From contig JBGUKB010000078.1 in the NCBI GenBank assembly GCA_045114235.1, positions 1,200 to 65,199 on the forward strand: a stretch of DNA of 64,000 nt. The letters run 5' to 3'. Made by a program: the position numbers and the translations under genes. The stretch comes from Victivallales bacterium (GTDB lineage: Bacteria > Verrucomicrobiota > Lentisphaeria > Victivallales > UBA1829). The notes below the pieces were generated by a model. That model saw only the letters and a list, made by a program, of their open reading frames with translations, was not told the origin of the DNA and did not search any database. How positions within the stretch are numbered: the first letter of the stretch is position 1; each line of letters begins with the position of its first letter. Below are positions 1 to 64,000 of this stretch, in pieces.

Positions 1-3000
1 TCCCAGCCGAGGTCGGAGTTGGTGAGGTGCGTGGCGGCGCCGTCGATGCCGACGGTGTAGAACACCTGACCGCCCGCGTAGGACATCACGACGGAATCCT
101 TGCCGGAACCGGTGAAGTCGCCGCAGCCGATCATTTCCCAGTTGGCGTCATAACCAGCGCCGAGGCTGACCCAGTTGTCGGTTCCATCGGTCCAGACGCC
201 GAGGGCGCCGAGTTCGGTGGAGTGCCACAGGATGGAGTTCTTGCCTTCGTTGCCGGTCATGTTGCCGACCTTGTTCTTCCACACATAGCCCTCATTGTTG
301 GTGAGGTAGCTGATGTTGACCCAGTTGTCGTCCGTGTCCATCGCATCGAGGTAGTAGCCGATGAACGCGCCCTTGATGCCGCTGACTTCGACGTTGCCGA
401 CGAGGACGGAGTCCGCCTTGCCGTTGGCGTTCATGTCGTAGGCGCCGAGGACTTCCCAGGTGTCGACCGGGTGCGTCGCGTTCGTGCTCTGCCACGTGCT
501 CGTGCCGTCCAGCCAGAAGCCGATCTGGCCCTGGCCGCCGGTGTACTGGAACATCACGTCGGAGATGCCGTTCGCATTGACGTCGCTCTTCGCGATGTAG
601 GTCGGAGTCGGCGGGACCGGCTTCTCGGCGATCGTGAGAGCGAGATCGCTGTTGTCGGTGATGGCGAGCGCGTAGGTGAAGTCGCCGATCACGGTGGCTT
701 CAGCGCCGACCTTCAGCGTGTAGTTGCCGAACAGGACATCGCTGTTGAAGGTCGCAGCGTCGGAGGCGAGCAGGTAGGTGCCCGCGGCGGCGGTGGCGAC
801 GGACAGCGTGTAGGACGTGGTGCCGAAGACCTTGGAGAAGCCGTTGAACTGGGCGGCTTCAGCCGTGGCGTTGGCAGTGTCGAACGCAACCGTACCGTTG
901 ATCGTGATGGCCGTGTCGAACGTGGCCTTGCCGACGACGGTGGCGGGAGCTTCGACCGTGATGGTCTTGCTGTAGCCGTCAGCGAAGGAGACTTCGCCGC
1001 CGACGACGAAGACCTTGCCGTCGTCCGTGGTGCCGGCGATGGCGCCCGCGAGGGTCGCGAACGCATCGTAGCCGATCGTGGCGGTCTTGGTGCCGACCGT
1101 GACGGTGTCGCCGGCCTGCTTGTTGGACCATTCGCTGTTCGCATAGGTCACTTCCGGGGTTTCCGGAGTCGGCGGGACATAAGCGGCGACGGTGAGGATC
1201 AGGTCGCCGTTGGTGTCCACGAGGGAGACCGTGTAGGAGAAGTCGCCGATGATGGCAGCTTCGCCGAGCTTCAGCGTGGTGTTGCCGAACGCGATGTCGG
1301 AGGCGAATCCGGTCGCGTCGGAAGCAAGCGTCCAGGTGCCCGCGACCGCGGCAGCGGTCAGCGTGTACTTCGTGTCGCCGGTGACGTACTGGAAGCCGCC
1401 GAACTGAGCGCCGTTCGCGGCATACTGCGTGTCGAACGCGACGGTACCGTTGATGGTAACGTTGGTCGTGAACACGGCATTGCCGGCGATCGTGGCTTCA
1501 GCGTTGACGGTGAGGGTCTTCGCGATGTCCTTGGTGAAGGACGCCGTGCCGCCGAGGACCTTGACTTCGCCGTAGTCGACGACGGTGTCGTAGGCCTCAT
1601 CGCCGGTCAGGAACGCGTTGTAGCCGAACGTTGCGCCGGTGGCGACGACGTCGCCGGCCTTGGCGCCGGTCCATTCGCTGTTCGCGTAGGTGACGGTGAT
1701 CGGGGCGACAAAGACTTCCTTGGTCAGGCTGAGGACGTTGTTGTCGTCAAGAGCCAGCGTGTAGTCGATGCCGTCGATCTGGACCTTCTGACCGAACACG
1801 AGATCGCCGATCTTGCCCGCGGAGGTCTGCAGGACAGCATTGCTGCTGAAGCTGGCGGCCTCGGTCGCGAGAGCGTAGGTGCCGTCGGCCTGGTCAGCCG
1901 CGATCGTGATCGTGATGGTCGGAGCGCCAGTGAGGATCGAGTAGTTCGTCACGGAAGCGCTTGCGCCGGCACTCTGAGCGGAGATGTCGAAGTCGAGGAT
2001 GGAGCCTTCCGCGAAGGAGACTGCAGCACCCGTGAGCATTCCGAGACCGCCGGTGACCTTGGCGCCGGATTCGACCGTGAGCACGCCCTTGCCGCGGACG
2101 TTCGCGTTGACCGCGACCGCGCCGCTCTGGAGCGTGAGGGAACCGACCGCAGTACCGGTACCGATCGCCAGGCCGTTGCCTTCGCTGCCCTCGACGGTGG
2201 AGTCGGCGGTAGCGGTGACAGTGCGGACGATCGGGTTGGAGAACTGGACGTCGCTGGCGAGGATCGTGATGGAGCCGTTGGCGGAAACCGCAGCGGCGGC
2301 CGCATCGGCCGTTGCAAACGCATCGGAACCGATGATGGCGGTGCCGCCAGGAACCTCAACGACGGATCCGGCTTCTTCGCCTTCCCAGAGGGCGTTCACG
2401 AACACGTCGAGCTTCTTCATGTTCAGGTGGACTTCGTTGCCGACCACGTTGATCGTGTAGGCGGAGTCGTCTGTGATGAAGGAGCCGTCGCCGAAGATCG
2501 CGGTGGCGGTCAGGACCAGGATATCGGTCGTGGTGCCGTCGACGAACGGAGCGGCGGAGATCATGAACTTGCCGTCATTGACGAGGCTGCCGTTGATCGT
2601 GATCACATCGGATCCGTTGTAGTTCAGCTGGGCCGTCGCATCGATCGAGATGCTGTTGGACTTGAGGGCGGAGGTGGTGACCTTGCCGCCGGTCACGTAC
2701 AGGACAGCGTCGTCGGCCGTGAGGGCCGGGATGGCCTCGGTGGCACTGCCGAACGCGTTTTCGCCGTAGAACAGGGCTTCTCCATCATAGGAGGCGCCGA
2801 CCTTGACGGTTTCGGCGGTGTAGTCGCTGTTCACGTAGATGTCCTTGACCGCGCCCTTCAGCACGACGGCGTTGAGAACAGGCGTTTCGCCGGCGGTCTC
2901 ATAACCGAAGACGAGAGAATAGGGCGAGCCTTCCTCAAGTCCGATTACGGAGATGCCTGCTTCCGTGATGTTCTCGAAACCGCCGGTGACGGTCACAGTC

Positions 3001-6000
3001 TCTTCGCCCGAATCCGGATCGACGGTCTTGGTGACGGTCGTCGCCATGTCGATGAAGACCTTGCTCGCGCCGGTGTAGCCGGTCACGTCGATGTTGATCT
3101 TCGCTTCGGTGGTGGCCATGCGGAGCGTGGTACCGGTGAAGTAAGCATCGGACGCAAGGTTCATTTCGCGGAACCAGTACGTGTAGTTGACGTTGACGTC
3201 GCCGGAGACGTTCAGAACCTTCTTGCCGGTGAAGGAAGTCAGTTCTGCATCTCTGGTGGAGTTGTAGTCGAGACGTCCGGCGAGCAGGTAACCCTTGAAG
3301 TCGACATCTTCGAGGTTGAAGATGAAGTCGGAGTTGCTGTTCGGAGCGTGCGTGTCCCAACCGGTGCCCCAGTTGTTGTCGAGGGCCAAGCGCATGGTGT
3401 TGCGGCCATCGCCGAAGGTGCTGTCCTTGATATTGACGGTGATGGTGCCCTGAGAGCTCTGGTCGCCGTCCTGGATTCTCCACCACTTGTCGGCGGGAGT
3501 CTCAACATTGTTGAGGTTGATGACCACGTCGGCGCCGAGGAACGTCACGGTTTCGCCCGCGATCTCGACCACATCGGTCTTGCCGACCGGGGAGTCGCCG
3601 ATGAACACGATGTCATCGTAGATGGTCGAATCCGTGAAGTTGAACGTCACGAGGGACGGAGCAAGCTCAGTGCCTTCGATGTAGGTCAGGTTGTAGCCGA
3701 TCAGCGTCTGGTTGCCGCTGGCGCTGCCCATCGTCGAGCCGGTCACGTTGAACGTGGCGCTGCCGATGATGCGGTTCGGGTGGTTCCACGGACCGTCGCC
3801 CTGATCGTAGGTGCCGGTCACGGTGCCGAGGAAGTAGCTCGTGGCGCCGGTGATGAACGTGCTGTTCTCGATGTTGACCTCGACGTCGCCGAAGTAGATC
3901 ATGTCATCGTTGGTGTAGCCGTTGATCAGGACGGGCACGGTGCTGTCGGTGAGGTACAGGTTGGCGATCTTGCCCTGGGTGCTGACATCGTAGCCGGGAC
4001 GGCCGTTGACGTACAGGCCCATGCCGTTCGACATCTTGTTGACGGCCTCGGTCAGGGAGTAGAACGCATTGACGCCCCAGAGCAGGGTTTCGCCGGTGAT
4101 GCTGTTGGTCTGGCCTTCGACGATGCCCTCGCCCGCGGTACCGAACGCGATATCGACGTAGAAGTTATCGACGCGCATCGCGTGGATGCTGTTGTCGATG
4201 TGGCTGTAGTAGGCATGGAACGCGCCGGAGCCTTCGCCGGTGAGGACGATGTCGTCATCGGTGAAGTTGGCGATGCCGGTGCCGGTGCTGAGCACGACGG
4301 CGTCGGACGCAGCCTGGACATAGCCGGTCATGTCGATGGTGATCGTGGTGCCTGCGGCCTGTTCGATGCCGCCCGCGACGGTCAGGGTTCCGGCCTTGGC
4401 GGTCAGAGCGCTGAATCCGGAGATGGACGCGACGGAGAAGTCAGTGTTGACCGTGAGGGTGCCGCCGTCGCCGGCGAGGGCGCCGATCGCGGTACCGGAG
4501 GTGTTCGCACTGACGATCACGTCGTTGCCCTTCGTGAGCGTGACGGCTTCGGCGGAGGTGCCGCCCTCGATGTAGAGGGTGCTGCCCTTGCCGACTGCCG
4601 CCGCGGCGCTCGCGACGGAACTGAACGCGTTCTTGTTCCAGACGAGAGCCATGTCGCCGATGAACTTGTCGTGGACGTCCGCTTCGGTCCAGTCGGCGTT
4701 CGCGTAGGCGTTGCCGACGAGATCGGAGGTGACGAGCAGGGTCTTGCCGTCATCGAGGAACTCGTAGCCGAAGCCAGCGCCGATGACCGAGACGGCGGGT
4801 TTCACATCGCCGAAGCCGCCTTCCACGACGAGGACCTTCTTGGTGAACTCCGCGAAGTTGGAAGCGTCGATCGTGATGGCCGCACCGTTGAAGCTGGTCA
4901 GGTTCACGAGGCTGTTGGCGTCGAGCACGACGTTGTCGAAGCCGGTGACGTTCTTGACCGTGGCGTTGCCATCGAAGTACAGGGTGCTGATGCCGGTGAC
5001 GTCTTCCTCGCCGCCGTTGACGGTGCCGCCGATGGACACGCCGTCGGCGATGGTGACCGCGGCGTCGCCGGTAACCTTGGAGAAGGTGCCGCCGGCAACG
5101 ATGACGTTCGTCACAGTCGCGCCCTTGTTGATCGTGATGTCGACGGATGCGACATCCGGAGCCGGATTGAACTGTTCAACCCATTCCGGCGCTTCGTCGG
5201 TGCCGACATTGACCATGGTCACGCTGGCGTTGGTGCCGCCGACCACGTTCGAGATCTCGCCGCCGTTGACGACGGTGGTGTAGCCGAACGTGTAGAGCGA
5301 ACCGGAAGCGCTCATGACCTGGATCTTGGCATTGACACGACCGTCGTCGACGGCCGCATAGGCCTTCTTCATCGTGTCAACGGCGTTGTCGCCGAACACG
5401 AGGTAGTTGTTCGTGCCGTCTTCTTCAACGACCGAGACGCCGGTGGTGGCTTCGCCGTAGTCGTTGCCGTAGAAGACGTCGAGGCCAGGTCTGTAGACGA
5501 AGACGCTCGTGGAGCCGACGACGGCCTTGAAGCCTTCGATCTCTTCGCCAGCCGCATCGACGTACTTGGCGGCGATTTCCACACCCTCGGCAGGAGCGTT
5601 GATCGTGGTGCCGACCACTGCGAACGTGGCGACATCGCTGTCCTTCGTGCCGCGGAGGATGAAGCCTTCGCCTTCGGACATCGAGATCGTGCTGCCGGTC
5701 AGCAGTGCGCCTTCGGCGATCTCAATGCTGTTGAACTCTCTGACTCTGCGGATCTGGCTGGTGCCGCCGGTCACGTGGAGTCTGCGGACGCCGCTGATGT
5801 TGTTCAGGCCGCCGTCGGTCTGGCCGCGGCCGCCGTTCAGGTTGCCGTCCGCCATGGTGACGCCGCTGATGTAGACATCGGCTTCGCCGCTCCAGGAACC
5901 GGTCGTATCGGAACCGAAGAGGCCGATCGCCATGGTGTCGCCGGTGAAGGTGGAGTCGGTGACCGTCAGGGTGAGATAGGTGTTGTTCGCTTCCTGCGGT

Positions 6001-9000
6001 TCCCAGACCTGGATCCACTTGGCTGCCGGAGCATTGACGTTCGACAGGGTGACGTTGACTTCCTTCAGCTGGACGTCTTCCTGGCCTTCAGCCTTGCCGT
6101 TGAAGACGCGGTCGAAGAGCATCAGGTCGCCACGGAGGTCGTAGTCGGCGACCGTGACGTTCACGGTGCCGCCGGACAGGTTGGCATAACGCGCGATACG
6201 GAAATCGTTGGTGTCATGCGTGCCCTTGGAGATCGTGATGTTCCAGGCCGTGTCGTCATAGGACTCGGTCTGCGCATTCCAGTTGCCGACGACCATTTCC
6301 TGGTGAGCACTGTCATTGCCCTGGCCTGCGATGGCCGCGAACCAGGTGAGCGTGCTGGCAGTGATCACGGCGGTGAAGTCGCCGTCGCGGAACTTCTCGG
6401 TGCTGTCATCGTTGTAGCCGGCAACGAAGCCGCCGGTGGTGATGCCGGTGACGTTCACGTTGATCGGCGCAGCCGTGAAGAAGTAGTAGAAGGCGCCCGC
6501 GGTGCCGCCGTCCGCGAAGAGCGTGCCGCCGGTGACCGCATAGCGGGCGGCGTTGACGTTCCATTCGGACATGTTGTAACCGTAGACGATCGTAGCGGTC
6601 TTGCCGTCGATGGAGACGACTTCGCCGTTCCGGTCGGCAGTGGCGTTGGCATCGAGGAACGCGAATTCACCGCGTTCGACCGCGACGAGAGCCTTCTTGG
6701 TCTCATCGTAGTACGGCATCAGGCGGTCGGCGTTGTTCTGGGCACCGACTTGCGTACGGCTGAAGGTCTGGCCGGAAACAGGCTGGATGAAGTTGGCAAT
6801 GCCGTTGGCAGGCGCCAGGAGGTTGCCTGCGCCGCCCTTGTAGCCATCCATGTTCACGACGAGTTCGCCGCCCTTCTCGATGTAGGAGATGCCGGTGCTG
6901 ACGTTCACGTTGTTGCCGGCGCGGAAGCGGAAGTACTGGATGCCGTCCATCGTGGCGATGGAGGTAGCCTTGGAACCAGCCACGTCATTCGCGATCACGC
7001 GATAGCCGACCGTGGAACCGGCGACGCCCGCGAGGGAGCCGATGGTAACCGCGGAGGTGCTGGCGGTGATGCGGACGGTGGAGCGGTGATCGGCATCGGC
7101 GCCGTCGCCGATGACGAAGCCGCCGAACGAGCCGCCGTCGATCTGCAGGTTGACCTGGCCGATGCTGGTGAGGTCATACGTGCCGGAGAAGTTGCCGTCG
7201 AGCACATACAGCGTGTAATCGCTGGTGGTGTGGGCGATGGCTTCTTCCATGGTCTTGAACGCGTTCACGCCGTAGACGAGGAGGTCTCCGTTGTAGGAGA
7301 GGCCGTAGACGTCTTCGGTGAAGCTGCTGCAGAGGTAGACGTTGCCCGGGTCGGTGGAGACGAGCCATAGCTCATCCTTCCCGTTGTAGTAGTACTTGTC
7401 ATCGCCGTCAGCGGTGATGGTGATCGTCTTCATGTCGAGGTCCGCGAGGCCTTCGGCCTTCAGCACGAGCTTGCTCGGGCCGGTGTATTCGGCGGAAGCC
7501 AGGTGGATAGACTTGAGGTCGAGCGCGCCGTTGACGGTGAGGGTGTCGTTGCAGTCGATTTCGAGCGCGGTGACCGAGAGGTCGCCGGAGATGGTGGCGT
7601 TGGCCGTGACGGTCAGTTTGTCGAAATCGGTGACGTTGCCGCGGACGTTGACGGCTCCGGAGATCGTCAGGCCGCTGGTGCCGCCGGTGACGCTGTCCTT
7701 GGAACCGACGATGTCGCCGCCGGTGAAACCGGTGACGGCCGGTTCGACGCTCTCATCCGTGTACTGGAAGCCGAACGTGCCGCCCGCGAGTTCGAGGTTC
7801 GCGTTGCCGGAAACGGTCTTGCCTTCCTCGGCGATGGTGATGCCGGCGAAGAGGCCGTCGGAAACGACGAGGTTCACGAACGCGGTGGAATCCTGGTCGG
7901 CGATGGTGCCGTACAGCGGATCGAGCTCTTCAGAGGAACCGAAGGTGCCGCCGGTGATGTACAGCGCGTTGCCGGCCTTCAGAGCCGCCTTGGCAGCTTC
8001 GAAGCCGACGAGCTCGTCGTAACCTTCTTCTTCGCCGTAGGCGTTGCCCTTGACCACGACTTCTTCGCCGTCGAGGACCGTCAAGGCCATCGCTTCGCCG
8101 GTCGGGGCGATCTGGCCGACGACCACGTCGTTGCTGGTGTAGCCGGGGTTGTAGTACAGGTCTGCGACGGAGTCGTTGTCCCAGATGACCAGGCCCTTCT
8201 TGCCGGCCAGGAGCTGGTACTTCGCGGCATCCTGCTCGAGGTTGAGCTCGATGCCCGCGGCGTCGTTCGCGAAGCCGTTGGACAGGCTGACCAGGACCTT
8301 GGAGGCGCCGGTGTAGCCCTTGGCGTCGACCTTGACGATACCGCTGTCGCGGAACGTGATCGTGCCGCCGGAGAGGAACGTATCCACGTTCATATCCAGT
8401 TCCTGGAACCAGTTCGCCCACTGGATGAAGTTGGACGACCCCTTGATGATCAGGGTGGCGTAGTTGCCGCCGCCGACCGAGTTGTTGGTGAGGCCGGACG
8501 CGGACAGGAGCGCGTTGACGTGGGAGTTCTCGACCGTGAAGAAGATCGGCGAAGCGTCGCTGTGACGGTCGTTGTTGCCGTCGCCGAACGCCGCGATACG
8601 GGCGTTGTTGCCGCCCGTGCCGGGCATAATCGTCGAGTTCTTGATGGTCAGGCTGATGGAATCGAACTGACCCCAGTTGGTGACCTGGGCCAGGCCGATC
8701 CACTTCGCGCCGCCGCCGAACGTGACGTTGTCGAAGGTGACGTCAAGGACGGGGTGGACTTCGGGATCACCGATGCCGGTGCCGGAATCGCGCGTACCCG
8801 CACGGGCGTCGCCGAAGATCGGCTTGAGGTCGCCGCGGATGTCCCAGTTCTTGAAGGTCAGCGAGAGGGTGCTCTGGAGCGTGGCCCACTGGCCGAAGAA
8901 CCGCAGGTTGCTGTCGTTGCGGCCATTTTCCAACGTGATCGTGATCGGGGCATGATAGCTCAGGGACGTGTTGACGCGTTCCCAGGTATTGCCTCGGCCG

Positions 9001-12000
9001 AGGATATCGTTGAAGTTCGAGTTGTCGGCATTGTTGTTCTGGCCGTTCTCATCCGGGGAGATCGGAAGGAGGCTGCCGTCAATCGTAATGGTGACCGGAG
9101 TGTAGATGTGCGTATCATTCGGGGCACGGTTGCGGTTGATCGGATGGAGTCTGCTGACAGTTCCGCCGACGACGTACAGATTGAGTGCGCTCGTATTGGA
9201 CGGATTGACCAGGCCTTCGTTGTAGTTGGTGACATACAGCGTGCCGCCAGTAATGACCTTGCCCATGGCGGTATTCAGGTCGCTGAAGGCGTTGGAGCCC
9301 CACTGCAGGACGTCGCCGTTGAACATCGTCGTGCCGGTGATCTCTTCCGTGAAGGTCGGATCGAAGTAGATGCGCGTGAGGTCCATCAGGAACACTTCCT
9401 TGCCGGAAGCATAGACGGTGACGCCCGGATCGCAGGCGTACTGGGTCACGCCGGAGATGCCGGCGGTGGTGCTGATGACCTTGCGCAGGTTGGTGCCTTC
9501 TTCGGTCGCGACAGCGGCGCCGGTCAGGTAGATCGTGCCGCCGGAGAGGTCGATGTAGCCGGAATCCAGGAAGCTGGCGGTGCTGACGGTGAGGAGCTTG
9601 ACGCCCTCGATGCCGCCGACCTTGGAGCTGCCTTCGAGCAGAAGCACGGTGTCGTCCGCGCCGGCGATCACGCCGTCGACCGTGACGTTGTCGCCGAGGG
9701 TGATGGCCGCCTTGGTGACGGAGTAGACGCCTTCGCCCGCGGTGAGGGCGATGCCGCCGACGCTGCCCGCGTCGATCGTGATGCTCATTCCACTGGCATC
9801 GGTCTTGTCGACGCCGTAGATGTAGCCTTCGACCTTGCCGCCTTCCATGGCGAAGTTGGCGCCGTTCAGGTGGATCTCGTCGGCGAGCGTGCCGCCGGTG
9901 ACCGTCACGGTGTAGTCGTCAACGGGGTTGCCGAGGTTGGCGACCGCATCGGCCGCGGTGTTGAACGCGTTGAAGCCGAACTCGAGGTAGGTGCCGTCGG
10001 CGAGGTAGGTGCCGGTGGTGGCTTCCGAGTAGTCGGCGTTCAGGAACGTGTTGGTCGGGATCGTGCTCTTCAGGACGATTTCCTTGCCGTCCGCGGTCTT
10101 GAAGACGCTGTATTCGCCGCCTTCGTTGCCGAGGATCTGGATCTTGCCGACGTCGCCGGTGATGCCGTCGGTCGTGGAGATCACGACGTGCGAGCTGCCG
10201 AGGTAGTTGGTCGCGTCGATCGTGATGACCGCGTCGGAGAAGTTCAGGCTGTCGGCCGTGATCACGTTGTCCGCGAACATGGAGATGCCGGAGCCGGAAA
10301 CATCGCCGAAGTCGACGACCGCGCCCTTGGCGACCTGGACGTCTGCGAAGTTGGCGACATCGCCGAGAATGGCGTTGCCCTTGACGTTCATCGTGGACTT
10401 GCCGGAACCATCGGCGGAACCGATGACGGCGCCCGCCGCGACGGTGAGGGTCGAAGCCTTCCTGTCGCCCATGGTGACGGTGCCGAACTCGACGCCGCTC
10501 TTCACGTCAACGTTGTTGCCGTTGAAGTTCTGGGCTTCGTAGGTGCCGCCGGTGACGACGATGGTGCCGCCCCATTCGGAGGCGTAGATCAGAGGCTTCT
10601 CGAAGCTGGCGTGCGCGTTGCCGCCGAAGAACAGCTCCTTGCCGCCGACGGTCTGGCCGCTGATGTCGTCGGTGTAGGTGTCATTGACGTACATGTCGTC
10701 GGTCTTGTCGAACACGCCGATACGGCTGACGACCCAGCGGTCGCTGTTGTTAGCGGTAACATGGCGGAAGCCGCTGACGATGATTTCGCACTGGCCGGTC
10801 AGGTCGTTGTCGCCGATGACCGAGATGCTGCTCATGGCCTCGTCGGTGTAGATTTCGCCGGCGGTGATCACGGTGTGCGTGCCGCCTTCGTAACCGGACA
10901 TGTTGACGTAGATGTTGATCGGGGTGCCGGCGTTGTCGAGGACGTCCGTCGACAGGTTTTCGCCGCGGTAGGCCGTCGTGAACTGCAGGTTGTTGCTGAG
11001 TTCAAGTCTGGCGTCCGCGTCGATGATCAGGGTATCCCATTCCATGACCCAGCTGGCACGCGTGACGGCGCTCTTCTCCGTCGCGACGATGTGCAGCGTG
11101 GTCGGGGCGTTGAACACCTGGAGGGCGTTCGCGCCGTGCGTCAGGGAGTCGCCGGGACGAAGGGTGTTCGTCACGGAGGAACCGCCCATGGTGACGGTGA
11201 CGCTGCCGGCCGTGAAGGTGGACTGGTAGATGTTGGCGCCGCTGTTGGCGACCCAGTCGGCCGTGTGGATCACATAGAAGTGCTCACCGACCGTGGAGTC
11301 GTACACTTCGACGTTGATGTTGGCATTGATCTTGGTCGGCGTGGAGCCGCTCATGTTGATGCCGTAGAAACGTCCGAGGTAGGAATCTTCCACCGTCAGG
11401 TTGATGTCGATCGGGTCTTCTTCCTTGGTGCCGAAGTCGCCGTAGCCGATGTAGACCGAGGTGAACGTGCTGCCGACGATGGAGGCGTTGATGTCGCCGT
11501 CGATCACGCTGGTGTAGGTGTTGCCGGTGATGTAGAGGGCGCCGCCGTTGGTGTTGGTCGCGTTGAACGTGAAGTTGCCGTTCATCGTGTACGCCTTGTT
11601 CAGGCCGTAGATGGAGGTGGTGACGTTCGTGCCGACCAGCACGGTGGTGTGGTCGTTGTCGCTCACGAAACGGTCGCCTTCCGTGCCGTAGAGGCCGGAG
11701 GAGCCGCCGTTGAACTCGAGGGCGGTGTCGATGACGGCGCTGCCGCGCTGTCCGTCGTTGGTGGTGAAGCCGACCAGGACGAGCATGCCGTTGTCGGCCT
11801 GGGCCGCCGCGATCGCTTCATCCTTCGTCGCGAAGACGTTCACGCCCGCGAAGAGGGCGTCGCCCGTCGCAGCGTCAACGGTATCGCCGTCGACGAATGC
11901 GGACTGGTCTTTGCGGAAGTAGACGCGGTCGGCGGTAACGAGATATAGGTCGCCCGCGTGCACGGCTTCGCCGGTGAGGACCTTCGCGGCATAGGATTTC

Positions 12001-15000
12001 TTGCCGGTCGGGGTGATGATCGTGACCGTGGAGGCGTCGAGCGTGACCTTGGTGGGATCGACGTCGAGGACCAGCGTGGAGCCGGAGCCTTCTTCCGCGT
12101 CGATGACGATCTTGGTTTCGGCGGGCATGGTGCCGGTGAGGGTCAGGACCGCGTCGGCGTCGATCGTGAGCGTGGAGGCGGAGGCGATCGTGTCGATCGT
12201 GCTGTCGTCGTCGATGTAGATGGTCTTCGCGGTGACAGAGCCGACCACGGAGTCTTCGATCTCGACGTCGAATCCGGCTGCGACAACGTCCATGCCGGTA
12301 TTGTCGCCGGTGATGACGATCTTGGCGCCGGCCTTGGCGGCCGCGACTGCATCCGCGACGGACGCGAACGCGTTCTTGCCGAAGACGAGCGTATCGCCGT
12401 CGACGACGATCTTCTTGTCCGCGGAGAAGGAAGTGTTCACATAGAGCTCGTCGAGGGAGTAGATCGTGACGGAGGTCTCGGTCTTCACGTATTCGTAGAG
12501 GCCGGCCTTCGCGCCTTCGAGCTTGATGGTCCAGTCGTTCACGCCGCCTTCGGCGCGGACGATCTCGTTGGCGCCGGTCAGGCCGCCGACGTTGACCGTG
12601 ATGGTCTTCGTGCCGGAGGTCGTGAGGTTGCCGGAGACGACGAGGTTGGAGGTGTCGGACATGTAGATGCTGCCGCTGAGGGTCAGGGCGTTCTCGAGCT
12701 CGGGTTTGGCCTTGTTCGTGAACGCGACTTCCGAGTCGGCGTTGATCGTGATGTTGCCGTCGATCACGGCGCCGCCGGTGACGTACAGCTGGGAGGTCGT
12801 CAGGTCCTTGACGCCGGTGAGGGAACCGGCGCTGATGAAGCCGGTGTTGACCAGATTGGCATTGTTCAGGATCAGGCCGCCGTTCTGCGTGAAGACGCCG
12901 TCTCTGGACGTGGCGCGGAAGAACAGGTCGCCTTCGTTCTTGAAGGTGCCGCCAACGGAAATGTCACCGAGGGCAGTGATTCTGCCGTCGTTGAAGAAGT
13001 TGCCGCCGATGATCGCAGCGCTGGTCATGACGAAGTCGTAGTTGTTCAGGTTGCCGACCAGGAGCAGCGTGACGTTGTTGGGCTCGGCGAGATTGCGGTA
13101 CGTGCCGAGCACGCCGTAGTTGTCGAGGTTGGCGGCGCTGATGACGCCGGCGTTGATGCCGCGGCGGTTCAGGATGTCGCCGTTGATGATAAGAGTGTTC
13201 TCCAGGGAGACTTCACTCTTGTCCGTGCCGTTCGAAACGTTCAGCGTACCGCCGGTGACGTTCAGGGCAGTGAAGTTCTCGACGGAGCCGACCTTCGCGT
13301 TGCCTTCGACGTTCAGGATGCGGGCGGTGCCCTTCGTGCCGCCGTCGAGAGCGCCGGTCACGGACGCGCCGTAGATCAGGCCGTAGAACGTGCCGTTGCT
13401 GCGCTGTGCGACCGTGCCGCCCTTGAGGGTGACGTCGACCGCGCCGGTGATGTTCGCGCCGTTGCCGATGGAGACGTCGGAGAACAGGCCGCCGGCGAGG
13501 GTCATGTCGACCGTGCCGATGGTGTTGTTGCTGGCGCCGACGACGAGCTTGCCCGCGCCGCCGGTGATGCTGGCTTCGATCGCGCCGACCTTGTTGGCGA
13601 CGCCGGTGATGACCGCTTCTTCGCCTTCGCCTTCGACGGTGGCGTCGGCGATGATCAGGTTCGAAGCGACGACTGCATCGCTGTAGACGAGTTTGTCACG
13701 ATCGGCCGCGGCGGAGGAGAGACCAGCCACGTAGTTGCCGACGGTGGAGCCGGCGAGCTTGATGGAGGTGCCCTGTCCTTCGGCGTACACGTTTCCGATC
13801 ATGTTGCCGCCGGTCAGGTCGTTCGTGGCCTTGCTCGCGCCGCCGTAGACGTTGCCGATGGTGGAGCTCTTGATCGTGACGGTGCCCGCGAAGCCTTCCT
13901 GGTCGGCAAGCTTCACGTCGCCGATCACGCTGTTGCCGATGGAAATATCGGCAGCGCCGACGGCCGCGCCGGTCAGGTCGATGGTGCCGATGCCGGCGAC
14001 GTCTTCGTCCCCGGAATAGTCAATCGAGAGCTTCGCAGCGCCGGTGACATTGCCGACCTTGATCGCATTAATATTATTTGTATAAGTGGCGGAGAAGTTC
14101 GCGGAAGCGACATCGGCAGCGGTATCGCCGAGGACGATGTCTTTTCCGTTGAGGTCGATGTTGTGGACATCGCTGCCGGAGAACGAAGTCACGTAGTCCT
14201 TCGTCACGACGTCCGCATCGAACGTGGTCGGCTCGACGGACGTGTCGTCGCCGTAGACCATGATCGTGGTCGTGGCCTTGTCGGTGACATGGGCCTGCGC
14301 CGAGGCAACGGAGACGTAGCCCTTCGGGCCGAGTTCGGTGGGCTGGTCGTCAGCGTAGTTGCTGTTCACCAGCAGGACGGTGCTCGTGGCGTTGTGGAGG
14401 ACCAGCTTGTCGCCGGAGAGCTCGTAGTAACCCGGGAAAATACCCTTGGTATATTCGTGATCGCCGACCACGATGGCCAGGTCATCGGAAATGCCGGTGT
14501 CGGAAAGACCGGAAACGAGCACGGTGTCGGGCTCGGAGAGGTCGCCGATCACATAGATCGTGGAAATATTGGCGAGAGAAGCGACATTGACGGTGGAACC
14601 GAGCGCGATGCTCAGTTTGCCGCCGTCGGCCACGGTGATGCTGTTGGCGCGGACTTTGGCGCCGGCATTGACCGTGACGTTTTTGAAGCGGTCGATGGTG
14701 CCGGTGACGGTCTGGATGTCGGACGCGCCGAGGATCAGGTCGAACGTATCCACTTCCGGAGCGTCGCCGTTGCCGTTGCCGCGGATGTTGGCCGCGACCG
14801 ATCCGGCGACTGTGAGCTTGTAGGAGCCGGTCCAGTCGCCCGGGTTGTTGAAGTAGCCGATGTTGATGTCGCCGCCGACGCTGGATCCGGAGATGACGAC
14901 GTTGTAGTTGGCCGCGACGGTCTTGTTGCCCTGGCCGCTGTCGGTCTGGACGCCGCGGAAGGAACCGCTCACGGTCACGTTGGAAACGGTGCCGATCACG

Positions 15001-15623
15001 TTCGCGAGACTATCGGGATTGTTCTCGTTGTTGAGCTTGCCACTGTGAATGTGGAAGTCGCCGTTGGTCACGGCCGTATTCGTCACGGAGAACTTGATGT
15101 CGCCCCGGATCGTGCCGTACTGCTGGTAGGTCGTGCCGCCGCCGATCGTCAGGGAGTTGATCGTGGAACCTTCGACGTTGACGTCGACAAGCCCCTCGAT
15201 GACGATGTCGTTGCGGAGAGACGCGGGAGCCAGCGTATTGCGGACCAGCGAGTTCACCAGCGTGATCTTGATGCCGTTGCTGTACGTGCCCGCGGATTTC
15301 TTGGTGCCATACAGGTAGTTGCAGGACGCGCCGGACAGATAGAGGCCGTAGGTCCCGTCGCTGTAGAAGCTGTCGTTGTCGACGTTGTAGTTCGAGAGGT
15401 ACATGGTGGCGCCTTCGGCAGCGTAAATGGTCTGGCCGCCGAGCGTGATCCACTTCTTGGAAGTACCGGGATTGACGGCGTTCGCACCGTCCGTCACGTC
15501 GCCACCACTGGCGCCGTAAGTTAGCTTTTCCCCAGTGATCGAACTGGTACCGCCCAGCGCGTCGATCGCTTCCTGGGATGTATACGCCGGATCGACGTAC
15601 ACATTGCCTTGTGCTCTTGCCAT
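1..15623 (-). CDS. Giant repetitive surface/adhesin-like protein. The 5' end is complete and the 3' end is cut by the window edge (>5,200 codons). Contains beta-helix-type modules, tandem ~180-aa modules and FG-GAP-like blades
   Basis: ATG at 15623 with AAGGAG at 15632-15637 (8-nt spacer). Hand translation gives MARAQGNVYVDPAYTSQEAIDALGG...WITLGGQTIYAAEG at the N-terminus. Near position 1 it gives ...YDMNANGKADSVLVG...GDFTGSGKDSVVMSYAGGQVFYTVGIDGAATHLTNSDLGW. The track lists no minus ORF in this frame (end mod 3 = 2), which fits a frame with no stop inside the window. The three big plus ORFs are the codon-aligned antisense frame. Confidence 0.8.
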   Translation of the reverse strand, partial: MARAQGNVYVDPAYTSQEAIDALGGTSSITGEKLTYGASGGDVTDGANAVNPGTSKKWITLGGQTIYAAEGATMYLSNYNVDNDSFYSDGTYGLYLSGASCNYLYGTKKSAGTYSNGIKITLVNSLVRNTLAPASLRNDIVIEGLVDVNVEGSTINSLTIGGGTTYQQYGTIRGDIKFSVTNTAVTNGDFHIHSGKLNNENNPDSLANVIGTVSNVTVSGSFRGVQTDSGQGNKTVAANYNVVISGSSVGGDINIGYFNNPGDWTGSYKLTVAGSVAANIRGNGNGDAPEVDTFDLILGASDIQTVTGTIDRFKNVTVNAGAKVRANSITVADGGKLSIALGSTVNVASLANISTIYVIGDLSEPDTVLVSGLSDTGISDDLAIVVGDHEYTKGIFPGYYELSGDKLVLHNATSTVLLVNSNYADDQPTELGPKGYVSVASAQAHVTDKATTTIMVYGDDTSVEPTTFDADVVTKDYVTSFSGSDVHNIDLNGKDIVLGDTAADVASANFSATYTNNINAIKVGNVTGAAKLSIDYSGDEDVAGIGTIDLTGAAVGAADISIGNSVIGDVKLADQEGFAGTVTIKSSTIGNVYGGASKATNDLTGGNMIGNVYAEGQGTSIKLAGSTVGNYVAGLSSAAADRDKLVYSDAVVASNLIIADATVEGEGEEAVITGVANKVGAIEASITGGAGKLVVGASNNTIGTVDMTLAGGLFSDVSIGNGANITGAVDVTLKGGTVAQRSNGTFYGLIYGASVTGALDGGTKGTARILNVEGNAKVGSVENFTALNVTGGTLNVSNGTDKSEVSLENTLIINGDILNRRGINAGVISAANLDNYGVLGTYRNLAEPNNVTLLLVGNLNNYDFVMTSAAIIGGNFFNDGRITALGDISVGGTFKNEGDLFFRATSRDGVFTQNGGLILNNANLVNTGFISAGSLTGVKDLTTSQLYVTGGAVIDGNITINADSEVAFTNKAKPELENALTLSGSIYMSDTSNLVVSGNLTTSGTKTITVNVGGLTGANEIVRAEGGVNDWTIKLEGAKAGLYEYVKTETSVTIYSLDELYVNTSFSADKKIVVDGDTLVFGKNAFASVADAVAAAKAGAKIVITGDNTGMDVVAAGFDVEIEDSVVGSVTAKTIYIDDDSTIDTIASASTLTIDADAVLTLTGTMPAETKIVIDAEEGSGSTLVLDVDPTKVTLDASTVTIITPTGKKSYAAKVLTGEAVHAGDLYLVTADRVYFRKDQSAFVDGDTVDAATGDALFAGVNVFATKDEAIAAAQADNGMLVLVGFTTNDGQRGSAVIDTALEFNGGSSGLYGTEGDRFVSDNDHTTVLVGTNVTTSIYGLNKAYTMNGNFTFNATNTNGGALYITGNTYTSVIDGDINASIVGSTFTSVYIGYGDFGTKEEDPIDINLTVEDSYLGRFYGINMSGSTPTKINANINVEVYDSTVGEHFYVIHTADWVANSGANIYQSTFTAGSVTVTMGGSSVTNTLRPGDSLTHGANALQVFNAPTTLHIVATEKSAVTRASWVMEWDTLIIDADARLELSNNLQFTTAYRGENLSTDVLDNAGTPINIYVNMSGYEGGTHTVITAGEIYTDEAMSSISVIGDNDLTGQCEIIVSGFRHVTANNSDRWVVSRIGVFDKTDDMYVNDTYTDDISGQTVGGKELFFGGNAHASFEKPLIYASEWGGTIVVTGGTYEAQNFNGNNVDVKSGVEFGTVTMGDRKASTLTVAAGAVIGSADGSGKSTMNVKGNAILGDVANFADVQVAKGAVVDFGDVSGSGISMFADNVITADSLNFSDAVITIDATNYLGSSHVVISTTDGITGDVGKIQILGNEGGEYSVFKTADGKEIVLKSTIPTNTFLNADYSEATTGTYLADGTYLEFGFNAFNTAADAVANLGNPVDDYTVTVTGGTLADEIHLNGANFAMEGGKVEGYIYGVDKTDASGMSITIDAGSVGGIALTAGEGVYSVTKAAITLGDNVTVDGVIAGADDTVLLLEGSSKVGGIEGVKLLTVSTASFLDSGYIDLSGGTIYLTGAAVATEEGTNLRKVISTTAGISGVTQYACDPGVTVYASGKEVFLMDLTRIYFDPTFTEEITGTTMFNGDVLQWGSNAFSDLNTAMGKVITGGTLYVTNYNEGLVNPSNTSALNLYVVGGTVSRLHPINRNRAPNDTHIYTPVTITIDGSLLPISPDENGQNNNADNSNFNDILGRGNTWERVNTSLSYHAPITITLENGRNDSNLRFFGQWATLQSTLSLTFKNWDIRGDLKPIFGDARAGTRDSGTGIGDPEVHPVLDVTFDNVTFGGGAKWIGLAQVTNWGQFDSISLTIKNSTIMPGTGGNNARIAAFGDGNNDRHSDASPIFFTVENSHVNALLSASGLTNNSVGGGNYATLIIKGSSNFIQWANWFQELDMNVDTFLSGGTITFRDSGIVKVDAKGYTGASKVLVSLSNGFANDAAGIELNLEQDAAKYQLLAGKKGLVIWDNDSVADLYYNPGYTSNDVVVGQIAPTGEAMALTVLDGEEVVVKGNAYGEEEGYDELVGFEAAKAALKAGNALYITGGTFGSSEELDPLYGTIADQDSTAFVNLVVSDGLFAGITIAEEGKTVSGNANLELAGGTFGFQYTDESVEPAVTGFTGGDIVGSKDSVTGGTSGLTISGAVNVRGNVTDFDKLTVTANATISGDLSVTALEIDCNDTLTVNGALDLKSIHLASAEYTGPSKLVLKAEGLADLDMKTITITADGDDKYYYNGKDELWLVSTDPGNVYLCSSFTEDVYGLSYNGDLLVYGVNAFKTMEEAIAHTTSDYTLYVLDGNFSGTYDLTSIGQVNLQIDGGSFGGFVIGDGADADHRSTVRITASTSAVTIGSLAGVAGSTVGYRVIANDVAGSKATSIATMDGIQYFRFRAGNNVNVSTGISYIEKGGELVVNMDGYKGGAGNLLAPANGIANFIQPVSGQTFSRTQVGAQNNADRLMPYYDETKKALVAVERGEFAFLDANATADRNGEVVSIDGKTATIVYGYNMSEWNVNAARYAVTGGTLFADGGTAGAFYYFFTAAPINVNVTGITTGGFVAGYNDDSTEKFRDGDFTAVITASTLTWFAAIAGQGNDSAHQEMVVGNWNAQTESYDDTAWNITISKGTHDTNDFRIARYANLSGGTVNVTVADYDLRGDLMLFDRVFNGKAEGQEDVQLKEVNVTLSNVNAPAAKWIQVWEPQEANNTYLTLTVTDSTFTGDTMAIGLFGSDTTGSWSGEADVYISGVTMADGNLNGGRGQTDGGLNNISGVRRLHVTGGTSQIRRVREFNSIEIAEGALLTGSTISMSEGEGFILRGTKDSDVATFAVVGTTINAPAEGVEIAAKYVDAAGEEIEGFKAVVGSTSVFVYRPGLDVFYGNDYGEATTGVSVVEEDGTNNYLVFGDNAVDTMKKAYAAVDDGRVNAKIQVMSASGSLYTFGYTTVVNGGEISNVVGGTNASVTMVNVGTDEAPEWVEQFNPAPDVASVDITINKGATVTNVIVAGGTFSKVTGDAAVTIADGVSIGGTVNGGEEDVTGISTLYFDGNATVKNVTGFDNVVLDANSLVNLTSFNGAAITIDASNFAEFTKKVLVVEGGFGDVKPAVSVIGAGFGYEFLDDGKTLLVTSDLVGNAYANADWTEADVHDKFIGDMALVWNKNAFSSVASAAAAVGKGSTLYIEGGTSAEAVTLTKGNDVIVSANTSGTAIGALAGDGGTLTVNTDFSVASISGFSALTAKAGTLTVAGGIEQAAGTTITIDMTGYVQAASDAVVLSTGTGIANFTDDDIVLTGEGSGAFHAYYSHIDNSIHAMRVDNFYVDIAFGTAGEGIVEGQTNSITGETLLWGVNAFYSLTEAVNKMSNGMGLYVNGRPGYDVSTQGKIANLYLTDSTVPVLINGYTNDDMIYFGDVEVNIENSTFITGATSYFLGTVTGTYDQGDGPWNHPNRIIGSATFNVTGSTMGSASGNQTLIGYNLTYIEGTELAPSLVTFNFTDSTIYDDIVFIGDSPVGKTDVVEIAGETVTFLGADVVINLNNVETPADKWWRIQDGDQSSQGTITVNIKDSTFGDGRNTMRLALDNNWGTGWDTHAPNSNSDFIFNLEDVDFKGYLLAGRLDYNSTRDAELTSFTGKKVLNVSGDVNVNYTYWFREMNLASDAYFTGTTLRMATTEAKINIDVTGYTGASKVFIDMATTVTKTVDPDSGEETVTVTGGFENITEAGISVIGLEEGSPYSLVFGYETAGETPVLNAVVLKGAVKDIYVNSDYTAETVKVGASYDGEALFYGENAFGSATEAIPALTADDAVLYVTGGKVTTSALKSNSISIDATAQLNYNGSDVITINGSLVNDGKFMISAAPFVDGTTTDILVLTATAIFGDGSFITDDSAYTINVVGNEVHLNMKKLDVFVNALWEGEEAGSVVEVPGGTAIIGSDAFATADAAAAAVSANGSITILASDVQFSNPIVRTVTATADSTVEGSEGNGLAIGTGTAVGSLTLQSGAVAVNANVRGKGVLTVESGAKVTGGLGMLTGAAVSFAEGSILDFDISAQSAGASASVTNYSILTGAPTITITIAADQADGTYALATEAASFSSNAVLQTSAGKIGDLVFGQKVQIDGIDYTLALDDNNVLSLTKEVFVAPITVTYANSEWTGAKAGDVVATGATFGYNAFLTGDEAYDTVVDYGEVKVLGGTASFTKDIAKTLTVNAEATIAGNAVFTTNVTINGTVAFDTQYAANGAQFGGFQYVTGDTKYTLTAAAVAGTWTLASDATGFASDIAFGNTTLKLGEAAIIGDFSYTVSLVDTNGDLILTVAAYVPPTPETPEVTYANSEWSNKQAGDTVTVGTKTATIGYDAFATLAGAIAGTTDDGKVFVVGGEVSFADGYSKTITVEAPATVVGKATFDTAITINGTVAFDTANATAEAAQFNGFSKVFGTTSYTLSVATAAAGTYLLASDAATFNSDVLFGNYTLKVGAEATVIGDFTYALAITDNSDLALTIAEKPVPPTPTYIAKSDVNANGISDVMFQYTGGQGQIGFWLDGTSTWQSTNATHPVDTWEVLGAYDMNANGKADSVLVGNVEVSGIKGAFIGYYLDAMDTDDNWVNISYLTNNEGYVWKNKVGNMTGNEGKNSILWHSTELGALGVWTDGTDNWVSLGAGYDANWEMIGCGDFTGSGKDSVVMSYAGGQVFYTVGIDGAATHLTNSDLGW

Positions 15624-15653
15624 AGCTTTTTCTCCTTGGTTGTTAAGCTAGGT

Positions 15654-15983
15654 TTACAAGTTTGTTGCGAGATTGATACTTTTTGTGTTTGGTTTGCCTT
15701 TCTCTTTCTGGGTTGTGTTTGGGGTTTCCTTTCGGGTTGTTGGTTGAGTTTGAATGCGGGATGAGAAAAAAATCGTTCTGGTTAAGCTCGAACTCGCGGA
15801 TTCCGGTTCCGCCTGAACGGAGCCGGGGTCCGCCGGGGAGGTCTCCCTGCACACGGCGTCCCGTTTCCAGCGAAGCGCCCGGACGAGGCGGCGTTCCGGC
15901 ACAACGCGGGCGCACGCGAAAAAGCGCGGAGCATCAGCCCCGGCGCGGCTCGCCGTTTCCGCCTGTTTCCAGTTCGTCGTCAT
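15654..15983 (-). CDS. Hypothetical 109-aa upstream ORF, same frame as the giant gene and separated from it by TAA and TAG
   Basis: ATG at 15983 preceded by GCAGGAGGCAAAACG (AGGAGG, 7-nt spacer). The first ~60 codons are GC3-rich like real genes. The C-terminal half is low-complexity (A/C-rich DNA). No recognisable family. Confidence 0.25.
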   Translation of the reverse strand: MTTNWKQAETASRAGADAPRFFACARVVPERRLVRALRWKRDAVCRETSPADPGSVQAEPESASSSLTRTIFFSSRIQTQPTTRKETPNTTQKEKGKPNTKSINLATNL

Positions 15984-16507
15984 CGTTTTGCCTCCTGCGG
16001 TTTCCCGCGGTCGTTCCGTTCGCTTCTCCGGCTCCGGGGTTCGGTTCCCGGAGCCGCTTCTCCGAACCGCCTGTGCGGCTCTTCGATCGAGTTCAAGTCA
16101 GTGAAAATCGTATCCGTTTGCCTGAATCCGGTTCAGGCGCCGCCTGCGCGGCATCCATCGTTCCGTCCGGCGTCTTTTCCGTCCGTCTCCGCCCTGCCTC
16201 ACCCGGCTTCCGCCGAGTTCAGTTCAAGTTCGGATGGCCGGCCTTCCGCCGTCCGGGGTTCCCGGCTTACCACCCGGTCCCGGCCTCCTGTTCCGCTCGT
16301 CTGCTGTTCGTTTCGTTCATGGTTCGTATCTCGTTTCGGTTTGTTCGTTCGTTTCTGTTCAACTCTGCCCTGTGCCGTCCTGTGCCGTTCGTCCTGTCCG
16401 TTTCCGTCCGTTCTTCCGTTCGTTGTTTCCGTCTTGTATCCTGTTCGATTTTTTGAGCTTGTTTCTTGTGTTTTGCCCGCTCACAGGCGTTTTATTTATA
16501 TATTTCT
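15984..16507 (-). other. Long untranslated leader or ncRNA-like region, strongly T(U)-depleted on the minus strand and GGA-rich
   Basis: The plus strand is almost free of A (about 11 A in 16261-16500). About 30 GGA triplets occur on the minus strand in ~460 nt, clustered as ACGGA/CAGGA. No credible ORF. All three plus frames are open only because stop codons need A. Confidence 0.4.
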
Positions 16508-16514
16508 CGCGTAT

Positions 16515-16542
16515 ATTATACACGATATACAGCGAAATTCAA
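16515..16542 (-). promoter_or_regulatory. Candidate sigma70-type promoter for the leader and giant gene (TTGAAT-N16-TATAAT)
   Basis: Minus strand TTGAAT (16542-16537), 16-nt spacer, perfect TATAAT (16520-16515). It sits at the edge of the AT-rich intergenic block. Confidence 0.3.
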
Positions 16543-16785
16543 ATGTACTTTTTGTCGAAAAACATGTCTTTTTTAGAAATAATCGCTTTATGCTTAAAAA
16601 ATCCGAAAAGGCGGCGCAATTACGGGAAGACCTTTCCGCATGATTCGAAAACGCCGTGAGACGTGCTTTCGGGACACGGCGCATACCACCGGTCCTGCAA
16701 GGTGGCAAAGCGACATCCGAGACAACATCCCGGATGGGCATAAAAACGCCCGCAAAAGAACCCCCCGAAAACGGCGAAGAACAGG

Positions 16786-16816
16786 ATAAGACTTATAGGT
16801 CATATAAGACTTATAG
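16786..16816. repeat. Tandem direct repeat ATAAGACTTATAG x2 (period 18 nt). Each copy contains the palindrome ATAAG-A-CTTAT. Operator-like
   Basis: Exact 13-nt copies at 16786-16798 and 16804-16816, separated by GTCAT, in the AT-rich divergent intergenic region. Confidence 0.6.
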
Positions 16817-17325
16817 TTTTATTTTGTTTCGCGATTTTCATTCTGTGTTTTGCAAAGAAGATAATAGCAGTTTTTTTACAAAAAGAACAACAGTTTAATA
16901 TCGGCACAAAGAATGCACAAACAAGACGAACGAAAATTAACAAATCATACAACCGGAAACCATCTGTTTTTCATGCAAAAGACACTACATGAAACGAAAC
17001 AAAACTTTTCTACATTGTTTTGCTTTTAGTCATACTCTTTTTTTCGTGATTCCGTTTTATGATGACCGGATCATGGATCGGACGACACGAAACATGCTTT
17101 CCCCGGCTGATTTACCGATCGTCACGCGCCTTCGCGGCTGGCATCGCGCGAACAAATACTACATAAAAAAAAGCATAAAATACATTTCTTTTTTATAAGC
17201 GAGGTGATATATTATTTGGATTGCAGCACGCGGCCCTGTTCATTTCGAGCACGATTCGAACGGCCGCGGCACAGACTTGAACAAGCTTCCCATAACACTA
17301 TCAACCCCGAACAGGAGACAACATC

Positions 17326-18759
17326 ATGAAGTTCTTCCGTATGATGAAGGGCCTTATGCCGATCCTCGCGGCGGCCGCCACGACCGCCTGCGCACAAACG
17401 ACCGCGGAATCGCAGTTCGACCAGAACGTCGTCAAAATCCCCGCCGACAAGCAGAAATTCCACATCTTCCTGCTGACCGGCCAGTCCAACATGGAAGGCG
17501 CGGGCTATCCCGTCCTGCCGGAATACCTGACCGGCACGACGCAGGTGCTCGAGCTGAACGACCAGATGGAGTGGGTGAAGAACGTCGCTCCGTACGGACG
17601 CGGCTACGGCCCGGGCGAATCCTTCGCGCTGCACTATGCGAAACTGCATCCGGACGTGACGGTCGGCCTGATCCACGCGGCCCGCGGCGGACGCAGCATG
17701 CGTGAACTGAGCAAGGGCGGCCGCGACAACACCGACCGCGCGCCGAACTACGACAACCTCATCAAGAAGATCAAATTCGCGCAGGAACAGGGCGAGGTCA
17801 AGGCGATGCTCTGGCACCAGGGCGAATCCGACACCGGCAACCGCAACTACATCAACGAGCTCAACAAGCTCGTGACCGACGTCCGCACGGACATCGGGAT
17901 CGCCGACCTGCCGCTCTTCGTGGGCGAGCTCGGCCGTTACGTGAACTGGACCGACGGCTTCAACCGGATGATCCAGGACGTCGAGTCCAAGATCGAAAAC
18001 TGCAAGCTCATCAGCTCTCAGGGCCTGATGCACCGCGGTGACGAGCTCCACATCTCCGGCTACTCCGTCAATACCTTCGGCTGCCGTTACCTCGACGCCT
18101 ACCTGAAGATGCGCGAGCCCGAGACCGCGAAGAAATTCGCGCCGCTCCTCGCCGAAATCGAAAAGAAAATGGCGGAATACGACGCCCGCTGGGTCACCGT
18201 CGAAAACGGCGACATGACGATGGGCGAAGACCGTCCGCTCGGCTGGGAAGCCCGCCGCTGGGACCCCATCCGCATCAATCCCCACCGCGACACCGAAGTT
18301 TACGCCTCCGCACCCGCCTCGCTGCGCATTGAAAACCTTGATCCGGCGACCGCCCTTCCCTCGGTCCAGGAAATTTCGACGGCTCCCGGCGCGGACGGCA
18401 TCGGCACCTGGATCCGCGACGTGGCAGGCACGCACGTGAAGGTCTCCTGCAAGGTGAAGAACGAAGGCTACAGCAAGGTCACGATCCGCATCCGCGGCGA
18501 AAACTCCGGATTCCAGCGCTGCCTCGACCTCCAGCTCTTCGACGCCACCGACGCCAAGGAATGGACCAGCTACTCCGGCGAATTCGACATCCCGGCGCAG
18601 GCCATCCGCGACCGCATCGGCATCCTGGTCGAAGGCAAAGGCAAGGCATGGCTCGACGACGTCGTGATCGAAAAGGTCAAGAACGGGCAGACCATCCCCG
18701 ACACCAAGATCGACGTCGAGTATGAGAAGAAGATGAACGAAAGCTTCTCCAAGCTTTAA
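17326..18759 (+). CDS. SASA/SGNH-type carbohydrate (sialate-like) O-acetylesterase with a C-terminal carbohydrate-binding-like domain. Secreted or lipoprotein
   Basis: GQSNMEG motif, WHQGESD, signal peptide MKFFRMMKGLMPILAAAATTAC, RBS CAGGAGA upstream. The minus ORF 17212-18849 is its shadow. Confidence 0.8.
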   Translation: MKFFRMMKGLMPILAAAATTACAQTTAESQFDQNVVKIPADKQKFHIFLLTGQSNMEGAGYPVLPEYLTGTTQVLELNDQMEWVKNVAPYGRGYGPGESFALHYAKLHPDVTVGLIHAARGGRSMRELSKGGRDNTDRAPNYDNLIKKIKFAQEQGEVKAMLWHQGESDTGNRNYINELNKLVTDVRTDIGIADLPLFVGELGRYVNWTDGFNRMIQDVESKIENCKLISSQGLMHRGDELHISGYSVNTFGCRYLDAYLKMREPETAKKFAPLLAEIEKKMAEYDARWVTVENGDMTMGEDRPLGWEARRWDPIRINPHRDTEVYASAPASLRIENLDPATALPSVQEISTAPGADGIGTWIRDVAGTHVKVSCKVKNEGYSKVTIRIRGENSGFQRCLDLQLFDATDAKEWTSYSGEFDIPAQAIRDRIGILVEGKGKAWLDDVVIEKVKNGQTIPDTKIDVEYEKKMNESFSKL

Positions 18760-18895
18760 GGAGGACAAGTCCTCCACTGCAGTAGTGCGCGGCTCTGCTC
18801 GCGCACACTGTAAGCAGTGACGAAACAGTGCCGGGCTCCGCTCCGGCACACTGCAAGCAGTGACGAAGCAGTGCCCGGCTCCGCTCGGGCACAGA
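18760..18895 (+). repeat. 3'-end multi-hairpin repeat element (family copy 1): hairpin A plus three tandem ~43-nt C/B hairpin units
   Basis: Starts 1 nt after the TAA stop. Hairpin A is GGAGGAC-AA-GTCCTCC. Then come GTGCGCG-GCTCTGCT-CGCGCAC, GTGCCGG-GCTCCGCT-CCGGCAC and GTGCCCG-GCTCCGCT-CGGGCAC, interleaved with CACTG-YAAG-CAGTG. Confidence 0.7.
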
Positions 18896-18917
18896 ATGAC
18901 ACCAAATACAATATAGG

Positions 18918-18955
18918 CTGCGGACGCCGCAACAAGCTCCGCGGCTTTTTCTTTT
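18918..18955 (+). terminator. Rho-independent terminator
   Basis: GCTGCGGA ... TCCGCGGC stem (one G.U pair) followed by TTTTTCTTTT. Confidence 0.6.
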
Positions 18956-18969
18956 CCTTAAGTCCTTAT

Positions 18970-19647
18970 ATGATCCCCGGCAACGATCCCACGAAAAAGA
19001 AGAAACGGTCGCGCGTCCGCAGGCTCCTGCCGATCGCGGGCGGCGTCCTCGTGCTGTGCGCCATTCTCTGCGGCATCGTCCTGTTCGCCGCCGATCGTCG
19101 CATCGAACGCTGCGCCGCCGGACGCGTCTACGATGACGTCGAAGCCGTCCCCGTCCGCGAATACGGCCTGCTGCCCGGCACGTCGCGGCTGGTGCACGGG
19201 AAATACCTCAACACGTATTTCTTCAACCGGATCCACGCCGCGGTCGAACTCTACCGCGCGGGCAAGATCCGCAAGATCATCGTGTCGGGCGACAACGGCC
19301 GCGCGGACTACAACGAGACGGGCGACATGGCGCGTGAGCTGGTCGCGGAGGGTGTGGCTCCGGAGGACGTGCTGTCCGACTACGCCGGATTCCGCACGCT
19401 GGATTCGGTCGTGCGCGCCCGGAATCTCTTCGGCGCGTCCGAGATCACGGTCATTTCCCAGAGATTCCACTGCGAACGCGCGATCTACCTGGCGTCGCGG
19501 CACGGCATCGACGCGGTCGGGTTCGAGGCGGACGAAGTCGCGCCGCGGTCGGTCATGATCCGGCTAACCGTCCGGGAGGCGTTCGCGCGCGTGCTGGCGG
19601 TCCTCGACGCGGAGGTCCTGAAGACGAAGCCGCATTTCGAATACTGA
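18970..19647 (+). CDS. sanA: SanA / DUF218 family inner-membrane protein
   Basis: Strong similarity to E. coli SanA (DYAGFRTLDSVVRARNLF, ISQRFHCERAIYLA) with an N-terminal TM helix. The track start at 18817 lies inside the repeat element, so the internal ATG at 18970 was chosen. Confidence 0.85.
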   Translation: MIPGNDPTKKKKRSRVRRLLPIAGGVLVLCAILCGIVLFAADRRIERCAAGRVYDDVEAVPVREYGLLPGTSRLVHGKYLNTYFFNRIHAAVELYRAGKIRKIIVSGDNGRADYNETGDMARELVAEGVAPEDVLSDYAGFRTLDSVVRARNLFGASEITVISQRFHCERAIYLASRHGIDAVGFEADEVAPRSVMIRLTVREAFARVLAVLDAEVLKTKPHFEY

Positions 19648-19682
19648 TCCGGCGCATTTTCGCAAAAAGATTCGTTTCGAGC

Positions 19683-19711
19683 TTGAAAACAGGAAAAAAG
19701 GGTGGTATAGT
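19683..19711 (+). promoter_or_regulatory. Sigma70-type promoter TTGAAA-N17-TATAGT, 9 nt upstream of the ATG (leaderless geometry)
   Basis: TTGAAA 19683-19688, TATAGT 19706-19711, ATG at 19721, no SD. Confidence 0.45.
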
Positions 19712-19720
19712 TAGCGGGAA

Positions 19721-22039
19721 ATGGAAATACCTCCGGAATCAGTCATCAATCGGAAAGAACGTGCCAATATGAAACCCGAACAGAACGAACCGACGGCGGA
19801 ACCCGCCGCGAAAGGATACAGCTTCAACACATTCAGCGGGGTCTTCCTGCCGTCCATCCTGACCATCCTCGGCGTGGTGATGTTCATGCGACTGGGGACG
19901 ATCGTGGGCAACCTCGGCATCGCGGGCGCGTTCGGCATCCTGCTGGTGGCGGAGAGCATCGCGGTCGCGACCGGGCTTTCCATCTCGGCGATCTCCACGA
20001 ACACGCCGGTGAAGAGCGGCGGCCCGTACTTCCTGATCTCGCGGTCGCTGGGGCCGGGCTTCGGCGCGTCCATCGGGCTGACCTACTACGTGTCGCAGTC
20101 GCTGTCCGTTCCGTTCTACGTGATCGGCTTCTCGGAGGCGTTCGTGACGGTGTTCCCGTCGTTCGCGCCACAGCTGCTTTGGGTCGGACTGATCCCGCTG
20201 GCGGTCCTTTTTACAATCGCAATGATCGGCGCGAACTGGGCGATCCGCACGCAATACCTCATCATGGCGATCCTGGCGCTGTCCATCGTGGCGATCCTCG
20301 GCGGCGCGGCGGCGAGCGGGCCGACGCTCGAAGGCTTCCGCACCAATTTCCACGCGGTCAAGGGGATCAAGCTGGACATCCTGATCCTGGCGACGAATTT
20401 CGCCGTGTTCTTCCCCGCCGTGACCGGATTCCTCGCCGGCGTCAACATGTCCGGCGACCTGCAGGACGCACGCAAATCCATCCCGCGCGGCACGATCCTG
20501 GCGATCGGCGTCGGGTTCGTGATCTACGCCGTGGAGATCATCCTCTTCGGCGCAGCGTGGAACCGGACGGACCTTATCGAAAACACCTACGGCACGCTCG
20601 TGAAAAACGCCGTATTCCACACCGGATTCCTCGTCTTCGCGGGCATGGCGGCCGCCACGCTGTCCAGCGCGCTCGGCACGCTGATCGGCGCGCCGCGCAT
20701 CCTGCAGGCGTTCGCCGCGGACAAGATCTTCACGCCGCTGAACTTCTTCGCCTGGGGACGCGGCAGGAACAACGAGCCGATCCCGGCGATGTGCCTGACG
20801 CTCCTGATCTCGGCGGGCATCCTGTTCTGGGGCAGCCGCCAGGGCAGCGGCGGCACCGCGCTGAACGCCGTCGCCGAGCTCGTGACCATGTTCACGCTCT
20901 GCACTTACGGCATCATCAACATCGCCGCCGCGGTCGAGCATTTCGCCGCGAACCCGTCCTTCCGCCCGAAATTCCGCCTGTTCCACTGGGCGGTCGGCTG
21001 CTACGGGGCGGCGGCGTGCTTCGCCGTGGCGCTCTTCATCAACGCCGGACTGCTGATCGTGGCGTTCATCATCGTAGGCGTCCTCTTCCTGATCGCACGC
21101 CGCAAATCGCTCGCCAGCACGTTCGGCGACGCCCGCCGCGGCTACTACTTCGAACGCATCCGCCGGTGCCTCATCCATCTGGCGTCCATGCCGTCCGACG
21201 CGAAGAACTGGCGCCCCCAGATCCTCATCCTCGCCGGGCCGAACAAGAAGCACCTCGCGCTCATCCGGTACGGATCGCTGCTGAACAACGAACGCGGCAT
21301 CATGTCCGTGGCGCGCTTCCTGAACCCCGGCCCCGATCCGGCGGCCGCGGAGAAGCAGCGCAAGCAGGAGGAAGCGAAACTCCGCGAGATCGCGGAGGAA
21401 TCCGGCACGCAGTTCTTCCCGGTCGCAGTCACGACCTCCGAGGAGACCGATTTCGACGAGGCGCTGAACGTCTTTCTTCAGTCGCACTCGCTCGGCCCCC
21501 TCGCGCCAAACATCGTGCTCTCCGGCTGGCCCGTCAACAAAGACCGCGTCGAGGCGTTTTTTCAGCACCTGCAGACCATCCGTCTGCTCCGCATGAACAC
21601 GCTCGTCCTCATCAATCCCGAACGCGCCGCCGAGGAGCCGGGCGACGGCCCCATCGACATCTGGTGGCGCGGACGCCAGAACGGCTCCCTGATGCTCATT
21701 CTCGCGCATCTGCTGACCTGCAACCGCGGATGGCACAAGACGAATATCCGCCTGCTGCGCCTGTCCGACCCGGAACACCGTCCCGAGGCGGAACAGGAAC
21801 TCGCGCAGCTCGCCTACGATTCGCGCATCGAGGCGCAGCACCTCGTGCTGTCGCAGGAGGCCGATTTCGAAACGGCGTTCCGCGCGTACTCCTCGAAAGC
21901 GTCCCTCGTTTTCCTCGGGTTCATCCCGCCCCAGCCGGAGGACTGCCGGTCGTTCTACGAACGCATCAGCGCCCAGCTCGAAGGCATGCCGACGACCTTC
22001 CTCGCGGCGTCCGCGGGCGACACCGACCTGGATTCGTGA
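19721..22039 (+). CDS. APC-superfamily cation-chloride cotransporter (SLC12)-like permease with a large cytoplasmic C-terminal domain
   Basis: About 12 predicted TM segments (FSGVFLPSILTILGVVMFMRLG...) plus a ~280-aa soluble tail, as in CCC-family proteins. An alternative start exists at 19769. Confidence 0.8.
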   Translation: MEIPPESVINRKERANMKPEQNEPTAEPAAKGYSFNTFSGVFLPSILTILGVVMFMRLGTIVGNLGIAGAFGILLVAESIAVATGLSISAISTNTPVKSGGPYFLISRSLGPGFGASIGLTYYVSQSLSVPFYVIGFSEAFVTVFPSFAPQLLWVGLIPLAVLFTIAMIGANWAIRTQYLIMAILALSIVAILGGAAASGPTLEGFRTNFHAVKGIKLDILILATNFAVFFPAVTGFLAGVNMSGDLQDARKSIPRGTILAIGVGFVIYAVEIILFGAAWNRTDLIENTYGTLVKNAVFHTGFLVFAGMAAATLSSALGTLIGAPRILQAFAADKIFTPLNFFAWGRGRNNEPIPAMCLTLLISAGILFWGSRQGSGGTALNAVAELVTMFTLCTYGIINIAAAVEHFAANPSFRPKFRLFHWAVGCYGAAACFAVALFINAGLLIVAFIIVGVLFLIARRKSLASTFGDARRGYYFERIRRCLIHLASMPSDAKNWRPQILILAGPNKKHLALIRYGSLLNNERGIMSVARFLNPGPDPAAAEKQRKQEEAKLREIAEESGTQFFPVAVTTSEETDFDEALNVFLQSHSLGPLAPNIVLSGWPVNKDRVEAFFQHLQTIRLLRMNTLVLINPERAAEEPGDGPIDIWWRGRQNGSLMLILAHLLTCNRGWHKTNIRLLRLSDPEHRPEAEQELAQLAYDSRIEAQHLVLSQEADFETAFRAYSSKASLVFLGFIPPQPEDCRSFYERISAQLEGMPTTFLAASAGDTDLDS

Positions 22040-22131
22040 AACAGTCCGCCTGAAAGAAAGAAGCCCGTCCCGCGGCAAACGGACGCGCCGGGGACAGGCA
22101 AACGAACCGGGGAAAACGCCCGGGACCGAGC

Positions 22132-25100
22132 TTATTTTTTCGCCGCGGAGATCTTGAGCAGGAGCTTGGCGATATTCTCCGTGCGGAGCGGCTTCAGCAG
22201 GATGCCGGTGAACGGCGCGGGATCCGTGCTCTTGCACATTTCCACATCGGCAGTCAGGGCGTAAACCGGGAGATCGTACCACATCGGATTGCGGCGTATC
22301 TCCGCGGCGAGCTCCGGCCCGCTCATGTTCGGCATCCAGACGTCGGTGAGCACGGCGTCGTACCGGGTGTCGTTCATCATCGTCAGGGCGTCCCTGCCGG
22401 ACGTGGCGGAGCCGATGTTCCTGACGCCGAGTTTTCTGCAAAGCGCCTCCAGCACCTTCAGGTTCAGCTCGTTGTCGTCGACCAGCAGCAGGGACAAATT
22501 GACGTCCGCGGGCAGTGCGTGCGTCCCGCCCTGCTGTTCGAGCTCGGCGGGAGCTTCAAGCTGGTACTCGATGTGCGGGATCTCGACCGTGAACGAGCTG
22601 CCGACGCCGAGTTCGCTGTCGATCCTGACTTTGCCGCCCATTTTCGCCGCCATGAGGTTGCAGATGGAGAGGCCGAGCCCGGTGCCGCCGACCTGGTTCT
22701 TCGTACGGATGCGCACGAACGGCTGCATGAGTTCGGAGAAATGGCTCCTGTCGATGCCGATACCGGTGTCCTGCACGGTGAACGCGAGCAGTCCGGTCTT
22801 CCCGCCGGCGTCCGGCGTGAACCGGAGATGCAGGGTGACGCCGCCCTTTTCGGTGAACTTGACGGCGTTTCCGATGAGGTTGAAGAGGATTTGGCTGACG
22901 CGCTGGGCGTCGACCTTCACCCACGGGATCTCGTCGGGCGCGTCGAGCTTCAGGTACAGGGACTTGTTGCGCGCGGCGTCGCCGACAATGGTGAGGACGG
23001 ATTCGGCGAGGCGTCGGAAATCGCACATGGCGGGGTAGAGTTTGAGCTTGCCCGCGTCGAGGGAGGCGAAGTCCAGCACGTCGTTGATGAGCTGCATCAG
23101 GGTGTTGCCGCTGAAAATGATGTTGCCGAGGTATTCCGTCGCCTTTTCCGGCGGGAGCCCGCCCTGTTGGAGCAGTTCGGAGAACCCGATGATGGAGTTC
23201 AGCGGCGTGCGGATGTCGTGGCTGACGCAGCTGAAGAAGAAGCTCTTCGCCTTTTCGGCGGAAACGGCCTTGTCGCGTTCCTTTTTCAAGTTCTCCGTGA
23301 GCTCGTATTTCAGGAGCATCATGTTCGCCGTGTGCTGGAAGTTGCCCAGCATCTCGTAGTCGGTCTGCGAGAACGAACGCCACGGATCCTTGAAATAGAT
23401 CGAAACCGCGCCCCACACGCGGTCGCCGTGCATGAGCTTGAAGGAACTGCGCGTCCCCATCCCGGTGGCGCGGATAGTCTGCGCGAGGTTGGGATCCTCG
23501 AGCGGAATGTTCTGCAAATCGTTGTCGACCGTAACGTCACATCCTTCCAGCCTGGCGATCCATTCTTCGTCGAAGCTGGTGAGTTCGCGGACCTTCATGA
23601 TGGACGGGGTGAACGGCTGGCCGGAGTCCTCGAAGCCCCATGTGGCGAGGAGCTCCACTCCGTCCGGCTTGAAGTGGATGAAATTGCCGCCGTTCGCCGA
23701 GAAGTAGCCGGCGATGACGCGGATGACCTCCTGGAAAGCACGGCTGTCCTCTTCTGTCTCGGAGAGGATGGCCTCCATGCAGGCCGAAGTTGCTTCCTGA
23801 CGGCGCATGCGGCGGTCGGATTCGGTGATGTCCACGGCAAACATGAAGATATAGGAAAGTTTGTTCGAATCGTCCGTCACGCCGTGGGCGTCGATCTGCC
23901 AGAGCTTGCCGTTGATCTTCCGCTGGATGGAGGACGTGCGCAGGCCGTTCATGATCGCCTGAAGAAGCTGCGGCTTCACTTCGCGTTCGAGCGTGGCGAT
24001 CGACTCCTGATAGGGCTTGTTGCAGCGGAGCAGACGGCCGAAGCCGTCGAACATCGCCACAGGGATGATGGTATTGTCGATGAGCAGTTGGTTTTCCTGT
24101 TCACGGCGCTGGATTTCGCGCTGGGCGATGCCGCGTTCCACGGCCATGGAAAGCAGCGAAGCGGCAGCCTGCACCAGCTGGAGGTCGGCGGGACTGAAAT
24201 GCGTCCTGTAGTTGACGTAATGGACGGCCAGCCCGCCCCAGAAACGACCGTTGATGGTCACGCGGGCGATGATGGCGGATTTGGAGTGGCACCCGACGTC
24301 CGGCGAATCCGCGTAAAGCGCTTCGGCGTCCTCGAACGCGAGCACGGGCTCCTTGCGTCTTTCGCGGCACTGCTTCAGGATCGGGCAGTCCGGATCGTGC
24401 TTGCCGAGGCGGTCGACGCCGGGGCGCGTCCATTCGTTCGTGAGGCGGAGGCCGTCCGAAGACTTCTGCGGGAGCAGGAGAACGCGGTCGCAGTGCAGGA
24501 CGTCGAGCATTTGCCCGGCCAGATAGTCGCAGAATTCGCGGATGTCGGGATGGTCGGTGAAGTAGGCAAGGATGTTCATCTTGAACTTCTCGATCCCGTG
24601 CAGCTTGCGTTCCTCTGTCACGTCGTGCGCGATGCCGACCAGCATCTTCCCGCCCTGGTCCGTGCGGAACGGCAGCAGCCATTTCTCGAAGACGTGCCAG
24701 CCGACCCCCGGCACGACCTCGTCGACGTCGGTGTGGATCAGGTCCTTCGAGTTCATCGCGTCGGCGTGTTCTGAGGTCAGCTTGTCCGCGACCACCTTCG
24801 GGAAGATGTCGTAGTCCGTCTTGCCAATGACCTCGTCGCGTGTGCGTCCGATCATGCGGCAGAACTTGCGGTTGCACAGGGAGTAGCGGAAATCGTTGCC
24901 GGCGTCCTTCACGAAGAAGGACATGGGCAGCGTGTCGATGATCTGCTCCAGCAGGCGGATGGAGTCCGCCAGGTTCTGCTGTTCGCGTATGCGGTAGAGG
25001 ATGGCGGCGAACGTGTCCACCATCATGAGGCGGGGTTCGTTGTTGTAGGCCGGGAACGGCATGCGTCTCGTGAACTGAATGAGCATCGTGCCGATGTAGC

Positions 25101-26238
25101 GCTTCTGGTTGAAGATCTCGAACGCGAGGTGGCAGCACGGATATCCGGGGCATTTTTCGGGGATCTCGGCCAGTTCCGGCACATGGGCGATCTCCGGGAT
25201 CGCGCAGGCGTGCCTTTCCTTCAGGATCGGCCGCATGTAGCCTACCATCTTTTCCCTCAGTTCGGGCGTGAGCTTCGGCAGTTTGTCCGCCATGTCCGGA
25301 CGCACGAACTCCGTCTGCTTATCCAGCTCGAGGTTCAGCCACACCATCCGGCAGCTGTCGAACTCGCGGAAGATGATCTCGGTGATGATCGACAGGACCT
25401 TGTTCATGTCGGTCTCATTCTGCGTCTTCTTCAGGATCTCGGCGTTCGCCGCCTCGTATTTGTGGAAGAATGCTTCCGCCGTGATGTCCTCGACCGTGCC
25501 GAGGATCAGGCGACGCCCGGACGGGTCGACGTACAGGTTCTCCACGAGGTGCACGAACTGCGGGAACCCCTTGTCGTCCAGCAGCGCCAGACGGAAATTC
25601 TGCGTATGCTCCGGGGCCTGCACGGTCTTTTCGGAGAAGCCGCGCCATTGTTCGGCGACCGGAGCGGGAAGGAAGTCGGCGGCCTTCTTGCCGCGCACCC
25701 CCATCTGATCGACGCGGAATATCTGCGCGAAGCTGCGGTTCGCACGCATGAAACGGAAATCGTCGTCGACCTCCTGCACGTATACGCCGAGCGGGATGTT
25801 GTTCGCAATGGTCCGGAAAAGACTCCCCTCGTTTCCGGCCGCGTTCCAGCCGGAGTTGTCGGCCTGCGCGGACTGGACGGAGAAGAAGAGGACGCCCGCC
25901 TCCGTGCCGTCGGAAAGGACCGCGGGTTGCATGACGGATTCGTACCACGCGCCGGAGGATTCGGCGCAGATGTGGAATATGAGATCGAATCCGGGCAGGG
26001 AAACGCGGCATGCGCCGTCGCCGGATTTCACGGCGTCAGCCGGGATCAGTTCGTCAAGAGACTGTCCGGCAAGCCCGCCGGAACCCCGCTCGAACGCCTT
26101 TTCCGCAGCAGGATTCCCGTACAGGATCGCACCGTCGCGCCCGACGACGATCACGCCGTCCGACAGGTGGCAGTATACAGCATCAAAAGCCCCGGAAGCG
26201 AGGCGGATTTGTCCATTGTTCGTTTGTTTCCCGGCCAT
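22132..26238 (-). CDS. Hybrid sensor histidine kinase / response regulator with multiple PAS/GAF sensor domains (1368 aa)
   Basis: H-box SHDIRTPLNSI, N/G boxes NLIGNAVKFT, DTGIGI and GGTGLGLSI, C-terminal receiver (LLVDDNELN...DVWMPNMSG...LKP). Confidence 0.9.
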   Translation of the reverse strand: MAGKQTNNGQIRLASGAFDAVYCHLSDGVIVVGRDGAILYGNPAAEKAFERGSGGLAGQSLDELIPADAVKSGDGACRVSLPGFDLIFHICAESSGAWYESVMQPAVLSDGTEAGVLFFSVQSAQADNSGWNAAGNEGSLFRTIANNIPLGVYVQEVDDDFRFMRANRSFAQIFRVDQMGVRGKKAADFLPAPVAEQWRGFSEKTVQAPEHTQNFRLALLDDKGFPQFVHLVENLYVDPSGRRLILGTVEDITAEAFFHKYEAANAEILKKTQNETDMNKVLSIITEIIFREFDSCRMVWLNLELDKQTEFVRPDMADKLPKLTPELREKMVGYMRPILKERHACAIPEIAHVPELAEIPEKCPGYPCCHLAFEIFNQKRYIGTMLIQFTRRMPFPAYNNEPRLMMVDTFAAILYRIREQQNLADSIRLLEQIIDTLPMSFFVKDAGNDFRYSLCNRKFCRMIGRTRDEVIGKTDYDIFPKVVADKLTSEHADAMNSKDLIHTDVDEVVPGVGWHVFEKWLLPFRTDQGGKMLVGIAHDVTEERKLHGIEKFKMNILAYFTDHPDIREFCDYLAGQMLDVLHCDRVLLLPQKSSDGLRLTNEWTRPGVDRLGKHDPDCPILKQCRERRKEPVLAFEDAEALYADSPDVGCHSKSAIIARVTINGRFWGGLAVHYVNYRTHFSPADLQLVQAAASLLSMAVERGIAQREIQRREQENQLLIDNTIIPVAMFDGFGRLLRCNKPYQESIATLEREVKPQLLQAIMNGLRTSSIQRKINGKLWQIDAHGVTDDSNKLSYIFMFAVDITESDRRMRRQEATSACMEAILSETEEDSRAFQEVIRVIAGYFSANGGNFIHFKPDGVELLATWGFEDSGQPFTPSIMKVRELTSFDEEWIARLEGCDVTVDNDLQNIPLEDPNLAQTIRATGMGTRSSFKLMHGDRVWGAVSIYFKDPWRSFSQTDYEMLGNFQHTANMMLLKYELTENLKKERDKAVSAEKAKSFFFSCVSHDIRTPLNSIIGFSELLQQGGLPPEKATEYLGNIIFSGNTLMQLINDVLDFASLDAGKLKLYPAMCDFRRLAESVLTIVGDAARNKSLYLKLDAPDEIPWVKVDAQRVSQILFNLIGNAVKFTEKGGVTLHLRFTPDAGGKTGLLAFTVQDTGIGIDRSHFSELMQPFVRIRTKNQVGGTGLGLSICNLMAAKMGGKVRIDSELGVGSSFTVEIPHIEYQLEAPAELEQQGGTHALPADVNLSLLLVDDNELNLKVLEALCRKLGVRNIGSATSGRDALTMMNDTRYDAVLTDVWMPNMSGPELAAEIRRNPMWYDLPVYALTADVEMCKSTDPAPFTGILLKPLRTENIAKLLLKISAAKK

Positions 26239-26543
26239 GGTTTTCGCGCGCCTTATACAAAGTATTTAAAACACAAAATAATCTTTTACTTTATCACGGA
26301 TTCTCTAAAAAGTCAAGCGCTGAAAAATGTTCCCCTTGGCATAAGAAACAGGCATTTTCAGCGTGCCGCAGTTCAATTATTTTTTCCTTATTTTTCTACG
26401 CGCATCCGGTTGATTTTTCTTTCATCGGCTGTATGTTATACGAAGACGGCAGACCGCCGCACTCTGCGGAAAATACGTCTGATATGCCCTGCAATCTCCA
26501 CCTCATACCGGCACGCGCCGGGAAAGGATCCGTCCCCGTGAAC

Positions 26544-28484
26544 ATGAAATCATTCACCATCGGAATCGCTCTCGCGGCGGCCGCCGCGCTGGCCGCCTGC
26601 ACGCAGAACAAATGGTCCGCGCCCCCGGGAGGGTATTACAATTATGTCTACATAACCCCTCATTGGGGGACACAAGCTTACGATGTAAACCTCAATCCGC
26701 TCGCCACACGGTCGGACCTCCAGAAGGCCGCCGTCGACATCCTCCGCCCCCTGCTCCCGTACTACTCGGACGGGAAGGCGCGGCTGCATCAGGGCTACAC
26801 CGGCGCGAGCTACCCGGACAGCACCGCGGAGATGGAGGCGTTCTCACGCCCGGTATGGGCGCTCGGTCCGCTCTGGGCGGGCGGCGGAGGCAGGGATCCC
26901 GAGCTCTGGAACACCTTCATGCGCGGGCTGATCTCGGGCACCGATCCGGCGAATCCCGAGTATTGGGGCAACGTCGGCGACTACGACCAGAAGATCGTCG
27001 AAATGGCGTCGATCGGGCTGGCGCTGGCGATCGCGCCGGAACAAGTCTGGGAACCGCTGACGAAGGAACAGCAGGACAACGTGTACAACTGGCTGAACAA
27101 CGCGAACCTCCGCAAAGCATGGCCGTGCAACTGGGAGATGTTCCGCGTGGTCGTGAACCTCGGATTCCGCCGCGTCGGGCGTCCGTACGACAAACAATCG
27201 GTCGAATCCGCGCTGAACGCCATGGAACCGTGGTATCTCGGCAACGGCTGGTACACCGACGGCGAAAACGCACACGCCGACCACTACAACTCCTGGGGCA
27301 TGCACTTCTACTGCCTGCTGTACGCCGCGCTGATGAAGGACGAGGACCCCGTCCGCGCCGAGCTCTATAAGGAGCGCGCACGCATTTTCGCGCAGGACTA
27401 CATGTATTATTTCGGCGGCGACGGCTCCGCGATCCCGTACGGACGCAGCCTCGCCTACCGGTTCGCCGAAGCGGCGTTCTGGGCGGCATACGCCTACGCG
27501 GACGTCGGCGGGATCGAGCCGGGCGTGGTGAAGGGGCTCTTCCTGCGCAACATGCGGAAATGGCTCAGCCGTCCGATCTTCGACGCGGGCGGCGTCCTGA
27601 CGGTCGGCTACGCGTACCCGAACATGAGCATGGCGGAGAGCTACAACGGGTTCGGCTCGGTCTACTGGGGCATGAAGTCGTTCCTCGTGCTCGCCCTGCC
27701 CGAGGACCATCCGTTCTGGGCCGCCGAGGAACTTCCGATGCCGGAGCTGCCCGCCTCGCGCCGCATGGATGGTCCCCACTTCATCGCCCAGCGCGACGGC
27801 GCGCACGCCGTGTTCTTCGCCGCCGGGCAGAAGCCGCGCATGCAGCACACGCACGGACAGGCGAAATACGAGAAATTCGCCTATTCCAATCTGTACGGAT
27901 TCGGCGTCCCGAAGGGTCCCTACGGACTCGCGCAGATCGTCCCGGACTCCATGCTCGCGATCACCGACGTCGGCAGCGACCGCTACGCCGTCAAACGTGA
28001 CACGAAGGACTACGAGGTCACCGACGACTGGATCCGCACCGACTGGTCCCCGCTCATGGGCGTCACGATCCGCACCTGGATCATCCCCGCCCTGCCCTGG
28101 CATGTCCGCATCCACGAGATCACCACCGACCGCACGCTCCAGACCTTCGACGGCGGATTCGCGTTCCCCGCCGACGGCGTCTCCGTGAAGACCGAACGCA
28201 AGTCCGTTTTCGTCTCGCAGTCCGGCGGCATGTCCTGCGGAGCCGTCGACCTCTCCGGCGGCCGCACAGCAATCAACCAGGGCACGGAGCCGAACACGAA
28301 CCTGATCCTGCCGCGCGCGACGATCCCCGGTCTTCAGGGCAACATCCCGAAAGGCACCTCCACGCTCGTTTCGGCGTTCTTCTGCGGAAGCGGCGAACGC
28401 GGCGCAACACCCTCCGTGACGACAACCGATGACATCTATACGGTACATATTGGCGGCAAGACCGTCGTGATTCAGCGCAAATAA
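26544..28484 (+). CDS. DUF2264-family lipoprotein (glycan-utilisation associated)
   Basis: Lipobox MKSFTIGIALAAAAALAAC. The body resembles DUF2264 proteins (NGWYTDGENAHADHYNSWGMHFY). The track start at 26010 is an upstream extension across non-coding AT-rich DNA. Confidence 0.7.
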   Translation: MKSFTIGIALAAAAALAACTQNKWSAPPGGYYNYVYITPHWGTQAYDVNLNPLATRSDLQKAAVDILRPLLPYYSDGKARLHQGYTGASYPDSTAEMEAFSRPVWALGPLWAGGGGRDPELWNTFMRGLISGTDPANPEYWGNVGDYDQKIVEMASIGLALAIAPEQVWEPLTKEQQDNVYNWLNNANLRKAWPCNWEMFRVVVNLGFRRVGRPYDKQSVESALNAMEPWYLGNGWYTDGENAHADHYNSWGMHFYCLLYAALMKDEDPVRAELYKERARIFAQDYMYYFGGDGSAIPYGRSLAYRFAEAAFWAAYAYADVGGIEPGVVKGLFLRNMRKWLSRPIFDAGGVLTVGYAYPNMSMAESYNGFGSVYWGMKSFLVLALPEDHPFWAAEELPMPELPASRRMDGPHFIAQRDGAHAVFFAAGQKPRMQHTHGQAKYEKFAYSNLYGFGVPKGPYGLAQIVPDSMLAITDVGSDRYAVKRDTKDYEVTDDWIRTDWSPLMGVTIRTWIIPALPWHVRIHEITTDRTLQTFDGGFAFPADGVSVKTERKSVFVSQSGGMSCGAVDLSGGRTAINQGTEPNTNLILPRATIPGLQGNIPKGTSTLVSAFFCGSGERGATPSVTTTDDIYTVHIGGKTVVIQRK

Positions 28485-28612
28485 AATCACGATTTTTATT
28501 TAAGGTTTTTACGTTTTTCCGCTTGATTCTTCCCGTTTTCTGTGTATATTAGGCTTTTGACGGAACAAACATCCCGAGTTAAGCTCAACACCAACCCCCA
28601 AGGAACTACAAA

Positions 28613-30592
28613 ATGAACCGTAAAACGACCGGAAGCATGCTCCTCGCCCTGATCGCCATGACCATCGGCGCGACCGCCTGCCAGTCCGCCCCCGTACCGG
28701 AAGCCGATCCCGAGGCCTCCGTCAAGGGCACCATGACCGTGAACATGAATGACAAGCTCAAGATCTCCGACACCATGTTCGGTATCTTCTTCGAGGACAT
28801 CAACTACGGCGCGGACGGCGGCCTGTACGCCGAGCTCGTGGCGAACCGCGACTTCGAATGTACCCCGGCCGACGCGCGCGGCTGGAACTCGAAGAAATTC
28901 TGGGTCGCGGACGGCTCCATCAAGTTCGATGTCGCAGTCGACAATCCGATCCACGCGAACAATCCGCATTACGGCGTGATCTCCGTCGACGCGGTCGGCG
29001 CGCGCCTCCTCAACGAAGGCTTCGGCGGATTCCGCTACGAAAAGGGCGCGAAGTACGACTTCTCCATGTTCGCGCGCCAGCAGGGCGACAAACCCGTCAA
29101 GATCGAGGTCGGCCTCCTCTCCGACACCGGCGCGGTCCTCGCCTCCAAGACGGTCGACGTGAAGTCCAAGAAATGGGACAAGGTCTCCGTCACCCTCACC
29201 GCCTCCGCCGGCAACTCCACCGCCGACGCCTGCGGCAAGTTCTATCTGAAGCCCCTTACCGCCGGCGCGCCCGTCGCCGTCGACATGGTCTCCCTCTTCC
29301 CGCAGGACACCTTCAAGGGCCGCAAGAACGGCCTCCGCAAGGACCTCGCCCAGACGCTCGCCGACCTGAAGCCGCAGTTCGTCCGCTTCCCCGGCGGCTG
29401 CGTGGCGCACGGCAACAGCTGGCAGGACGACTGCTACTACTGGAAGGACTCCGTGGGCGAGCTCGAAGAACGCAAGCCGATCAAGAACCGCTGGGGCTAC
29501 CACCAGACCCGCGGCCTCGGCTACTACGAATACTTCCTCTTCTGCGAAGACATCGGCGCGTACGCGCTCCCGATCATCACCGTCGGCGTCGACTGCCAGT
29601 TCACCGGCGGCCAGCAGGCTGTCCCGATGGACCAGATGGGCCGCATCGTCCAGGACGCCCTCGACCTCGTCGAGTTCGCCAACGGCTCCACCGACACCAA
29701 GTGGGGCGCGCTCCGCGCGAAGATGGGCCATCCGAAGCCGTTCGGACTGAAGTATATCGGCCTCGGCAACGAGGAACAGATCACCGACGCCTTCGAACAG
29801 CGCTTCAAAATGGTCAACGACGCCCTCGTCGCCAAGTATCCCGACATCGTCGTGGTCGGCACCGTCGGCCCCAGCGCCGAAGGACGCGACTACGACCGCG
29901 GCTGGAGATTCGCCCGTCAGGAAAAGATTCCGATCGTCGACGAGCATTTCTACAGGGATCCGAACTGGTTCGTGAACAGCGCCCAGCACCGTTACGACAG
30001 CTACGACCGCAACGGCCCGAAAGTCTACGCCGGCGAATACGCCGCCCACGCGCAGGGCAATCCGCGTCCGAACACCATCGAGACCGCCCTCGACGAGGCG
30101 ATCTTCCTGACCGGCGTCGAACGCAACGGCGACGTCGTCCTCATGTCCTCCTACGCGCCGCTCCTCGGCAAGCACGGCAACATGCAGTGGACCCCGAACA
30201 TGATCTACTTCTCAAACACCAAGGTCGACAAGACCACGACCTACGAAGTCCAGAAGCTCTTCGGCACGAACGCCGGCACGAACTACCTCAAGAACTCCCT
30301 TGACTTCGGCAGCGCGCTCGACCGCCGCCAGACCCTCCGGGTCGCCGCATCCGCCGTCCAGACCAAGGACGGAGACACCGTCCTGAAGTACGTCAACACC
30401 CTCGACCAGGCCGTCTCCATCACCGTCACGCTCGACAACAGCAAGGGCATCCCCGCCTCCGCGAAGCGCACCGTCCTCACCGGACCCGCCTTCACCGGAA
30501 AGGAATACACCCTTACCAACAACTATGTCAAGCTCGGCGAGAAGTTCATCGTGAACCTCCCCGCCCACTCCATGACCGTCATCCGCTTCTGA
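28613..30592 (+). CDS. GH51 alpha-L-arabinofuranosidase, lipoprotein
   Basis: FFEDINYGADGGLYAELVANRDFE, RFPGGC and GLGNEE motifs typical of GH51. Lipobox IGATAC. Confidence 0.85.
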   Translation: MNRKTTGSMLLALIAMTIGATACQSAPVPEADPEASVKGTMTVNMNDKLKISDTMFGIFFEDINYGADGGLYAELVANRDFECTPADARGWNSKKFWVADGSIKFDVAVDNPIHANNPHYGVISVDAVGARLLNEGFGGFRYEKGAKYDFSMFARQQGDKPVKIEVGLLSDTGAVLASKTVDVKSKKWDKVSVTLTASAGNSTADACGKFYLKPLTAGAPVAVDMVSLFPQDTFKGRKNGLRKDLAQTLADLKPQFVRFPGGCVAHGNSWQDDCYYWKDSVGELEERKPIKNRWGYHQTRGLGYYEYFLFCEDIGAYALPIITVGVDCQFTGGQQAVPMDQMGRIVQDALDLVEFANGSTDTKWGALRAKMGHPKPFGLKYIGLGNEEQITDAFEQRFKMVNDALVAKYPDIVVVGTVGPSAEGRDYDRGWRFARQEKIPIVDEHFYRDPNWFVNSAQHRYDSYDRNGPKVYAGEYAAHAQGNPRPNTIETALDEAIFLTGVERNGDVVLMSSYAPLLGKHGNMQWTPNMIYFSNTKVDKTTTYEVQKLFGTNAGTNYLKNSLDFGSALDRRQTLRVAASAVQTKDGDTVLKYVNTLDQAVSITVTLDNSKGIPASAKRTVLTGPAFTGKEYTLTNNYVKLGEKFIVNLPAHSMTVIRF

Positions 30593-30629
30593 GCGGACGG
30601 CGGTCCGCCTGAGCGGACCAATTGACGAA

Positions 30630-30667
30630 GCCTGTCCCGGCGCGACTGTCCGGGGCAGGCTTTCTTT
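30630..30667 (+). terminator. Rho-independent terminator
   Basis: GCCTGTCCCGG-CGCGACTGT-CCGGGGCAGGC followed by TTTCTTT. Confidence 0.6.
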
Positions 30668-30718
30668 CCCGAAAGAAATACAAATCTGAATATAGACAAA
30701 AAGCAAGGCGCAGGCTCC

Positions 30719-31069
30719 ATGGCATCCGGCAAAGACTATCTGACATTTGTCCTGGACCAGCTTTCCGGGCTGAACGGGATCACGTATCGCGGGATGATGG
30801 GCGAATACATCCTGTATTTCCGCGGCAGGATCGCCGGGGGCATCTACGACGATCGCCTGCTCGTCAAGCCGGTCCCCGCCGCGCTGGAACTCATGCCCGA
30901 CGCGCCCCGCGAGCTGCCCTACCCCGGAGCAAAGGAAATGCTGCTGGTCGAGGACGTCGACAACGGGGATTTTCTCCGGGAGCTGTTCCGCGCCATGTAC
31001 GACCAGCTCCGACCTCCGAAAGATACATCGAATCGAAAAAGAAAGATGCGAAAAACGGAATCGGATTGA
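30719..31069 (+). CDS. TfoX/Sxy N-terminal-domain protein
   Basis: MMGEYILYFRGRIAGGIYDDRLLVK is characteristic of the TfoX N-terminal domain. Confidence 0.75.
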   Translation: MASGKDYLTFVLDQLSGLNGITYRGMMGEYILYFRGRIAGGIYDDRLLVKPVPAALELMPDAPRELPYPGAKEMLLVEDVDNGDFLRELFRAMYDQLRPPKDTSNRKRKMRKTESD

Positions 31070-31251
31070 GGATAAAAGAATACCACGCATCAAAAAAAGA
31101 AAAGATTTTTTATTCGGAATATACAATATTTCGTACCATCGAAACGTTATTGAAATAGAACGAGGCGGTCCGGACACACCGGAACCATGATCCCGGACGC
31201 TTTCACAAGTTGAAACAAGACGGTCAGAACGACAGAAAGGAACCCCCGGCT

Positions 31252-32997
31252 ATGAAAAACTGCACAGCATTCTTTCTCGCGGCATTGATGATTCCGGCAA
31301 CGGCACTTTACGCACAGGGACGCGGCGGACGTCCCGCAGGAGGCGGAGGCCGACCCGGAGGACAACCCGGCGGCGGACGCCCCGGATCCGTCGTCGCACC
31401 CGGCCAGCCCGGCGGACGCCCTGCAGGCGCGGTCCCCGGCGAACGTCGTCTCGGCGGCGCTGTCGTCATCCCGGGCGGACGTCCCGCGGGGGGACCGGTC
31501 AATCCTCCCCAGCCGCCCCCTCCCCCGACAGGCGGCCCGGTGGTCGTCAGTCCCGAATTCTTCGATCCGCTGCTGCCCGGCTACGGCTATTACGGATACG
31601 GATACAGAAGCGGCCGCGTGATCGTGGTCCCGCGCACGACCGTCATTGTCACGGAACCGGACGTGGTCCAGCAGGAAGTCGTGGTCGTGCCCGCCGAGAC
31701 CGCAACGGAAGCCAAGCCCGCGGTCGAAGTGAAAACCGAGGAAAAGCCCGCGCTTCAGGCCGCTCCGGTGAAAGCGGGCGATTTCCAGTTGGTGCTGATC
31801 GAGGACGACTCGGAGGACGCCACGCCCGCCGTCTGCTACAAGGCCGGCGAGGAAATGAAGTTCACGTTCTCCGTGAACAAGCTCGCACAGAATCCCGTCG
31901 AAGGCAAGCTCTTCCTGAAGTGGAAGCGTTCCGGCGACGACGGCAAGGTCGAACAGGGCCGCAACGAGATTTCGGCGGACCAGGCGCTTACGCTCGCCAC
32001 GACCATCGACAAGCCCGGATTCGTCCGCATCGAGGCTTCGCTCGAGGACGAGGCGGGACATGACCTGAAGAGCAAGTTCGACGGCGGCGCTGGCGCGGAG
32101 ATCGAGAAGCTCAAGCAGGCCGTGCCGGAACCCGAGGACTTCGACGAATTCTGGACGAAGCAGAAGCAGGAGCTCGCCGCCGTGGCAGCCACGCCCGAAC
32201 TCAAGAAGATCAAGGCGAAGCAGGACGGATTCGATGCCTACGAGGTCAAGGTGCCGTGCACCGGGCCGCGTCCCGTGACCGGCTACCTCATCATCCCGGC
32301 CGGCGCGGAGCCGAAATCCCTACCCGCGAAGGTGCATTTCCAGGCGTACGGCGTGCGCGACCAGGCGGTCCCGGACGGCGTGCCGGGCACGGTCTACTTC
32401 GACGTCAACGCGCACGGGATCGAGCTGAGCCAGCCGAAATCCTACTACGACGGCATCCGCGCCCGGCTCGGCCACTACGCCTACGACAACGCCGAAAACA
32501 AGACCCCGGACACCTCCTATTTCCGCTACATGGCGGCACGCGCGATCCGCGCGTTCGACTTCGTCAAGACGGTGGCGGCGTGGAACGGCAAGGACCTCGG
32601 CGTGATCGGCTACAGCCAAGGCGGGCTTCAGGCGGCATGGGCCGCCGGACTCGTCCCGGAGATCACCCACGCCGAGATCGGCATGCCGTGGTGCTCCGAC
32701 ATCGGCTGCGCCAAGGCGGGCCGTCAGCGCGGCACCTGCCCGGACTACCAGCCCGGCCTCGACTACTACGACCCCGTGAACCACATCAAGCGCGCCCCCG
32801 AAACCTGCCTGGTCGACATCGTGCGCGCCGGGCTCGGCGATTACGTCGCGCAGCCCTCCGGCGTCGCCGTGCTCTTCAACAACGCCCCCGGCAAAAAGCG
32901 CGTGATCTACTACCAGAACTGCGCCCACGCCGAGCCGAACGCCCTCTCCACGCCGATCGTCATGCGCACGGAGGACTGGCCGGAAGACGCCAAGTAA
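31252..32997 (+). CDS. Acetyl xylan esterase (AXE1/CE7)-like serine esterase with an N-terminal Gly/Pro/Arg-rich low-complexity region
   Basis: Signal peptide MKNCTAFFLAALMIPATALYAQ, GYSQGG nucleophile elbow, AXE1-like C-terminal 320 aa. The track start at 31210 is a TTG. Confidence 0.75.
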   Translation: MKNCTAFFLAALMIPATALYAQGRGGRPAGGGGRPGGQPGGGRPGSVVAPGQPGGRPAGAVPGERRLGGAVVIPGGRPAGGPVNPPQPPPPPTGGPVVVSPEFFDPLLPGYGYYGYGYRSGRVIVVPRTTVIVTEPDVVQQEVVVVPAETATEAKPAVEVKTEEKPALQAAPVKAGDFQLVLIEDDSEDATPAVCYKAGEEMKFTFSVNKLAQNPVEGKLFLKWKRSGDDGKVEQGRNEISADQALTLATTIDKPGFVRIEASLEDEAGHDLKSKFDGGAGAEIEKLKQAVPEPEDFDEFWTKQKQELAAVAATPELKKIKAKQDGFDAYEVKVPCTGPRPVTGYLIIPAGAEPKSLPAKVHFQAYGVRDQAVPDGVPGTVYFDVNAHGIELSQPKSYYDGIRARLGHYAYDNAENKTPDTSYFRYMAARAIRAFDFVKTVAAWNGKDLGVIGYSQGGLQAAWAAGLVPEITHAEIGMPWCSDIGCAKAGRQRGTCPDYQPGLDYYDPVNHIKRAPETCLVDIVRAGLGDYVAQPSGVAVLFNNAPGKKRVIYYQNCAHAEPNALSTPIVMRTEDWPEDAK

Positions 32998-33106
32998 GCG
33001 CGAATCATCCGGCTTCCCTTTCAAGTTGAAGCCGAGGGGCCGGCGGATGCGAAGGATTGTCCGCCGGTCCGCCTGTCTGAACCGATTTTACCACAAGCGA
33101 AACGAT

Positions 33107-34615
33107 ATGGACTCCCGCACCTACATCGCGATCGACCTGAAATCGTTCTACGCCTCGGTGGAGTGCGTCGACCGGAAGCTCAACCCGCTCACGACGAACC
33201 TCGTGGTGGCGGACGAGAGCCGCACGGAAAAGACGATCTGCCTCGCCGTCTCGCCGTCGCTGAAGGCGTACGGGATTCCCGGCCGCGCACGGCTGTTCGA
33301 GGTCGTCCAGCGCGTCCGGGAGGTCAACGGCGAACGCCTTGACCGTTCGCCCGGGCATCGGTTCAAGGGCAAGTCCAGCAGCGCGCCCGACCTCGCGAAG
33401 AATCCGGCTCTTGAGCTCGGCTACATCGTCGCCGTCCCGCGCATGGGGCGTTACATGGAGGTCAGTTCGCACATCTACGGCGTCTATCTGCGGCACGTCG
33501 CCCCGGAGGACATCCACGTATACTCCATCGACGAAGTGTTCATCGACGCGACCGCGTACCTGAAGATGTACCGCCTCACGGCGCGCGAGTTCGCCATGAA
33601 GCTCGTCCGCGAGGTGCTCGCGGAGACCGGGATCACCGCCACAGCCGGGATCGGGACCAACCTCTACCTGAGCAAGATCGCCATGGACATCGTCGCCAAG
33701 CACATCCCGGCGGACCGGGATGGCGTACGCATCGCCGAACTGGACGAGCAGGCCTACCGCGAAACGCTCTGGACGCACCGTCCGCTCACCGATTTCTGGC
33801 GCGTCGGGCGCGGCTACGCCCGGCGGCTGGAGTCGCGCGGGATGCACACGATGGGCGACGTGGCGCGGATGTCGGTGAAAAATGAGGACGTGCTCTACCG
33901 CCTCTTCGGGATCAACGCCGAGCTCCTGATCGACCACGCGTGGGGCTGGGAACCCGTCACCATCGCCGAGATCAAGGCGTACCGCCCGGAGAACAACAGC
34001 CTCAGTTCCGGCCAGGTGCTGAAGGAGCCGTACGACTTCGAGAAGGCGAAGGTCGTGGCGAAGGAGATGACCGACATGCTCGCGCTCAGCCTCGTCGAGA
34101 AGCACCTCGTGACCGACCAGCTGATCCTGACCGTGGGGTACGACGTCGCGAACCTCGCCACGCCTGAGCTCCGCCGCAGGTACAAGGGCGAAATCCACAT
34201 CAACCATTACGGGCGCGAGGTTCCGAAGGAGGCGCACGGCTCCGTCAATTTCGGCAGGCACACGTCCTCGTCGCAACTCATGATCGAGGCGGCGGCCGCG
34301 ATCTTCGACCGGACGGTCGCCCCGAACCTGCTTGTGCGCCGCATCACCGTCGCCGCAAACCATATCCTGAGCGAACACGAAGCGAATCAACAGCCGTCCG
34401 AACCGGAACAGCCCGACCTCTTCACGGACGAAGCCGCGCTCGCAAAACGGCGGACCGAGGAGGAGGCGGGACGCAGCCGCGAGAAACGCCTCCAGCACGC
34501 CATCCTGGACATCAAGCACAAGCTCGGCAAGAACGCCATCCTGAAGGGCATGGATCTGCTGGACGGCGCGACCGCGAAAGAACGCAACCAGCAGGTCGGC
34601 GGGCACAGGGAATGA
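33107..34615 (+). CDS. Y-family (translesion) DNA polymerase
   Basis: N-terminus MDSRTYIAIDLKSFYASVEC, SIDEVFID catalytic motif. ATG at 33107 chosen over the track start at 33026. Confidence 0.85.
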   Translation: MDSRTYIAIDLKSFYASVECVDRKLNPLTTNLVVADESRTEKTICLAVSPSLKAYGIPGRARLFEVVQRVREVNGERLDRSPGHRFKGKSSSAPDLAKNPALELGYIVAVPRMGRYMEVSSHIYGVYLRHVAPEDIHVYSIDEVFIDATAYLKMYRLTAREFAMKLVREVLAETGITATAGIGTNLYLSKIAMDIVAKHIPADRDGVRIAELDEQAYRETLWTHRPLTDFWRVGRGYARRLESRGMHTMGDVARMSVKNEDVLYRLFGINAELLIDHAWGWEPVTIAEIKAYRPENNSLSSGQVLKEPYDFEKAKVVAKEMTDMLALSLVEKHLVTDQLILTVGYDVANLATPELRRRYKGEIHINHYGREVPKEAHGSVNFGRHTSSSQLMIEAAAAIFDRTVAPNLLVRRITVAANHILSEHEANQQPSEPEQPDLFTDEAALAKRRTEEEAGRSREKRLQHAILDIKHKLGKNAILKGMDLLDGATAKERNQQVGGHRE

Positions 34616-35055
34616 GGCAGGACATGGAAAAGCAACCCCATCCGTACGAAGACATCCTCCATCTGCCGCACCACGTTTCGAAGGAGCGGCCGCACATGCC
34701 CCTGCACGACCGCGCCGCGCAGTTCTCGCCGTTCGCCGCGCTCGTCGGCTACGAGGACGTCATCGACGAGACCGCCCGGCTGACAAGCCGGAAACGCGAG
34801 CTGGACGAGGCGGAAAAGGCCGAGCTTGACCGCCGCATCGCCATCCTGATCGCGCACCTCAAAGAGAAACCCGCCGTCACGGTCGAGCATTTCGTCCCGG
34901 ACACGCTCAAATCCGGCGGCGCGTACGAGTTCAAATCCGGCGCGCTCGTCAGGATCTCGCCCGTGCGGAAGACCCTGACTCTCGCCGACGGCACCGCGAT
35001 CCGCTTCGACGACGTCGCCGGGATCGAATCCGAGCTCTTCCAAGGAGAATTCTAG
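34612..35055 (+). CDS. YolD-like protein (partner of Y-family polymerases)
   Basis: MPLHDRAAQFSPFAALVGYED motif. The start overlaps the polymerase stop (ATGA). Confidence 0.7.
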   Translation: MRQDMEKQPHPYEDILHLPHHVSKERPHMPLHDRAAQFSPFAALVGYEDVIDETARLTSRKRELDEAEKAELDRRIAILIAHLKEKPAVTVEHFVPDTLKSGGAYEFKSGALVRISPVRKTLTLADGTAIRFDDVAGIESELFQGEF

Positions 35056-35070
35056 CCCCCTGCCCCGTAC

Positions 35071-35598
35071 ATGGAACCGATTATGGATTACGTTCACCAC
35101 TACCAATCGCCGCTCGGCTGGATCACGCTCGCTTCGGACGGAGCCGCGCTCGCCGGGCTATGGTTCGACGAACAACGTTTTTTCGCCGATTCGTTATCCC
35201 CGGATCACGCAGAAAAAACGCTCCCCGTCTTCGAACAGGCGAACCGCTGGCTCGACCTATATTTCAGCGGTCGCGATCCCGGATTCACGCCGCCGCTCGC
35301 GCTCCGCACGACGGAATTCCGGCAGGCGGTCTGCAAGATCATGCTGACCATCCCATACGGACGCACCATGACCTACGGCAGGATCGCGGAGATCGTCGCA
35401 CGTCAACGGGGCGTCCCGCGGATGTCGGCGCAGGCGGTCGGCGGCGCGGTCGGACACAATCCCGTTTCCCTGCTCGTCCCGTGCCACCGCGTCATCGGCG
35501 CAGGGAGCGCGCTCGTCGGATACGGCGGCGGACTCGACCGGAAAGCCGCGCTGCTCGAACTGGAACACGCCGACCTGTCGGGCGATTTCATTCCCTGA
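35071..35598 (+). CDS. ogt: Methylated-DNA--protein-cysteine methyltransferase (MGMT/Ogt)
   Basis: PCHRVIG active-site motif and the YGRIAE helix-turn-wing region. Confidence 0.9.
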   Translation: MEPIMDYVHHYQSPLGWITLASDGAALAGLWFDEQRFFADSLSPDHAEKTLPVFEQANRWLDLYFSGRDPGFTPPLALRTTEFRQAVCKIMLTIPYGRTMTYGRIAEIVARQRGVPRMSAQAVGGAVGHNPVSLLVPCHRVIGAGSALVGYGGGLDRKAALLELEHADLSGDFIP

Positions 35599-35658
35599 AA
35601 AAAACGCAGGCGAAAAAGGGAGCTCGGGCACCCCTCCGTCCTCTCCCCCCGGCGAACA

Positions 35659-36522
35659 TCAGGCGTTCGCCTTGTTCTTTTTCGCCTTTTCGGCGTCCCG
35701 TGCCTGTTTCCGGCGGATCCTTGCGGCAAGTTCCTCTTCCACGGCACGGCACAGCGTGTCCAGCTCAAACCGTTTGACCTTCGTAGCCTCAAGATAGACC
35801 TGCAGATGCGCGCGGCGTTCCTCCGCCGTGAACGGGTAGAACCGCAGGAATTCGCCGAGGTCCTGCACGATGCGCCGTTTCAGTCCCCGGCCCCACGCGC
35901 GGCGGCACCGGGCGACGTCGATCCAGCGGATTTCCAGCTGATTCCCCTCCGCGTCCGGCTCCGGCAGCCTGCGCCAGAGCTCGTTCATCGGCGTGAATCC
36001 GCCGTGGAAGAACCCGGCGTCGTGCAGGCGCGCGAGGAGGACGAAATTGCCGCGCGTGAATTCGTCGCGCAACGCCGTCTCGTGCGACAGCGACTCGAAG
36101 AAATGCCGTCCGTCCAGGAACCCGTCGGCGAACTCCGTGACGAGGAATGCGCTGCGGATGCGGAAAAAACCGCGGTCCTCGCCGACTGCGACCAGTTTCA
36201 CCAGCGGCAGCCCCACGTGCGCCAGCCGTTTGAACTTGTACGCCTCCTTGACCGCCTGCGTCCACGAAAACCCGTACGGCAGCCACCGGATATTCCTGCC
36301 GCACTTGTACGCCAGATCCAGCCCGGACGCCGTCTTCAGGCGCAGGACATATTTGTTTTTCGTCCGCCAGAGCACCTCCGAACCGGAACCGGGATCCGCG
36401 CCGGGCGGCCCGGCACGCAGGACATCGCGCAACCCGGCGGCGTCCCTGCGGATCCAGCACCACGGGCGCAACGGGGTCCATTCGAACCCGGTAAATCTGT
36501 CGGAGACCGTTTCTTTTCGCAT
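35659..36522 (-). CDS. Lipopolysaccharide-kinase (Kdo/WaaP/InaA) family-like protein. The catalytic-loop Asp is apparently replaced
   Basis: The overall pattern matches the LPS-kinase family (LVKLVAVGE, LVTEF, RLHDAGFFHGGFTPMNEL, IDVAR). The usual HxD..N reads HGGFTPMN here. Confidence 0.55.
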   Translation of the reverse strand: MRKETVSDRFTGFEWTPLRPWCWIRRDAAGLRDVLRAGPPGADPGSGSEVLWRTKNKYVLRLKTASGLDLAYKCGRNIRWLPYGFSWTQAVKEAYKFKRLAHVGLPLVKLVAVGEDRGFFRIRSAFLVTEFADGFLDGRHFFESLSHETALRDEFTRGNFVLLARLHDAGFFHGGFTPMNELWRRLPEPDAEGNQLEIRWIDVARCRRAWGRGLKRRIVQDLGEFLRFYPFTAEERRAHLQVYLEATKVKRFELDTLCRAVEEELAARIRRKQARDAEKAKKNKANA

Positions 36523-36687
36523 AAAGCTGTTAGGTTCCTATTATAATTCGCAAATTTTACACATGAGTAATGTACTCCATTTTCCCGTTTTTTCAAGTCC
36601 GGAACGACCTGATTTTTCTCCGCGGTTCACTCTGCCGGATTCAGGAGTATCCTCCTGACAGCGTTTGCTTGTATTTTCCTGTTTTCG

Positions 36688-36696
36688 TGCTACATT
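36688..36696 (+). promoter_or_regulatory. Candidate extended -10 promoter in the CRISPR leader (TGcTACATT)
   Basis: TG 36688-36689 and TACATT 36691-36696, about 29 nt upstream of the first repeat, in a comparatively AT-rich leader. Confidence 0.3.
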
Positions 36697-36724
36697 ATTT
36701 CCGGTGTTCTTTGAAAAGGAGTTT

Positions 36725-37749
36725 TCCCGAGCTTGTAGAGTTCAAACGGTACACTTGATTAACGATTCCTTTCTTAACGAGGCTTGCGAGGCTGGGGCTT
36801 GTAGAGTTCAAACGGTACACTTGATTAGATGCTTGTCGGTGGCGTGGAGTTTCAGAGCTGGGGCTTGTAGAGTTCAAACGGTACACTTGATTGATCGATG
36901 CCGGCGCTCCGGAGAGATGACGGCTGGGGCTTGTAGAGTTCAAACGGTACACTTGATTCCAATGCGCCGGGATAATCGGCATAAACCCGCTGGGGCTTGT
37001 AGAGTTCAAACGGTACACTTGATTTCTCCGCGGTTGTCCCTGCGAAAAACGAGGCTGGGGCTTGTAGAGTTCAAACGGTACACTTGATTCATGGGCGAAC
37101 TTTGCCACGTTTTCGAGAGGCTGGGGCTTGTAGAGTTCAAACGGTACACTTGATTCGACGTCTCCTGCTACAGAAAAAGCGACGGGCTGGGGCTTGTAGA
37201 GTTCAAACGGTACACTTGATTTCCGCGCTGCAGGGTATCCACCGCTACCGGCTGGGGCTTGTAGAGTTCAAACGGTACACTTGATTCATCCCGGATCGTT
37301 TTCCATCTACCCATAGGCTGGGGCTTGTAGAGTTCAAACGGTACACTTGATTTGCCGTTGTCCGCGCTGCGCAGGACGGCGGGCTGGGGCTTGTAGAGTT
37401 CAAACGGTACACTTGATTCAGGCGGCAGCGCACCGCAGGATCTCTCCGGCTGGGGCTTGTAGAGTTCAAACGGTACACTTGATTTGATCGGGAATCTTCC
37501 CGTGATGTGCGGCTGCTGGGGCTTGTAGAGTTCAAACGGTACACTTGATTGCCTCGTCTGGCACACCGTCGCGCAGCATGGCTGGGGCTTGTAGAGTTCA
37601 AACGGTACACTTGATTAAAGCGTGTTCGGACGGTGCGCCTCCATTTGCTGGGGCTTGTAGAGTTCAAACGGTACACTTGATTTTCCACGCGCGTCGAGGT
37701 AGATAATGTATTCGCTGGGACTTGTAGAGTCTAAACAGAATGACAAACG
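36725..37749 (+). CRISPR. CRISPR array of 16 repeats and 15 unique spacers. The repeat is GCTGGGGCTTGTAGAGTTCAAACGGTACACTTGATT (36 nt)
   Basis: Hand-mapped. Repeats start at 36725, 36791, 36857, 36923, 36989, 37054, 37120, 37186, 37251, 37317, 37383, 37449, 37515, 37581, 37647 and 37714. Spacers are 29-31 nt. The first repeat differs in its first 6 nt and the last repeat is degenerate in its 3' half. Orientation is assigned from tracrRNA complementarity. Confidence 0.97.
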
Positions 37750-37755
37750 ATGCGG

Positions 37756-40700
37756 TCAGTCGTTGGCACGCTGCAATTCTCCGAAGATGTTCATGCGGCA
37801 CTTCTGCAGATTTCCCTTAAAAGCGCTTGAAACGTAAAGACGGAACCAGAGTTTTGCCGCTTTCAACTCGTCCTTTTTCCTTGCCTCATTCAGGGGAACA
37901 ATATAAAACTCCGGCAGGGATATTCCCCTCACGATGCAGAGATATTCCTTTCCGTCCTTGTTCCACTTCACGATGTCGCCCTTTTTGAGGGAGAATTTGA
38001 ACTTGAGGCCGGGACGCTCCTTTTCGAAGACAGGCTGACCGTGTTTCACCAGCTGGACGGCGTCGAGCAGCGTGACGATCTCGCCGACCCATTTGACCTC
38101 CTCGCCCTTCTCATTCAGCACGGCGAAAATCGGCAGGACATAGTTGGAGCCGGTCTTGACGTTGCGGACGCCGTCTCCGGACCCGATCGTAATGGTTTTA
38201 AGGTTCTGTTTCACGCGCACCTTTTTGATCACGTTGACGGGGTTTCCTTCGGAATCGCGGAAAACAGGGAGATTCGCATCGTCGCAGAACATCTTGAGGT
38301 CGCTTTTGGACACATCCTCCGGCTTGGACCTGCCGAGTTTCTCCAGCACGAGCGCGCGGACGCGGGGATCGACGATCTTCGCGACGTCGCCCGGCTCGAT
38401 GCTGGCGAGGCTCACGCGGACATGGCGCTCCGTGCCGCCGAAATCCTTCCCATAGAATGTATCCTCATGCAGCGAGCCGCGGAGCTTGTTGACGACATGG
38501 TGGGAAACGGCGGCGGATTCGAGGCGCTGTTTCGCCTCGGAGTAGAGGGTCGAATCGATGATCGGAGTATTGGTTTCATGGAGTTTGCGGCGCTGTTCGG
38601 GCGACATGGACGCGATCTTCTGCACCATGCCCGGCGTGGTCAGGGCGATGGTCACGGCGTCGATGGCGTGGTGGCGGTGGTCTGTGCGGACTTTCTCGCC
38701 CTCGCCGAGCAGATCGTTCCCGCCCCAGGCGCGCCGGATCAGGGCGGTGGCGCCGCCGCTGGTCGCGAAGATGCGCCGTTTGCCGTCCTTATCGACCATG
38801 CCGCCGTAGAGCAGGCCGAGATACTGCATGGCGATGCGGCTGGCATAGCGCGTGTCATTCAGGTTGCGCTCCATGAAATCCTGTTCGTCGATCTTATCCC
38901 GTTTGAAAAGGTCGAGCTTGTAGGCGGCATACGGCCCTTTGAACTGCGCGACGCGGGCGAGGATCTGTTTGTACTGCTCGCCGGAGTATGCCTCGAACGG
39001 CGTGCGGTTGTTCTTCGCGCTGTTCGCGGAGGCGTCGCAGAGCGTCTTATTTCGGAACGAATCGTCGTAGGAACGCGAGTACGGGATGATGTGCTCGATG
39101 TGGATGTCCTTTCCATACAGAAGTTCACGAATATCTCGAATCTTCCGCCCTGTGTAGGGACAGACGAAATTGCATTCTTCGGCGAGCATCACCTTCAGGA
39201 TGTCGTTGCGCGACGGCTTTTCGATCCCGGCCTCCGCGAGGATGCGCTCGGCGATCTTCTGCCGCTCCTTTTCCCTCTGATTGTTCTGTCGGGTGATGGT
39301 CTCTTTCTGTTTGTTGGACGTCTTCAGGTCGCGCGCGAGCTCGATGCGGATGGCGTTCGGCTTGCCGTGGCGGGCGATGATCGCGTTCACGACCGTGCGC
39401 AGTTCCGTGATCACGCGGTGGACGAGCGGATTCCTGATTTCAATGCTGCAATCTTTGCTGTCGAAAACGGGGAGAAAATCGTGCGCCGCGCCGACCTGTT
39501 TCGGATAAAGGAGCTTTTTGATTGTCGGAAGGGGTTCTCCCGTTTCAAGACTGGGCAGCATCTCCCGGAGCGCGTGAAGCGAATACGCGCAGTAGGAATC
39601 CGGAAGCATGACCTTCATGGCGGTCTCGACCTGAAGCGGAGAAAGTTTCCAGTGTTCGCGGAGGCGTTTCTCCAGGACAGTGTCTTTTTCGATGGAGTCA
39701 AGGTCGTGGAAGAAAGCGTCCTGTTCGGCTGCAGGCATGGCGGCGGCCCTGTCCGCGCCGAAGACGCGCACGAGCGCCGCGTGGCGTTCGTTGCCGTAGA
39801 CGTCCTTACCCTCGTCGCCGAGCGTGAAGCTTTCCCCTTTGGCAAGTCCGATGACCTTTCCGAGATTCTTCAGCGTGATCGTGCCGCGGACAGTGAACTT
39901 ATCCGAATAGCCGTTCAGGAAGGCGACGGCCTTTCCGCGTTCTTCCTCGGTGAGCGGCCGCTCGGCGTCGCCCTTCCGCACGCGGAGATTGCTCACGGTC
40001 GTGTAGATGCGGAAGAGCTGGGCCTCCTCCTTCGCCATGGAGCAGCGGCGGTATTCGGGATAAATCTCGCATTTCCCGACGAGCCCTTTGCAGGATTTGA
40101 GCTTGTGTTGAAAGAAAATCGCCTCGTAAAGCTTTTTCTCCAAATCCGGGGAGACCAATGCGCGCTGCGCCTCGCAGATCTTGCGGAACTCGTCCTCGTA
40201 CATGGCGCGGTCCGTGTAGCGCTTGCGGATGCGCTCCTTGTTCGGGTCAATCGTGCAGAAATACTCGGCGATCGTCCGGGCGTGGGTCTGATCCATCTCG
40301 GATTTCAGTTTCGCGATGCCATCTTTCACCACGCCGGTTTCCTTGTCTTTCAAATCGAGCTTGCGGTTGCTCCGGTATCCGCGGCGCTGGGCGAAATGAT
40401 AGATCGCGCGTCCGAACTCTTCCTTCGTGAGCGGACGGTCGAGCGCGAGCTTGCGGTAGAGATACGGGGCGATATGGGCGGCGTGTTCGCGTTCGGCCTC
40501 GGGAAGCGTCTGCACAAGTTTCCGGTCGAGCGCGACGAAGAAATCCGGCGTGAAGGGGTCGGGGAGCATCCCGTTTTCCGTCAGGATGCGCTTCAGATCC
40601 TGCTTGCGGTCGCGACGGCGGCTGTACTGGCGGCGCAACGCCTTTTTCAGGCGGCGTTCTGCGGCACGCGAGGTGCCTTTTCCGCGGGAGATCGCTTCCA

Positions 40701-40836
40701 GACCATCGCTGTCAAGTCCCTGTTCGAAGATGCGTGAACCCCACGCTTCCAAATTGAAAGTGTCCCCGTATTCGGAGATCAGCGCCCAGCCGATGGAGGC
40801 GACGCCCAAATCCAGTCCCAGCGTGTAGTACGGCAT
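37756..40836 (-). CDS. cas9: Cas9 endonuclease, compact (1026 aa), type II-C-like
   Basis: RuvC-I YTLGLDLGVASIGWA, HNH DIHIEHIIPYSRSYDDSFRNKTL...NNRTP, RuvC-III HHAIDAVTIA. It lies beside the array and tracrRNA. Confidence 0.97.
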   Translation of the reverse strand: MPYYTLGLDLGVASIGWALISEYGDTFNLEAWGSRIFEQGLDSDGLEAISRGKGTSRAAERRLKKALRRQYSRRRDRKQDLKRILTENGMLPDPFTPDFFVALDRKLVQTLPEAEREHAAHIAPYLYRKLALDRPLTKEEFGRAIYHFAQRRGYRSNRKLDLKDKETGVVKDGIAKLKSEMDQTHARTIAEYFCTIDPNKERIRKRYTDRAMYEDEFRKICEAQRALVSPDLEKKLYEAIFFQHKLKSCKGLVGKCEIYPEYRRCSMAKEEAQLFRIYTTVSNLRVRKGDAERPLTEEERGKAVAFLNGYSDKFTVRGTITLKNLGKVIGLAKGESFTLGDEGKDVYGNERHAALVRVFGADRAAAMPAAEQDAFFHDLDSIEKDTVLEKRLREHWKLSPLQVETAMKVMLPDSYCAYSLHALREMLPSLETGEPLPTIKKLLYPKQVGAAHDFLPVFDSKDCSIEIRNPLVHRVITELRTVVNAIIARHGKPNAIRIELARDLKTSNKQKETITRQNNQREKERQKIAERILAEAGIEKPSRNDILKVMLAEECNFVCPYTGRKIRDIRELLYGKDIHIEHIIPYSRSYDDSFRNKTLCDASANSAKNNRTPFEAYSGEQYKQILARVAQFKGPYAAYKLDLFKRDKIDEQDFMERNLNDTRYASRIAMQYLGLLYGGMVDKDGKRRIFATSGGATALIRRAWGGNDLLGEGEKVRTDHRHHAIDAVTIALTTPGMVQKIASMSPEQRRKLHETNTPIIDSTLYSEAKQRLESAAVSHHVVNKLRGSLHEDTFYGKDFGGTERHVRVSLASIEPGDVAKIVDPRVRALVLEKLGRSKPEDVSKSDLKMFCDDANLPVFRDSEGNPVNVIKKVRVKQNLKTITIGSGDGVRNVKTGSNYVLPIFAVLNEKGEEVKWVGEIVTLLDAVQLVKHGQPVFEKERPGLKFKFSLKKGDIVKWNKDGKEYLCIVRGISLPEFYIVPLNEARKKDELKAAKLWFRLYVSSAFKGNLQKCRMNIFGELQRAND

Positions 40837-40943
40837 TTTGAACAGCCCTTTCCAAGATTCTTTGTCTAAAAAACGTCTGATATTTTTACAATTATAAATA
40901 ACACCTCAAGACGGAAAAATCAAGCGATTTTCCCGTCTTTCAT

Positions 40944-40972
40944 TTGACTTTTCCTTTTGACAATGCTATAAT
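40944..40972 (+). promoter_or_regulatory. tracrRNA promoter TTGACT-N17-TATAAT
   Basis: TTGACT 40944-40949, 17-nt spacer, TATAAT 40967-40972, divergent from cas9. Confidence 0.6.
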
Positions 40973-40978
40973 AATACC

Positions 40979-41057
40979 ACTCTACAAGTCCTGGTAAAGG
41001 ATTGTTGGTCACTTCCTGCGGGAATACCACGAGGCGGCTTCAATAGCCGCTTTTTTT
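40979..41057 (+). ncRNA. tracrRNA (~79 nt)
   Basis: The anti-repeat ACUCUACAAGUCCUGGU pairs with repeat nt 1-17 (17 bp including 4 G.U). It is followed by AAAGG (nexus-like), internal hairpins, and the terminator GCGGCTTCAATAGCCGC plus T7 (41034-41057). Confidence 0.75.
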
Positions 41058-41085
41058 GTGGCTTCGCGCAGGAGTGAGAAACGCT

Positions 41086-42939
41086 TTACAGCACGGGGTA
41101 GCTGCCGAGGAGTTTGAGCTCTTCGGTGAGGGGCTTCAACCCGGCGAGCGCGGCGGACACGCGCGGGGCGTTGGACGCGCCCTCGATGTCGACGAAGAAC
41201 CGGTAATGCCAGCAGCCGGAGCCGGAGGGACGGCTTTCGATCATGGTGAGCGTGACGCCCGCGTTCTTGAAGGGCTCGAGGCAGTCGTGCAGCGCGCCGA
41301 AACGCTCGCGCGCGGTAAAGCAGATGCAGCATTTCGCGTGCGGCATCATCGTGTTTTCCGCGCGGGAGAGAATCAGGAAGCGCGTGCGGTTGTCCGGGGT
41401 GTCCTGGATGGAGCGGTCAAGCACGTTCAGGTGATACTGCGCGGCGATGTTCTCCCCGCCGATCACGGCGGCGTTCGGGCTGAGGGCGGCGAACTCGGCG
41501 GCGCGCGCGTTGGAGCCCACGCCGACGGTCTCCACGTCCGGGAAATTGCGTTCGAGGTACTTCCGGCACTGGCCGAGCGACTGCACGTGGCTGTAGATCA
41601 CGCCGATCTTCTCCTTCGGCACGGACGCCATGAGGCAGTGGTGGATGTTCATGGACGTCTCGGCGTAGATCTTCAGCGTGGTCTCCGCGAGCACGTCCAG
41701 CGTGCCGATCACGACGCCCTCGGTGGTGTTCTCCACCGGCACGCAGCCGTATTCGCACTCGCCTGTTTCGACCGCCGCGAAGACGTTCTGGATGCCGGAG
41801 CACGGACGGTACTCGGCGGTTTCGGCGAAGACTTTGCGCGCGGCCTCGTGCGTGAAGGTCCCGGCGGGGCCGAGGTACGCCACGCGCGGCTTGGAGGTGG
41901 AGATGGAGTGCGGCGTGCCGTGGCGGAGGCGTTCCGCGGCGTTCAGGATCAGGCGTTCGGTCTCCTCGAACCCGATGCAGGCGTCCGTGACGGAGATGCG
42001 CGGGTCGGGCGTCACGCCGGGCATCAGGTTCTGCTTGCCGGGCAGCAGACAGCTTTCGAGCATCAGGCCCGCAATGCCGTCGTTTCCGGCGAGCTTCTGC
42101 GCCAGGACGTCCTCGAAGACGATGTGCTGGCGGGCGGGGTCGCGCCGCGAATTGCCGTGGCTGCAGTCGACCGTGAGCGTGCGCGGGATGCCGGCATTTT
42201 CGAGCTTGCGGAGCGCGGCGTCGATGCACGCGGCGTAGTAGTTTTCGCCGGAGATGCCCCCGCGCAGGACCAGGTGGCAGTACGGATTGCCCTCGCTGCG
42301 GATGATGCCGCTGCGGCCGTCGTGCATGATGCCGATGTAGCTGTGCGGCGCGCGGGCGGCGCAGATGGCGTCCACGGCGATCTGCAGGTTGCCGTCGGTG
42401 CTGTTCTTGAACCCGACGGGCATGTCGAGCGAGCTCGCGAGCTGGCGGTGCGTCTGGGACTCCGTGGTGCGCGCGCCGATCCCGGCCCACGAAACGAGCT
42501 CGGAAAGGTAGTTCGCGATCGCCGGGTCGAGCAGTTCCGTGGCGGTGCCGAGCCCGTACGCCGAGACGTCCAGCAGGAGCTTGCGGGCGAGCTCCAGACC
42601 GCGCGCGATGTCGCTGCCGCCGTCCAGGTCGGGGTCGTACACGAGGCCCTTCCAGCCGAGCGTGGTGCGCGGCTTCTCGAAATAGCACCGCATCACGAGC
42701 TTGATGTCGTCGGATACGCGTTCCGAGAGCTTCGCCAGCTTCTCCGCGTATTCCAGCGCGGCGGGCACGTTGTGGATCGAGCACGGCCCTGCGATGACGA
42801 CCAGACGCTTGTCCGTCCGGTCGAAAATCTTCCGCAGTTCCGCGCGGTTCCGGTTGATGTGCTCCACGATGTCCGCGTTCGGCGCGAGTTCGGACGCGAG
42901 CTGTTCGGGCGATTTGATCGGCTGTTCTGTCAGGTTCAT
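41086..42939 (-). CDS. Bifunctional fusion: class I-alpha DAHP synthase (AroG-like) N-terminal, with prephenate dehydratase plus ACT domain (PheA-like) C-terminal
   Basis: The N-terminal half aligns with E. coli AroG (GPCSIH, YFEKPRTTLGWKG, IGARTTESQTHR, VGFKNSTDG). The C-terminal half has PDT motifs (VAYLGPAGTFTHEAA, PVENTTEGVV, TRFLIL) and an ACT domain. ATG at 42939 with AAGGA upstream. The track start at 43095 spans the attenuator. Confidence 0.85.
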   Translation of the reverse strand: MNLTEQPIKSPEQLASELAPNADIVEHINRNRAELRKIFDRTDKRLVVIAGPCSIHNVPAALEYAEKLAKLSERVSDDIKLVMRCYFEKPRTTLGWKGLVYDPDLDGGSDIARGLELARKLLLDVSAYGLGTATELLDPAIANYLSELVSWAGIGARTTESQTHRQLASSLDMPVGFKNSTDGNLQIAVDAICAARAPHSYIGIMHDGRSGIIRSEGNPYCHLVLRGGISGENYYAACIDAALRKLENAGIPRTLTVDCSHGNSRRDPARQHIVFEDVLAQKLAGNDGIAGLMLESCLLPGKQNLMPGVTPDPRISVTDACIGFEETERLILNAAERLRHGTPHSISTSKPRVAYLGPAGTFTHEAARKVFAETAEYRPCSGIQNVFAAVETGECEYGCVPVENTTEGVVIGTLDVLAETTLKIYAETSMNIHHCLMASVPKEKIGVIYSHVQSLGQCRKYLERNFPDVETVGVGSNARAAEFAALSPNAAVIGGENIAAQYHLNVLDRSIQDTPDNRTRFLILSRAENTMMPHAKCCICFTARERFGALHDCLEPFKNAGVTLTMIESRPSGSGCWHYRFFVDIEGASNAPRVSAALAGLKPLTEELKLLGSYPVL

Positions 42940-42988
42940 GGGGGGTGTCCTTCGGGTTTGGTATTTTAATTGTTTGTGAAGTCGTCGG

Positions 42989-43027
42989 AAAAAAGAAAAC
43001 CGCATTCGGGATTCGGGGCCCGGATGC
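42989..43027 (-). terminator. Attenuator terminator 2
   Basis: GCAUCCGGG-CCCCGAAU-CCCGAAUGC followed by GGUUUUCUUUUUU, about 50 nt upstream of the aroG-pheA ATG. Confidence 0.55.
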
Positions 43028-43042
43028 GGCTGTGTGTGCTGG

Positions 43043-43084
43043 AAAAAGAAACCGGGCCGGCCGCTTCCTGCTGGGCCGAACCCG
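43043..43084 (-). terminator. Attenuator terminator 1 (regions 3:4)
   Basis: CGGGUUCGGCC ... GGCCGGCCCG (10 bp with one bulge) followed by GUUUCUUUUU. Confidence 0.55.
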
Positions 43085-43128
43085 TCTGTTGTCATGACTT
43101 TCGCGTGTACACGTGCAAACGGGCTTCG

Positions 43129-43194
43129 TCAGGCGGTAAATCGCCAGAAGAAGCCGTAAAATCGAATGCTGCTGTTCACATTGAAAGTTTTCAT
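43129..43194 (-). CDS. Aromatic-rich leader peptide MKTFNVNSSIRFYGFFWRFTA (21 aa)
   Basis: 7 of 21 codons are Phe, Tyr or Trp, clustered as F-Y-G-F-F-W-R-F just before the stop. It is followed by alternative hairpins and terminators upstream of an aromatic-biosynthesis gene. Confidence 0.5.
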   Translation of the reverse strand: MKTFNVNSSIRFYGFFWRFTA

Positions 43195-43203
43195 AGTGCA
43201 AAT

Positions 43204-43232
43204 ACTATACACCTGTTTTCCGCAAAAGTCAA
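43204..43232 (-). promoter_or_regulatory. Sigma70-type promoter TTGACT-N17-TATAGT for the aro leader
   Basis: Minus strand TTGACT (43232-43227), TATAGT (43209-43204). The leader-peptide ATG lies 9 nt after the -10. Confidence 0.45.
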
Positions 43233-43254
43233 CCTCTCTTCTCATCTTTTTCCG

Positions 43255-43321
43255 AAAAAAGGTGCGCCGGCGGTGTGCCGTTGCGAAGCGAGGCACTGCT
43301 TCAGTGGAGGACTTGTCCTCC
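43255..43321 (-). repeat. 3'-end multi-hairpin repeat element (family copy 2), overlapping the last codons and stop of carB and ending in a T-run
   Basis: Minus strand: GGAGGACAAGTCCTCC-ACTGAAGCAGTG-CCTCGCTTCGCAACGGCAC...CACCTTTTTT. The first 20 nt are identical to copy 1. Confidence 0.65.
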
Positions 43322-46300
43322 CTGGTGGATGTGGCGGTGGTATTCCTGGAGGCAGCTGACCTCGAAACGCCCGAATTCAATCTGGTCGCGGATACCGTCG
43401 ACGGCGGCTTCCGCGCCCGCGATGGTCGTGGTGATCGGGATGCCGGCGGCGATGGACTTCGACCGCATGCGTATCTCGTCGACCATGGCCTCCGCGCCGT
43501 TCTCCGAGGTGTTGATGACCCACTGGATCTCGCCCTCGCGGATGAGGTCGAGCAGATTCGGACGCCCCTTCGAAATGCGGAAGAGCGCGTTCACGCGGAT
43601 CCCCTCGTTGCAGAGCAGCGTGGAGGTGCCGAGCGTGGCGTACAGACGGAATCCGAGCTCGACGAGCTTGCGTGCGATGTCCACGATGCGCGGCTTGTCC
43701 TGGTCTTTCACGGACAGGAAGACGCTGCCCTGTTTCGGCAGGCGCGACCCGGCGGCGAGCTGGCTTTTCAGGTACGCGATGCCCCAGTCGGTATCGAGAC
43801 ACATCACTTCGCCCGTGGACTTCATTTCCGGGGTCAGCACGATGTCGACGCCGGGGAACTTCACGAACGGGAACACGGCCTCCTTCACGGCGGTGTACGG
43901 CAGGACGACTTCGCGGGTGAATCCGAGGTCGGCGAGCTTGCGCCCGGTCATGCAGAGCGCGGCGAGCCCGGCCAGATGCACGCCGATCGCCTTGCTGACG
44001 AACGGGATTGTGCGCGAGGCGCGCGGATTGACCTCGATCATGTAGATTTTGCCGTCCTTCACCGCGAGCTGCATGTTCATCAGGCCGTTCACATGGAGCG
44101 CGGCGGCGAACTCGCGGGCATAGACGCGGATTTGCTCCAGAATTTCCTTTGACAGGCTCATCGGCGGCGTCACGCTGGCGGAGTCGCCGGAATGGCATCC
44201 GGCGGGCTCGACATGCTCCAGGATCGCGCCGATCACGGTCGTTTCGCCGTCGGAAATGCAGTCCACGTCCAGCTCGATCGCGTTCTCCAGGAACCGGTCG
44301 ATCAGGATGGGCTTGCCCTCGGCGACGCGCGCGGCCTCCTCGGTGAACTTGCGGAGGTATTTTTCCTTGTAGACGATGACCATGCCGCGTCCGCCGAGCA
44401 CGAAACTCGGGCGCACGAGCACGGGATAGCCGATCTTTTCGGCGATGGCGAGCGCTTCGTCCACGGTATGCGCGATGCCGCTTTCCGGCTGGAGGATGCC
44501 GATCTTCGTGGCGAGCTGCTTGAAGTAGTCGCGGTCTTCAGCGAGGTCGATGTCATCCGGGCTGGTGCCGATCACGTTCGCCCCGGCGGCCTTCAGCGCC
44601 TGCGCCAGATTCAGCGGGGTCTGCCCGCCGAACTGCACGATCACGCCGGAGCACTGTTCGCGCTCGTAGATGTGCATGATGTCCTCAAGCGTGAGCGGCT
44701 CGAAATAGAGCTTGTCGCTGGTGTCGTAGTCGGTGGAGACGGTCTCCGGGTTGGAGTTCACCATCACGACCTCGTAGCCTGCCTTGCGCAGTGCGAACGC
44801 CGCGTGGCAGCAGCAGTAGTCGAACTCGATGCCCTGCCCGATGCGGTTCGGGCCGCCGCCCAGCACCATGATGGACTTCTTGTCGCCCCTCGGACGCACG
44901 GGTTCACCCGCATCCGCATAGGAGCTGTAGTAATACGGCGTGATCGCCTCGAATTCGCCGGCGCAGGTGTCGACCGCGCCGAAGCTCGGCAGCAGGCCGA
45001 TCCGTTTACGCTGCGCCGCGACCTCGGTTTCGGTAGAATGCAGCAGAAACGCGATCTGGCGGTCGCTGTAGCCGAACTCCTTCGCCTGACGGAAGAGCGC
45101 GGGATCGGTGGCGAGCTTCTTGAGCGATCCGGCGGATGCGATCTCGTCCTCGAACATGGCGAGCTCGTGCAGATGACGCAGGAAGAAGCGGTCGATCTTC
45201 GTAAGCTCGAAAATCTTTTCTATATCCCAGCCGCGCTTGAACGCCGCGCGGAGGTAGAAGATGCGGTCGGCGTTCGGCTTCGCGAGCTTCTCCTCCATCT
45301 CCTCGTCGGAGGCGGATTCGAACGCCGCGTCCCTGCCGTCCGCGCCGAACCCGGCACGGCCCGTTTCGAGCGAACGCAACGCCTTCTGGAGGCTCTGCTT
45401 GAAGTTGCGGCCAATCGCCATGACCTCGCCGACTGATTTCATCTGGGTGCCGAGCGTGGGGTCTGCAGCGGGGAATTTCTCGAACGTAAACCGCGGTATC
45501 TTGGTCACGATGTAGTCGAGCGCGGGCTCGAAACAGCTCGGGGTGGTGCCCGTGATGTCGTTGCGGAGCTCGTCCAGCGTGTAGCCGACCGCGAGCTTGG
45601 CGGCGATCTTCGCGATGGGAAATCCGGTGGCCTTCGAGGCGAGCGCGCTCGAACGCGACACGCGCGGGTTCATTTCGATGATGATGCGGCGGCCGGTGTC
45701 GGGGTTGACAGCCCACTGCACGTTCGATCCGCCGGTCTCCACGCCGATCGCGGCGAGCACGCGCAGGGAGTCGTCGCGCATCTCCTGGTATTCGCGGTCG
45801 GTGAGCGTCTGGATGGGGGCGACCGTGATGGAGTCGCCCGTGTGGACGCCCATCGGGTCGAGGTTTTCGATGGAGCAGACGATGACGCTGGAGCCTTTCT
45901 TGTCGCGCATGACCTCCATTTCGAATTCCTTCCAGCCGAGCAGGGATTCCTCGATCAGGACCTCGTGGTTCAGGCTGGCTTCGAGGCCGCGCCGCACGAT
46001 TTCGGTGAATTCCGCCTCGTCGTGCGCGATGCCGCCGCCCGTGCCGCCGAGCGTGAACCCGGGGCGGATGATGAGCGGCCAGGTGCCGATGGTGCGGGCA
46101 ATGGCGTCTGCCTCGCTTTCGGAATGTGCGGAACCGGACTGCGGCAGGTCGAGCCCGAGGTCCTGCATGGTCTTTTTGAAGAGCTGGCGGTCCTCGGCGC
46201 GGGCGATGGCGTCCGCGCTGGCGCCGATAAGCTCGACCTGGTAGCGCTTCAGGATGCCGTTCTTATGGAGCTCCATGGCGAGGTTCAGCGCGGTCTGGCC

Positions 46301-46573
46301 GCCGAGGGTCGGCAATATTGCGTCCGGGCGTTCGCGCCGGATGATCTCGTGGAGGATGTCGCACGTGAGGGGTTCGATGTAGGTGCGGTCGGCGAGCTCG
46401 GGATCGGTCATGACGGTCGCCGGGTTGGAGTTCACGAGCACGACCTCGAACCCGTCCTGCTTCAGCACCTTGCATGCCTGCACGCCGGAGTAGTCGAACT
46501 CGCAGCCCTGGCCGATGACGATGGGGCCGGACCCGATCAGCAGGATCTTCTGGATATCAGTGCGTTTCGGCAT
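43301..46573 (-). CDS. carB: Carbamoyl-phosphate synthase large subunit
   Basis: [30 protein letters not shown], duplicated ATP-grasp halves, 1090 aa. Confidence 0.97.
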
Positions 46574-48176
46574 TTTGACGACCTTTCAGCGCCGCTTCCA
46601 CGAGACCGTCGAAGAGCGGATGCGCGTGCATGGGGCGGGATTTGAATTCGGGGTGGAACTGGCAACCGATGAAGAACGGATGGTCCGGGATCTCGACGAT
46701 CTCCACGAGGCCGCGCTGCGGATTCACGCCGCTGACGCGGAGTCCGGCGGATTCGATGGCTTCGCGGTACTTCGGATTGAACTCGAAGCGGTGGCGGTGG
46801 CGTTCCTGAATGTGCGTTTCGCCGTAGAGGCGTTCCGCGAGCGAACCGGGGACGAGGTCGCAGTCGTACGCGCCGAGGCGCATGGTGCCGCCCTTGTCGT
46901 GGATCGTGCGCTGTTCGTCCATGAGGTCGATCACCGGGTTCGGCGTGCTCTCGTCGAACTCCGAGCTGTGGGCGTCGGCAAGCCCGAGGACGTCCCGCGC
47001 GAACTCGATCACGGCGCACTGCATGCCCAGGCAGATGCCGAGGAACGGCAGATTGTACGTGCGTGCGTATTCAATCGCCTTGATCTTGCCATCCACGCCG
47101 CGCGTGCCGAATCCGCCGGGCACGAGGATGCCGTCCACGCCGTTCAGAAGCACGGCCGGATCGGCGGACATGAACTCCTCGGATTCGATCTTGCGCACCT
47201 CGACCTTGCAGGAATGTTTGATCCCTGCATGGCTGAGGGATTCGTAGATGCTCTTGTACGCGTCCTGGTGGCGGATGTACTTGCCGACGACCGCGATGGT
47301 GCATTTGGTCTGCGGATGCAGCACGCCGTCGAGCCAGGCGCGGTATTCGTCCAGTTCGATCCTGCGCGGATCGAGGTGAAGCAGTTCCAGCACGCGCGTG
47401 TCGAATTCCTGTTCCTCCAGCTCCAGCGGCACCTCGTAGATGGAGTTCTGCACGTCCAGCTCCTCGATCACGCAGTTGCGCCGCACGTTGCAGAAGAGCG
47501 ACAGCTTGTTGAGGTGTTCCTCCTCCATCGGCACCTCGGACCGGCACACGAGGATGTCCGGCACGATGCCGATGCTGCGCAGCGCCGCCACGGAGTGCTG
47601 GCTGGGCTTCGTCTTGATCTCCTTCGCCGCGCGGATGAACGGCACGAGCGTGAGGTGGATGAAGATCGCGTCGCCCGCGGGGGCCTCCAGCTTGAACTGG
47701 CGGGTGGCCTCCTGGAACGGCAGGCTCTCGATGTCGCCCGTGGTGCCGCCGATCTCGGTGATGGCGATGTCCACGTCGTCGCTCTCCAGCGACCGGATCG
47801 CGGCCTTGATCTCGTCGGTGATATGGGGCACGACCTGCACGGTGCCGCCGAGGTAGCCGCCGGCGCGTTCGCGCGCGATCACGCTGCCGTAGATGCGGCC
47901 GGAGGTGTAGTTGCTGGCGTGGGAACACGTCACGCCGGCGATGCGTTCGTAGTGGCCGAGGTCGAGGTCGGTCTCCGCGCCGTCGTCGGTCACGAAGACC
48001 TCGCCGTGCTGGTACGGGCTCATGGTGCCGGGGTCGACGTTCAGGTACGGGTCGAGTTTCTGCATCGCCACGCGGTATCCGCGCTGTTTCAGGAGGAACG
48101 CGAGGGCGGCTCCGGTGATGCCTTTGCCGAGGCTGGAAACGACTCCGCCCGTGATGAAGATGTGTTTCGTTTTCAT
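46557..48176 (-). CDS. pyrG: CTP synthase
   Basis: [20 protein letters not shown]..., C-terminal GATase (GICLGMQ). It overlaps the carB start by 17 nt. Confidence 0.97.
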
Positions 48177-49291
48177 GCTTTGCTGTCCTCCATAAGTTTG
48201 CGGAATGCGTCGAAAAGCGCTGCGGCGTCGTGTGGCCCCGGAGCTGCTTCCGGGTGGTACTGCACGCTGAACGCCGGGAGCGTTTTGTGGCGGATCCCTT
48301 CGATTGTATTGTCATTCAGATTGATGTGCGTAAGTTCGAGTTCGGCGGGCAGGTCCGCCAGCGCGAAATTGTGGTTCTGGCTGGAGATCGCGACCTCGCC
48401 TGTCAGGATGTTTTTGACCGGGTGGTTGCAGCCGTGATGCCCGAATTTCAGGCGGCCGCACTTCGCGCCGCAGGCGAGTCCGAGCAGCTGGTGCCCGAGG
48501 CAGATCCCCATGATCGGAATGTTGTGACCGAGCAGCGCGCGGATGTTTTCGATGGCGTAGGTCACGGCGGACGGGTCGGCGGGGCCGTTGGAGAGGAATA
48601 TGCCGTCCGGTTTCGCCGCCAGGACTTCTTCGGGCGAGGTCGTGGCGGGGACGACCGTCACGCGCATGTCGCGCGCGACGAGCATCCGCAGGATGTTGTA
48701 TTTCACGCCGAAATCGTACACGACCACATGGAATTTCCCCTCTTCGCTCCAGTCGTACGGGACCGGCGTCGTCACGATGGAGGCGTAGTCCTGCCCCTCG
48801 AGGCCTTCCCACGCCTGCGCCCGTTTCACGGCTTCTTCCTCCGAAATATTTTCCTCGCTCACATGCAGATAGGCTTTCTGGCTGCCTTTCGTGCGCAGAT
48901 GCAGCGTCAGCGCCCGCGTGTCGACTCCGGCGAGGCCGGGCTTGCCGTAACGCTTCATGATCGCGGACAGCTCCTCGCGGGACCGCCAGTTCGAGGCGGG
49001 ATTGAGTTCCTGTATAATCAAACCGTTGAGGAAGAGGCTCCGCGACTCCATGTCCTCCTGCGTGCATCCGTAGTTGCCGACCTCGGCGGTCGTGAGCGTC
49101 ACGAACTGCCCCGCATAGGACGGATCGGAGATGATCTCCTGGTATCCGGTCATGCCGGTGTTGAACACGGCTTCGCCCGTGCGGTCGTGCAGATCGCCGA
49201 ACGCATAGCCGTGGAAGACCGTGCCGTCGGCGAGCGCGAGGAACGCCCTGCGTTCGCGCTGCTGTTTCCACAAATCTTGATAATCGCTCAT
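48173..49291 (-). CDS. carA: Carbamoyl-phosphate synthase small (glutaminase) subunit
   Basis: [20 protein letters not shown] and GICLGHQLL motifs. ATGA overlap with pyrG. Confidence 0.95.
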
Positions 49292-49292
49292 G

Positions 49293-51014
49293 TCAGTATG
49301 CTCTTTCCTGATTGTTTTCCATGAAGTTCACCAGCGCGCGGTTCGCCGTGCGGATGCCGCCGGGCGTGGGGTAGTCCCCCGTGAAATACCAGTCGCCGGG
49401 GTAGTCCGGGCAGCACGAATGCAGCGCCTCGACGGTCTGGTAGACGACCTTGAGTTCCGCCTTGAGTCCGGGCGGCGTGAGAAGACGCGCGATCTCCCTG
49501 TAGAGTTCTTCCTCGTCGACCGCGTCGTATATCTCGCGCATGTGGTTTTCGTTGGGCGCCGCGCCGGACAGCACTTTCCGCGCCGCTTCGCAGGCGCGGT
49601 TCAGCACGTCTTCGCGTCCGGTGCGCCGCAGGATCGCGACCGCCGCCTGAAACGCCGCCAGATCGCCCGCGCACGCCATGTCGATGCCGTAGCAGTCGGG
49701 GTATTTGACCGGGGGCGCGGAGCTCGCCACGATAATGCGTTTCGGGCAGAGGCGGTCGAGGATCGGCAGGATCGCGTTGCGCATGGTGTTGCCGCGCACG
49801 ATGGAGTCGTCCAGCACGACCAGCGTGTCCACGCCCGGCCGGATCAGCCCGTAGGTCACGTCGTAGACGTGCATGTAGAGCTCGCGGCGGCTGTCGGCGT
49901 CGGCGATGAACGTGCGGAATTTCGCGTCCTTGATCGCGATCTCGCCGAAGCGCACGTTGCGGTCCTGATGCGCCGCCATCGTGAAGAGCGTTTCGAGCAT
50001 GCCGTGGTAACTGACGCGCGCGGAGTTCGGGATATAGCTGAAGAACGTCGTGTCGAAATCGTTGTCCGCCGCCTGAAGCACCGCCGGGACAAGCGACTTG
50101 CCGAGGCGTTTGCGTTCGCGGTGGATGTCCGCGTCGTTCGGGCGCGAGAAATAGATGCGTTCGAAGACGCAGCTGCGGCGTTCCGCGGGCTCCAGGCAGT
50201 CGAGGATCTCCACGCCGCCGTCCGCACGCGCGACCACCGCCTTGCCCGGCGGGACCTCCATGACTTCGGATGTGGCGCAGTCGAACGCCGCCTGGATCGC
50301 GGGGCGTTCGCTCGCCGCCGCAAACACTTCATCGTCAAAATAAAAATATCCGGGACGTATCGCATGGGGGTCCCGGATCACAAATGCATCGCCCGCGCCG
50401 TTGATGCCGCAGAGCGTGAACGCGCCGTCGAGGCCGTTCAAAGCCTGTCGGAGAATCTTCGCCCAGTCCGGCGAACCGGGGTGAAGATTGGAGTCCTGTT
50501 CCAGATAGTGCGCGATGATCTGGAGGATCAGGTAGCCGTCCGCGCGGCTCTTCGGATGGTGCCCCAGGCGCAGGAACTTTTCGAAGAGTTCGTTCGCGGA
50601 CGTGAGATTGAAATTGCCCGCCAGCAGCAGGGTCCGCCGCAGGCAGTTCGAATCGTGCACGAACGGATGGCAGGCGGACACCTCGTCCCGTCCGTACGTC
50701 GCGTAGCGCAGATGCCCGAGCAGGAGCCCGCCGTCGAATCCCGGCGCGCCGGCGCACCGTCCGAGCAGGTCGGCCAGCGGATCTTCCGAGGCGGCGGAAC
50801 GCTCCACGCGATACGCGGGAAGTCCGGGTTCCGGATTGAGATACAGCGACGCGATCCCGGCGCCGTCCTGTCCGCGGTTGTGCTGTTTTTCGAGCAGGAG
50901 CGCCATCTTGCTGAATCCGTAGTCGGCGCTGCCGTACTTGCTGAAATAGTATTCCTGCGGCTTGCGAAGCCGGAGCAGCGCGACCGCGCATTCGTGTTTG
51001 ACCGCATCAGACAT
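49293..51014 (-). CDS. purF: Amidophosphoribosyltransferase, long class-II glutamine amidotransferase form
   Basis: Ntn-type KHECAVALLRL N-terminus and PRTase motif LVVLDDSIVRGNT. AAGGAG RBS before the ATG at 51014. The track start at 51113 is upstream of the promoter motif. Confidence 0.8.
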   Translation of the reverse strand: MSDAVKHECAVALLRLRKPQEYYFSKYGSADYGFSKMALLLEKQHNRGQDGAGIASLYLNPEPGLPAYRVERSAASEDPLADLLGRCAGAPGFDGGLLLGHLRYATYGRDEVSACHPFVHDSNCLRRTLLLAGNFNLTSANELFEKFLRLGHHPKSRADGYLILQIIAHYLEQDSNLHPGSPDWAKILRQALNGLDGAFTLCGINGAGDAFVIRDPHAIRPGYFYFDDEVFAAASERPAIQAAFDCATSEVMEVPPGKAVVARADGGVEILDCLEPAERRSCVFERIYFSRPNDADIHRERKRLGKSLVPAVLQAADNDFDTTFFSYIPNSARVSYHGMLETLFTMAAHQDRNVRFGEIAIKDAKFRTFIADADSRRELYMHVYDVTYGLIRPGVDTLVVLDDSIVRGNTMRNAILPILDRLCPKRIIVASSAPPVKYPDCYGIDMACAGDLAAFQAAVAILRRTGREDVLNRACEAARKVLSGAAPNENHMREIYDAVDEEELYREIARLLTPPGLKAELKVVYQTVEALHSCCPDYPGDWYFTGDYPTPGGIRTANRALVNFMENNQERAY

Positions 51015-51071
51015 TGCGGTACTCCTTTCCGTGCGGATTTGTTTTTTTGATTCTTTTTCCGAGTATTGACA

Positions 51072-51087
51072 AGCATAAAACATGCCA
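51072..51087 (-). promoter_or_regulatory. Sigma54-type promoter TGGCAT-N5-ATGCT upstream of purF-carA-pyrG-carB
   Basis: Minus strand TTGGCATGTTTTATGCTT, with correct GG-N10-GC spacing, about 57 nt upstream of the purF ATG. Confidence 0.55.
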
Positions 51088-51200
51088 AACGGCTTTGAGG
51101 CGGGAACCGGCAAACAATTGTTACATTTTTTGTAACCGCCGAATTACATGATTACAAAACCTGTAAAACAGAAGCGCGGTCTTTCCGTTGAATGAAATGT

Positions 51201-51216
51201 TGGCACGGGATTTGCT
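51201..51216 (+). promoter_or_regulatory. Sigma54 promoter TGGCACGGGATTTGCT upstream of gltBD
   Basis: Full match to TGGCAC-N5-TTGCW. About 30 nt upstream of the gltB ATG. Confidence 0.8.
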
Positions 51217-51246
51217 TAACCCCTGCTGATTTATACCAAAAAATCA

Positions 51247-54200
51247 ATGAAGAAAGGCAAAAACATGGAACAGCAAATTTTCCGACAGCAACCGCAGGGA
51301 CTTTACGACCCGCGACAGGAACACGACGCGTGCGGCGTCGGCATGGTCGCCGACCTGAACGGGCGTGCATCGCACGATATAGTTAAGAAAGGTATAACCA
51401 TTCTGTGCCGCCTGATGCACCGCGGCGCGGCGGGAAGCGACCCGGAGACCGGTGACGGCGCGGGCCTGCTGCTCTCCATGCCGGACGTATTTTTCCGTGC
51501 GAAATCCGGCGTGAAGAAACTGCCCGAAGCAGGCAAGTACGCCGTGGCGATGATCTTCGGCGGACTCGGCGCGGAAAAGGACGTTGAAGAGGTCATCCGC
51601 GCGGAAGGCGGCGGCGTCCTCGGCTGGCGCGAAGTCCCGGTCGTGCCGGAGAAGATCGGCCGTACCGCCCGGAAGAACATGCCGGTGATCCGCCAGCTCT
51701 TCATCGACGGGAAAAACTTCGAGGACAACGCGGCGTTCGAACGCAAGCTCTTCGTGATGCGCCGCCTGATCGAAAAGCGCAAACTGGACCTTTACATCTG
51801 CAGCATGTCGTCGCGCAACATCGTGTACAAAGGCCTGCTGCTGGCGACCCAGCTGGAACAGTTCTATCCCGACCTCGACGACGAGCTGTTCCGTTCGCGC
51901 CTCGCGATCGTGCACCAGCGCTACAGCACGAACACCTTCCCGACGTGGCAGCTGGCGCATCCTTTCCGCTACCTGGCGCACAACGGCGAGATCAACACCC
52001 TGCGCGGCAACCTGAACGCCATGAAGGCGCGCGAACACCTCCTGAAAAGCCCGCTCTTCGGCGACGACCTCGCGAAGCTTCTCCCGCTGATCGAACCCGG
52101 CCAGAGCGATTCTGCCTCGCTCGACAATATGTTCGAACTGCTCGTCGCCGCGGGGCGTTCCCCGGAACACGCCATGCTGATGCTGATCCCGCAGGCGTGG
52201 GGCGCGAAATATTATATGGGACGCGACGTGCGCGGCTTCTTCGAATACCACTCCGCGCTCATGGAACCGTGGGACGGACCCGCGGCGATCGCGTTCTCCG
52301 ACGGCGTGAACGCGGGCGCGATCCTGGACCGCAATGGCCTGCGTCCGGCGCGTTACACAAAATGTAAAGACGGTCTTTTCGTGCTCGCGAGCGAGACCGG
52401 CGTGCTGGACATCCCCGCCGAGGACGTGGAGCTGAAAGGCCGCCTGAAACCCGGCGAGATCATCCTGCTGGATATGGAAAATCACCGCATCGTGCCGGAT
52501 TCCGAGGTCAAGAACCGTCTGGCGCGCAGCAAACCGTACCGCCGCTGGGTCGAGGAAAACCGCCTCTCCGTGCACGGGCTCTTCACCGACATCACCGCCT
52601 CGCGCCCGGTGGAGGACCTGACGGCGAAACAGCGTTTCTTCGGGTACACCCGTGAGGACATGGACGTGATCCTGAAGCCGATGGCGATCCAGGGCAAGGA
52701 GCCGGTCGGGTCGATGGGCAACGACGCCGCGCTCGCCGTGCTCTCCGAACGTCCGCAGCTGCTCTTCCAGTATTTCAAACAGCTTTTCGCGCAGGTCACG
52801 AACCCGCCGATCGACCCGATCCGCGAGGAGCTCGTGATGAGCCTGATGACCTACATCGGCAACAAGGGCAACATCCTGGACGAGACGCCCGAACACGCCC
52901 GCCTCATCAAGCTCCGCCGCCCGGTCCTGACCGACGACGAGCTCCGCCAGCTTCAGAACTTCGGCGTGCAGGGGTATCATTCGCATGTCCTGAGCTGCGG
53001 ATTCCCGGCGAAGAGCGGGGAAGCCGCATTGCGCGACGCCCTGAAAAAGCTCGCCGAGGAAGCGGTCGCCGCGGCGAAGGCGGGCGAACACATCCTGATC
53101 CTGTCCGACCGCGATCTGCAGCAGGGACAGGCCGCGATCCCGAGCCTGCTCTCCTGTTCCGCCGTGAACCGCGCGCTGGTCGACGCCGGGCTCCGTCCGG
53201 AAACCGGCCTGATCGTGCAGTCCGGCGAAGTGCGCGAGGTGATGCACTTCGCGCTGCTGCTGGGCTACGGCGCGACCGCGATCAATCCGTACCTCGCGCT
53301 CGCCACGGTGTCCGCTCTGGCGAACTCCGGCGCGATCAACCTCGACCCTGTGACCGCCGCCAGCAATTACATCAAGGCGGTCGACAAGGGTCTCCTGAAG
53401 ATCATGTCCAAGCTCGGCATCTCCACGCTCCGCAGCTACCGTTCCGCGCAGGCGTTCGAGGCGGTCGGCCTGAATCCCGAATTCCTGCAGGAATTCCTCC
53501 CCGGCACGGCCAGCCGCGTCGGCGGCATCGGACTCGCCGAGATCGCCCATGAAGCCGTCCTGCGCGCTTCCGCCGCGGAAGCCGCCGAATCCCCGCTGCT
53601 CCCTGGCGGCGGCCAGTACCGTTACCGCAAGGACGGCGAGGCGCACCTCTGGACGCCGGAATCGCTGAGCACGTTCCGTCAGGCGGTGCAGACCGGCGAC
53701 TACAATAAGTTCAAGGAATACAGCCGCATGATCGACGACCAGGCGCACCACCTGTGCACTCTACGCGGCCTGTTCCAGTTCAAAAAGAAACGCGCGATCT
53801 CCATTAACGACGTCGAAAGCGTCGAAAGCATCCTGAAGCGCTTCGTCTCCGGCGCGATGAGCCTCGGCTCCCTCAGCCCGGAGGCGCACGAGACCATCGC
53901 GAAGGCGATGAACGCGGTCGGCGCGATGAGCAACAGCGGCGAAGGCGGCGAGAACGCCGAACGCTTCGGCACCGAGTTCAACTCCGCCATCAAGCAGGTC
54001 GCCAGCGGACGGTTCGGCGTCACGATCGAATATCTCCGCAACGCCCGCGACATCCAGATCAAGATGGCGCAGGGAGCCAAGCCCGGCGAGGGCGGCCAGC
54101 TGCCCGGCCACAAGGTCAACGAATTCGTCGCGAAGATCCGTCACGCCATGCCCGGAGTCACGCTCATCTCCCCGCCGCCTCACCACGACATCTACTCCAT

Positions 54201-55680
54201 CGAGGACCTCGCGCAGCTCATTTACGACCTCCGCAACGCCAATCCGAAGGCGCGCATCTCCGTGAAGCTCGTTTCCGAACTCGGCGTCGGCACGGTCGCC
54301 GCGGGCGTCGCCAAGGCGCATGCCGACGTGGTGCTGGTCTCCGGCCACGACGGCGGCACCGGCGCGTCCCCGCTCACCAGCATCAAGCACGCCGGACTCC
54401 CGTGGGAACTCGGCGTGGCGGAAGCCCAGCAGACGCTCGTGCTGAACGGCCTGCGCGGCAAGATCAAGCTCCAGGTGGACGGCCAGCTGAAGACCGGACG
54501 CGACGTCGTCATAGCCGCCCTGCTCGGCGCGGAGGAATTCGGGTTCGCCACCACGATCCTCGTCTGCATCGGCTGCGTGATGATGCGCCAGTGCCACAGC
54601 AACACCTGCCCGATGGGCGTCGCCACACAGGATCCCGAGCTCCGCAAGCGTTTCGCGGGCAAGCCCGAATACATCATCAACTTCCTGCGGTTCATCGCGC
54701 AGGAGGTCCGCGAATATCTCGCCGCGCTCGGACTGCATTCGCTGGAGGAGGCGTGCGGACGTTCCGACCTGCTCGAAACGAACCACGCGGTCGATTTCTA
54801 CAAGACCATCCGCCTCGATTTCGGCAAGATCTTCGAACGGGTCAAGGGCGGCGCGGTGCATTTCGACGCGAACGAAGCGCCGTACGAGCTCGTCAATTTC
54901 GACCGCCGCGCCATCCTGCCGAAGCTGAAACTGAACGGCAAAAAGGAAAGCATTTCCGCCGTCATCACGAACTCCGACCGCACCGCGGGCGCGGAACTTG
55001 CCGGGATCGTGGCGGAGAAGTTCGGCGAAAACAAACTCGCCGAAGATACGATCCAGGTCAACCTCACGGGCGTCGCCGGACAGAGTTTCGGCGCGTTCCT
55101 GCCGAAGGGCGTCACGCTCCGCCTCGAGGGCGAGGCGAACGACTTCGTCGGCAAGGGCCTCTCCGGCGGCAAGATCGTGATCCGTCCGCCCGAAAACGCG
55201 GGCTACGACGCTGAGAACAACGTGATCGCCGGAAACGTGATCGGGTACGGCGGCACCTCCGGCAAGATCTTCCTCTACGGCATCGCGGGCGAACGCTTCG
55301 CCATCCGCAACAGCGGCATGACGCTCGTCGCCGAAGGCGTGGGCGACCACGGTTGCGAATACATGACCGGCGGCCGCGTGGTCGTGCTCGGACACGTGGG
55401 CGTGAACTTCGCCGCGGGCATGACCGGCGGCCTGGCGTACATCTACGACGAGAAGGGCCATTTCGACCTCAGCTGCAGCACGGACGGCATCGACCTGGAA
55501 AGCATCGAGTCCGGCACCGAAGCCGAGCATGAGCTCAAGTCCCTGCTGGAGGAATACTTCCACGAGACCGGAAGCAAGAAGGCCGCGCGCATGCTCTCCG
55601 ACTGGGAGCAGTACCGCCCGAAATTCGTCCGCATCTTCCCCGTCGAATACCGCAACGCGCTCGCACGCGCCGCCCGCTGA
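51247..55680 (+). CDS. gltB: Glutamate synthase large subunit
   Basis: Ntn Cys in EHDACGVGMV, plus FMN and GXGXG domains, 1477 aa. The alternative start at 51265 has a better SD (GAAAGG). Confidence 0.97.
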   Translation: MKKGKNMEQQIFRQQPQGLYDPRQEHDACGVGMVADLNGRASHDIVKKGITILCRLMHRGAAGSDPETGDGAGLLLSMPDVFFRAKSGVKKLPEAGKYAVAMIFGGLGAEKDVEEVIRAEGGGVLGWREVPVVPEKIGRTARKNMPVIRQLFIDGKNFEDNAAFERKLFVMRRLIEKRKLDLYICSMSSRNIVYKGLLLATQLEQFYPDLDDELFRSRLAIVHQRYSTNTFPTWQLAHPFRYLAHNGEINTLRGNLNAMKAREHLLKSPLFGDDLAKLLPLIEPGQSDSASLDNMFELLVAAGRSPEHAMLMLIPQAWGAKYYMGRDVRGFFEYHSALMEPWDGPAAIAFSDGVNAGAILDRNGLRPARYTKCKDGLFVLASETGVLDIPAEDVELKGRLKPGEIILLDMENHRIVPDSEVKNRLARSKPYRRWVEENRLSVHGLFTDITASRPVEDLTAKQRFFGYTREDMDVILKPMAIQGKEPVGSMGNDAALAVLSERPQLLFQYFKQLFAQVTNPPIDPIREELVMSLMTYIGNKGNILDETPEHARLIKLRRPVLTDDELRQLQNFGVQGYHSHVLSCGFPAKSGEAALRDALKKLAEEAVAAAKAGEHILILSDRDLQQGQAAIPSLLSCSAVNRALVDAGLRPETGLIVQSGEVREVMHFALLLGYGATAINPYLALATVSALANSGAINLDPVTAASNYIKAVDKGLLKIMSKLGISTLRSYRSAQAFEAVGLNPEFLQEFLPGTASRVGGIGLAEIAHEAVLRASAAEAAESPLLPGGGQYRYRKDGEAHLWTPESLSTFRQAVQTGDYNKFKEYSRMIDDQAHHLCTLRGLFQFKKKRAISINDVESVESILKRFVSGAMSLGSLSPEAHETIAKAMNAVGAMSNSGEGGENAERFGTEFNSAIKQVASGRFGVTIEYLRNARDIQIKMAQGAKPGEGGQLPGHKVNEFVAKIRHAMPGVTLISPPPHHDIYSIEDLAQLIYDLRNANPKARISVKLVSELGVGTVAAGVAKAHADVVLVSGHDGGTGASPLTSIKHAGLPWELGVAEAQQTLVLNGLRGKIKLQVDGQLKTGRDVVIAALLGAEEFGFATTILVCIGCVMMRQCHSNTCPMGVATQDPELRKRFAGKPEYIINFLRFIAQEVREYLAALGLHSLEEACGRSDLLETNHAVDFYKTIRLDFGKIFERVKGGAVHFDANEAPYELVNFDRRAILPKLKLNGKKESISAVITNSDRTAGAELAGIVAEKFGENKLAEDTIQVNLTGVAGQSFGAFLPKGVTLRLEGEANDFVGKGLSGGKIVIRPPENAGYDAENNVIAGNVIGYGGTSGKIFLYGIAGERFAIRNSGMTLVAEGVGDHGCEYMTGGRVVVLGHVGVNFAAGMTGGLAYIYDEKGHFDLSCSTDGIDLESIESGTEAEHELKSLLEEYFHETGSKKAARMLSDWEQYRPKFVRIFPVEYRNALARAAR

Positions 55681-55698
55681 GAAAGGAGCAACCTGACT

Positions 55699-57078
55699 AT
55701 GATCGAACGCATTCACGATATCTACCGCCCCGCGGACGAACGCGTCCGCGATTTCAACGAAGTCGAAGTACGCCTCGCCCCGGAGCAGGTCCGCGAGCAG
55801 ATGCTCCGCTGCCACAACTGCGGCGTCCCCTTCTGTCACGGCGCGGGCTGTCCGCTCGGAAATGTGATCCCCGACTTCAACAGCGCCGCCGCGGACGGCG
55901 ACTGGCTGGCCGCCTGGCGCATCCTCTCCGAGACCAGTTTCTTCCCCGAGTTCACCTGCCGCATCTGCCCCGCTTTGTGCGAAGGCGCCTGCTGCAACGG
56001 CGTCAACGACGACCCCGTGATGGTGCGCCAGTGCGAAAAAGTCATCGTCGAGACCGCCTTCGAAAACGGCTGGGTGAAGCCGGTCGTCCCCGCGGTCCGC
56101 AACGGCAAGCGCATCGCCGTCGTCGGCAGCGGCCCGTCCGGCCTGTACGCCGCCGAGGCGCTGAACCGCGCAGGATTCAGTGTCAAGGTCTTCGAAGCGA
56201 ACCACAAGCCCGGCGGACTCCTCCGCTACGGCATCCCCGATTTCAAGCTCGACAAACGCATCATCGACCGCCGCATCTCCCTCATGCGCCAGGCGGGGAT
56301 TGAATTCCAGACCGACTGCCGCATCGGGCTCGACGTCGCCGGGCAGTACCTGCTCCGCAACTACGACGCGGTCGTGCTCGCCACCGGCACCCCCTGCGCC
56401 CGCGACCTGAACATCCCCGGCCGCGACCTGGACGGCGTCCACTTTGCGCTCGAATTCCTGCAGGGACAGAACCGCGTGAACGACGGCGAGCTCCGCGCGC
56501 TCCCCGTCAGCGCGAAGGGCAAGCGCGTGCTCATCATCGGCGGCGGCGACACCGGCAGCGACTGCGCCGGGACCGCGATCCGCCAGGGTGCGGCGAGCGT
56601 GAAGCAGGTCGAAATCATGCCGATGCCGCCCGAGACGCGTTCCGCGTCCACTCCGTGGCCCGCCTGGCCGTGGATGCTCCGCACCAGCTCCAGCCACAAG
56701 GAAGGCTGCGAGCGCGAATGGAACGTGGCGAGCGACCGGTTCCTCGGCGAAAACGGCGTCCTGACCGGGGTCGAGGTGCATTCCGTCAAGTGGGAGACCA
56801 CGCCCGAAGGCAAACCGCTGAAGCCCATCGCGGTCGAAAACTCCACACGCGTCATCGAAGCCGACCTGATCCTGCTCGCCATGGGCTTCACCGGAGCCGA
56901 CCCGAAGGGACCCGCCGCCGATCTCAAGCTCAAATTGACGCCGCGCAACGGCCTGATCGCCGATCCCGAACGCCGCGTCTACACAGTGGGCGACTGCACC
57001 ACAGGCGCTTCGCTCGTGGTCCGCGCGATGGCGGACGCGAAGAAGACGGTTCAGGAAATCATCCGCGATTTAGCATGA
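55699..57078 (+). CDS. gltD: Glutamate synthase small (NADPH) subunit
   Basis: CHNCGVPFCH Fe-S motif and VVGSGPSGL dinucleotide fold. Confidence 0.95.
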   Translation: MIERIHDIYRPADERVRDFNEVEVRLAPEQVREQMLRCHNCGVPFCHGAGCPLGNVIPDFNSAAADGDWLAAWRILSETSFFPEFTCRICPALCEGACCNGVNDDPVMVRQCEKVIVETAFENGWVKPVVPAVRNGKRIAVVGSGPSGLYAAEALNRAGFSVKVFEANHKPGGLLRYGIPDFKLDKRIIDRRISLMRQAGIEFQTDCRIGLDVAGQYLLRNYDAVVLATGTPCARDLNIPGRDLDGVHFALEFLQGQNRVNDGELRALPVSAKGKRVLIIGGGDTGSDCAGTAIRQGAASVKQVEIMPMPPETRSASTPWPAWPWMLRTSSSHKEGCEREWNVASDRFLGENGVLTGVEVHSVKWETTPEGKPLKPIAVENSTRVIEADLILLAMGFTGADPKGPAADLKLKLTPRNGLIADPERRVYTVGDCTTGASLVVRAMADAKKTVQEIIRDLA

Positions 57079-57135
57079 TTTGGCATGTTTCAGAGAGATT
57101 TGACGCGAAACACGAAAGGAGATGGTGTTTTCCTC

Positions 57136-57164
57136 TTGATAAAACACGACCGAACATGTATATT
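57136..57164 (+). promoter_or_regulatory. Sigma70-type promoter TTGATA-N17-TATATT, 8 nt before the ATG (leaderless geometry)
   Basis: TTGATA 57136-57141, TATATT 57159-57164, ATG at 57173, no SD. Confidence 0.45.
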
Positions 57165-57172
57165 ATATCATC

Positions 57173-58702
57173 ATGAATAATCTCGCCAATCCGCAACTCC
57201 TCGTCATTCAGAAGGTCAGCTCGGTCATCACCCGTGAACGCGATGTACAGGCGCTCCTCGAAAGCGTCCTCTCCATCCTCGAAAGCGACATGGGCATGAT
57301 CCGGGGCACGTTCGCCCTGCTGTACGGCGATACCCTGAAGATTGAGGTCTCCTGCGGACTGGCGGAAACCGAGAAGAAGCTCGGCCACTACCGCATCGGC
57401 GAGGGCATCACCGGACACGTCGCCGAGACCGGGCACAGCCATGTGATCCCCGACATCAGGAGCGACAGCCGGTTCCTGAACCGCACGGGCGCACGGCATT
57501 ACACGGAACAGGTCGCATTCATCTGCGTCCCGCTGATCCACCACGAACACGTGATCGGCACGCTCTCCATCGACCGTCCCGTCCTCCCGGACACCGACCT
57601 CGACAGCGACGTCGCCTTCCTGGAGATCATCGCGAACATCACCGCCGACGCCGCGGCCGCCTGCGTAGAGATCCACGACGAACGCGAATCTCTCCTCGAA
57701 GAAAACCGCAAGCTCCGCAGCATGCTCCAAAAGGCTCCCGGCAAGATGATCGGCAATTGCCGCGAGATGCAGCTCGTTTACGAACAGCTCCAGCAAGTCG
57801 CCCCGTCCGACGCCACGGTCCTCATCCGAGGCGCGAGCGGCACCGGAAAGGAACTCCTCGCGCGCGCCATCGTGGAACTCTCCGGCCGCAAGGACAAGCC
57901 GTTCATCACGCTGAACTGCGCCGCCCTCCCGGAAAATCTCGTCGAAAGCGAGCTCTTCGGACACGAAAAAGGCGCGTTCACGGGCGCGGTCAGCCGCCGC
58001 ATCGGTCGCGCAGAAGCCGCAGACGGCGGCACGCTCTTCCTCGACGAGATCGGCGACCTGACCATGCAGACCCAGGTCAAACTCCTGCGTTTCCTCCAGG
58101 AACGCACCTTCTCCCGCGTCGGCAGCAACGAGGAGCTGCATTCCAACGTGCGATTCCTCGCCGCCACCAGCCGCAACCTCGAGGAGCTGATGGAGAAGAA
58201 GCTCTTCCGCGAGGACCTGTACTACCGCCTGAACATCTTCCCCATCATGATGCCGCCCCTCGCCCAGCGCAAGAGCGACATCATCCTGCTCGCCGAATAT
58301 TTCATCGAAAACCTGAACGTGAAGTACAATAAGGCGATCCGCAAGCTCTCGCCCGGCGCGATCCACCTGCTGATGAACTACAGCTGGCCCGGCAATGTCC
58401 GTGAGCTCGAAAACTGCATGGAGCGCGCCGTGCTCACCGCCACCGACGACTGCGTCCAGGCGCAGAACCTGCCGCCCTCGCTCCAGGCCGCCGGCGCGTC
58501 CTCCTCGGGATCGCCCGCCGCCGTGCTCGGCGACGATTCCTCCACGCTCGAAGTCCTGCTCGCCAACTACGAACGCCAAATCCTCCAGGACGCCATCCGC
58601 AAGAACGACGGCAATCTCTCCGCCGCCGGACGCAAGCTCGGCCTCTCCCCGCGCATGATGAACTACCGCATGAACCGCCTCGGCCTCAAAAAAGAGTCCT
58701 GA
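57173..58702 (+). CDS. Sigma54-dependent transcriptional activator, GAF - AAA+ - HTH (NifA-like architecture)
   Basis: N-terminal GAF domain, Walker A GASGTGKE, GAFTGA loop (GHEKGAFTGA), WPGNVRELEN, C-terminal Fis-type HTH. Confidence 0.92.
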   Translation: MNNLANPQLLVIQKVSSVITRERDVQALLESVLSILESDMGMIRGTFALLYGDTLKIEVSCGLAETEKKLGHYRIGEGITGHVAETGHSHVIPDIRSDSRFLNRTGARHYTEQVAFICVPLIHHEHVIGTLSIDRPVLPDTDLDSDVAFLEIIANITADAAAACVEIHDERESLLEENRKLRSMLQKAPGKMIGNCREMQLVYEQLQQVAPSDATVLIRGASGTGKELLARAIVELSGRKDKPFITLNCAALPENLVESELFGHEKGAFTGAVSRRIGRAEAADGGTLFLDEIGDLTMQTQVKLLRFLQERTFSRVGSNEELHSNVRFLAATSRNLEELMEKKLFREDLYYRLNIFPIMMPPLAQRKSDIILLAEYFIENLNVKYNKAIRKLSPGAIHLLMNYSWPGNVRELENCMERAVLTATDDCVQAQNLPPSLQAAGASSSGSPAAVLGDDSSTLEVLLANYERQILQDAIRKNDGNLSAAGRKLGLSPRMMNYRMNRLGLKKES

Positions 58703-58743
58703 CGCCCGGTTCAATCAAGCTCTAGTTGGGGCACTTTTTTCTT

Positions 58744-59271
58744 TTAAAATAAATCCGCCGCCTTTTTCACCGGGAGGATGAGGGCGAACTCGTAGTCGGG
58801 GTCGGCGGGGGTGCCGGGGGAATAGCTCTCGATGTCGATGCCGAGGCCATGATATTCCGGGTGGTTTTTCAGCCAAACGCCGTATGCGGCGGTATAAAGC
58901 TCCTGCAGAGAGTTCGACAGCGCGCCTTTGCGGCGGAATTCCGCCCAGTCGGATTCGGGGATCGTCAGGAGTTTCATGCCTTCCGGGACTGCGCCGCCCA
59001 GGTATTCGCCGCAGATCATGTATTCGAATTCATCCCGCCCCTCGCTTTGCAGACAGCGGCAGACGGCGTACTGGCCGATGCGGTTGTCGAACACGGCGTG
59101 TTCCTCCGGCGTTTCCGGCTTCATCGTCCGCAGCAGACGTTCGAACCGCTTCGAATACTGTTCGTTCCAGAACTCCGGGCACTTTGTAGGGCCCTCGTCG
59201 TGCCGGATGACGGTGGAGAAGCCGATGAATGTAAATTCGCTGCGATGCGTGACGACGGGCCGGATATCCAT
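58744..59271 (-). CDS. GyrI-like / AraC effector-binding-domain small-molecule-binding protein
   Basis: Typical length (~175 aa) and pattern (FTFIGFS..., YEFALILPVKK). ATG at 59271 chosen over the track start at 59358. Confidence 0.6.
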   Translation of the reverse strand: MDIRPVVTHRSEFTFIGFSTVIRHDEGPTKCPEFWNEQYSKRFERLLRTMKPETPEEHAVFDNRIGQYAVCRCLQSEGRDEFEYMICGEYLGGAVPEGMKLLTIPESDWAEFRRKGALSNSLQELYTAAYGVWLKNHPEYHGLGIDIESYSPGTPADPDYEFALILPVKKAADLF

Positions 59272-59477
59272 GATTCGTTTCCTTGTTCGGGTTGAGGTGT
59301 TCAAAAACTCTAATAATGTACCGCCTGCCGGACACTTTGTCAACCCCCTGCCCCGCATTCCGCCTCAAAAACGCCCGTGGAAGCTGGAAGTCCTGTTTTA
59401 CATTTTCTGTCAACATATCAACTTTTTGTAAAACATTTCCGTCGTCATCTCCGGTCGTTTCGCCTGAAAATGTACTT

Positions 59478-59493
59478 TGGCACGGGATGTGCT
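59478..59493 (+). promoter_or_regulatory. Sigma54 promoter TGGCACGGGATGTGCT upstream of glnK-amtB
   Basis: 15 of 16 nt are identical to the gltB promoter element. About 45 nt upstream of the ATG at 59539. Confidence 0.75.
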
Positions 59494-59538
59494 AACCGTT
59501 CCGGCGTAACCTCAACATCCTTTCAGGAGAATCACGAC

Positions 59539-59880
59539 ATGAAACTGATCATCGCGTACATCCAGCCCGACCGGCTGAATCCCGTCAAGCAGGCGCTTTA
59601 CGCCCGCAGCATCTTCAAAATCTCCGTCACGAACGCGCTGGGCTGCGGCCAGCAGCGCGGATACGTCCACATGTGGCGCGGCGCGCTTCAGGAAGTCAAC
59701 CTGCTGAAGAAGGTGCGCCTGGCGATCGCGGTCAACGACGAGTTCGTCGAGACGACCATCGAAGGCATTTGCGAAGGCGCGCGCACCGGACACATCGGCG
59801 ACGGCAAGATCTTCGTGCTCCCCATGGACGAGTGCATTCGCATCCGCACGGGCGAACGCGGCAAAGAGGCAATCGGATAA
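59539..59880 (+). CDS. glnK: P-II nitrogen regulatory protein (GlnK-type, amtB-linked)
   Basis: [27 protein letters not shown]-terminus, 113 aa, AGGAG RBS. The track ORF 59377 is an upstream extension across the promoter. Confidence 0.9.
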
Positions 59881-59907
59881 CCCCGCAACATCGAAAGGAA
59901 TTCAATT

Positions 59908-61287
59908 ATGATGAACAAGATGATGACCGCGGCTCTGATGAGCCTCGTTTTCGTTGGAATGTGCGCCGGAGCCGAGGAAGCGGCGGAAGCCGTCGCCGAA
60001 GTAACCGTGGCAGCCGAATCAGTTCAGGAGGCCGCCGCGCCCGCGCCATCGACCGCCGACTATGCGATGTTCGCAGTCAACAACCTGTGGGTCATGGCGG
60101 GCGGCATGCTGGTCTTCCTGATGCACCTCGGATTCGCGTGCGTCGAGTCCGGCCTCGCCCGCGCCAAGAACTGCAACAACATCCTCTTCAAGAACACCAT
60201 GACCCCGGCGATCGGGTTCCTCTCCTACGCCGTCTGCGGCTTCGCGCTCATGTACCCCGGCGTGCACTGGATCTGGGAAAACTGGTTCGGGTTCGCCGGA
60301 TTCGGCCTGCACCTGCCCGCGGGCGATCCGATCGCGTACCACAACGGCGAATTCACCTACTGGACGGACTTCTTCTTCCAGGGCATGTTCGCCGCGACCG
60401 CCGCGACGATCGTGTCCGGCGCGGTCGCCGAACGCGTGAAGCTGACCAGCTACCTGATCTTCACTGCCATCTACGTGTCGGTCGTGTACCCGATCGTCGG
60501 CTCCTGGGGCTGGGGCGGCGGCTGGCTCGACGCCCTGCATTTCCACGACTTCGCCGGATCCACGTTCGTGCACAGTGTCGGCGGCTGGGCTGCCCTCTCC
60601 GGCGTGATCCTGCTCGGGCCGCGCATCGGCAAGTACGTCGACGGCAAGGTGATGCCCATCATGGGCCACAACATGCCGCTCGTGACCATCGGCGTCTTCC
60701 TGCTCTGGCTCGGCTGGTTCGGGTTCAACGGCGCGTCCACCCTGAACGCCGATCCGAGCAAGGTCAGCCTCGTGCTCGTGAACACCATGATCGCGGCCAG
60801 CGCGGCTGTCGTCTCCAGCATGCTCACCAGCAAGATCATGTTGCACCACCCCGACCTCTCCATGACCATGAACGGCTGCCTCGCCGGACTCGTCGGCATC
60901 ACCGCCGGCGCGGACTGCGTGAGCGTGGGCTCGGCGGTCATCATCGGCCTCATCGCAGGCGTCATCGTAGTCCCCGCCGTCGTGTTCTTCGACCGGCTCC
61001 ACCTCGACGACCCGGTCGGCGCGCTCTCCGTCCACCTGGTGAACGGCGTCTGGGGCACGCTCGCGGTCGGCATCTTCTCCGTCGTGCCGGAATACACGTT
61101 CAAGGTACAGCTCCTCGGCGCGGTGGTCGTCGGCGTCGTGTCCTTCGTATCCTCCTTCGCGATCTTCTTCGCCCTGAAGAAAATCTCCGGCATCCGCGTC
61201 AGCGAGGAGGAAGAACTCCGCGGCCTCGACCTCTGCGAACACGGCGGCGAAGCGTATCCCGGATTCCAGTTCTTCGTCAACATGTAA
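59908..61287 (+). CDS. amtB: Ammonium transporter
   Basis: Amt signatures DFAGSTFVHSVGGWAAL and HLVNGVWGTLAVG, 11-12 TM segments, signal-like N-terminus. Confidence 0.95.
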   Translation: MMNKMMTAALMSLVFVGMCAGAEEAAEAVAEVTVAAESVQEAAAPAPSTADYAMFAVNNLWVMAGGMLVFLMHLGFACVESGLARAKNCNNILFKNTMTPAIGFLSYAVCGFALMYPGVHWIWENWFGFAGFGLHLPAGDPIAYHNGEFTYWTDFFFQGMFAATAATIVSGAVAERVKLTSYLIFTAIYVSVVYPIVGSWGWGGGWLDALHFHDFAGSTFVHSVGGWAALSGVILLGPRIGKYVDGKVMPIMGHNMPLVTIGVFLLWLGWFGFNGASTLNADPSKVSLVLVNTMIAASAAVVSSMLTSKIMLHHPDLSMTMNGCLAGLVGITAGADCVSVGSAVIIGLIAGVIVVPAVVFFDRLHLDDPVGALSVHLVNGVWGTLAVGIFSVVPEYTFKVQLLGAVVVGVVSFVSSFAIFFALKKISGIRVSEEEELRGLDLCEHGGEAYPGFQFFVNM

Positions 61288-61336
61288 GAAGGGCAAGCCC
61301 TTCACTGCGGCAGTGCGCTCAGCTTCGCTTGCGCAC
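61288..61336 (+). repeat. 3'-end multi-hairpin repeat element (family copy 3)
   Basis: It starts immediately after the TAA stop: GAAGGGC-AA-GCCCTTC, CACTG-CGG-CAGTG, GTGCGC-TCAGCTTCGCTT-GCGCAC. The architecture matches copies 1 and 2, with compensatory changes. Confidence 0.65.
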
Positions 61337-61354
61337 GGAGCTAAAACAAAATCA

Positions 61355-61389
61355 CCCCGGTCAGTTCAAAATGGCCGGGGCTTTCTTTT
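61355..61389 (+). terminator. Rho-independent terminator, probably bidirectional (amtB / acetyltransferase)
   Basis: CCCCGG-TCAGTTCAAAATGG-CCGGGG followed by CTTTCTTTT. An A-run lies on the other side. Confidence 0.6.
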
Positions 61390-61430
61390 GTCAGGAAATG
61401 TAAATCAAGGCTGTTTTCAGGCGAAAACAT

Positions 61431-62105
61431 TCATTTCGCCGCCGAAACGAAATCCGAAGCGCCCGAAGCCGCCTCGGCGGCGCGGATCTTCCTCAGTTCC
61501 TCCACGCAACGCGGCACATCGTCGAACGGCAAATTCCTGATCTTTTCGACGGGCAGGTCCCACCAGCGAAGTTCGAGCAGCGCCTCGATGATCTCCGGCG
61601 AGAACCGGTAGCGGATCAGTTTGGCGGGGACGCCGCCCACGATCGCATACGGCGGGACGTCCTTCGTCACGACCGCGCCCATGGCGATGATCGCGCCGTC
61701 CCCGACCGTGACGCCGTCCTTGATGGCGACATTGCGGCCGATCCACACGTCGTTCCCGATATGGCACGGGGTCTTCACTTCGTCATACTTGCAACGGCAT
61801 TCCGGCGGCAGGTTCGGGCAATACGGCATCTCAAGATACAGAAAGGGATGGGTCGACAGAAAATCGGTCGGATGCTGCGTGGTCCCGATACACACATAGC
61901 GGGCGATGGAACAATATTTCCCGATGGTCGTTTCCTTGTTCGCGACCTCGAGCCCTTTTCCCGCGTACGAGCCAAGGCCGAATTTGCACTTGCGGCTCCG
62001 GGTTTTCATATTATGCTCAAACACGACCCGCTTGCGGACTCTTTTGCGACGTTCGCGGTCGGGGATAAAATTACAAAGAAAACGTTTCAGGAACAAAGGG
62101 AACAT
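61431..62105 (-). CDS. Hexapeptide-repeat xenobiotic acetyltransferase (XAT; Vat/CatB-like)
   Basis: Left-handed beta-helix repeats ([31 protein letters not shown]) and the C-terminal LELRWWDLP motif. GAGGAG RBS before the ATG at 62105. Confidence 0.8.
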
Positions 62106-62205
62106 AAGGGCTCCTCGGGGGGTGTTGGGGATTGAAACGGCAAGTCTTTTTGTTAATATAGCTTTTTCCTTGACGGATATCAAGTTGGAAACACAAAAAA
62201 AGATT

Positions 62206-63135
62206 TTACTCGGCTTTCTGGTAGACGCGGACGTAGTCGACATACATGCGGACCGGGAACGGCACTTTCGTGACGTCGCCGCCGCTGTCGCCGCCGAGCG
62301 CGAGGTTCACCAGCAGATAATGGGGCTGGTGGAACGGGTTTTCGACGGAACGGTAGCGCGCGTTTTTGACCTCGGCGATGGAGGAATCGTTCACGGCGAC
62401 GCCGTCCACGGACAGCACGATGCGGTTCTCGTCCCAGTCCATCGCGTAGACGTGGAATTTGTCCGCCCAGTCCGGGTCATCCTTCTGATACTTGCCGAGC
62501 GGGACGCGGACGGTGCTCCATTCGGGCGACCACTGGCCTTTCTCCGAGGACCAGCAGAAATTCGCCAGGACCAGTTCCTTGTAATACTCGAAGATGTCGA
62601 TCTCGCCGCAGGACGGCCAGTTCTCGGACACGCCGAGCGTCCAGAACGCGGGCCAGGAGCCTTCCATCAGGGGCGCTTTGATGCGCGCCTCGATGCGGCC
62701 GTACTGGAACGAATGCAGCCCCTTGGTGATGAGGCAGGCTGAGGTGTATTCGATGGGGCGGTCGTTCCCGCCGAACCCGAACCAGCCGCCGTTCCCACGC
62801 GGATTCGGCAGCGGCTGTTCGTGGTGTTCGCCCGTGATGACCAGGCATCCGTCGCGCACCTCGGCGCTCTCCGGACGGTACCACTGCGCCTCATGGTTCC
62901 GCACATACCCGGTCTCGTACGTCCAGTTCGCCGGATCGGGCCGTCCGTCCGTGTTGAACTCGTCGGACCACGCCAGCTTCATGCCGACGGGCGGATTCGG
63001 CGCGAAGGGATCGGCTTCGGGCGCGGACGCCGCGGCGGAACCGGAGGATTCCGCGGGCTGGGACGATTGGGTGGGACCGCAAGCGGCAAGGATGCAGGCA
63101 AAAACGACCGGAAGGAACAGTGCTTTCATCATCAA
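62206..63135 (-). CDS. GH16 beta-glucanase-type glycoside hydrolase, lipoprotein
   Basis: Catalytic GEIDIFE (ExDxxE), lipobox [17 protein letters not shown]. Confidence 0.85.
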
Positions 63136-63198
63136 ACCTCCTGAGCGGGGTTGAGTTCGGGACGGGACAACGGGAACAGGAATCTTTCGGAACCCGCC

Positions 63199-64000
63199 TC
63201 AGTTCGAGGCGGGCATGGACATCAGGAATTCGGCATTCGTCGAGACCTTTTTGAGCTTGGAGATCAGGACCTCCATGGCCTCGACGGGCGGGACGCCGGT
63301 CATTGCCTTGCGGAGGGTCCAGACGCGCGGAAGCTCGTCGCGGTGGAGCAGGAGCTCCTCCTTGCGCGTGCCGCTCGCCTCGATGTTGATGGCGGGGTAG
63401 ACGCGCTTGTCGACGAGACGGCGGTCGAGGTGGAGCTCCATGTTGCCGGTGCCCTTGAACTCCTCGAAGATGACCTCGTCCATCTTGCTGCCGGTGTCGA
63501 TCAGCGCGGTGGCGATGATGGTCAGGCTGCCGTAGTCCTCGATGTTGCGCGCCGCGCCGAAGAAGCGTTTCGGCTTGTGCAGGGCATTGGCGTCGACGCC
63601 GCCGGTCAGGATCTTGCCGCTGTGGGGTTGGAGCGTGTTGTAGGCGCGGGCGAGGCGCGTGATGGAGTCGAGCAGGATCACGACGTCCTTCCGGGATTCC
63701 ACGAGGCGCTTCGCCTTCTCGATGACCATTTCGGCGATCTGCACGTGGCGCTCCGGCGGCTCGTCGAAGGTCGAGCTCACGACCTCGGCGTTGGAGCTCA
63801 CGCTCATTTTCATGTCGGTGACTTCCTCCGGGCGTTCGTCGATCAGGAGGATGATCAGGATGACTTCGGGGTTGTTCTTGATGATGGAGTTCGCCATCTT
63901 CTGCAGGAGCACTGTCTTGCCGGTACGGGGCGGCGCGACGATGAGGCCGCGCTGGCCGAGTCCGATCGGCGTCACCAGGTCGACCACGCGTCCGCAGAGT
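63199..64000 (-). CDS. rho: Transcription termination factor Rho (C-terminal ATPase part; the 5' end lies beyond the window)
   Basis: [19 protein letters not shown] Walker A, and [11 protein letters not shown]. The frame stays open to position 64000. Confidence 0.95.

Follow-up and report, generated by a model that had tools for sequence, protein, structure and literature searches.

The window, by which we mean the whole stretch of DNA analysed here (64,000 nt), begins inside a giant gene read on the minus strand. This gene is faced by three very long plus-strand ORFs, and its start codon is preceded by a Shine-Dalgarno sequence, a long leader and a promoter. The features are as follows:

1..15623, minus strand: coding sequence of the giant gene, codons 1–5207 of 5307 (open frame, GC phase, identity to public protein P0041)
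3..617, minus strand: blades 1–4 of a predicted six-bladed propeller, aa 5003–5207 (homologues, Pfam, AlphaFold); blades 5–6 lie off the window
621..2426, minus strand: three tandem short modules, aa 4400–4636, 4637–4818 and 4819–5001 (self-similarity, caps)
2427..15623, minus strand: modules 1–13, aa 1–4399, each a cap followed by a predicted all-beta, solenoid-like run of 147–1,052 aa (cap HMM, AlphaFold)
27..7370, plus strand: non-genic antisense shadow ORF, 2,447 codons, terminated at sense CTA codon 2752
7503..11948, plus strand: non-genic antisense shadow ORF, 1,481 codons, terminated at sense CTA codon 1226
11958..15524, plus strand: non-genic antisense shadow ORF, 1,188 codons, terminated at sense CTA codon 34
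15632..15637, minus strand: Shine-Dalgarno sequence AAGGAG, 8 nt before the ATG (read from the sequence)
15624..16514, minus strand: structured, U-poor leader of about 890 nt between promoter and start codon (conservation, covariation)
16515..16542, minus strand: sigma-70-like promoter, TTGAAT, 16 nt, TATAAT (10/12 consensus positions)

The giant gene and its antisense shadows

The initial annotation had proposed that a minus-strand frame stays open from the ATG at 15623 to position 1, and had called for a stop scan of this frame. When the reverse complement was translated from the ATG (15623–15621) to position 3, no stop was found in 5,207 codons, a length over which about 150 would be expected by chance at the same base composition. 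The codon-aligned plus frame has 3 stops and the remaining frames have 62–350. GC content at the three codon positions is 0.55/0.45/0.88, a coding signature, and the frequency of substitutions is lowest at position 2 of the sense codons and highest at position 3. C-ending codons make up 66% of the giant gene, compared with 53% of the neighbouring genes.

A public protein from NCBI, P0041 (5,307 aa), is identical to the window translation over its residues 1–5207 and runs 100 aa past the left edge, with C-terminal residues WTVIA. The 3′ end of the gene was placed from this protein record and not from DNA; the gene's final 100 codons and stop codon fall outside the window. The full gene is 15.9 kb, of which the window (1–15623) holds the first 98%, and its product has 5,307 residues, a mass of 551 kDa, a pI of 4.2 and 6 cysteines. 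Five full-length, colinear orthologues (5,094–5,711 aa, 42–48% protein identity) sit on Lentisphaeria-like metagenome contigs with the same synteny, in which a SASA esterase, a DUF218 gene and an SLC12-type permease are divergently arranged; the orthology is strictly single-copy. Positions 1–15623 of the minus strand are therefore most of a real gene, as the codon-position phase, the orthologues and the identical public protein all indicate. That it was 'hidden', as first described, is too strong: P0041 had already been called on this strand, but at the orthologous locus L001 the public call is on the shadow strand. The giant gene is already predicted in public data and has been characterised by nobody.

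The three plus ORFs had been described as antisense shadows in the codon-aligned frame, interrupted at sense CTA codons, and this was found to hold exactly, the breaks falling on the CTA codons at 7368–7370, 11946–11948 and 15522–15524. They exist because TTA, CTA and TCA are almost never used as sense codons. At the rate of these three codons in the 23 other genes of the window (1.5 per 1,000 codons), 8.6 antisense stops would be expected, and 3 were observed; the orthologues have 2 each. The long antisense ORFs of the giant gene are thus not beyond chance for this genome. Selection against antisense stops was considered and rejected, since the missing TCA and TTA belong to a general depletion of A-ending codons.

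Could the plus ORFs nevertheless be the genes, and the minus frame the artefact? They are very long, have GTG starts, and belong to the strand that a public gene caller took at L001. However, they carry their high GC at codon position 1, and every other gene in the window shows the opposite pattern. Their translations have the nonsense-like composition noted initially, rich in G, V, A, D, R and E and almost devoid of K, N, M and Y, because the GC-rich third position of the sense codons is their first position. Codon usage explains the shadows, which accompany every gene here, and it is the minus-frame protein that has colinear orthologues, a conserved C-terminal domain matching Pfam and confident structural models. 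We give the plus-strand reading virtually no probability and regard it as already refuted in practice: ORFs 27–7370, 7503–11948 and 11958–15524 are antisense by-products of codon bias. For a high-GC genome this outcome is mostly reassurance: the very long ORF is genuine and the ORFs antisense to it are artefacts, with the reminder from L001 that gene callers can choose the wrong strand.

Predicted promoter and leader RNA

The main surprise lies upstream of the gene, where the promoter is followed by a conserved leader of about 0.9 kb that is more conserved than the gene itself and absent from Rfam. The sequence GTGTATAATATACGCG is invariant or nearly so in 20 loci (one substitution, in L017) and is always found upstream of the Shine-Dalgarno sequence, at a distance of 836–1,075 nt. 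An extended −10 box was rejected. The AAGGAG reported 8 nt upstream of ATG 15623 is present at 15637–15632 and is invariant at all orthologous loci, although the search pattern partly forced this result.

The leader was aligned in 20 distinct copies, which occur only once per orthologous locus. Its nucleotide identity to the orthologous loci is 75–80%, compared with 65–73% for the coding sequence. The alignment gave 33 covarying pairs, whereas shuffles gave 17.5 ± 2.5 and slid controls 13–21. Within the leader lie a variable (GAAC/ACGGA)n tract, a 17-codon uORF (16320–16267) and a pseudo-ORF (15983–15654). GGA motifs are mildly enriched (z 2.1–3.2), and the search of Rfam gave no family match. 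Several candidate identities were tried and rejected. For a CsrB/RsmY-type RNA, the RsmY model (RF00195) reached 18.1 bits against a gathering threshold of 57 (E 0.12, at 16064–16158). Leader ORF2 does not keep its frame as a protein gene would, though its nucleotides are conserved, and the sole terminator-like site inside the leader (15942–15927) is not conserved as an intrinsic terminator.

In the proposed mechanism, the near-consensus promoter would drive the giant gene via this structured leader RNA. Together with the perfect Shine-Dalgarno sequence and the codon bias, promoter and leader suggest high, regulated expression. In a speculative reading of low probability, the GGA/GAAC-rich leader would be a protein-titrated element of the CsrA type, or one that stabilises the mRNA, controlling synthesis of the 551-kDa protein. 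It offers a tractable new RNA element, with more than 20 natural variants aligned already.

Solenoid-like body and terminal propeller

A modular protein with cap-like starts had been described, and a cap-motif HMM extended this to 16 modules, each opening with the motif Y-[VF]-[ND]..[YF]....G...L.[FWY]G.NAF....A (strand, loop, short helix). In modules 1–13 the HMM placed the caps at aa 1, 1053, 1227, 1636, 1850, 2078, 2483 (weak), 2753, 2980 (weak), 3375, 3630, 3814 and 4253. The last three caps, at aa 4400, 4637 and 4819, open the three tandem short modules. At least three tandem modules of about 180 aa had been proposed at positions 620–2400, and they are indeed seen at nt ~621–2426 (aa 4400–5001), with a mutual similarity of 43–52% by fragment-against-fragment BLAST and 52% identity between the last two. 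This cassette is common to smaller paralogues and aligns with P0003 and the L004–L009 proteins. Faint or weak matches to Pfam AIDA were obtained for paralogues that carry this same C-terminal cassette.

An AlphaFold model of aa 3816–4463, built on a 5-sequence alignment, was all-beta (pLDDT 82.7), with helices exactly at the cap motifs. The proteins nearest to it in structure are adhesins, lyases and tailspikes of the beta-helix kind, none of the matches being significant. Neither Pfam nor NCBIfam matched the body, including in a per-module search; a sequence search of the PDB returned noise only, and no significant sequence or structure match of the body to a characterised family was found. 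Of the right-handed beta-helix modules first proposed, the all-beta, solenoid-type architecture stands in the model, but the right-handed beta-helix assignment is only qualitative, its neighbours being of that fold without reaching significance. Membership of the chlamydial Pmp family was rejected: GGA[ILV] occurs 0–2 times and FxxN 13–20 times in more than 5,000 aa, and no Pfam Chlam_PMP match was obtained.

The C-terminal end is better defined. FG-GAP-like, calcium-binding blades had been suggested at positions 1–600, and blades at nt 3–617 are borne out by Pfam, motifs and model. The propeller has 37 homologues at 52–78% identity, and 36 of the 36 aligned members match Pfam FG-GAP or FG-GAP_3 (E ≤ 1; best 1.8e-15). 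Judged by the gathering score of the FG-GAP families (PF01839/PF13517), the window's own 215-aa fragment stays below the cut-off (FG-GAP_3, 17.1 bits against 26.9; E 0.0084), whereas the complete homologous domain P0004 exceeds it (FG-GAP, 27.2 bits against 22.1). The AlphaFold model of a complete homologous propeller (pLDDT 84, pTM 0.81, 24 strands) is a closed propeller of four-stranded blades, in which the C-terminal residues WTVIA form a confidently modelled strand and not a free tail. The calcium-loop motif D-x-[DN]-x-[DN]-G-x-x-D occurs at aa 5014, 5063, 5169 and 5214 of P0041 and at equivalent places in the orthologues.

At E ≤ 0.001 the propeller model had 107 matches in the PDB, and among the matches listed almost all have the propeller fold. 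The best was the lectin UmbA4 (9oee; E 2.6e-11, TM 0.64) and the next the PVL lectin; identity to the matched lectins is 18–20%, a likeness at the level of the fold. UmbA4 has as its C-terminal domain a six-bladed calcium-loop propeller, a lectin whose ligand is a glycopolymer of the cell surface (PMC13274773). The C-terminus of the giant protein is, in the models, a six-bladed FG-GAP-type propeller with predicted calcium-loop motifs, and from its structural matches we infer that it is probably a lectin. YWTD receptors are also among these matches; propellers of such shape have non-lectin roles too, as in those receptors. The same propeller terminates many otherwise dissimilar beta-helix proteins in these genomes, including paralogues of varying length.

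Export, proposed role and related systems

As the initial annotation had stated, the protein lacks an N-terminal signal peptide. A hydrophobic N-terminal segment was absent from all 7 full-length proteins: the maximal 10-residue hydropathy in the first 70 aa was 0.6–1.4, against 1.9 in the neighbouring secreted esterase. A further 22 metagenomic N-termini begin directly in the first cap. We also rejected membership of the autotransporter/TPS (type V) class, which would call for a signal peptide. No PF03797 beta-barrel or PF05860 TPS domain was found on the body with Pfam and NCBIfam, and no TpsB-like neighbour at the orthologous loci L010, L011 and L013. Export would then proceed without a Sec signal peptide.

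A type I style of export had been suggested for this reason, with a search for secretion genes nearby, and on both counts the suggestion fared poorly. The proteins do have the acidic, cysteine-poor, signal-less profile of type I substrates (pI 4.05–4.17 and 4–13 cysteines in the orthologues; pI 4.2 and only 6 cysteines in 5,307 aa here), a giant, repetitive body and calcium-loop motifs clustered at the C-terminus, and RsaA is among the weak structural neighbours. They could be type I substrates whose ABC/MFP/TolC genes are encoded elsewhere, the chain leaving C-terminus first and being ratcheted out by the calcium-folded propeller, much as by the RTX regions of LapA, SiiE and RsaA. However, the RTX motif GG.G.D occurs 0 times in P0041 and 0–1 times in four other orthologues, and RTX membership was rejected for want of nonapeptide repeats. 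Moreover, ABC/MFP/TolC genes are absent from the window's called genes (48 kb upstream) and from within 10 kb on either side of L010, L011 and L013, and the WTVIA end is a propeller strand, leaving no free signal tail. We regard this type I reading as possible but doubtful. By analogy with type I substrates, it is reasonable to consider that calcium may trigger folding of the propeller once it is outside the cell.

On balance we think it probable, with reservations, that this rumen Lentisphaeria bacterium makes, in abundance, an extracellular adhesin or surface fibre that ends in a lectin, the gene being real and its shadows artefacts. We infer the extracellular location from composition and fold class only. 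The protein would be an abundant extracellular or cell-surface fibre, adhesin-like or surface-layer-like, in which the solenoid modules build a long, rigid stalk and the terminal propeller binds a glycan, whether on the cell's own envelope, as an anchor, or on a target of which plant fibre and another cell are examples.

The same ingredients might instead make a very abundant, self-assembling surface layer or sheath, held by the propeller on the cell's own envelope polysaccharide and not acting as an adhesin. The very strong codon bias, near-consensus promoter, perfect Shine-Dalgarno sequence and long structured leader fit such a layer, long structured leaders being known to stabilise some S-layer mRNAs, as do strict single-copy orthology with conserved synteny and the weak structural likeness to RsaA. 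Yet 5,307 aa is far above the typical size of an S-layer protein, no lattice-forming domain was recognised, and a propeller carried by many paralogues of varied length fits a general anchoring or targeting module; we consider a surface layer rather unlikely. Far less probable still is a contact-dependent or polymorphic toxin protein, CdiA- or MARTX-like, whose stalk presents a terminal effector. CdiA and FHA proteins typically have giant beta-helical stalks, and the best propeller match, UmbA4, belongs to a toxin-targeting particle. Against it, the analysis found neither a TPS or toxin domain nor an immunity gene or TpsB neighbour, and the C-terminus is the conserved propeller, with no variable toxin tip.

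With the adhesin or surface fibre as the preferred reading, a family of uncharacterised proteins of about 5,300 residues is now defined in rumen Lentisphaeria by 16 capped solenoid modules, a lectin-type propeller, no recognisable secretion signal and a conserved structured leader RNA. Should the propeller serve as a glycan-binding anchor, the protein would be a candidate for attachment to rumen plant fibre or to other cells. More speculatively, and with a low probability in our view, the propeller, which terminates many beta-helix proteins without a signal peptide in rumen Lentisphaeria, might act as a novel determinant of export or anchoring, with a function like that of the type IX CTD or of RTX/type I signals, and the leader might be an undescribed cis-regulatory RNA, the two forming a lineage-specific system.

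Lentisphaerae are reported to be enriched in proteins of more than 5,000 aa without COG assignment, and the giant protein is one of these; for this group the survey gave no architecture, family definition or regulatory element (PMC11573180). The RTX adhesins LapA, SiiE, MpIBP and FrhA resemble it in being thousands of residues long, repetitive, very acidic and almost cysteine-free, and in having no N-terminal signal peptide and, near the C-terminus, calcium-binding motifs with a predicted ligand-binding region. They differ in their Ig-like (BIg) repeats, GGxGxDxUx nonapeptides and C-terminal signal, in place of which the giant protein has capped, predicted beta-solenoid modules and no RTX, and they usually adjoin ABC/MFP/OMP genes, whereas the giant gene has no transporter genes nearby. 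The type V passengers and TpsA proteins (Ag43, AIDA-I, pertactin, UpaB, FHA) dominate the body's structural neighbour list and would share its all-beta, right-handed solenoid fold class as modelled. Unlike the giant protein, they need a Sec signal and a C-terminal beta-barrel, or a TPS domain with TpsB, and they form a single continuous helix in place of 16 separately capped modules.

RsaA, the S-layer protein of Caulobacter, is a very highly expressed, calcium-dependent, beta-rich protein without a signal peptide that is anchored to cell-surface polysaccharide through a terminal domain. The giant protein shares with it the lack of a signal peptide and the beta-rich character, and RsaA is a weak structural neighbour, but one of 1,026 aa, with RTX-type repeats, adjacent type I genes and N-terminal anchoring. 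For the propeller, the closest counterparts are lectins. PVL (2bwr), an FG-GAP lectin, has seven blades, in contrast to the predicted six of the giant protein. UmbA4 has the same six blades with conserved calcium-loop motifs, at 18–20% identity, within a 671-aa protein of the Streptomyces umbrella-toxin particle that combines trypsin-like, bulb-lectin and propeller domains.

Coding strand and codon usage

The initial annotation read positions 15623 to 1 as a single giant minus-strand gene and three huge plus-strand ORFs as its antisense shadow. Both the observation and this main interpretation are right. Translating the reverse complement from the ATG at 15623 to the left edge gave 5,207 codons with no in-frame stop, where about 150 stops are expected by chance over this stretch at 62.6% G+C. 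The codon-aligned plus frame has 3 stops and the other frames 62–350. AAGGAG sits 8 nt 5′ of the ATG, and no start further upstream is possible in this frame. GC1/GC2/GC3 is 0.55/0.45/0.88, a pattern common to all other credible genes of the window, and substitutions relative to three orthologues are fewest at sense position 2 and most at position 3. The plus ORFs carry their GC-rich position at the first codon base, and for this reason their translations are rich in G/V/A/D/R/E and poor in K/N/M/Y. The shadow ORFs are:

27–7370, plus strand, broken at the sense CTA codon 7368–7370
7503–11948, plus strand, broken at the sense CTA codon 11946–11948
11958–15524, plus strand, broken at the sense CTA codon 15522–15524

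A stop on the antisense strand arises wherever the sense strand has a TTA, CTA or TCA codon. The giant gene contains only three CTA codons, and the breaks between the plus ORFs coincide exactly with them, as had been claimed. In the 23 other genes of the window the three codons together occur 1.5 times per 1,000, a usage that predicts 8.6 antisense stops in the giant gene compared with the 3 observed. Long antisense ORFs accompany all genes in the window, and the shadow ORFs are ordinary for a genome of this codon usage.

TCA and TTA are wholly absent from the giant gene and from three orthologues. Selection on the antisense frame was rejected as the cause, since the codon bias is general and stronger than average: 223 A-ending codons were observed and 348 expected. 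ATA and CCA are also absent, and ACA, GTA, AAA and GGA are 4–10-fold depleted relative to the 23 neighbouring genes (17326–63987). C-ending codons make up 66% of the giant gene versus 53% in these neighbours. A codon bias so markedly above that of the neighbours points to selection on how efficiently or processively the gene is translated.

Relatives and genomic setting

P0041, a public NCBI protein of 5,307 aa from a 71.7-kb contig, is identical to the window protein across all 5,207 residues and runs exactly 100 residues past it, ending ...GVDMSWTVIA; therefore only the last 100 codons lie outside the window. This record supplies the 3′ end that remained to be located, and the gene, described initially as hidden, was already publicly recorded. 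One body module served as HMMER query against 1.84 billion representative proteins; this exhaustive search returned only 13 relatives, five of them full-length (5,094–5,711 aa). Full-length orthologues are colinear with the giant protein and 42–48% identical to it.

At three orthologous loci (L010, L011, L013) and in the window, the giant gene is divergent from a SASA-type (sialate O-acetylesterase-like) esterase gene. At two of the three, a DUF218 protein and then an SLC12-type permease follow beyond the esterase, exactly as in the window (17326–22039), while downstream genes vary from locus to locus. A 43-nt tandem repeat with a GC-rich hairpin-like core (18784–18893; 2.6 copies, 86% match) lies between the window's esterase and DUF218 genes. 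Elsewhere in the window, a 1,026-aa Cas9 (37756–40836, minus strand; HNH_4, RuvC_III and Cas9_a domains) adjoins a CRISPR-like array (36731–37617) of about 13 units of 66 bp with the 36-nt repeat GCTTGTAGAGTTCAAACGGTACACTTGATT..., and no cas1 or cas2 was recognised beside them (36731–40836).

The orthologue at metagenomic locus L001, 60% identical across 3,350 aa, is interrupted by a scaffold gap. In the first 10 kb of L001 the gene called in public annotation (3,478 aa) lies on the antisense shadow strand, and the true frame (1–8552, minus, GC3 0.87) is uncalled upstream of the gap. This is a real case of the wrong-strand error that the initial annotation had in mind, and through such calls protein databases may under-represent the family.

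In a species-representative genome collection, relatives of the C-terminal region came only from uncultured assemblies, three being named Lentisphaeria (two from a sheep-rumen MAG) and three lying in the unclassified MAG RUG12414, with several paralogues per genome. Large paralogues with the same terminal modules and propeller, and AIDA-like or FN3-like upstream regions, were seen at L013 (26175–32292) and at L004, L006 and L007 (one MAG); none of these has a signal peptide. RUG12414 holds at least three such paralogues, and the one in L013 is 4 kb downstream of the orthologue.

Predicted promoter and leader RNA

No credible ORF was found in the 1.7 kb separating the giant gene and the esterase. 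The proximal ~1 kb is nevertheless 75–80% identical to orthologous loci, compared with 65–73% for coding sequence. Its features are:

16542–16515, minus strand, near-consensus promoter TTGAAT-16-TATAAT at the start of the conserved region
15624–16542 including the promoter, minus strand, conserved, structured leader of ~890 nt (~0.9 kb), also at L010, L011, L013 and L014–L039
16267–16320, minus strand, tiny conserved uORF MNETNSRRAEQEAGTGW
15654–15983, minus strand, 109-codon pseudo-ORF with AGGAG 8 nt upstream (L011 9675–9980; L013 6241–6618)

Across 20 loci the −10 region varies by one substitution at most (in L017) and always lies 836–1,075 nt from the SD. The leader is U-poor (10% T) and contains a variable (GAAC/ACGGA)n tract. 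Its uORF has 13–17 codons: 16–17 in two orthologous loci, where a 3-nt indel keeps the frame and the position of the stop is unchanged, and 13 in a third. The pseudo-ORF spans 100–125 codons across loci and is annotated as a gene by some callers in public orthologous loci, but is probably not coding, its nucleotides being kept between loci and its frame not.

Leader loci were gathered by exact match to a 20-nt pattern around the SD. RNAalifold gave a consensus of 169 pairs, with 91% of cells paired. Double-sided changes were found at 33 pairs, compared with 17.5 ± 2.5 in shuffles and 13–21 in slid controls, for a structure taken from the same alignment as was tested. Support is best for one long-range helix (alignment columns 876–885 with 1217–1226) and for hairpins in columns 892–912, 924–947, 1031–1059 and 1080–1103. 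Each orthologous locus has a single copy of the element, and none was found ahead of paralogues. Rfam gave no match at gathering scores, the sole weak one being RsmY (18 bits versus 57 for gathering; 16064–16158). This conserved structured RNA is the most interesting by-product of the analysis.

Protein architecture and export

Scanned in halves and module by module, the ~5,000-residue body matched nothing in Pfam or NCBIfam, and a search of PDB sequences found nothing either. The giant protein has a mass of 551 kDa, a pI of 4.17 and 6 cysteines, and a motif scan found no Pmp-type motifs in it. A profile of the cap, the short motif opening each module (Y-V/F-N/D ... L-x-F/W/Y-G-x-N-A-F ... A), found 14 strong and 2 weak copies from residue 1 onward. 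The tandem modules with cap-like starts noticed initially therefore extend to 16 consecutive modules of 147–1,052 aa, with 25–52% similarity among them. An AlphaFold model of residues 3816–4463 (5-row alignment, pLDDT 82.7, pTM 0.80) is all-beta with short strands, its only helices being exactly the three cap motifs. Its structural neighbours in the PDB (PL6 lyases, Ag43, UpaB, pertactin, phage tailspikes, VacA, RsaA) are nearly all right-handed beta-helix proteins, none at a significant score (best E 5.9e-3, TM ≤ 0.21). The beta-helix originally proposed for the modules is thus the likely fold class, favoured by the identity of the neighbours but not by their scores.

Residues ~5003–5307 form a domain kept at 52–78% identity in 37 database proteins, ending in W-T-V-I-A, as in the window protein, or in the variant W-Q-N-I-G-W-L-A. 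All 36 aligned members match Pfam FG-GAP or FG-GAP_3 (best 1.8e-15). At 17.1 bits, the incomplete copy in the window is sub-threshold on its own. A model of a complete homologous domain has 24 strands (pLDDT 84, >90 across most of the domain), and six blades recognised in sequence bear D-x-D/N-x-D/N-G-x-x-D loops. These results agree with the FG-GAP-like, putatively Ca-binding blades initially placed at this end. Among the relatives P0001, P0002, P0042 and P0045 some end in the WTVIA propeller and others in the WQNIGWLA variant. P0001 (L001 10001–17341) carries ~1,250 additional residues that include ~130-aa repeats ('...DDGDNGWNNYVYDKK...'), and its last residues are ...WQSIAALA.

The neighbouring esterase has a hydrophobic segment at its N-terminus; seven full-length proteins all lack one, and 22 metagenomic gene starts open straight into the first cap. 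The reported lack of a signal peptide thus holds. The accompanying proposal of type I style export is unsupported. The giant protein does resemble a type I substrate in being acidic, Cys-poor and without a signal peptide, with C-terminal Ca loops. However, it lacks the repeats and the gene neighbourhood that define such substrates: no RTX nonapeptides occur in the protein, neither the window nor the 10 kb on either side of three orthologous loci contains ABC, MFP or TolC genes, and the C-terminus, in the homologue model, is a folded propeller strand.

The propeller, mostly after at least one ~180-aa module, closes many otherwise unlike proteins in these genomes, some carrying AIDA-like repeats or FN3-like domains, and therefore behaves as a cassette for targeting or anchoring that these proteins have in common. 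The Lentisphaeria phylum is reported to be enriched in unexplained proteins of >5,000 aa (PMC11573180). The giant protein falls in a narrow, uncharacterised Lentisphaeria family, and it is probably a new version of a well-known kind of surface protein, giant, repetitive and rich in beta structure. The closest solved structure to its propeller is Streptomyces UmbA4 (E 2.6e-11, TM 0.64); YWTD propellers with six blades and the FG-GAP lectin PVL come next. The C-terminal domain of UmbA4, itself a six-bladed propeller with Ca loops, is a lectin for a cell-surface glycopolymer (PMC13274773), and the two propellers share six blades with Ca-loop motifs.

Follow-up and report, generated by a model that had tools for sequence, protein, structure and literature searches.

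Several kinds of bacterial leader RNA offer themselves for comparison with the locus reported here. Rsm proteins control the mRNAs of giant adhesins such as lapA, the tna operon of Escherichia coli carries the tnaC leader peptide followed by a rut site, and TRAP-regulated leaders present 9-11 (G/U)AG triplets with spacers of 2-3 nt. TRAP-binding triplet repeats have been described in the trp leader of Bacillus (PMC3913778), and Rho-dependent termination in leaders of the mgtA/corA type (PMC5314796). The stretch under study was found in a window of 64,000 nucleotides from a Victivallales bacterium, where it occupies positions 15984-16507 upstream of a giant gene on the minus strand, the strand of the features described below unless noted. 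This leader RNA of some 520 bases, poor in uridine and conserved in rumen Victivallales, stands with a small, probably translated ORF ahead of a giant surface-protein gene and most likely sets the expression of this costly gene without CsrA.

As in the tna operon leader, a leader ORF (ORF2) adjoins a Rho-loading-like tract 5′ of the structural gene, and Rho is encoded in the genome. However, ORF2 is 109-130 codons long as against about 24, the tract lies inside the ORF and not after it, and no sign of an arrest peptide or a ligand was seen. With the TRAP leaders it shares purine triplets (GAA) and two-base spacers in a 5′ leader, at a similar spacing of 5 nt, but the triplet is not (G/U)AG, the copies number 5-19, and a TRAP gene was not found in the genome. 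The antitermination leaders (EAR RNA, HK022 put, ops/RfaH, UpxY and LoaP) likewise combine a long conserved leader with a very long unit, and NusG paralogues occur in this genome, although there is no family match here, the resemblance to ops is limited to 5 nt and the paralogues are unlinked to the locus. Finally, the CsrA/Rsm leaders and sponges (the pgaA leader, CsrB, RsmY/Z) recall it by the long leader before a surface-structure gene and the many GGA, one of which falls here within a Shine-Dalgarno sequence; in contrast, no CsrA was found in this genus, GGA is neither enriched as A(N)GGA nor conserved, and the Rfam score is low.

We tentatively read the locus as a two-cistron mRNA in the order promoter, untranslated leader of about 524 nt, small ORF2 and giant surface-protein gene. 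A consensus scan predicts a sigma-70-type promoter, TTGAAT-16-TATAAT, at 16515-16542 (10 of 12 matches), whose −35 and extended −10 elements are invariant or nearly so across relatives; the promoter word TATAATATAC occurs 35 times in the genome. On its 5′ side, an A/T-rich box, AAAAAG.ACATGTTTT....AAAAA.TACATT (16543-16576), is near-invariant in alignments of 10 and 24 related loci, and is possibly an UP element or a regulator site. Transcription is predicted to start near 16507, followed by the untranslated, U-poor and purine-rich 5′ leader (15984-16507), which is 524 nt long at this locus and between 501 and 673 nt in 19 relatives of full length; no terminator-like site was found on the minus strand of this interval. 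The giant gene spans 3-15623, with 5207 codons inside the window (its ORF is C78:899-16822 in the contig), and both sequence and conservation place its start signals at 15621-15637, with the Shine-Dalgarno AAGGAG at 15637-15632 and the ATG at 15623-15621. This start region, AACCAAGGAGAAAAAGCTATGGC, is kept near letter for letter in 10 of 10 genus loci, two of which have an extra A in the A-run, and the stop of ORF2 precedes the giant gene by 30 nt here and by 19-22 nt in 7 of the 10. None of five pieces of the giant protein matched a Pfam family.

The leader is better conserved than the N-terminus of the giant protein. When homologous loci were compared, 9 of 15 congeners matched it along the full 937 nt at 75-80% identity, whereas the N-terminal 300 residues of the giant protein could be recognised in just 5 of these 15, at 36-69% identity, and pairwise nucleotide differences amount to 0.07-0.25 in leader blocks versus 0.36 at the coding start. 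A search of the genome for leader paralogues (blastn, word size 7) returned the self-match alone. A covariance model, R1, finds one copy per genome, with hits in 10 of the 16 genus genomes; among 44 further family genomes it gave just two hits, both marginal (E 0.001 and 0.003). No Rfam family reached its curated threshold (4227 families, 15000-17800, both strands), and a narrow search of the literature on purine-rich leaders with Rho or antitermination turned up no comparable leader.

Three RNA libraries of one study contain contigs that hold 15757-16278 and the coding region; these contigs are unstranded, and they can neither rank the parts of the gene nor show co-transcription. Between 16366 and 16713 no contig at least 90% alike appears in any of four runs (in X8 none from 16192, in X5 none from 16279), an absence that is uninformative because this zone is too variable between strains, and the low contig cover at 15583-15756 is likewise no evidence either way. 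The conserved promoter-like site, the conservation across the genus, the minus-strand hairpins and these contigs all agree with the original prediction of an RNA leader for the giant gene, while its attribution of that leader to CsrA/RsmA did not survive, as discussed further on.

What had been observed about the sequence of the stretch stood in part, since its composition was confirmed, unlike the enrichment of A(N)GGA and the absence of an ORF. The minus strand of 15984-16507 holds 182 A, 129 C, 174 G and 39 U in 524 nt, that is, 7.4% U and 68% purine. The RNA is therefore U-depleted as claimed, with 1496 of 5,152,560 genome windows of 524 nt (0.03%) equally depleted in A or T, and its purine content is reached by none of 6141 coding-sense windows. 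This poverty in U is kept in 19 of 19 full-length relatives (5.5-10.6%). The plus-strand A of 16261-16500 are indeed scarce, although they number 14, counted as U on the minus strand, and not about 11. Among the other U-poor genome windows listed, 9 of 15 overlap a predicted gene whose sense strand is low-complexity coding sequence rich in GAA, AAG and GCN, according to a gene model that is crude and sometimes on the wrong strand.

The GGA triplets of the minus strand, estimated at about 30, are exactly 30 in 15984-16507, which is barely above the expectation from 1000 dinucleotide-preserving shuffles (24.7 ± 3.1, with 61 of the 1000 reaching 30). The word A.GGA occurs 11 times as against 8.4 ± 2.7 expected, a count reached by 212 of 1000 shuffles, and the sole clearly enriched word among those tested is CGGA (20 versus 9.0 ± 2.6, reached by 0 of 1000); ACGGA accounts for 10 of the 30 GGA. 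The richness in GGA may well be a by-product of the purine-rich CGGA/GAAC composition, a view that forms part of the tentative explanation favoured below. Because the plus strand is so poor in A, stop codons are rare and long ORFs exist on it; those at 15683-16456, 16101-16643 and 16234-16659 were rejected as coding, since the lengths of the structured leader fall into all three mod-3 classes (11/9/4) and the array described below has a period of 5.

Three zones of the locus fold differently: a structured core at −0.38 kcal/mol per nt, a pentamer array at −0.09 and an A/C-rich tract at −0.05. The core (15984-16334), recognised by its folding z-scores and helix pairing counts, is predicted to be a chain of G-C hairpins with purine loops, namely Hg (16277-16262), Hf with a GNRA loop (16217-16202), He (16152-16139), Hd (16138-16120), Hx (16110-16084), Ha (16081-16064), Hb (16056-16029) and, in last place, Hc (16010-15994), which has a GAAA loop and reaches the Shine-Dalgarno of ORF2. 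The folding z-score averages −3.2 (−6.4 to −1.1) and is negative in 23 of 23 loci. Within the helices, 94.8% of 1237 cells are paired versus 24-46% with partners slid, a comparison that favours the helices because they were defined from per-sequence folds of the same sequences. The search for covariation also spoke for the leader: both sides have changed in 31 cells, where shuffles gave 12.5 ± 3.4 and none of 500 attained this number, and these cells belong to 6 pairs within helices Hf, Hd, Ha and Hb. Judged from the aligned sequences, these compensatory changes, many of them C-G/U-G alternations, fit a minus-strand RNA only; a blind RNAalifold run on a 622-column alignment recovered 2 compensatory pairs and a weak covariation term of −0.6.

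The most conserved block of the leader (16268-16321) is a candidate uORF, readable as 17 codons, MNETNSRRAEQEAGTGW, and a stop. Its length, 54 nt in 22 of 23 loci and 51 in the other, and its stop, always TAA or TAG, speak for coding, and against it stand divergences of 0.083, 0.115 and 0.023, with third codon positions the most conserved.

The view that no credible ORF exists upstream of the giant gene has to be abandoned. ORF2 (15983-15654, 109 codons), whose first base adjoins the U-poor stretch, follows an AGGAGG Shine-Dalgarno at 15991-15996, and all but one of 23 related loci preserve its frame; in nine other genus genomes with an open frame it measures 109-130 codons. The N-terminal part is 164-236 nt long and comes in ten different lengths, which agree modulo 3 in 22 of the 23 loci, and of 13 distinct indel events 12 are multiples of three, whereas the structured leader, as seen above, spans every class. 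This pattern suggests that ORF2 is a translated leader ORF. Among 117 predicted homologues in metagenomes, 8 are labelled ‘hypothetical protein’ and none carries a functional name. ORF2 gave no Pfam match, its pN/pS of 0.78 versus 0.75 for an out-of-frame control indicates no peptide selection beyond the nucleotide level, and structure prediction yielded no fold (pLDDT 53.7, pTM 0.11). Two G of its Shine-Dalgarno (15995-15994) pair with C16010-C16009 in the predicted hairpin Hc, outer pairs that are C-G in 19 and 20 of 23 loci and, being invariant, receive no covariation support.

The 3′ third of ORF2 is an unstructured A/C-rich tract (15651-15806) with highly conserved nucleotides. Its portion at 15660-15760, first taken as A/C-only, is rich in both bases (82% A+C) but not pure (A50 C33 G11 T7). 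Per 78-nt window, C exceeds G by 0.17 to 0.23 at this locus and by 0.17 to 0.29 in the full-length relatives, 19 of 19 of which share the pattern of a single C-rich, G-poor bubble (15806-15651) between promoter and giant gene. These values and the lack of structure make the tract Rho-loading-like by the rules of E. coli, which may not be those of the host. Inside ORF2 there is also a conserved run of 5-8 U (15766-15772), the site of frame-shifting length changes between relatives. The tail of the ORF departs from the majority mod-3 length class in 6 of 22 loci, and its cover of the A/C tract is not always complete: 1 of 10 genus loci stops early, 100 nt before the giant ATG. An intrinsic terminator at the U-run was considered and rejected: no strong conserved hairpin was found before the run, and a 4-bp GUUC/GAAC stem, present in 12 of 22 minimum-energy folds, is disrupted in others. 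Likewise discarded was a terminator-like hairpin at 15942-15927, where the hairpin is conserved and the U-tract is not.

From this anatomy we infer a mechanism, which we hold as a working explanation with somewhat less than even confidence, in which the stretch would act as a regulatory leader, proof against Rho and nucleases, and would gate a leader ORF to which the giant gene is coupled. Because the leader is poor in U and pyrimidines, it would offer few U-dependent sites to RNase E and almost no 5′-YC contacts to Rho, and would be free of intrinsic terminators and C>G bubbles, so that RNA polymerase and the RNA could survive half a kilobase without ribosomes. The sole Rho-loading-like tract would sit inside ORF2, just 5′ of the giant gene, and translation of ORF2 would cover this A/C tract and bring ribosomes to the giant gene start. 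The structured core, or whatever binds it, would set the translation of ORF2; if ORF2 remained untranslated, Rho would halt transcription before 16 kb are committed.

The leader contains 36 YC dinucleotides per 524 nt as against 83 ± 14 (minimum 41) in 6141 coding windows, a deficit that follows arithmetically from the low pyrimidine content and is thus not independent evidence, and none of the 78-nt windows wholly within it has C>G. The genome encodes Rho (PF07497, 106.9 bits, C78:65283-65504), RNase E/G and RNase Y. Regions without C>G bubbles have been described as lacking strong Rho terminators, Rho binds 5′-YC, and a caution is added that the rules may differ for Rho proteins with N-terminal insertions (PMC6144790); the rules applied here are those of E. 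coli, and the Rho ORF of the host has 781 codons. RNase E cleavage has been described as marked by a U two nucleotides downstream (PMC5222698).

Two competing views concern the variable, unstructured array of GAAC pentamers at 16335-16462, the site of the dense GGA run. Its length ranges from 94 to 202 nt across 23 loci, its divergence is the highest among the leader zones (pairwise differences 0.37-0.49, gaps 27-53%), and its folding energy compares with a genome mean of −0.34 kcal/mol per nt. According to the first view, which we consider unlikely though worth keeping in sight, GAA(C) words at 5-nt spacing would be wound around an oligomeric protein that binds single-stranded RNA, or aligned along it, with the logic of TRAP on (G/U)AG repeats, and this binding would set the fate of the leader; the binder may be the genome's single RRM protein (an ORF of 98 codons, C56:1615-1827), the basic ORF2 peptide or an unnamed protein. 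In its favour, the 23 arrays contain 211 GAAC versus 38 ± 6 expected, successive GAA are exactly 5 nt apart in 127 of 345 intervals versus 10.5 expected, the array is unstructured, and each one keeps 5-19 GAAC even though the sequence itself is unconserved. However, TRAP, CsrA, Hfq and ProQ were not found in the genome, and a dedicated binder would have a single target, since no second comparable array exists in it, the single denser locus being a period-6 GAACCT/GAACCG repeat. Besides, slippage also yields period-5 repeats of variable copy number, which leads to the second view, equally improbable in our estimation, of the array as a functionless, slippage-prone pentanucleotide repeat tolerated in the 5′ UTR, with the core and ORF2 as the sole functional parts. 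The variable lengths with period 5, the maximum of divergence and gaps in this zone, and the 2- to 4-fold duplication of a core module of about 60 nt in some lineages all fit such a history, but the array is present in 23 of 23 loci, lost in none, and its YC dinucleotides are depleted beyond what its own composition predicts (90 observed versus 181 ± 10). Replication slippage alone could hold the composition of the GAAC array, a possibility that counts against the gated-leader explanation. A reading of the array as NusA boxC was dropped: the sequence of a GAAC-containing RNA bound by NusA gave 0 occurrences, and binding by the NusA KH domains has been described as dependent on AUA/AUU (PMC2724277), which the U-free array does not contain.

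A more ambitious version of the gated leader, doubtful as a whole, would make of the locus a previously undescribed three-part module for giant genes: a U-free leader invisible to Rho, a GAACN array serving as counting platform for an oligomeric RNA-binding protein, and a core-gated ORF, disordered and translated, which masks the sole entry of Rho. The cell would then embark on a transcript of 16 kb only if a signal, or its capacity for translation, permitted it.

We give little credit to a separate, abundant small or processed RNA acting in trans, released from the leader at roughly 15840-16110. Summed contig depth does peak at 15844-16017 in three libraries (12753/3317, 2938/1549 and 4793/2503), with coding-region bins of 23 to 1096, but contig depth cannot rank the parts of a gene, and a conserved leader gathers contigs of many related strains, which the divergent coding start does not. 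Moreover, a terminator-like site is absent within 15984-16507, and the depth peak spans the start of ORF2.

There is similarly little room for a processive antitermination element in the core (an EAR or put RNA, or an ops site recognised by a NusG paralogue) serving the 16 kb gene. A very long gene behind a long, conserved and structured leader invites the idea, as do two NusG-domain paralogues beyond the canonical one and an invariant TGGTA(A/G) that resembles the GGTAG core of the 12-nt ops, GGCGGTAGCGTG, for which G4, G5, A7, G8, a C3:G8 pair and a TG pause are described as essential (PMC5995543). Nevertheless, the match is limited to the 5-nt core, T replaces C3 of ops, 10 of 23 loci have A at position 8, and the TG at 11-12 is missing; the NusG paralogues sit together on contig C135, away from the giant gene, and no Rfam antitermination family appears at E up to 1.

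A CsrA/RsmA-type target or sponge, with many A(N)GGA sites titrating or recruiting a protein of this family, is close to refuted and deserves hardly any credence: in spite of the 30 GGA with their 10 ACGGA and of the single Rfam match at E up to 1 (RsmY at 16064-16158, E 0.18, with 18.1 bits far under the gathering score of 57), the CsrA domain PF02599 is matched in 0 of 16 genus genomes (including the present one, 90.8% complete) and in 1 of 60 family genomes, A.GGA is at chance level, conservation in at least 90% of relatives extends to 7 of the 30 GGA and to none of the 8 that make up the dense run, the minimum-energy fold leaves 7 of the 30 entirely unpaired, and the arrays of relatives hold 0-11 GGA, with none in one relative. 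The conserved repeat word of the array is GAAC, not GGA, and the dense GGA run taken for a recognition element is the least conserved part. The search for RNA-binding regulators that might read such sites also failed to detect Hfq, ProQ and TRAP (PF02081, 0 matches) in the genome itself.

Giant genes of at least 15 kb are costly and run a particular risk of premature Rho termination and mRNA decay; to our knowledge, little has been established about the ways in which bacteria shield or gate them. The present locus exemplifies a design that nature has conserved in a rumen lineage, as yet uncultured, where CsrA, Hfq and ProQ were not found. It brings together a leader starved of pyrimidines, a structured RNA with no counterpart in Rfam and a leader ORF over the sole Rho-loading-like tract. 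Even if the proposed mechanism were false, there would still be a genus-specific structured leader RNA of unknown function. If it were true, it would provide a testable rule for the evasion of Rho by long untranslated leaders, as well as a handle on the regulation of surface fibres in gut Victivallales.

The U-poor stretch of the minus strand at 15984-16507 is most probably the cis-acting leader of an mRNA that carries a small ORF and the giant gene. It consists of 182 A, 129 C, 174 G and 39 U: U makes up 7.4% (the genome mean on coding sense strands is 18%) and purines 68%. An equal depletion of A or T occurs in 1496 of the 5,152,560 windows of 524 nt on both strands of the genome (0.03%), which bears out the U depletion first noticed by eye, and the purine content is matched in none of 6141 coding windows. 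The minus strand offers a single good promoter-like match, TTGAAT-16-TATAAT at 16542-16515, and no terminator-like site was found on that strand between it and 15984. The extended form of this promoter, the 10-mer TATAATATAC, has 35 copies in a genome of 61% G+C and looks like the organism's standard, or house, extended -10 plus start region; the 300 nt downstream of the leader's copy hold 20 U, versus 41-103 at the 34 other sites.

Copies of TATAATATAC are found, for example, on contigs C78 (which holds the window), C56, C1 and C37, usually with A/C-C next. On C56, a second purine-rich, U-poor non-coding stretch (17250-17558, plus strand; 41 U per 300 nt) lies 3′ of such a site and precedes a 436-codon gene, the first 80 residues of whose product are largely hydrophobic; it is a putative milder analogue of the leader. 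Just 5′ of the leader's own -35, an A/T-rich box (16543-16576, minus strand), ACATGT at its core, is near-invariant across all related loci and could be a UP element or a regulator site. Where AT-rich DNA separates the promoter from the divergent esterase gene, 16786-16815 holds 3.3 copies of a 9-nt unit, ATAAGACTT.

The leader is conserved within the genus. In a DNA search of 40 relatives, nine of the 15 congeners yielded the whole 937-nt leader, 75-80% identical, and elsewhere a marginal 50-nt match was the only one. A metagenome scan added 19 further loci; discarding three exact duplicates and two rows near-identical at 99.3% left 24 distinct leaders, any given segment being covered by 19-24 of them. 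An orthologous giant gene follows the leader in 10/10 genus loci. Here its ORF spans 899-16822 of contig C78 (minus strand) and starts at ATG 15623, preceded by AAGGAG, and this ribosome-binding region is kept near letter for letter in the ten loci, with one extra A in two. A Pfam search of the giant gene's product gave no domain. The protein itself is far more variable at its N-terminus (15400-15623, minus strand, compared with the genus loci L002-L010) than the leader: per-site difference is 0.07-0.25 in leader blocks versus 0.36 at the coding start, and residues 1-300 are detectable in 5/15 congeners (36-69% identity); 185 further genomes of the order gave no match. Several alternative N-terminal extensions of the protein occur.

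The spacer had been thought to lack any credible ORF, a view that no longer holds: directly 3′ of the leader, 15983-15654 (minus strand) encodes 109 codons behind an AGGAGG. Across 23 loci its N-terminal part ranges from 164 to 236 nt, but in 22 of the 23 the length falls into one modulo-3 class, with 12 of 13 distinct indel events divisible by three, whereas the adjacent structured leader falls into all three modulo-3 classes (11/9/4), which indicates that the reading frame is under selection. Selection seems not to extend to the peptide itself: pN/pS is 0.78 versus 0.75 for an out-of-frame control, and pS is 0.29 versus 0.60 in the giant gene, synonymous sites being as constrained as the others. 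A Pfam search of the peptide gave no match, AlphaFold predicted no fold (pLDDT 53.7, pTM 0.11), and its 117 predicted homologues are either labelled “hypothetical protein” (8) or nameless. We take it to be a translated leader ORF. From its stop to the giant ATG there are 30 nt here and 19-22 nt in 7/10 genus loci; in two others the ORF and the ATG overlap, and in one it ends 100 nt short. The ORF's final third is an unstructured tract (-0.05 kcal/mol per nt) of high nucleotide conservation; the part at 15660-15760 is indeed A+C-rich, but at 82% not the A/C-only run originally described. Indels of 1-2 nt surround a conserved run of 5-8 U (15766-15772, minus strand) in this otherwise U-poor RNA, where the frame-shifting length differences between relatives cluster and which might act as a site of pausing or slippage.

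Upstream of the ORF lies a conserved structured core (16334-15984, minus strand), which folds better than shuffled sequences in 23/23 loci (mean z -3.2). Its eleven helices, defined from per-sequence folds, that is, from the same sequences later used to score pairing, are paired in 94.8% of 1237 cells, versus 24-46% with partners slid by 1-3 columns. Changes on both sides of a pair number 31 cells versus 12.5±3.4 in shuffles (reached in 0/500), all within six pairs of four hairpins, and blind RNAalifold on the leader alignment gave only two compensatory pairs. Many pairs switch between C-G and U-G, which fits the minus-strand RNA only. The core has two GNRA loops and no family in Rfam. A covariance model of its 3′ half hits 10 of 16 genus genomes, once in each, and gives only two marginal matches among 44 further genomes of the family. 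In five metagenome loci (L139, L142, L143, L150 and L152), a U-free module of ~60 nt (…CCGGAAACC…GAGCGGAAGCGAGGCGAAGGCGAGGCGGACGGCG…) is present in 2-4 tandem copies inside the core (columns 115-400 of alignment A1), stretching the leader to 658-673 nt.

The least conserved part of the leader (16462-16335, minus strand; pairwise difference 0.37-0.49, gaps 27-53%, 94-202 nt in 23 loci) holds the dense GGA run behind the original prediction of a CsrA/RsmA target. The estimate of about 30 GGA was accurate, with exactly 30 in 15984-16507, but the count is near compositional expectation: dinucleotide-preserving shuffles give 24.7±3.1, and at least 30 in 61/1000. A.GGA is likewise unexceptional (11 versus 8.4±2.7), CGGA being the sole GGA-type word to stand out (20 versus 9.0±2.6, reached in 0/1000). 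Conservation extends to only seven of the 30, all outside the dense run, and only seven lack any pairing in the minimum-energy fold. PF02599 (CsrA) had no match in the window's genome (90.8% complete) or in 15 other genus genomes, and one in a set of 60 from the family. Searches of the window's genome for Hfq, ProQ and TRAP domains were also negative; that genome encodes one small RRM protein. The sole Rfam match, to RsmY, reaches 18 bits where 57 are required and covers ordinary hairpins. All this argues against CsrA. What the segment does keep is GAAC, with 211 copies across 23 arrays versus 38±6 expected (5-19 per array, GGA ranging from 0 to 11) and an exact 5-nt spacing of consecutive GAA in 127/345 intervals versus 10.5 expected. 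With a folding energy of -0.09 kcal/mol per nt versus a genome mean of -0.34±0.08, this array is predicted to be essentially unfolded; no comparable one was found elsewhere in the genome.

The coding region and 15757-16278 are present in contigs of three rumen RNA libraries of one study, which attests presence in RNA libraries and nothing beyond. Summed depth is greatest at 15844-16017, in contigs without strand, ends or usable depth profile, and the conserved leader gathers contigs of many strains.

From the anatomy, conservation, frame constraint and composition pattern observed, we infer how such a leader might work. RNA free of U is unable to form intrinsic terminators. The genome encodes RNases E/G and Y, and a Rho ORF of 781 codons. 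According to PMC6144790, Rho contacts 5′-YC dinucleotides over ~60-80 nt of single strand, and strong Rho terminators are absent where there are no C>G bubbles; according to PMC5222698, a U two bases downstream marks RNase E cleavage. The leader has 36 YC in 524 nt, versus 83±14 (minimum 41) in coding windows, and no 78-nt window wholly within it has C>G; the only such bubble before the giant gene, 15806-15651, is within the small ORF. The pattern recurs in 19/19 full-length relatives (leader maximum at most +0.10, ORF tail +0.17 to +0.29).

The RNA-binding domain of Rho maps just past the window end (C78:65283-65504, minus strand); the ORF far exceeds E. coli Rho in length, which points to a large insertion or extension. 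Two NusG-domain paralogues lie ~1 kb apart on contig C135 (25173-25451 and 26419-26634, plus strand), in a low-G+C stretch without gene annotation in a crude gene model, possibly a polysaccharide-type locus encoding UpxY-like factors.

Low YC, few U, and the absence of C>G bubbles and intrinsic terminators suggest a leader made to run for half a kilobase without protection. Translation of the small ORF would be set by the structured core, the last hairpin of which is predicted to pair two G of that ORF's Shine-Dalgarno. A decision point would then follow the leader, where Rho gating is a tentative and rather doubtful proposal: translation of the small ORF would shield the sole Rho-loading-like tract, and would hand ribosomes on to the giant gene.

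Follow-up and report, generated by a model that had tools for sequence, protein, structure and literature searches.

The multi-hairpin element that recurs at three sites in the 64-kb stretch of DNA analysed here (the window) is best read as a REP-type dispersed repeat carried by one clade of Victivallales from the rumen (Lentisphaerota, PVC group), and to this reading as a whole we assign a probability of about 0.62. The copy number and spread of the element, the complementarity of its stems, its restriction to the 3′ side of genes and its turnover between close relatives are established. On account of its distribution, subfamilies, degenerate GTAG-like tag and arrays, it is classed as a member of the GTAG superfamily of REPs, which already has representatives in the PVC group, in Opitutus terrae and Rhodopirellula baltica (Di Nocera et al., 2013; PMC3733652). 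No REP-type family for Lentisphaerota was found in the literature searched, and the element would add a well-defined one.

All three window sites (18760–18892, 43275–43321 on the minus strand and 61288–61336) share a unit of about 47 nt and are matched by the covariance model with scores of 70.9, 65.9 and 63.5 bits. In this unit hairpin A (6 bp with a CAAG apex) is joined by the palindromic linker ACTG-NNN-YAGTG to hairpin C, which follows the pattern GTGC-xxx / GC-TNC-GC / xxx-GCAC. Hairpin C is 22–24 nt long, with a 7-bp stem and an inner GC/GC closure, and 97.7% of its cells are paired. Copy 1 starts at the base following the TAA stop (18757–18759, plus strand) of a SASA-type esterase gene (17326–18759), and both this position and the three tandem hairpin C units with a GCTCYGCT loop are as given in the initial annotation. 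Its hairpin A, GGAGGA-CAAG-TCCTCC (18760–18775; also written GGAGGAC-AA-GTCCTCC), is followed by the linker ACTGCAGTA (18776–18784), which ends in a GTAG-like tag, and by the hairpin C of unit 1, GTGCGCG-GCTCTGCT-CGCGCAC (18785–18806). In unit 2 a second type of small hairpin, CACTG-TAAG-CAGTG (18806–18819), replaces hairpin A and precedes GTGCCGG-GCTCCGCT-CCGGCAC (18828–18849); in unit 3 CACTG-CAAG-CAGTG (18849–18862) precedes GTGCCCG-GCTCCGCT-CGGGCAC (18871–18892), all on the plus strand. Unit 3 gives a full-length covariance-model match of its own (18848–18892, 34.6 bits), and Tandem Repeats Finder reports a period of 43 nt with 2.6 copies and a score of 171 at 18784–18893. The element region has a folding z-score of −4.8, CACTG-N2-5-CAGTG occurs four times against 0.13 expected, and the hairpin A motif is present only at 18760 and 43306. 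The CACTG–CAGTG hairpin that had been described as hairpin B fared unevenly: as a fold of the linker between A and C it shows no covariation, and as CACTG-YAAG-CAGTG between the units of copy 1 it covaries family-wide. A stem-loop resembling an intrinsic terminator, followed by TTTTTCTTTT, lies 3′ of the array (18916–18955, plus strand) and is homologous to the terminator of an element-free ortholog (L007).

Copies 2 and 3 each contain one full unit. Both had been placed at gene 3′ ends, and both are matched by the model, but the carB copy does not follow the stop codon of carB. The carB ORF (43301–46573, minus strand; Pfam CPSase) ends at a TGA (43301–43303) situated in the linker of copy 2, CAC-TGA-AGCAGTG, and hairpin A (43306–43321) is therefore coding and translated, giving the tail ...GGQVLH*. 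A GC-rich segment and a T6 run follow copy 2 (43245–43274, minus strand), and a promoter-like site for the next gene lies past this run at 43232–43204. Copy 3 (61288–61336, plus strand) adjoins the native TAA (61285–61287, plus strand) of amtB (59908–61287); its hairpin A, GAAGGG-CAAG-CCCTTC, carries two compensatory changes and its hairpin C is GTGCGC-TCAGCTTCGCTT-GCGCAC. An intrinsic terminator, CCCCGGTC...GGCCGGGG followed by CTTTCTTTT, is found downstream at 61355–61389 (plus strand).

The covariance model, run with filters off, detected no further copy in the window beyond these three arrays. The wider scan that had been suggested beforehand yielded 179 copies in 738 kb of additional DNA from at least 12 rumen Lentisphaeria/Victivallales MAGs. 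The family is real and dispersed, and its stems vary in a complementary manner. Matches were obtained at more than 106 genome loci; about 90 of the matches listed fall in at least 12 rumen Lentisphaeria/Victivallales MAGs, at about 10 copies or more per MAG among the matches listed, and a hairpin C anchor recovered at least 120 additional rumen-metagenome loci. Sixteen matches outside these MAGs were rejected as they contain no hairpin C and have a complementary hairpin A in only 5 of 16 cases, the level of chance. No genuine copies in other phyla occur among the matches listed, a phage origin was dismissed (the three viral matches are chance) and Rfam 15 gave no match at gathering score across the whole window.

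Across the family, 97.9% of stem cells are paired (approximately 98% Watson–Crick), double changes occur in 11 of 15 pairs, and covariation reaches 0.332 compared with 0.095 in shuffles and at most 0.108 in slid controls. This variation takes the form of discrete complementary subfamilies that recur across many copies and genomes: the stem cores CGCG, CCGG, CCCG, CCGT, TCCG and CTTG reappear with their complements in many loci and MAGs, and the second-type small hairpins CACTGC, CACAGC, CACCGC and CACCCC are each matched by their complement. Covariation had been taken to argue for selection on structure; we do not retain it as showing selection on an RNA structure. The variants are discrete, G:U pairs in the stems (19) are not favoured over A:C mismatches (26), antisense copies in same-direction spacers are as frequent as sense copies (22 versus 20) and the same gene end may carry either orientation. 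A strand-specific tolerance of wobble pairs in RNA was likewise rejected, sense copies having no G:U excess. Both strands fold equally well as DNA, with hairpin C in the minimum-energy fold of each. The two hairpins of a unit differ in sequence and length, and only the 5-nt arms of the junction between them are mutually complementary; these arms exhibit no double changes, the 5′ arm being invariant and the 3′ arm varying without compensation. The linker fold competes with hairpins A and C, and the minimum-energy folds contain A and C. Of 150 copies, 55 have GCAG, 34 GTAG and 16 GTTG as the tetranucleotide whose last base is the first of hairpin C (GYAG 60%, GTAG alone 23%; another 30% carry other tetranucleotides), and the last G of the tag is paired within hairpin C. 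Within arrays, one to four A+C units follow one another head-to-tail at a period of 43–49 nt, and mixed orientations are confined to a small number of large clusters, L047 and L073 among them. A purine follows hairpins A and C at +1 in 97% of cases and the tail after hairpin C is purine-rich. A 12-nt direct repeat was considered and discarded, since no more than about 12% of arrays have a partial hairpin A at their 3′ end.

Spacers that hold the element are convergent in 35 cases, same-direction in 42 (20 sense, 22 antisense) and divergent in three, and its distance to the stop codon is mostly 0–25 nt. The initial annotation placed the element exactly at gene 3′ ends, which is accurate for approximately one quarter of the arrays; the others extend over the last part of the coding sequence, are 8–150 nt away from it or are intragenic. 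Its position between stop codons and real terminators was borne out, for example in copies 1 and 3. ORFs that terminate within the element do so at the TAG of the GTAG tag (+26) or at a TGA (+21). A gene for an HrpB-like helicase harbours arrays of one, three and four units, and the intragenic copies include antisense ones. At orthologous sites the element is kept with stem variants and unit number swapped. One ortholog with a 97%-identical coding sequence does not contain the 133-nt array, an element-free ortholog retains the same terminator, the amtB orthologs of the outgroup are empty, and decayed remnants of the element were found. As there is no clean insertion/empty-site pair with defined ends, and most 'empty' orthologs resemble decayed copies, mobility is a property that we infer. 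The flanks contain no target-site duplication, and the 3′ flanks are merely purine-rich. A cognate RAYT-like transposase, for which the initial annotation had suggested a test, was not found: phmmer --max with the sequence of E. coli TnpA-REP (identical to 4ER8) detected no RAYT/IS200-like ORF in 1.64 Mb of element-flanking DNA. A RAYT or other transposase between inverted copies was also sought and rejected, the ORFs there being GH43-like and none of these flanks containing a RAYT-like ORF.

The comparison with REPs and BIMEs that had been drawn stands for the distribution, subfamilies, GTAG-like tag, intragenic copies and ORF ends, all of which match published REPs, but not for the alternating orientation of BIMEs. 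With the GTAG REPs (PMC3733652) the element shares a 22–24-nt palindrome with a stem of 6–9 bp and an inner GC/GC loop closure, a 5′ GYAG-type tag (degenerate in the element, GYAG in 60% of copies), subfamilies with alternative complementary stem residues, a location in same-direction or convergent spacers close to the 3′ end of the upstream ORF, ORFs terminating in the TAG of the tag, copies inside helicase or repair genes, and closely spaced tail-to-tail dimers. It differs from them in that hairpin C is partnered by a different and shorter hairpin (6 bp, CAAG apex), in that its dimers are arranged head-to-tail, such arrays being absent or rare in most families (PMC3733652), in its preference for GCAG over GTAG, in the quarter of arrays that start at +1 after a stop codon and in the lack of a RAYT in the 1.64 Mb of flanks. 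The REPs of E. coli are transcribed 3′-UTR palindromes between stop and terminator, as the element would be, and many of them are within 15 nt of the stop (PMC12306157). There, REPs that are separated from the stop by under 16 nt reduce translation (Liang, Rudd and Deutscher, 2015, as cited in PMC12306157), and REPs within 15 nt of it are described as stalling ribosomes and lowering expression. In the RepRanger E. coli set the share of REPs found at up to 15 nt from the stop is approximately 11%, with no single-base peak described in the text consulted (PMC12306157). BIMEs, however, alternate REP orientation, and the sequences are unrelated. REPIN–RAYT systems resemble the element in having two adjacent palindromes as the repeated unit with long vertical persistence (Bertels and Rainey, 2011; PMC3116915), within-genome sequence populations with subfamilies, and, as proposed for the element, a reliance on the recognition of DNA hairpins (TnpA-REP structure 4ER8; PMC3479197). 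The arms of a REPIN, by contrast, are the same REP twice, inverted and mutually pairing, whereas the hairpins of the element differ; the single-copy RAYT flanked by REPs was not seen in the 1.64 Mb of flanks. MIRUs are 40–100-bp tandem intergenic units whose ends overlap flanking stop and start codons, but they carry small ORFs and are not built as dimers of hairpins; Rickettsia palindromic elements, which are longer, are inserted within genes in frame. To our knowledge, neither is related in sequence to the element.

The unit is best seen as a pair of unlike small palindromes that face one another over the palindromic junction CACTG-NNN-CAGTG, and may be read as a tail-to-tail REP heterodimer that is itself repeated head-to-tail. 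The element would persist as DNA, its perfect Watson–Crick hairpins being copied through a hairpin-recognising enzyme, most plausibly a candidate RAYT-like HUH/Y1 nuclease, or through gene conversion; alternatively, such hairpins could be kept because both strands must fold. Selection would remove copies from promoters and coding regions, so that those at gene 3′ ends remain. The element is located upstream of terminators and would therefore be co-transcribed; by analogy with E. coli REPs, it probably serves secondarily as a 3′-UTR hairpin barrier to exonucleases and modulates termination-proximal translation.

One feature, the start of the element directly after the stop codon, is not what a selfish repeat acting at the DNA level alone would predict, in that it forms an offset-0 peak specific to one orientation. 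Approximately 25% of sense-oriented arrays start exactly at +1 after the native stop in two independent samples (27 of about 120 arrays in the first, 19 of 77 first units in the second, where in eight more of the 77 the stop falls within the stem's first 4 nt, and only three lie at −1 to −25), and antisense copies have no matching peak. The peak is seen alike with GGAGGAC, GGAGGC, GGAGAC, TGAGGC, CACAG and CACCGC hairpins. In these genomes GGAGG does serve as an SD sequence, but the proposed SD/anti-SD pairing within hairpin A is not essential: CACAG, CACCGC and GGAGAC hairpins also adjoin stop codons, and CCAGGC and GCAGGC occupy the same position. Flush placement is kept across four to five species while the stems change, and where the stop lies inside a stem its partner covaries (TGA...TCA versus TAA...TTA). 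A general habit of hairpins or G-runs right after stops was rejected, since 374 element-free gene ends from these genomes carry no such signal. Insertion targeted to a TRA triplet was also rejected: TRA precedes the element only as an in-frame stop (27 of 27), and is found before none of 95 other first units (background stop-triplet rate 2.5%). The amtB stop was neither created after insertion nor supplied by the element, as the final residue is in the same place in 118 of the 120 listed homologs (down to 64% identity), the two exceptions being a fragment and a divergent tail, and element-free outgroup orthologs have their stop at this codon too. A stop position in common was also observed for the esterase and two other ortholog pairs.

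Part of these observations speaks for a dedicated sense-strand 3′-UTR RNA element coupled to translation termination, in which the small hairpin is required at +1. The ribosome would melt this hairpin and free its 3′ arm and the linker, altering mRNA decay, release or re-initiation. The flush stops in both samples, the independence of the peak from hairpin sequence, the native stop and conserved C-terminus of AmtB, the persistence of the placement across species, the covariation of stem-embedded stops, the absence of a hairpin preference at +1 in element-free genes and the reduced translation caused by stop-proximal E. coli REPs (as cited in PMC12306157) are all in its favour. We nevertheless consider it unlikely, because the two orientations are equally frequent where the flanking genes point the same way, either orientation occurs at the same gene end with no G:U excess in sense, three quarters of the arrays are not flush and antisense copies lie inside the helicase gene. 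On the REP-type reading, a 'ratchet' of deletions with the base of hairpin A as its anchor could partially explain the flush start: in two ortholog pairs, differences of 14 and 19 nt fall precisely at this base, and several junctions truncate the preceding hairpin C. It was rejected as a full explanation, since antisense copies never become flush. Our best guess is that the flush start results from junction-anchored small deletions, of which these are the two examples, together with selection on the length of the C-terminal tail. It is rather improbable that the small hairpin is placed or kept at the first nucleotide after native stops by a process able to sense which frame is translated. Such a process might be a ribosome that melts hairpin A at the stop and toggles between the A/C fold and the linker fold, or a mechanism of insertion or repair directed at the boundary at which translation stops; if true, the element would be a REP family with single-nucleotide, frame-aware positioning. 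The natural variants (offsets 0, +3, +21, +26, −2 and −4, and antisense) could be used to address the effects of stop-proximal structure on termination, tagging and mRNA decay, as well as the site choice of REP-like repeats.

That the hairpins are repeated transcription terminators or bidirectional roadblocks is very improbable. They are stable, GC-rich and situated at gene 3′ ends, frequently between convergent genes, and a T6 run follows copy 2; however, the purine at +1 after hairpins A and C leaves no T-tract, canonical terminators lie 18–25 nt downstream in copies 1 and 3 and at many other loci, the element-free ortholog has the same terminator and copies occur in coding sequences. Equally hard to credit is a MITE, an IS deletion derivative mobilised through terminal inverted repeats that a DDE transposase recognises: the element is short, non-coding and abundant, and relatives differ in its presence, but it has no terminal inverted repeats (its ends are different hairpins), no target-site duplication beside its purine-rich 3′ flanks and occasional (about 12%) partial hairpin A, a preceding TRA only where this is the gene's own stop, and head-to-tail arrays.

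As a REP-type family of this clade, the element provides a ready marker in the form of its covariance model, R1. It also explains assembly breaks in rumen Victivallales MAGs, and a Logan contig breaks at the element.

Matches to R1, a covariance model of the repeat, confirm the element described in the initial annotation, with three corrections, and all three copies in the window are real: the first unit of copy 1 (18760–18806, + strand) scores 70.9 bits, copy 2 (43275–43321, minus strand) 65.9 bits and copy 3 (61288–61336, + strand) 63.5 bits. The model scan found no further element in the window, for which Rfam gave 0 matches. Each unit of about 47 nt comprises a small hairpin A, a linker and hairpin C. 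Copy 1 begins at the base following the TAA of the esterase ORF (17326–18759, + strand; Pfam SASA), with hairpin A (GGAGGA-CAAG-TCCTCC; 18760–18775, + strand), the 9 nt linker ACTGCAGTA directly after it and three hairpins C of the form GTGC-xxx / GCTCYGCT / xxx-GCAC (18785–18806, 18828–18849 and 18871–18892, + strand); a small CACTG-YAAG-CAGTG hairpin stands before each of the last two. The array has a 43-nt period (Tandem Repeats Finder score 171), its region folds far more stably than shuffled sequence (z = -4.8), and downstream lies a further, separate stem-loop that has a T-tract (18916–18955, + strand). Copy 3 stands directly 3′ of the amtB TAA, is followed by a canonical terminator and carries two compensatory changes in hairpin A (GAAGGG/CCCTTC). 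Copy 2 departs from the initial description: carB (Pfam CPSase) is translated through hairpin A and ends at the TGA within CAC-TGA-AG, giving the tail GGQVLH.

The family extends well beyond the window. Across 738 kb of collected loci, R1, built from an alignment of 49 distinct units (A1), matched 179 copies with E <= 0.001. One scan of species-representative genomes with the pattern GRAGGRCAAGYCCTYCACTG returned more than 106 loci; among the matches listed, about 90 came from 12 or more rumen MAGs that carry the label Lentisphaeria or Victivallales, and in rumen MAG loci the linker and a perfect hairpin C of 5–8 bp came after the pattern in 93 of 121. All 16 listed matches in other phyla were without hairpin C, and their R/Y positions were complementary in five, which is the chance rate. 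A Logan contig from SRR25030060 (L001, 18245 bp), whose esterase gene is 100% identical to that of the window, ends 28 nt into the element; the assembly apparently broke at the repeat, as would be expected of one.

Among the 150 best R1 matches, 97.9% of stem cells hold standard pairs, 11 of the 15 stem pairs show changes on both sides and the covariation score is 0.332, whereas shuffles give 0.095 and slid partners no more than 0.108; RNAalifold independently gave the identical two-hairpin structure. The stem variation is not diffuse, falling into recurrent subfamilies in which the loops and the GTG...CAC closure stay constant (hairpin C cores CGCG, CCGG, CCCG, CCGT, TCCG and CTTG, together with GC-TCA..TT-GC and CC-TT..AAC-GG). 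Rumen metagenome loci anchored on hairpin C formed a second sample, in which hairpin A was much more diverse than the first search pattern permitted: GGAGGC (with many different loops), GGAGAC, TGAGGC, GAAGGC, CCAGGC, GCAGGC, CAAGGC and the CAC-NN-C type, each paired with its complement. The linker CACTG-NNN-CAGTG is palindromic; since changes in its 3′ arm are uncompensated and its 5′ arm never varies, it is read as two facing tags and not as a third hairpin. The tetranucleotide before hairpin C is most often GCAG (55/150), GTAG (34/150) or GTTG (16/150).

Placement counts, which rest on simple GC3-based gene calls, put 35 arrays between convergent genes, 20 between same-direction genes in sense to the upstream gene, 22 between same-direction genes in antisense and three between divergent genes. 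Selection at the RNA level, previously read from the covariation, is unsupported by this balance of sense and antisense copies, by the equally good DNA folding of both strands and by the non-Watson–Crick stem cells, in which G:U (19) does not exceed A:C (26) for sense and antisense copies alike. They speak against selection of the structure in the sense transcript alone, and fit a palindrome that acts at the DNA level or one that is copied faithfully.

Arrays are mostly single units, with 2–4 units in 20 of them. An HrpB-like DEAH helicase gene of three MAGs carries 1, 3 or 4 antisense units in frame between the HA2 and HrpB_C domains (L052 5060–5106, L037 5321–5463 and L076 533–724), each unit adding about 48 nt or 16 codons. 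At amtB the element is kept at one and the same site in four genomes, with the last 86 coding bases at least 97% identical, compensatory changes in hairpin A and a subfamily switch in hairpin C; outgroup amtB orthologs of 69–84% protein identity have no element. For the amtB region (59377–61287) and L231–L235, a P-II (GlnB/GlnK) gene precedes amtB in every fetched outgroup locus, and the AmtB C-terminus, GFQ(F/I)F(S/T/V)N(M/Q/V), is strikingly conserved. In RUG12541 the ortholog of the window's esterase, whose coding sequence is 97% identical and whose terminator is homologous, has no array, 60 nt of other sequence replacing the 133-nt array and 23-nt spacer. Among other ortholog pairs, unit number varies, decayed remnants occur (AGAGAC-GTCCTTG) and a shared gene end can carry the element in opposite orientations. 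Homology between L091 and its ortholog L076 stops exactly at the stop codon; at L091 1634–1680 a different palindromic repeat, ATAGGTCTTATAGGTCTTAT / GGGACCTATAGGTCCTAT, directly follows the element.

The feature of the family that is out of the ordinary, and worth experimental attention, is its flush, frame-aware junction with native stop codons. Among about 120 genome-derived arrays, the upstream stop ends one base before hairpin A (offset 0) in 27 (19 TAA, 8 TGA and no TAG). Other stops are the TGA of CACTGA (offset +21, about 13 arrays), the TAG of the GTAG tag (+26, about six) and the first triplet of a TGAGGC...GCCTCA stem (+3, two); a few lie at -2, -4 or -8, always with an extra G or GGAG, and stop triplets at neighbouring offsets amount to 2.5%. 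Genome-wide stops number 183 TAA, 346 TGA and 51 TAG, and TAA is enriched among flush stops (Fisher p ~0.001, computed on a tally of 17 TAA and 10 TGA). The metagenome sample reproduced the pattern, with offset 0 in 19 of 77 first units, stops falling inside the stem's first 4 nt in eight further units and offsets of -1 to -25 in only three. Antisense copies lie 8–25 nt from stops at their closest and are never flush. At L047, L105 and L053, a change in the stop codon is matched by its partner in the stem (TGA...TCA versus TAA...TTA). Shine–Dalgarno sequences are in use in the window and the loci genomes (GGAG/GAGG/AGGA peaks 15 to 11 nt upstream of ATG, in 49% of 332 genes), so the 5′ arm of hairpin A is a genuine SD-like sequence, masked by the hairpin. 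The weight formerly placed on SD/anti-SD pairing is nevertheless unsupported, since the flush group of the metagenome sample includes the non-SD hairpins CACAC, CACAG, CACCGC and GGAGAC.

Deletion anchored at the junction is real, as seen from 14-nt and 19-nt indels in two ortholog pairs, which have the first base of hairpin A as their exact right boundary, and from several junctions at which the preceding hairpin C is truncated. Together with selection for short C-terminal tails, it could drive copies to offset 0; the orientation asymmetry of flush copies is not accounted for by it. Hairpin A is sometimes doubled (A-ACTG-A-linker-C; L105 ~6069–6098 and L047 5208–5247, both minus strand), and at L105 the TGA that closes the ORF belongs to a first, decayed hairpin A, with a complete unit from the next base, so a flush junction can arise inside an older copy. 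Creation of the stop after insertion was rejected, and the amtB stop is native: of the 120 AmtB homologs listed, which reach down to 64% identity, 118 share the last residue position (the exceptions being a fragment and one divergent tail). A general genomic habit of hairpins after stops was rejected, element-free genes having no hairpin or G preference at +1, as was insertion targeted to a TRA triplet.

The REP/BIME interpretation of the initial annotation is essentially right: the element is probably a further member of the known GTAG-tagged REPs. These have 6–9-bp stems with GC/GC-closed loops, degenerate tags (of the GYAG type and the like) that supply TAG stops, subfamilies with alternative complementary residues, positions between same-direction and convergent ORFs beside the upstream 3′ end, tightly spaced tail-to-tail dimers and insertions in helicase and repair genes; among their hosts are the PVC bacteria Opitutus terrae and Rhodopirellula baltica (Di Nocera et al., PMC3733652). 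The Victivallales element agrees in stems, loops, subfamilies, placement, TAG stops, dimers and helicase insertions and, less clearly, in its degenerate tag. It differs in that its dimer partners are unlike each other, its dimers are repeated head-to-tail, its tag is more often GCAG than GTAG and a quarter of its arrays start at +1 after the stop. No RAYT (REP-associated HUH/Y1 transposase) was detected in 1.64 Mb of element flanks with a query verified as identical to 4ER8, and no paper was found that connects REP, REPIN or RAYT to Victivallales or Lentisphaerota. By analogy with E. coli REPs within 15 nt of a stop, which lower translation according to work cited in PMC12306157, the element could plausibly also affect, secondarily, the gene upstream of it.

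Elsewhere in the window, a type II CRISPR-Cas9 locus consists of a period-66 array of 13.5 copies (36731–37617; ~36-nt repeat GGCTGGGGCTTGTAGAGTTCAAACGGTACACTTGATT and ~30-nt spacers) and an adjoining gene (37756–40836, minus strand), whose 1025-aa product has the domains HNH_4, RuvC_III and Cas9 alpha-helical lobe. One uninterrupted reading frame, over 5200 codons long (3–15623, minus strand), runs off the window start, and the Logan contig has a 5027-residue product at this frame.

What the first reader, a model, noticed from the sequence alone, without database searches (positions are those of the whole stretch)
36600..41060. Minimal type II CRISPR locus: cas9 + tracrRNA + 15-spacer array, no cas1/cas2/csn2/cas4 in the 64 kb window
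A complete effector module is present.
- Effector: Cas9 has intact RuvC and HNH catalytic motifs. There is a promoter- and terminator-bounded tracrRNA and 16 well-conserved repeats with 15 unique 29-31-nt spacers.
- Flanks: both flanks are housekeeping genes. One side has the LPS-kinase-like gene, ogt, yolD and the Y-family polymerase. The other has aroG-pheA and carB. Every ORF of Cas1 or Cas2 size in the window is accounted for.
- Interpretation: a diverse, intact array implies adaptation happened. The adaptation genes therefore act in trans from elsewhere, were lost recently, or spacer uptake uses unknown machinery.
- Size: at 1026 aa the Cas9 is in the compact, genome-editing-relevant size class.
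Basis: partly seen in the sequence, partly recalled or inferred. Interest (0 to 1): 0.65.

Follow-up and report, generated by a model that had tools for sequence, protein, structure and literature searches.

The report
Cas9 locus that lost cas1-cas2
This is an ordinary type II-C CRISPR-Cas9 locus from a rumen Lentisphaeria bacterium that keeps cas9, its tracrRNA and 15 spacers but lost the spacer-acquisition genes cas1 and cas2 through a roughly 1.4-kb deletion.

Summary
The window has an intact 1026-aa Cas9 (37756-40836, minus strand). It has a tracrRNA bounded by a promoter and a terminator (about 40975-41057, plus strand). It has a 16-repeat, 15-spacer array (36725-37749). No cas1, cas2, csn2 or cas4 occurs anywhere in the 64 kb.

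It is not a special minimal system. It is a deletion derivative of a canonical type II-C locus.
- **Orthologous locus:** a yak-rumen Lentisphaeria MAG (L001) has 88% Cas9 identity, 93% nucleotide identity in the neighbouring aroG-pheA gene and an identical repeat. It carries cas9-cas1-cas2, a conserved ~190-nt region, then the array.
- **Junction in the window:** the cas1 start that overlaps the end of cas9 survives for about 7 nt past the cas9 stop. It then runs directly into a half-degenerate repeat.
- **Other losses:** two other close lineages (L007, L005) also lack cas1-cas2, each with a different junction. In total 3 of 15 lineages in this clade lack them, so loss is recurrent.
- **Cas9 integrity:** Cas9 shows no relaxed constraint (dN/dS 0.12-0.21).
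- **Spacer targets:** no protospacers were found.

Cas9-only type II-C loci are already described in Campylobacter. Whether cas1-cas2 exist elsewhere in this genome could not be tested. Verdict: a new member of a known kind, of modest interest.

The parts
36669..36696 (+). Putative pre-crRNA promoter: -35 TTGTAT, 16-nt spacer, extended -10 TGCTACATT. It lies about 30 nt upstream of the cas-distal repeat.
   Evidence: The block GCTTG...TGCTAnATT is conserved in the same flank of L003, L005, L007 and L018. It points in the crRNA sense predicted from the tracrRNA. Function is inferred.
36725..37749 (+). CRISPR array: 16 repeats (GCTGGGGCTTGTAGAGTTCAAACGGTACACTTGATT) and 15 unique spacers of 29-31 nt. 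The crRNA sense is the plus strand, convergent with cas9.
   Evidence: The identical repeat occurs in L001, L003, L007, L014, L017 and L023.
36725..36760 (+). Cas-distal terminal repeat. Its first 6 nt are diverged (TCCCGA instead of GCTGGG).
   Evidence: The same pattern is seen in L003, L005 and L007. This repeat follows no spacer, so its tracrRNA-pairing 5' part is dispensable (inference).
37714..37749 (+). Cas9-proximal terminal repeat, with nt 1-17 kept (one G-to-A change) and the 3' half degenerate. It forms the right side of the deletion junction.
   Evidence: In L001-L003 the corresponding repeat is perfect and abuts a conserved ~190-nt region.
37750..37769 (-). Remnant of the cas1 5' end (GTG start overlapping the cas9 3' end, MPTTDR...).
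   Evidence: GTGCCAACGACTGACCGCATC matches the cas1 starts of L001-L003. Homology ends about 7 nt after the cas9 stop.
37756..40836 (-). cas9, 1026 aa, type II-C.
   Evidence: dN/dS against relatives is 0.12-0.21.
40944..40972 (+). tracrRNA promoter: TTGACT, 17 nt, TG-extended TATAAT.
   Evidence: 11/12 consensus match. It is conserved upstream of the anti-repeat in relatives.
40975..41057 (+). tracrRNA: anti-repeat at 40979-40995, two internal hairpins, and a terminator at 41031-41057. It is divergent from cas9.
   Evidence: Pairs with repeat nt 1-17. A repeat-GAAA-tracr chimera folds at -50.6 kcal/mol, z = -6.2. In an alignment of 14 loci, 6 of 19 pairs show compensatory changes. L018 has a matched A-to-G / U-to-C change in anti-repeat and repeat.

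Best explanation
This is a type II-C CRISPR-Cas9 locus of a rumen Lentisphaeria bacterium.

**Deletion.** A single deletion of about 1.4 kb removed three things: cas1 from about codon 8 onward, all of cas2, and the conserved ~190-nt cas2-array intergenic region together with part of the adjoining repeat.

**What remains.** The remaining parts form a complete interference module.
- cas9 is transcribed on the minus strand.
- The tracrRNA is transcribed divergently from its own strong promoter.
- The array is transcribed on the plus strand, towards the 3' end of cas9. The likely source is a conserved promoter in the cas-distal flank.

**How it would work.** Each spacer is followed by a repeat whose first 17 nt pair with the tracrRNA. 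All 15 spacers can therefore give crRNA:tracrRNA guides for Cas9 cleavage of matching DNA.

**Consequence.** The spacers were acquired before the deletion. The array is now most likely a frozen memory.

**Shown:** the parts, their integrity, the deletion relative to orthologous loci, and the repeat:anti-repeat pairing. **Inferred:** transcription, processing, cleavage, and the inability to acquire new spacers.
For: **Canonical architecture in relatives.**
- Relatives carry cas9-cas1-cas2 followed by the array: L001-L004, L009-L014, L016-L020, L023 and L026-L028.
- L001 is orthologous to the window: 93% nucleotide identity over 2368 nt of the tracr/aroG-pheA flank, 88% Cas9 identity and an identical repeat.

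**Junction.**
- The cas1 start is retained and then runs directly into a degenerate repeat.
- An independent Logan assembly (L006, SRR25030060) has the identical junction.

**Other losses.**
- L007/L008 (two samples) and L005 also lack cas1-cas2, each with a different junction.
- All three cas1/2-less lineages nest among cas1/2-positive lineages in the Cas9 tree.

**Effector integrity.**
- Catalytic motifs are present.
- dN/dS is 0.12-0.21, as in cas1/2-positive pairs.
- 14 of 16 repeats are identical.
- The tracrRNA structure is supported by covariation.

**Orientation.** An array transcribed opposite to the cas genes is the arrangement reported for N. meningitidis and C. jejuni (PMC3737331).
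Against: - Only 64 kb of the genome is visible, so cas1-cas2 elsewhere is not excluded.
- The cas1 remnant beyond the cas9 stop is only 7 nt (6/7 identical to L001). The exact breakpoints are therefore uncertain.
- 'Recent' is relative. dS to the nearest cas1/2-positive relative is 0.38, so the loss is only bounded, not dated.
- No protospacer was found for any spacer, so no PAM can be derived and there is no evidence of current use. Searches covered phage genomes, plasmids and 8 exact scans of IMG/VR.
- No expression data are available.
Confidence: 0.8

Rival explanations
1. The locus is still adaptive. Cas1-Cas2 encoded elsewhere in the genome, at a second CRISPR locus, would insert spacers into this array in trans.
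For: - The array has 15 unique spacers and nearly perfect repeats.
- Cross-locus use of adaptation modules is documented for other types (PMC8092290).
- The cas-distal flank, with its conserved motifs, is intact.
Against: - No cas1 or cas2 lies in the 64 kb.
- The conserved ~190-nt region that abuts the perfect repeat in cas1/2-positive relatives is the likely leader, and it is deleted here.
- The spacer content is fully explained by acquisition before the deletion.
- The cas1/2-less L007 and L008 from two samples carry identical arrays.
Confidence: 0.12
2. The missing cas1-cas2 is an assembly artefact, a mis-join or collapse at the repeats.
For: CRISPR arrays are hard to assemble from metagenomes, and several related contigs end inside arrays.
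Against: - The junction lies in unique sequence: the cas1 start plus a uniquely degenerate repeat.
- It is reproduced exactly in an independent Logan contig.
- Two other lineages show cas1/2-less loci with different junctions. One of them was assembled independently from two samples.
Confidence: 0.03
3. The module is a decaying relic with no current function, or Cas9 has been repurposed for a non-immune role such as regulating host genes.
For: - Loss of the adaptation genes is a first step of decay.
- L005 already has point mutations in 3 of 6 repeats.
- No targets were found for the spacers.
Against: - cas9 is intact, with dN/dS of 0.12-0.21.
- The tracrRNA promoter, anti-repeat and terminator are intact.
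- 14 of 16 repeats are identical.
- No spacer matches the window or related loci, so self-targeting is not seen.
Confidence: 0.1

Closest known systems
Neisseria meningitidis type II-C CRISPR-Cas9 (Nme1Cas9)
   Same: - It is the closest solved Cas9 (E=1e-68 over residues 4-743).
- It shares the domain order and catalytic motifs, and is a compact Cas9.
- It has 36-nt repeats.
- Its array is transcribed opposite to the cas operon (PMC3737331).
- In relatives of the window locus the cas operon is only cas9-cas1-cas2.
   Different: - The sequence similarity is distant, and the PAM-interacting C-terminus does not align.
- Here cas1-cas2 are deleted.
- The Nme repeat ends in an extended -10 promoter, and crRNAs start inside each spacer (PMC12477760). 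The repeat here ends in CTTGATT, without a good -10. A conserved promoter sits outside the array instead.
- More distant Lentisphaerae relatives (L009, L011) do have TGCTATATT or CTATATT at the repeat end.
Cas9-only type II-C loci of Campylobacter (C. coli clade 3; CampyICE1)
   Same: They have cas9, a tracrRNA and arrays without cas1 or cas2, and are presumed unable to acquire spacers (PMC4607530, PMC8743540).
   Different: - They belong to a different phylum and a different Cas9 clade.
- CampyICE1 sits on a mobile element with three small arrays. The locus here is chromosomal, lies between housekeeping genes and holds 15 spacers.
- Here the deletion can be reconstructed against an orthologous intact locus.
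Lentisphaerae/Victivallis type II-C Cas9 loci annotated in public MAGs
   Same: They share the same Cas9 family at 53-88% identity, the same tracrRNA architecture and the same or a related repeat.
   Different: Most of them (17 of 20 lineages examined) retain cas1-cas2 directly downstream of cas9.

Membership tests
Type II-C CRISPR-Cas | Cas9 effector with split RuvC and inserted HNH nuclease domains, catalytic residues intact | tested here: met
   Pfam HNH_4, RuvC_III and Cas9_a. TIGR01865 at 629 bits. Catalytic motifs align to NmeCas9.
Type II-C CRISPR-Cas | Cas9 groups with type II-C Cas9s rather than II-A or II-B | tested here: met
   The best solved matches are N. meningitidis Cas9 chains; SpCas9 matches only across the HNH region. 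All relatives with complete operons have cas9-cas1-cas2 only.
Type II-C CRISPR-Cas | cas1 and cas2 in the operon downstream of cas9 | tested here: not met
   Both are absent from the 64 kb by tblastn, HMM and Pfam. They are present in the orthologous L001 locus. This makes the window locus a degenerate, adaptation-less derivative.
Type II-C CRISPR-Cas | No csn2 (II-A) or cas4 (II-B) | tested here: met
   No such family appears among the window ORFs or in the gene tables of related loci.
Type II-C CRISPR-Cas | tracrRNA with an anti-repeat complementary to the 5' part of the repeat, followed by hairpins and a terminator | tested here: met
   A 17-bp duplex with repeat nt 1-17. The structure is conserved, with 6 compensatory pairs. 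Repeat and anti-repeat covary in L018.
Type II-C CRISPR-Cas | Array transcribed opposite to the cas genes; repeat-embedded promoters, as in N. meningitidis | tested here: inconclusive
   The orientation opposite to cas9 follows from the strand and position of the anti-repeat, and from a conserved flank promoter. The repeat itself lacks a good -10, and the promoter scan found none in the array. No RNA data are available.
Type II-C CRISPR-Cas | RNA-guided, PAM-dependent dsDNA cleavage | not testable with these tools
   No protospacers were found from which to infer a PAM. Biochemistry is needed.
Cas9-only (adaptation-less) type II-C loci | No cas1 or cas2 anywhere in the genome | not testable with these tools
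   Only the 64-kb window is available. The genome and metagenome scan quotas returned relatives, not the rest of this MAG.

The most novel reading that the evidence does not exclude
Loss of cas1-cas2 may not be random decay in this rumen Lentisphaeria Cas9 clade. It could be a recurrently selected state. Three independent deletions (window, L007, L005) each start within about 10 nt of the cas9 stop codon. Each spares cas9, the tracrRNA and a multi-spacer array, and Cas9 stays under purifying selection. That pattern would suggest that a frozen-memory Cas9 is favoured, for example to avoid autoimmune spacer uptake. New spacers might then arrive only by recombination of array segments.
Probability: 0.2. 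Interest if true: 0.45.

Novelty: new member of a known kind. Interest (0 to 1): 0.3.

Why it matters
- **Clean example of module loss.** An intact orthologous locus exists, so this case shows how a CRISPR system sheds its adaptation module while keeping its effector. The three independent losses in one clade give a small data set on how often and where this happens.
- **Candidate genome-editing tool.** The Cas9 is a compact (1026 aa), uncharacterised type II-C orthologue, only distantly related to NmeCas9. Its guide RNA is now defined: repeat nt 1-27 joined to tracrRNA 40975-41057. It could therefore be tested as an editing tool.
- **Not surprising.** Neither point surprises a specialist. Cas9-only type II-C loci and compact type II-C Cas9s are both known.

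Tried and rejected
**Spacer targets: nothing found.**
- 84 spacers (the 15 from the window plus those of five related arrays) were searched against INPHARED phages with blastn. No match.
- The window array was searched against PLSDB plasmids. Only chance-level hits appeared, at E=1.
- Eight exact scans of IMG/VR used six window spacers and two spacers from relatives. No match.
- No self-targets were found in the window or in 25 related loci.
- No PAM could therefore be derived.

**Polarity of spacer acquisition: not informative.**
- Arrays of strains sharing the same Cas9 were compared. L018 and L019 differ only by an internal two-spacer deletion. L023, L024 and L025 are identical up to the contig ends.
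- The text of PMC12477760 did not state which end of the N. meningitidis array is cas-proximal.

**Other checks that led nowhere.**
- Rfam found no family in the window.
- A 21-nt similarity between spacer 5 and the array flank (family D15) was judged to be chance. Its score matches many other two-copy families, and the register does not fit a relic repeat-spacer unit.
- The NCBI accession of the Cas9 could not be recovered.
- The JGI metagenome scan added only two close relatives.

**Reading rejected.** I first considered that the crRNA lies on the cas9 strand. On that strand the anti-repeat would pair only with the 3' end of the repeat, and no terminator would follow it.
Full report
**What is there**

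The window is 62% GC. Its closest relatives are Lentisphaeria MAGs from yak, sheep and goat rumen.

*cas9.* The minus strand carries a 1026-aa ORF at 37756-40836.
- It matches Pfam HNH_4, RuvC_III and Cas9_a, NCBIfam TIGR01865 (629 bits against a cut-off of 100) and the PADLOC Cas9 models.
- The closest solved structures are N. meningitidis Cas9 (E=1e-68 over residues 4-743).
- In that alignment the RuvC-I aspartate, RuvC-II glutamate, HNH histidine and asparagines, and the RuvC-III H/D are all present.

*Array.* It begins six bases downstream of the cas9 stop.
- It has 16 repeats of 36 nt at 36725-37749 and 15 unique spacers of 29-31 nt.
- Fourteen repeats are identical.

*tracrRNA and strand assignment.* The only anti-repeat in the locus lies in the 250-nt gap upstream of cas9.
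- Read on the plus strand it is preceded by TTGACT-17-TGCTATAAT (40944-40972), an 11/12 match and the best promoter-like site in the region.
- It is followed by two hairpins and by GAGGCGGCTTCAATAGCCGC plus seven T (41031-41057).
- The segment 40979-40995 pairs with nt 1-17 of the repeat when the repeat is read on the plus strand (GCTGGGGCTTGTAGAGTTCAAACGGTACACTTGATT). This is the geometry expected for a crRNA made of a spacer followed by the 5' part of the repeat.
- A repeat(1-27)-GAAA-tracr chimera folds at -50.6 kcal/mol, z = -6.2 against shuffles.
- The same RNA is found upstream of cas9 in 13 related loci. In that alignment 6 of the 19 predicted pairs show compensatory changes.
- In L018 a change in the repeat (CTTGCAGAG) is matched by the complementary change in the anti-repeat.
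- The array is therefore read on the plus strand, convergent with cas9. This is the arrangement shown by RNA-seq for N. meningitidis and C. jejuni (PMC3737331).

*Array promoter and terminal repeats.*
- A block GCTTG...TGCTAnATT lies 30-60 nt upstream of the cas-distal repeat and points into the array. In the window it is -35 TTGTAT and extended -10 TGCTACATT at 36669-36696. It is conserved in L003, L005, L007 and L018 even though their flanking genes differ.
- The two terminal repeats fit this reading. The cas-distal repeat follows no spacer and has lost only its tracr-pairing first 6 nt. The cas9-proximal repeat keeps nt 1-17 and has lost its 3' half.
- All 15 spacers are therefore followed by a usable handle.

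**Are adaptation genes really absent?**

- I took Cas1 and Cas2 from related loci and searched the window by tblastn.
- I also searched the six-frame translation with profile HMMs built from 13 sequences of each protein. The best E-value across these searches was 1.6.
- Pfam on all 31 likely genes found only housekeeping or carbohydrate-active families.
- The five ORFs without a Pfam family also have no PADLOC or NCBIfam hit.
On one side lie a Kdo-family kinase (35659-36522), Ogt and a Y-family polymerase. On the other lie a DAHP synthase-prephenate dehydratase fusion, carB, pyrG and carA.

**Why they are absent**

*Survey of relatives.* Gene tables and tblastn cover 20 distinct relatives.
- 17 have cas9, cas1 (overlapping the end of cas9) and cas2, followed by the array.
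- Within the close clade (at least 74% Cas9 identity), 12 of 15 lineages have them.
- The three without are the window, L007/L008 and L005.

*The orthologous locus.* L001 is orthologous to the window locus.
- 93% nucleotide identity over 2368 nt covering the tracrRNA and the aroG-pheA gene.
- 88% Cas9 identity.
- An identical repeat.
- In L001-L003 and L020, cas2 is followed by a conserved ~190-nt region that abuts a perfect repeat.

*The junction in the window.*
- The sequence GTGCCAACGACTGACCGCATC, the cas1 start overlapping the cas9 stop, is retained.
- About 7 nt after the stop it runs into the degenerate repeat.
- Relative to L001, about 1.44 kb is missing.
- An independent Logan assembly of SRR25030060 (L006) has exactly the same junction. 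An assembly artefact is therefore unlikely.

*The other two losses.*
- In L007, and in L008 from a second sample, a perfect repeat abuts the cas9 TGA.
- In L005 part of the post-cas2 region is retained before a degenerate repeat (alignment score 67 against a shuffle mean of 23).
- In a neighbour-joining tree L005 groups with the cas1/2-positive L003 and L017. The window and L007 sit among L001, L002 and L020.
- The module was therefore lost at least twice by phylogeny, and three times judging by the junctions.

**Is the remaining module still maintained?**

- Pairwise dN/dS of cas9 is 0.12-0.21 for pairs that include the window. The cas1/2-less L005 and L007 fall in the same range as cas1/2-positive pairs (0.09-0.22 overall).
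- The tracrRNA promoter, anti-repeat and terminator are intact.
- The repeats are homogeneous, in contrast to L005, where 3 of 6 repeats carry mutations.
- This fits either continued use or a recent loss. dS to L001 is 0.38, so timing is only bounded.
- No spacers are shared between the window and other loci. L007 and L023 carry the same protospacer offset by 1 nt.
- No protospacer was found in phage, plasmid or IMG/VR searches. No spacer targets the window itself. Targets and PAM remain unknown.

**Comparison with what is known**

- By effector, tracrRNA, repeat length, array orientation, absence of csn2 and cas4, and the operons of its relatives, this is type II-C. It fails the cas1-cas2 criterion because of a deletion.
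- Cas9-only type II-C loci have been described in C. coli clade 3 (PMC4607530) and on CampyICE1 (PMC8743540). The same question about spacer acquisition was raised there.
- One modest difference from the N. meningitidis paradigm of repeat-embedded promoters (PMC12477760) was seen.
  - The repeat here ends in CTTGATT, without a good -10. More distant Lentisphaerae relatives end in TGCTATATT or CTATATT.
  - A TG-extended -10 is instead conserved just outside the array.
  - This suggests leader-driven transcription followed by tracrRNA/RNase III processing, but that is inference only.

**Verdict**

The explanation is a recent deletion of the adaptation module from a canonical type II-C locus, not unknown machinery. 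Adaptation in trans cannot be excluded without the rest of the genome. This is a new member of a known kind. The recurrent loss in this clade and the uncharacterised compact Cas9 give it modest interest.

Noticed in passing
window 1-15623 (minus strand): A giant ORF of more than 5207 aa runs off the window start. It looks coding (GC3 0.88) and is rich in G/T/A/V/D/S/N, with almost no Cys. It has no Pfam hit in either half and no internal repeats by self-BLAST. It is probably a giant surface or adhesin-like protein of unknown family.
   Followed up: partly
window 26238-28613: A 2.4-kb stretch holds only three small ORFs (79-95 aa). None has a Pfam, NCBIfam or PADLOC hit, and there is no Rfam match. 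Its content is unexplained.
   Followed up: partly
L017 and L023, just upstream of the cas-distal end of their arrays (crRNA sense): An anti-repeat-like sequence (TCTCTACAAGCTCCG / CTCTACAAGTCCCAAC) sits directly before the first full repeat and forms an inverted repeat with it. In L023 a further fossil repeat precedes it. This might be a leader-repeat hairpin or a second tracr-like element. It is absent from the window.
   Followed up: no
L020:5466-5501 and downstream: This relative is cas1/2-positive (87% Cas9 identity). It has the conserved leader-like region and a single repeat, then unrelated AT-rich sequence. Its array has collapsed or been interrupted, which is the converse of the window's state.
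   Followed up: no
L007 spacer 2 and L023 spacer 17 (cas9-proximal numbering): The two arrays carry the same 29-nt protospacer sequence offset by 1 nt. This suggests independent acquisition from a common target. No match was found in IMG/VR.
   Followed up: partly
window 18784-18893 and 16001-17000: There is a 43-nt tandem repeat of 2.6 copies between two genes. A low-GC (49%) stretch lies upstream of the giant ORF.
   Followed up: no
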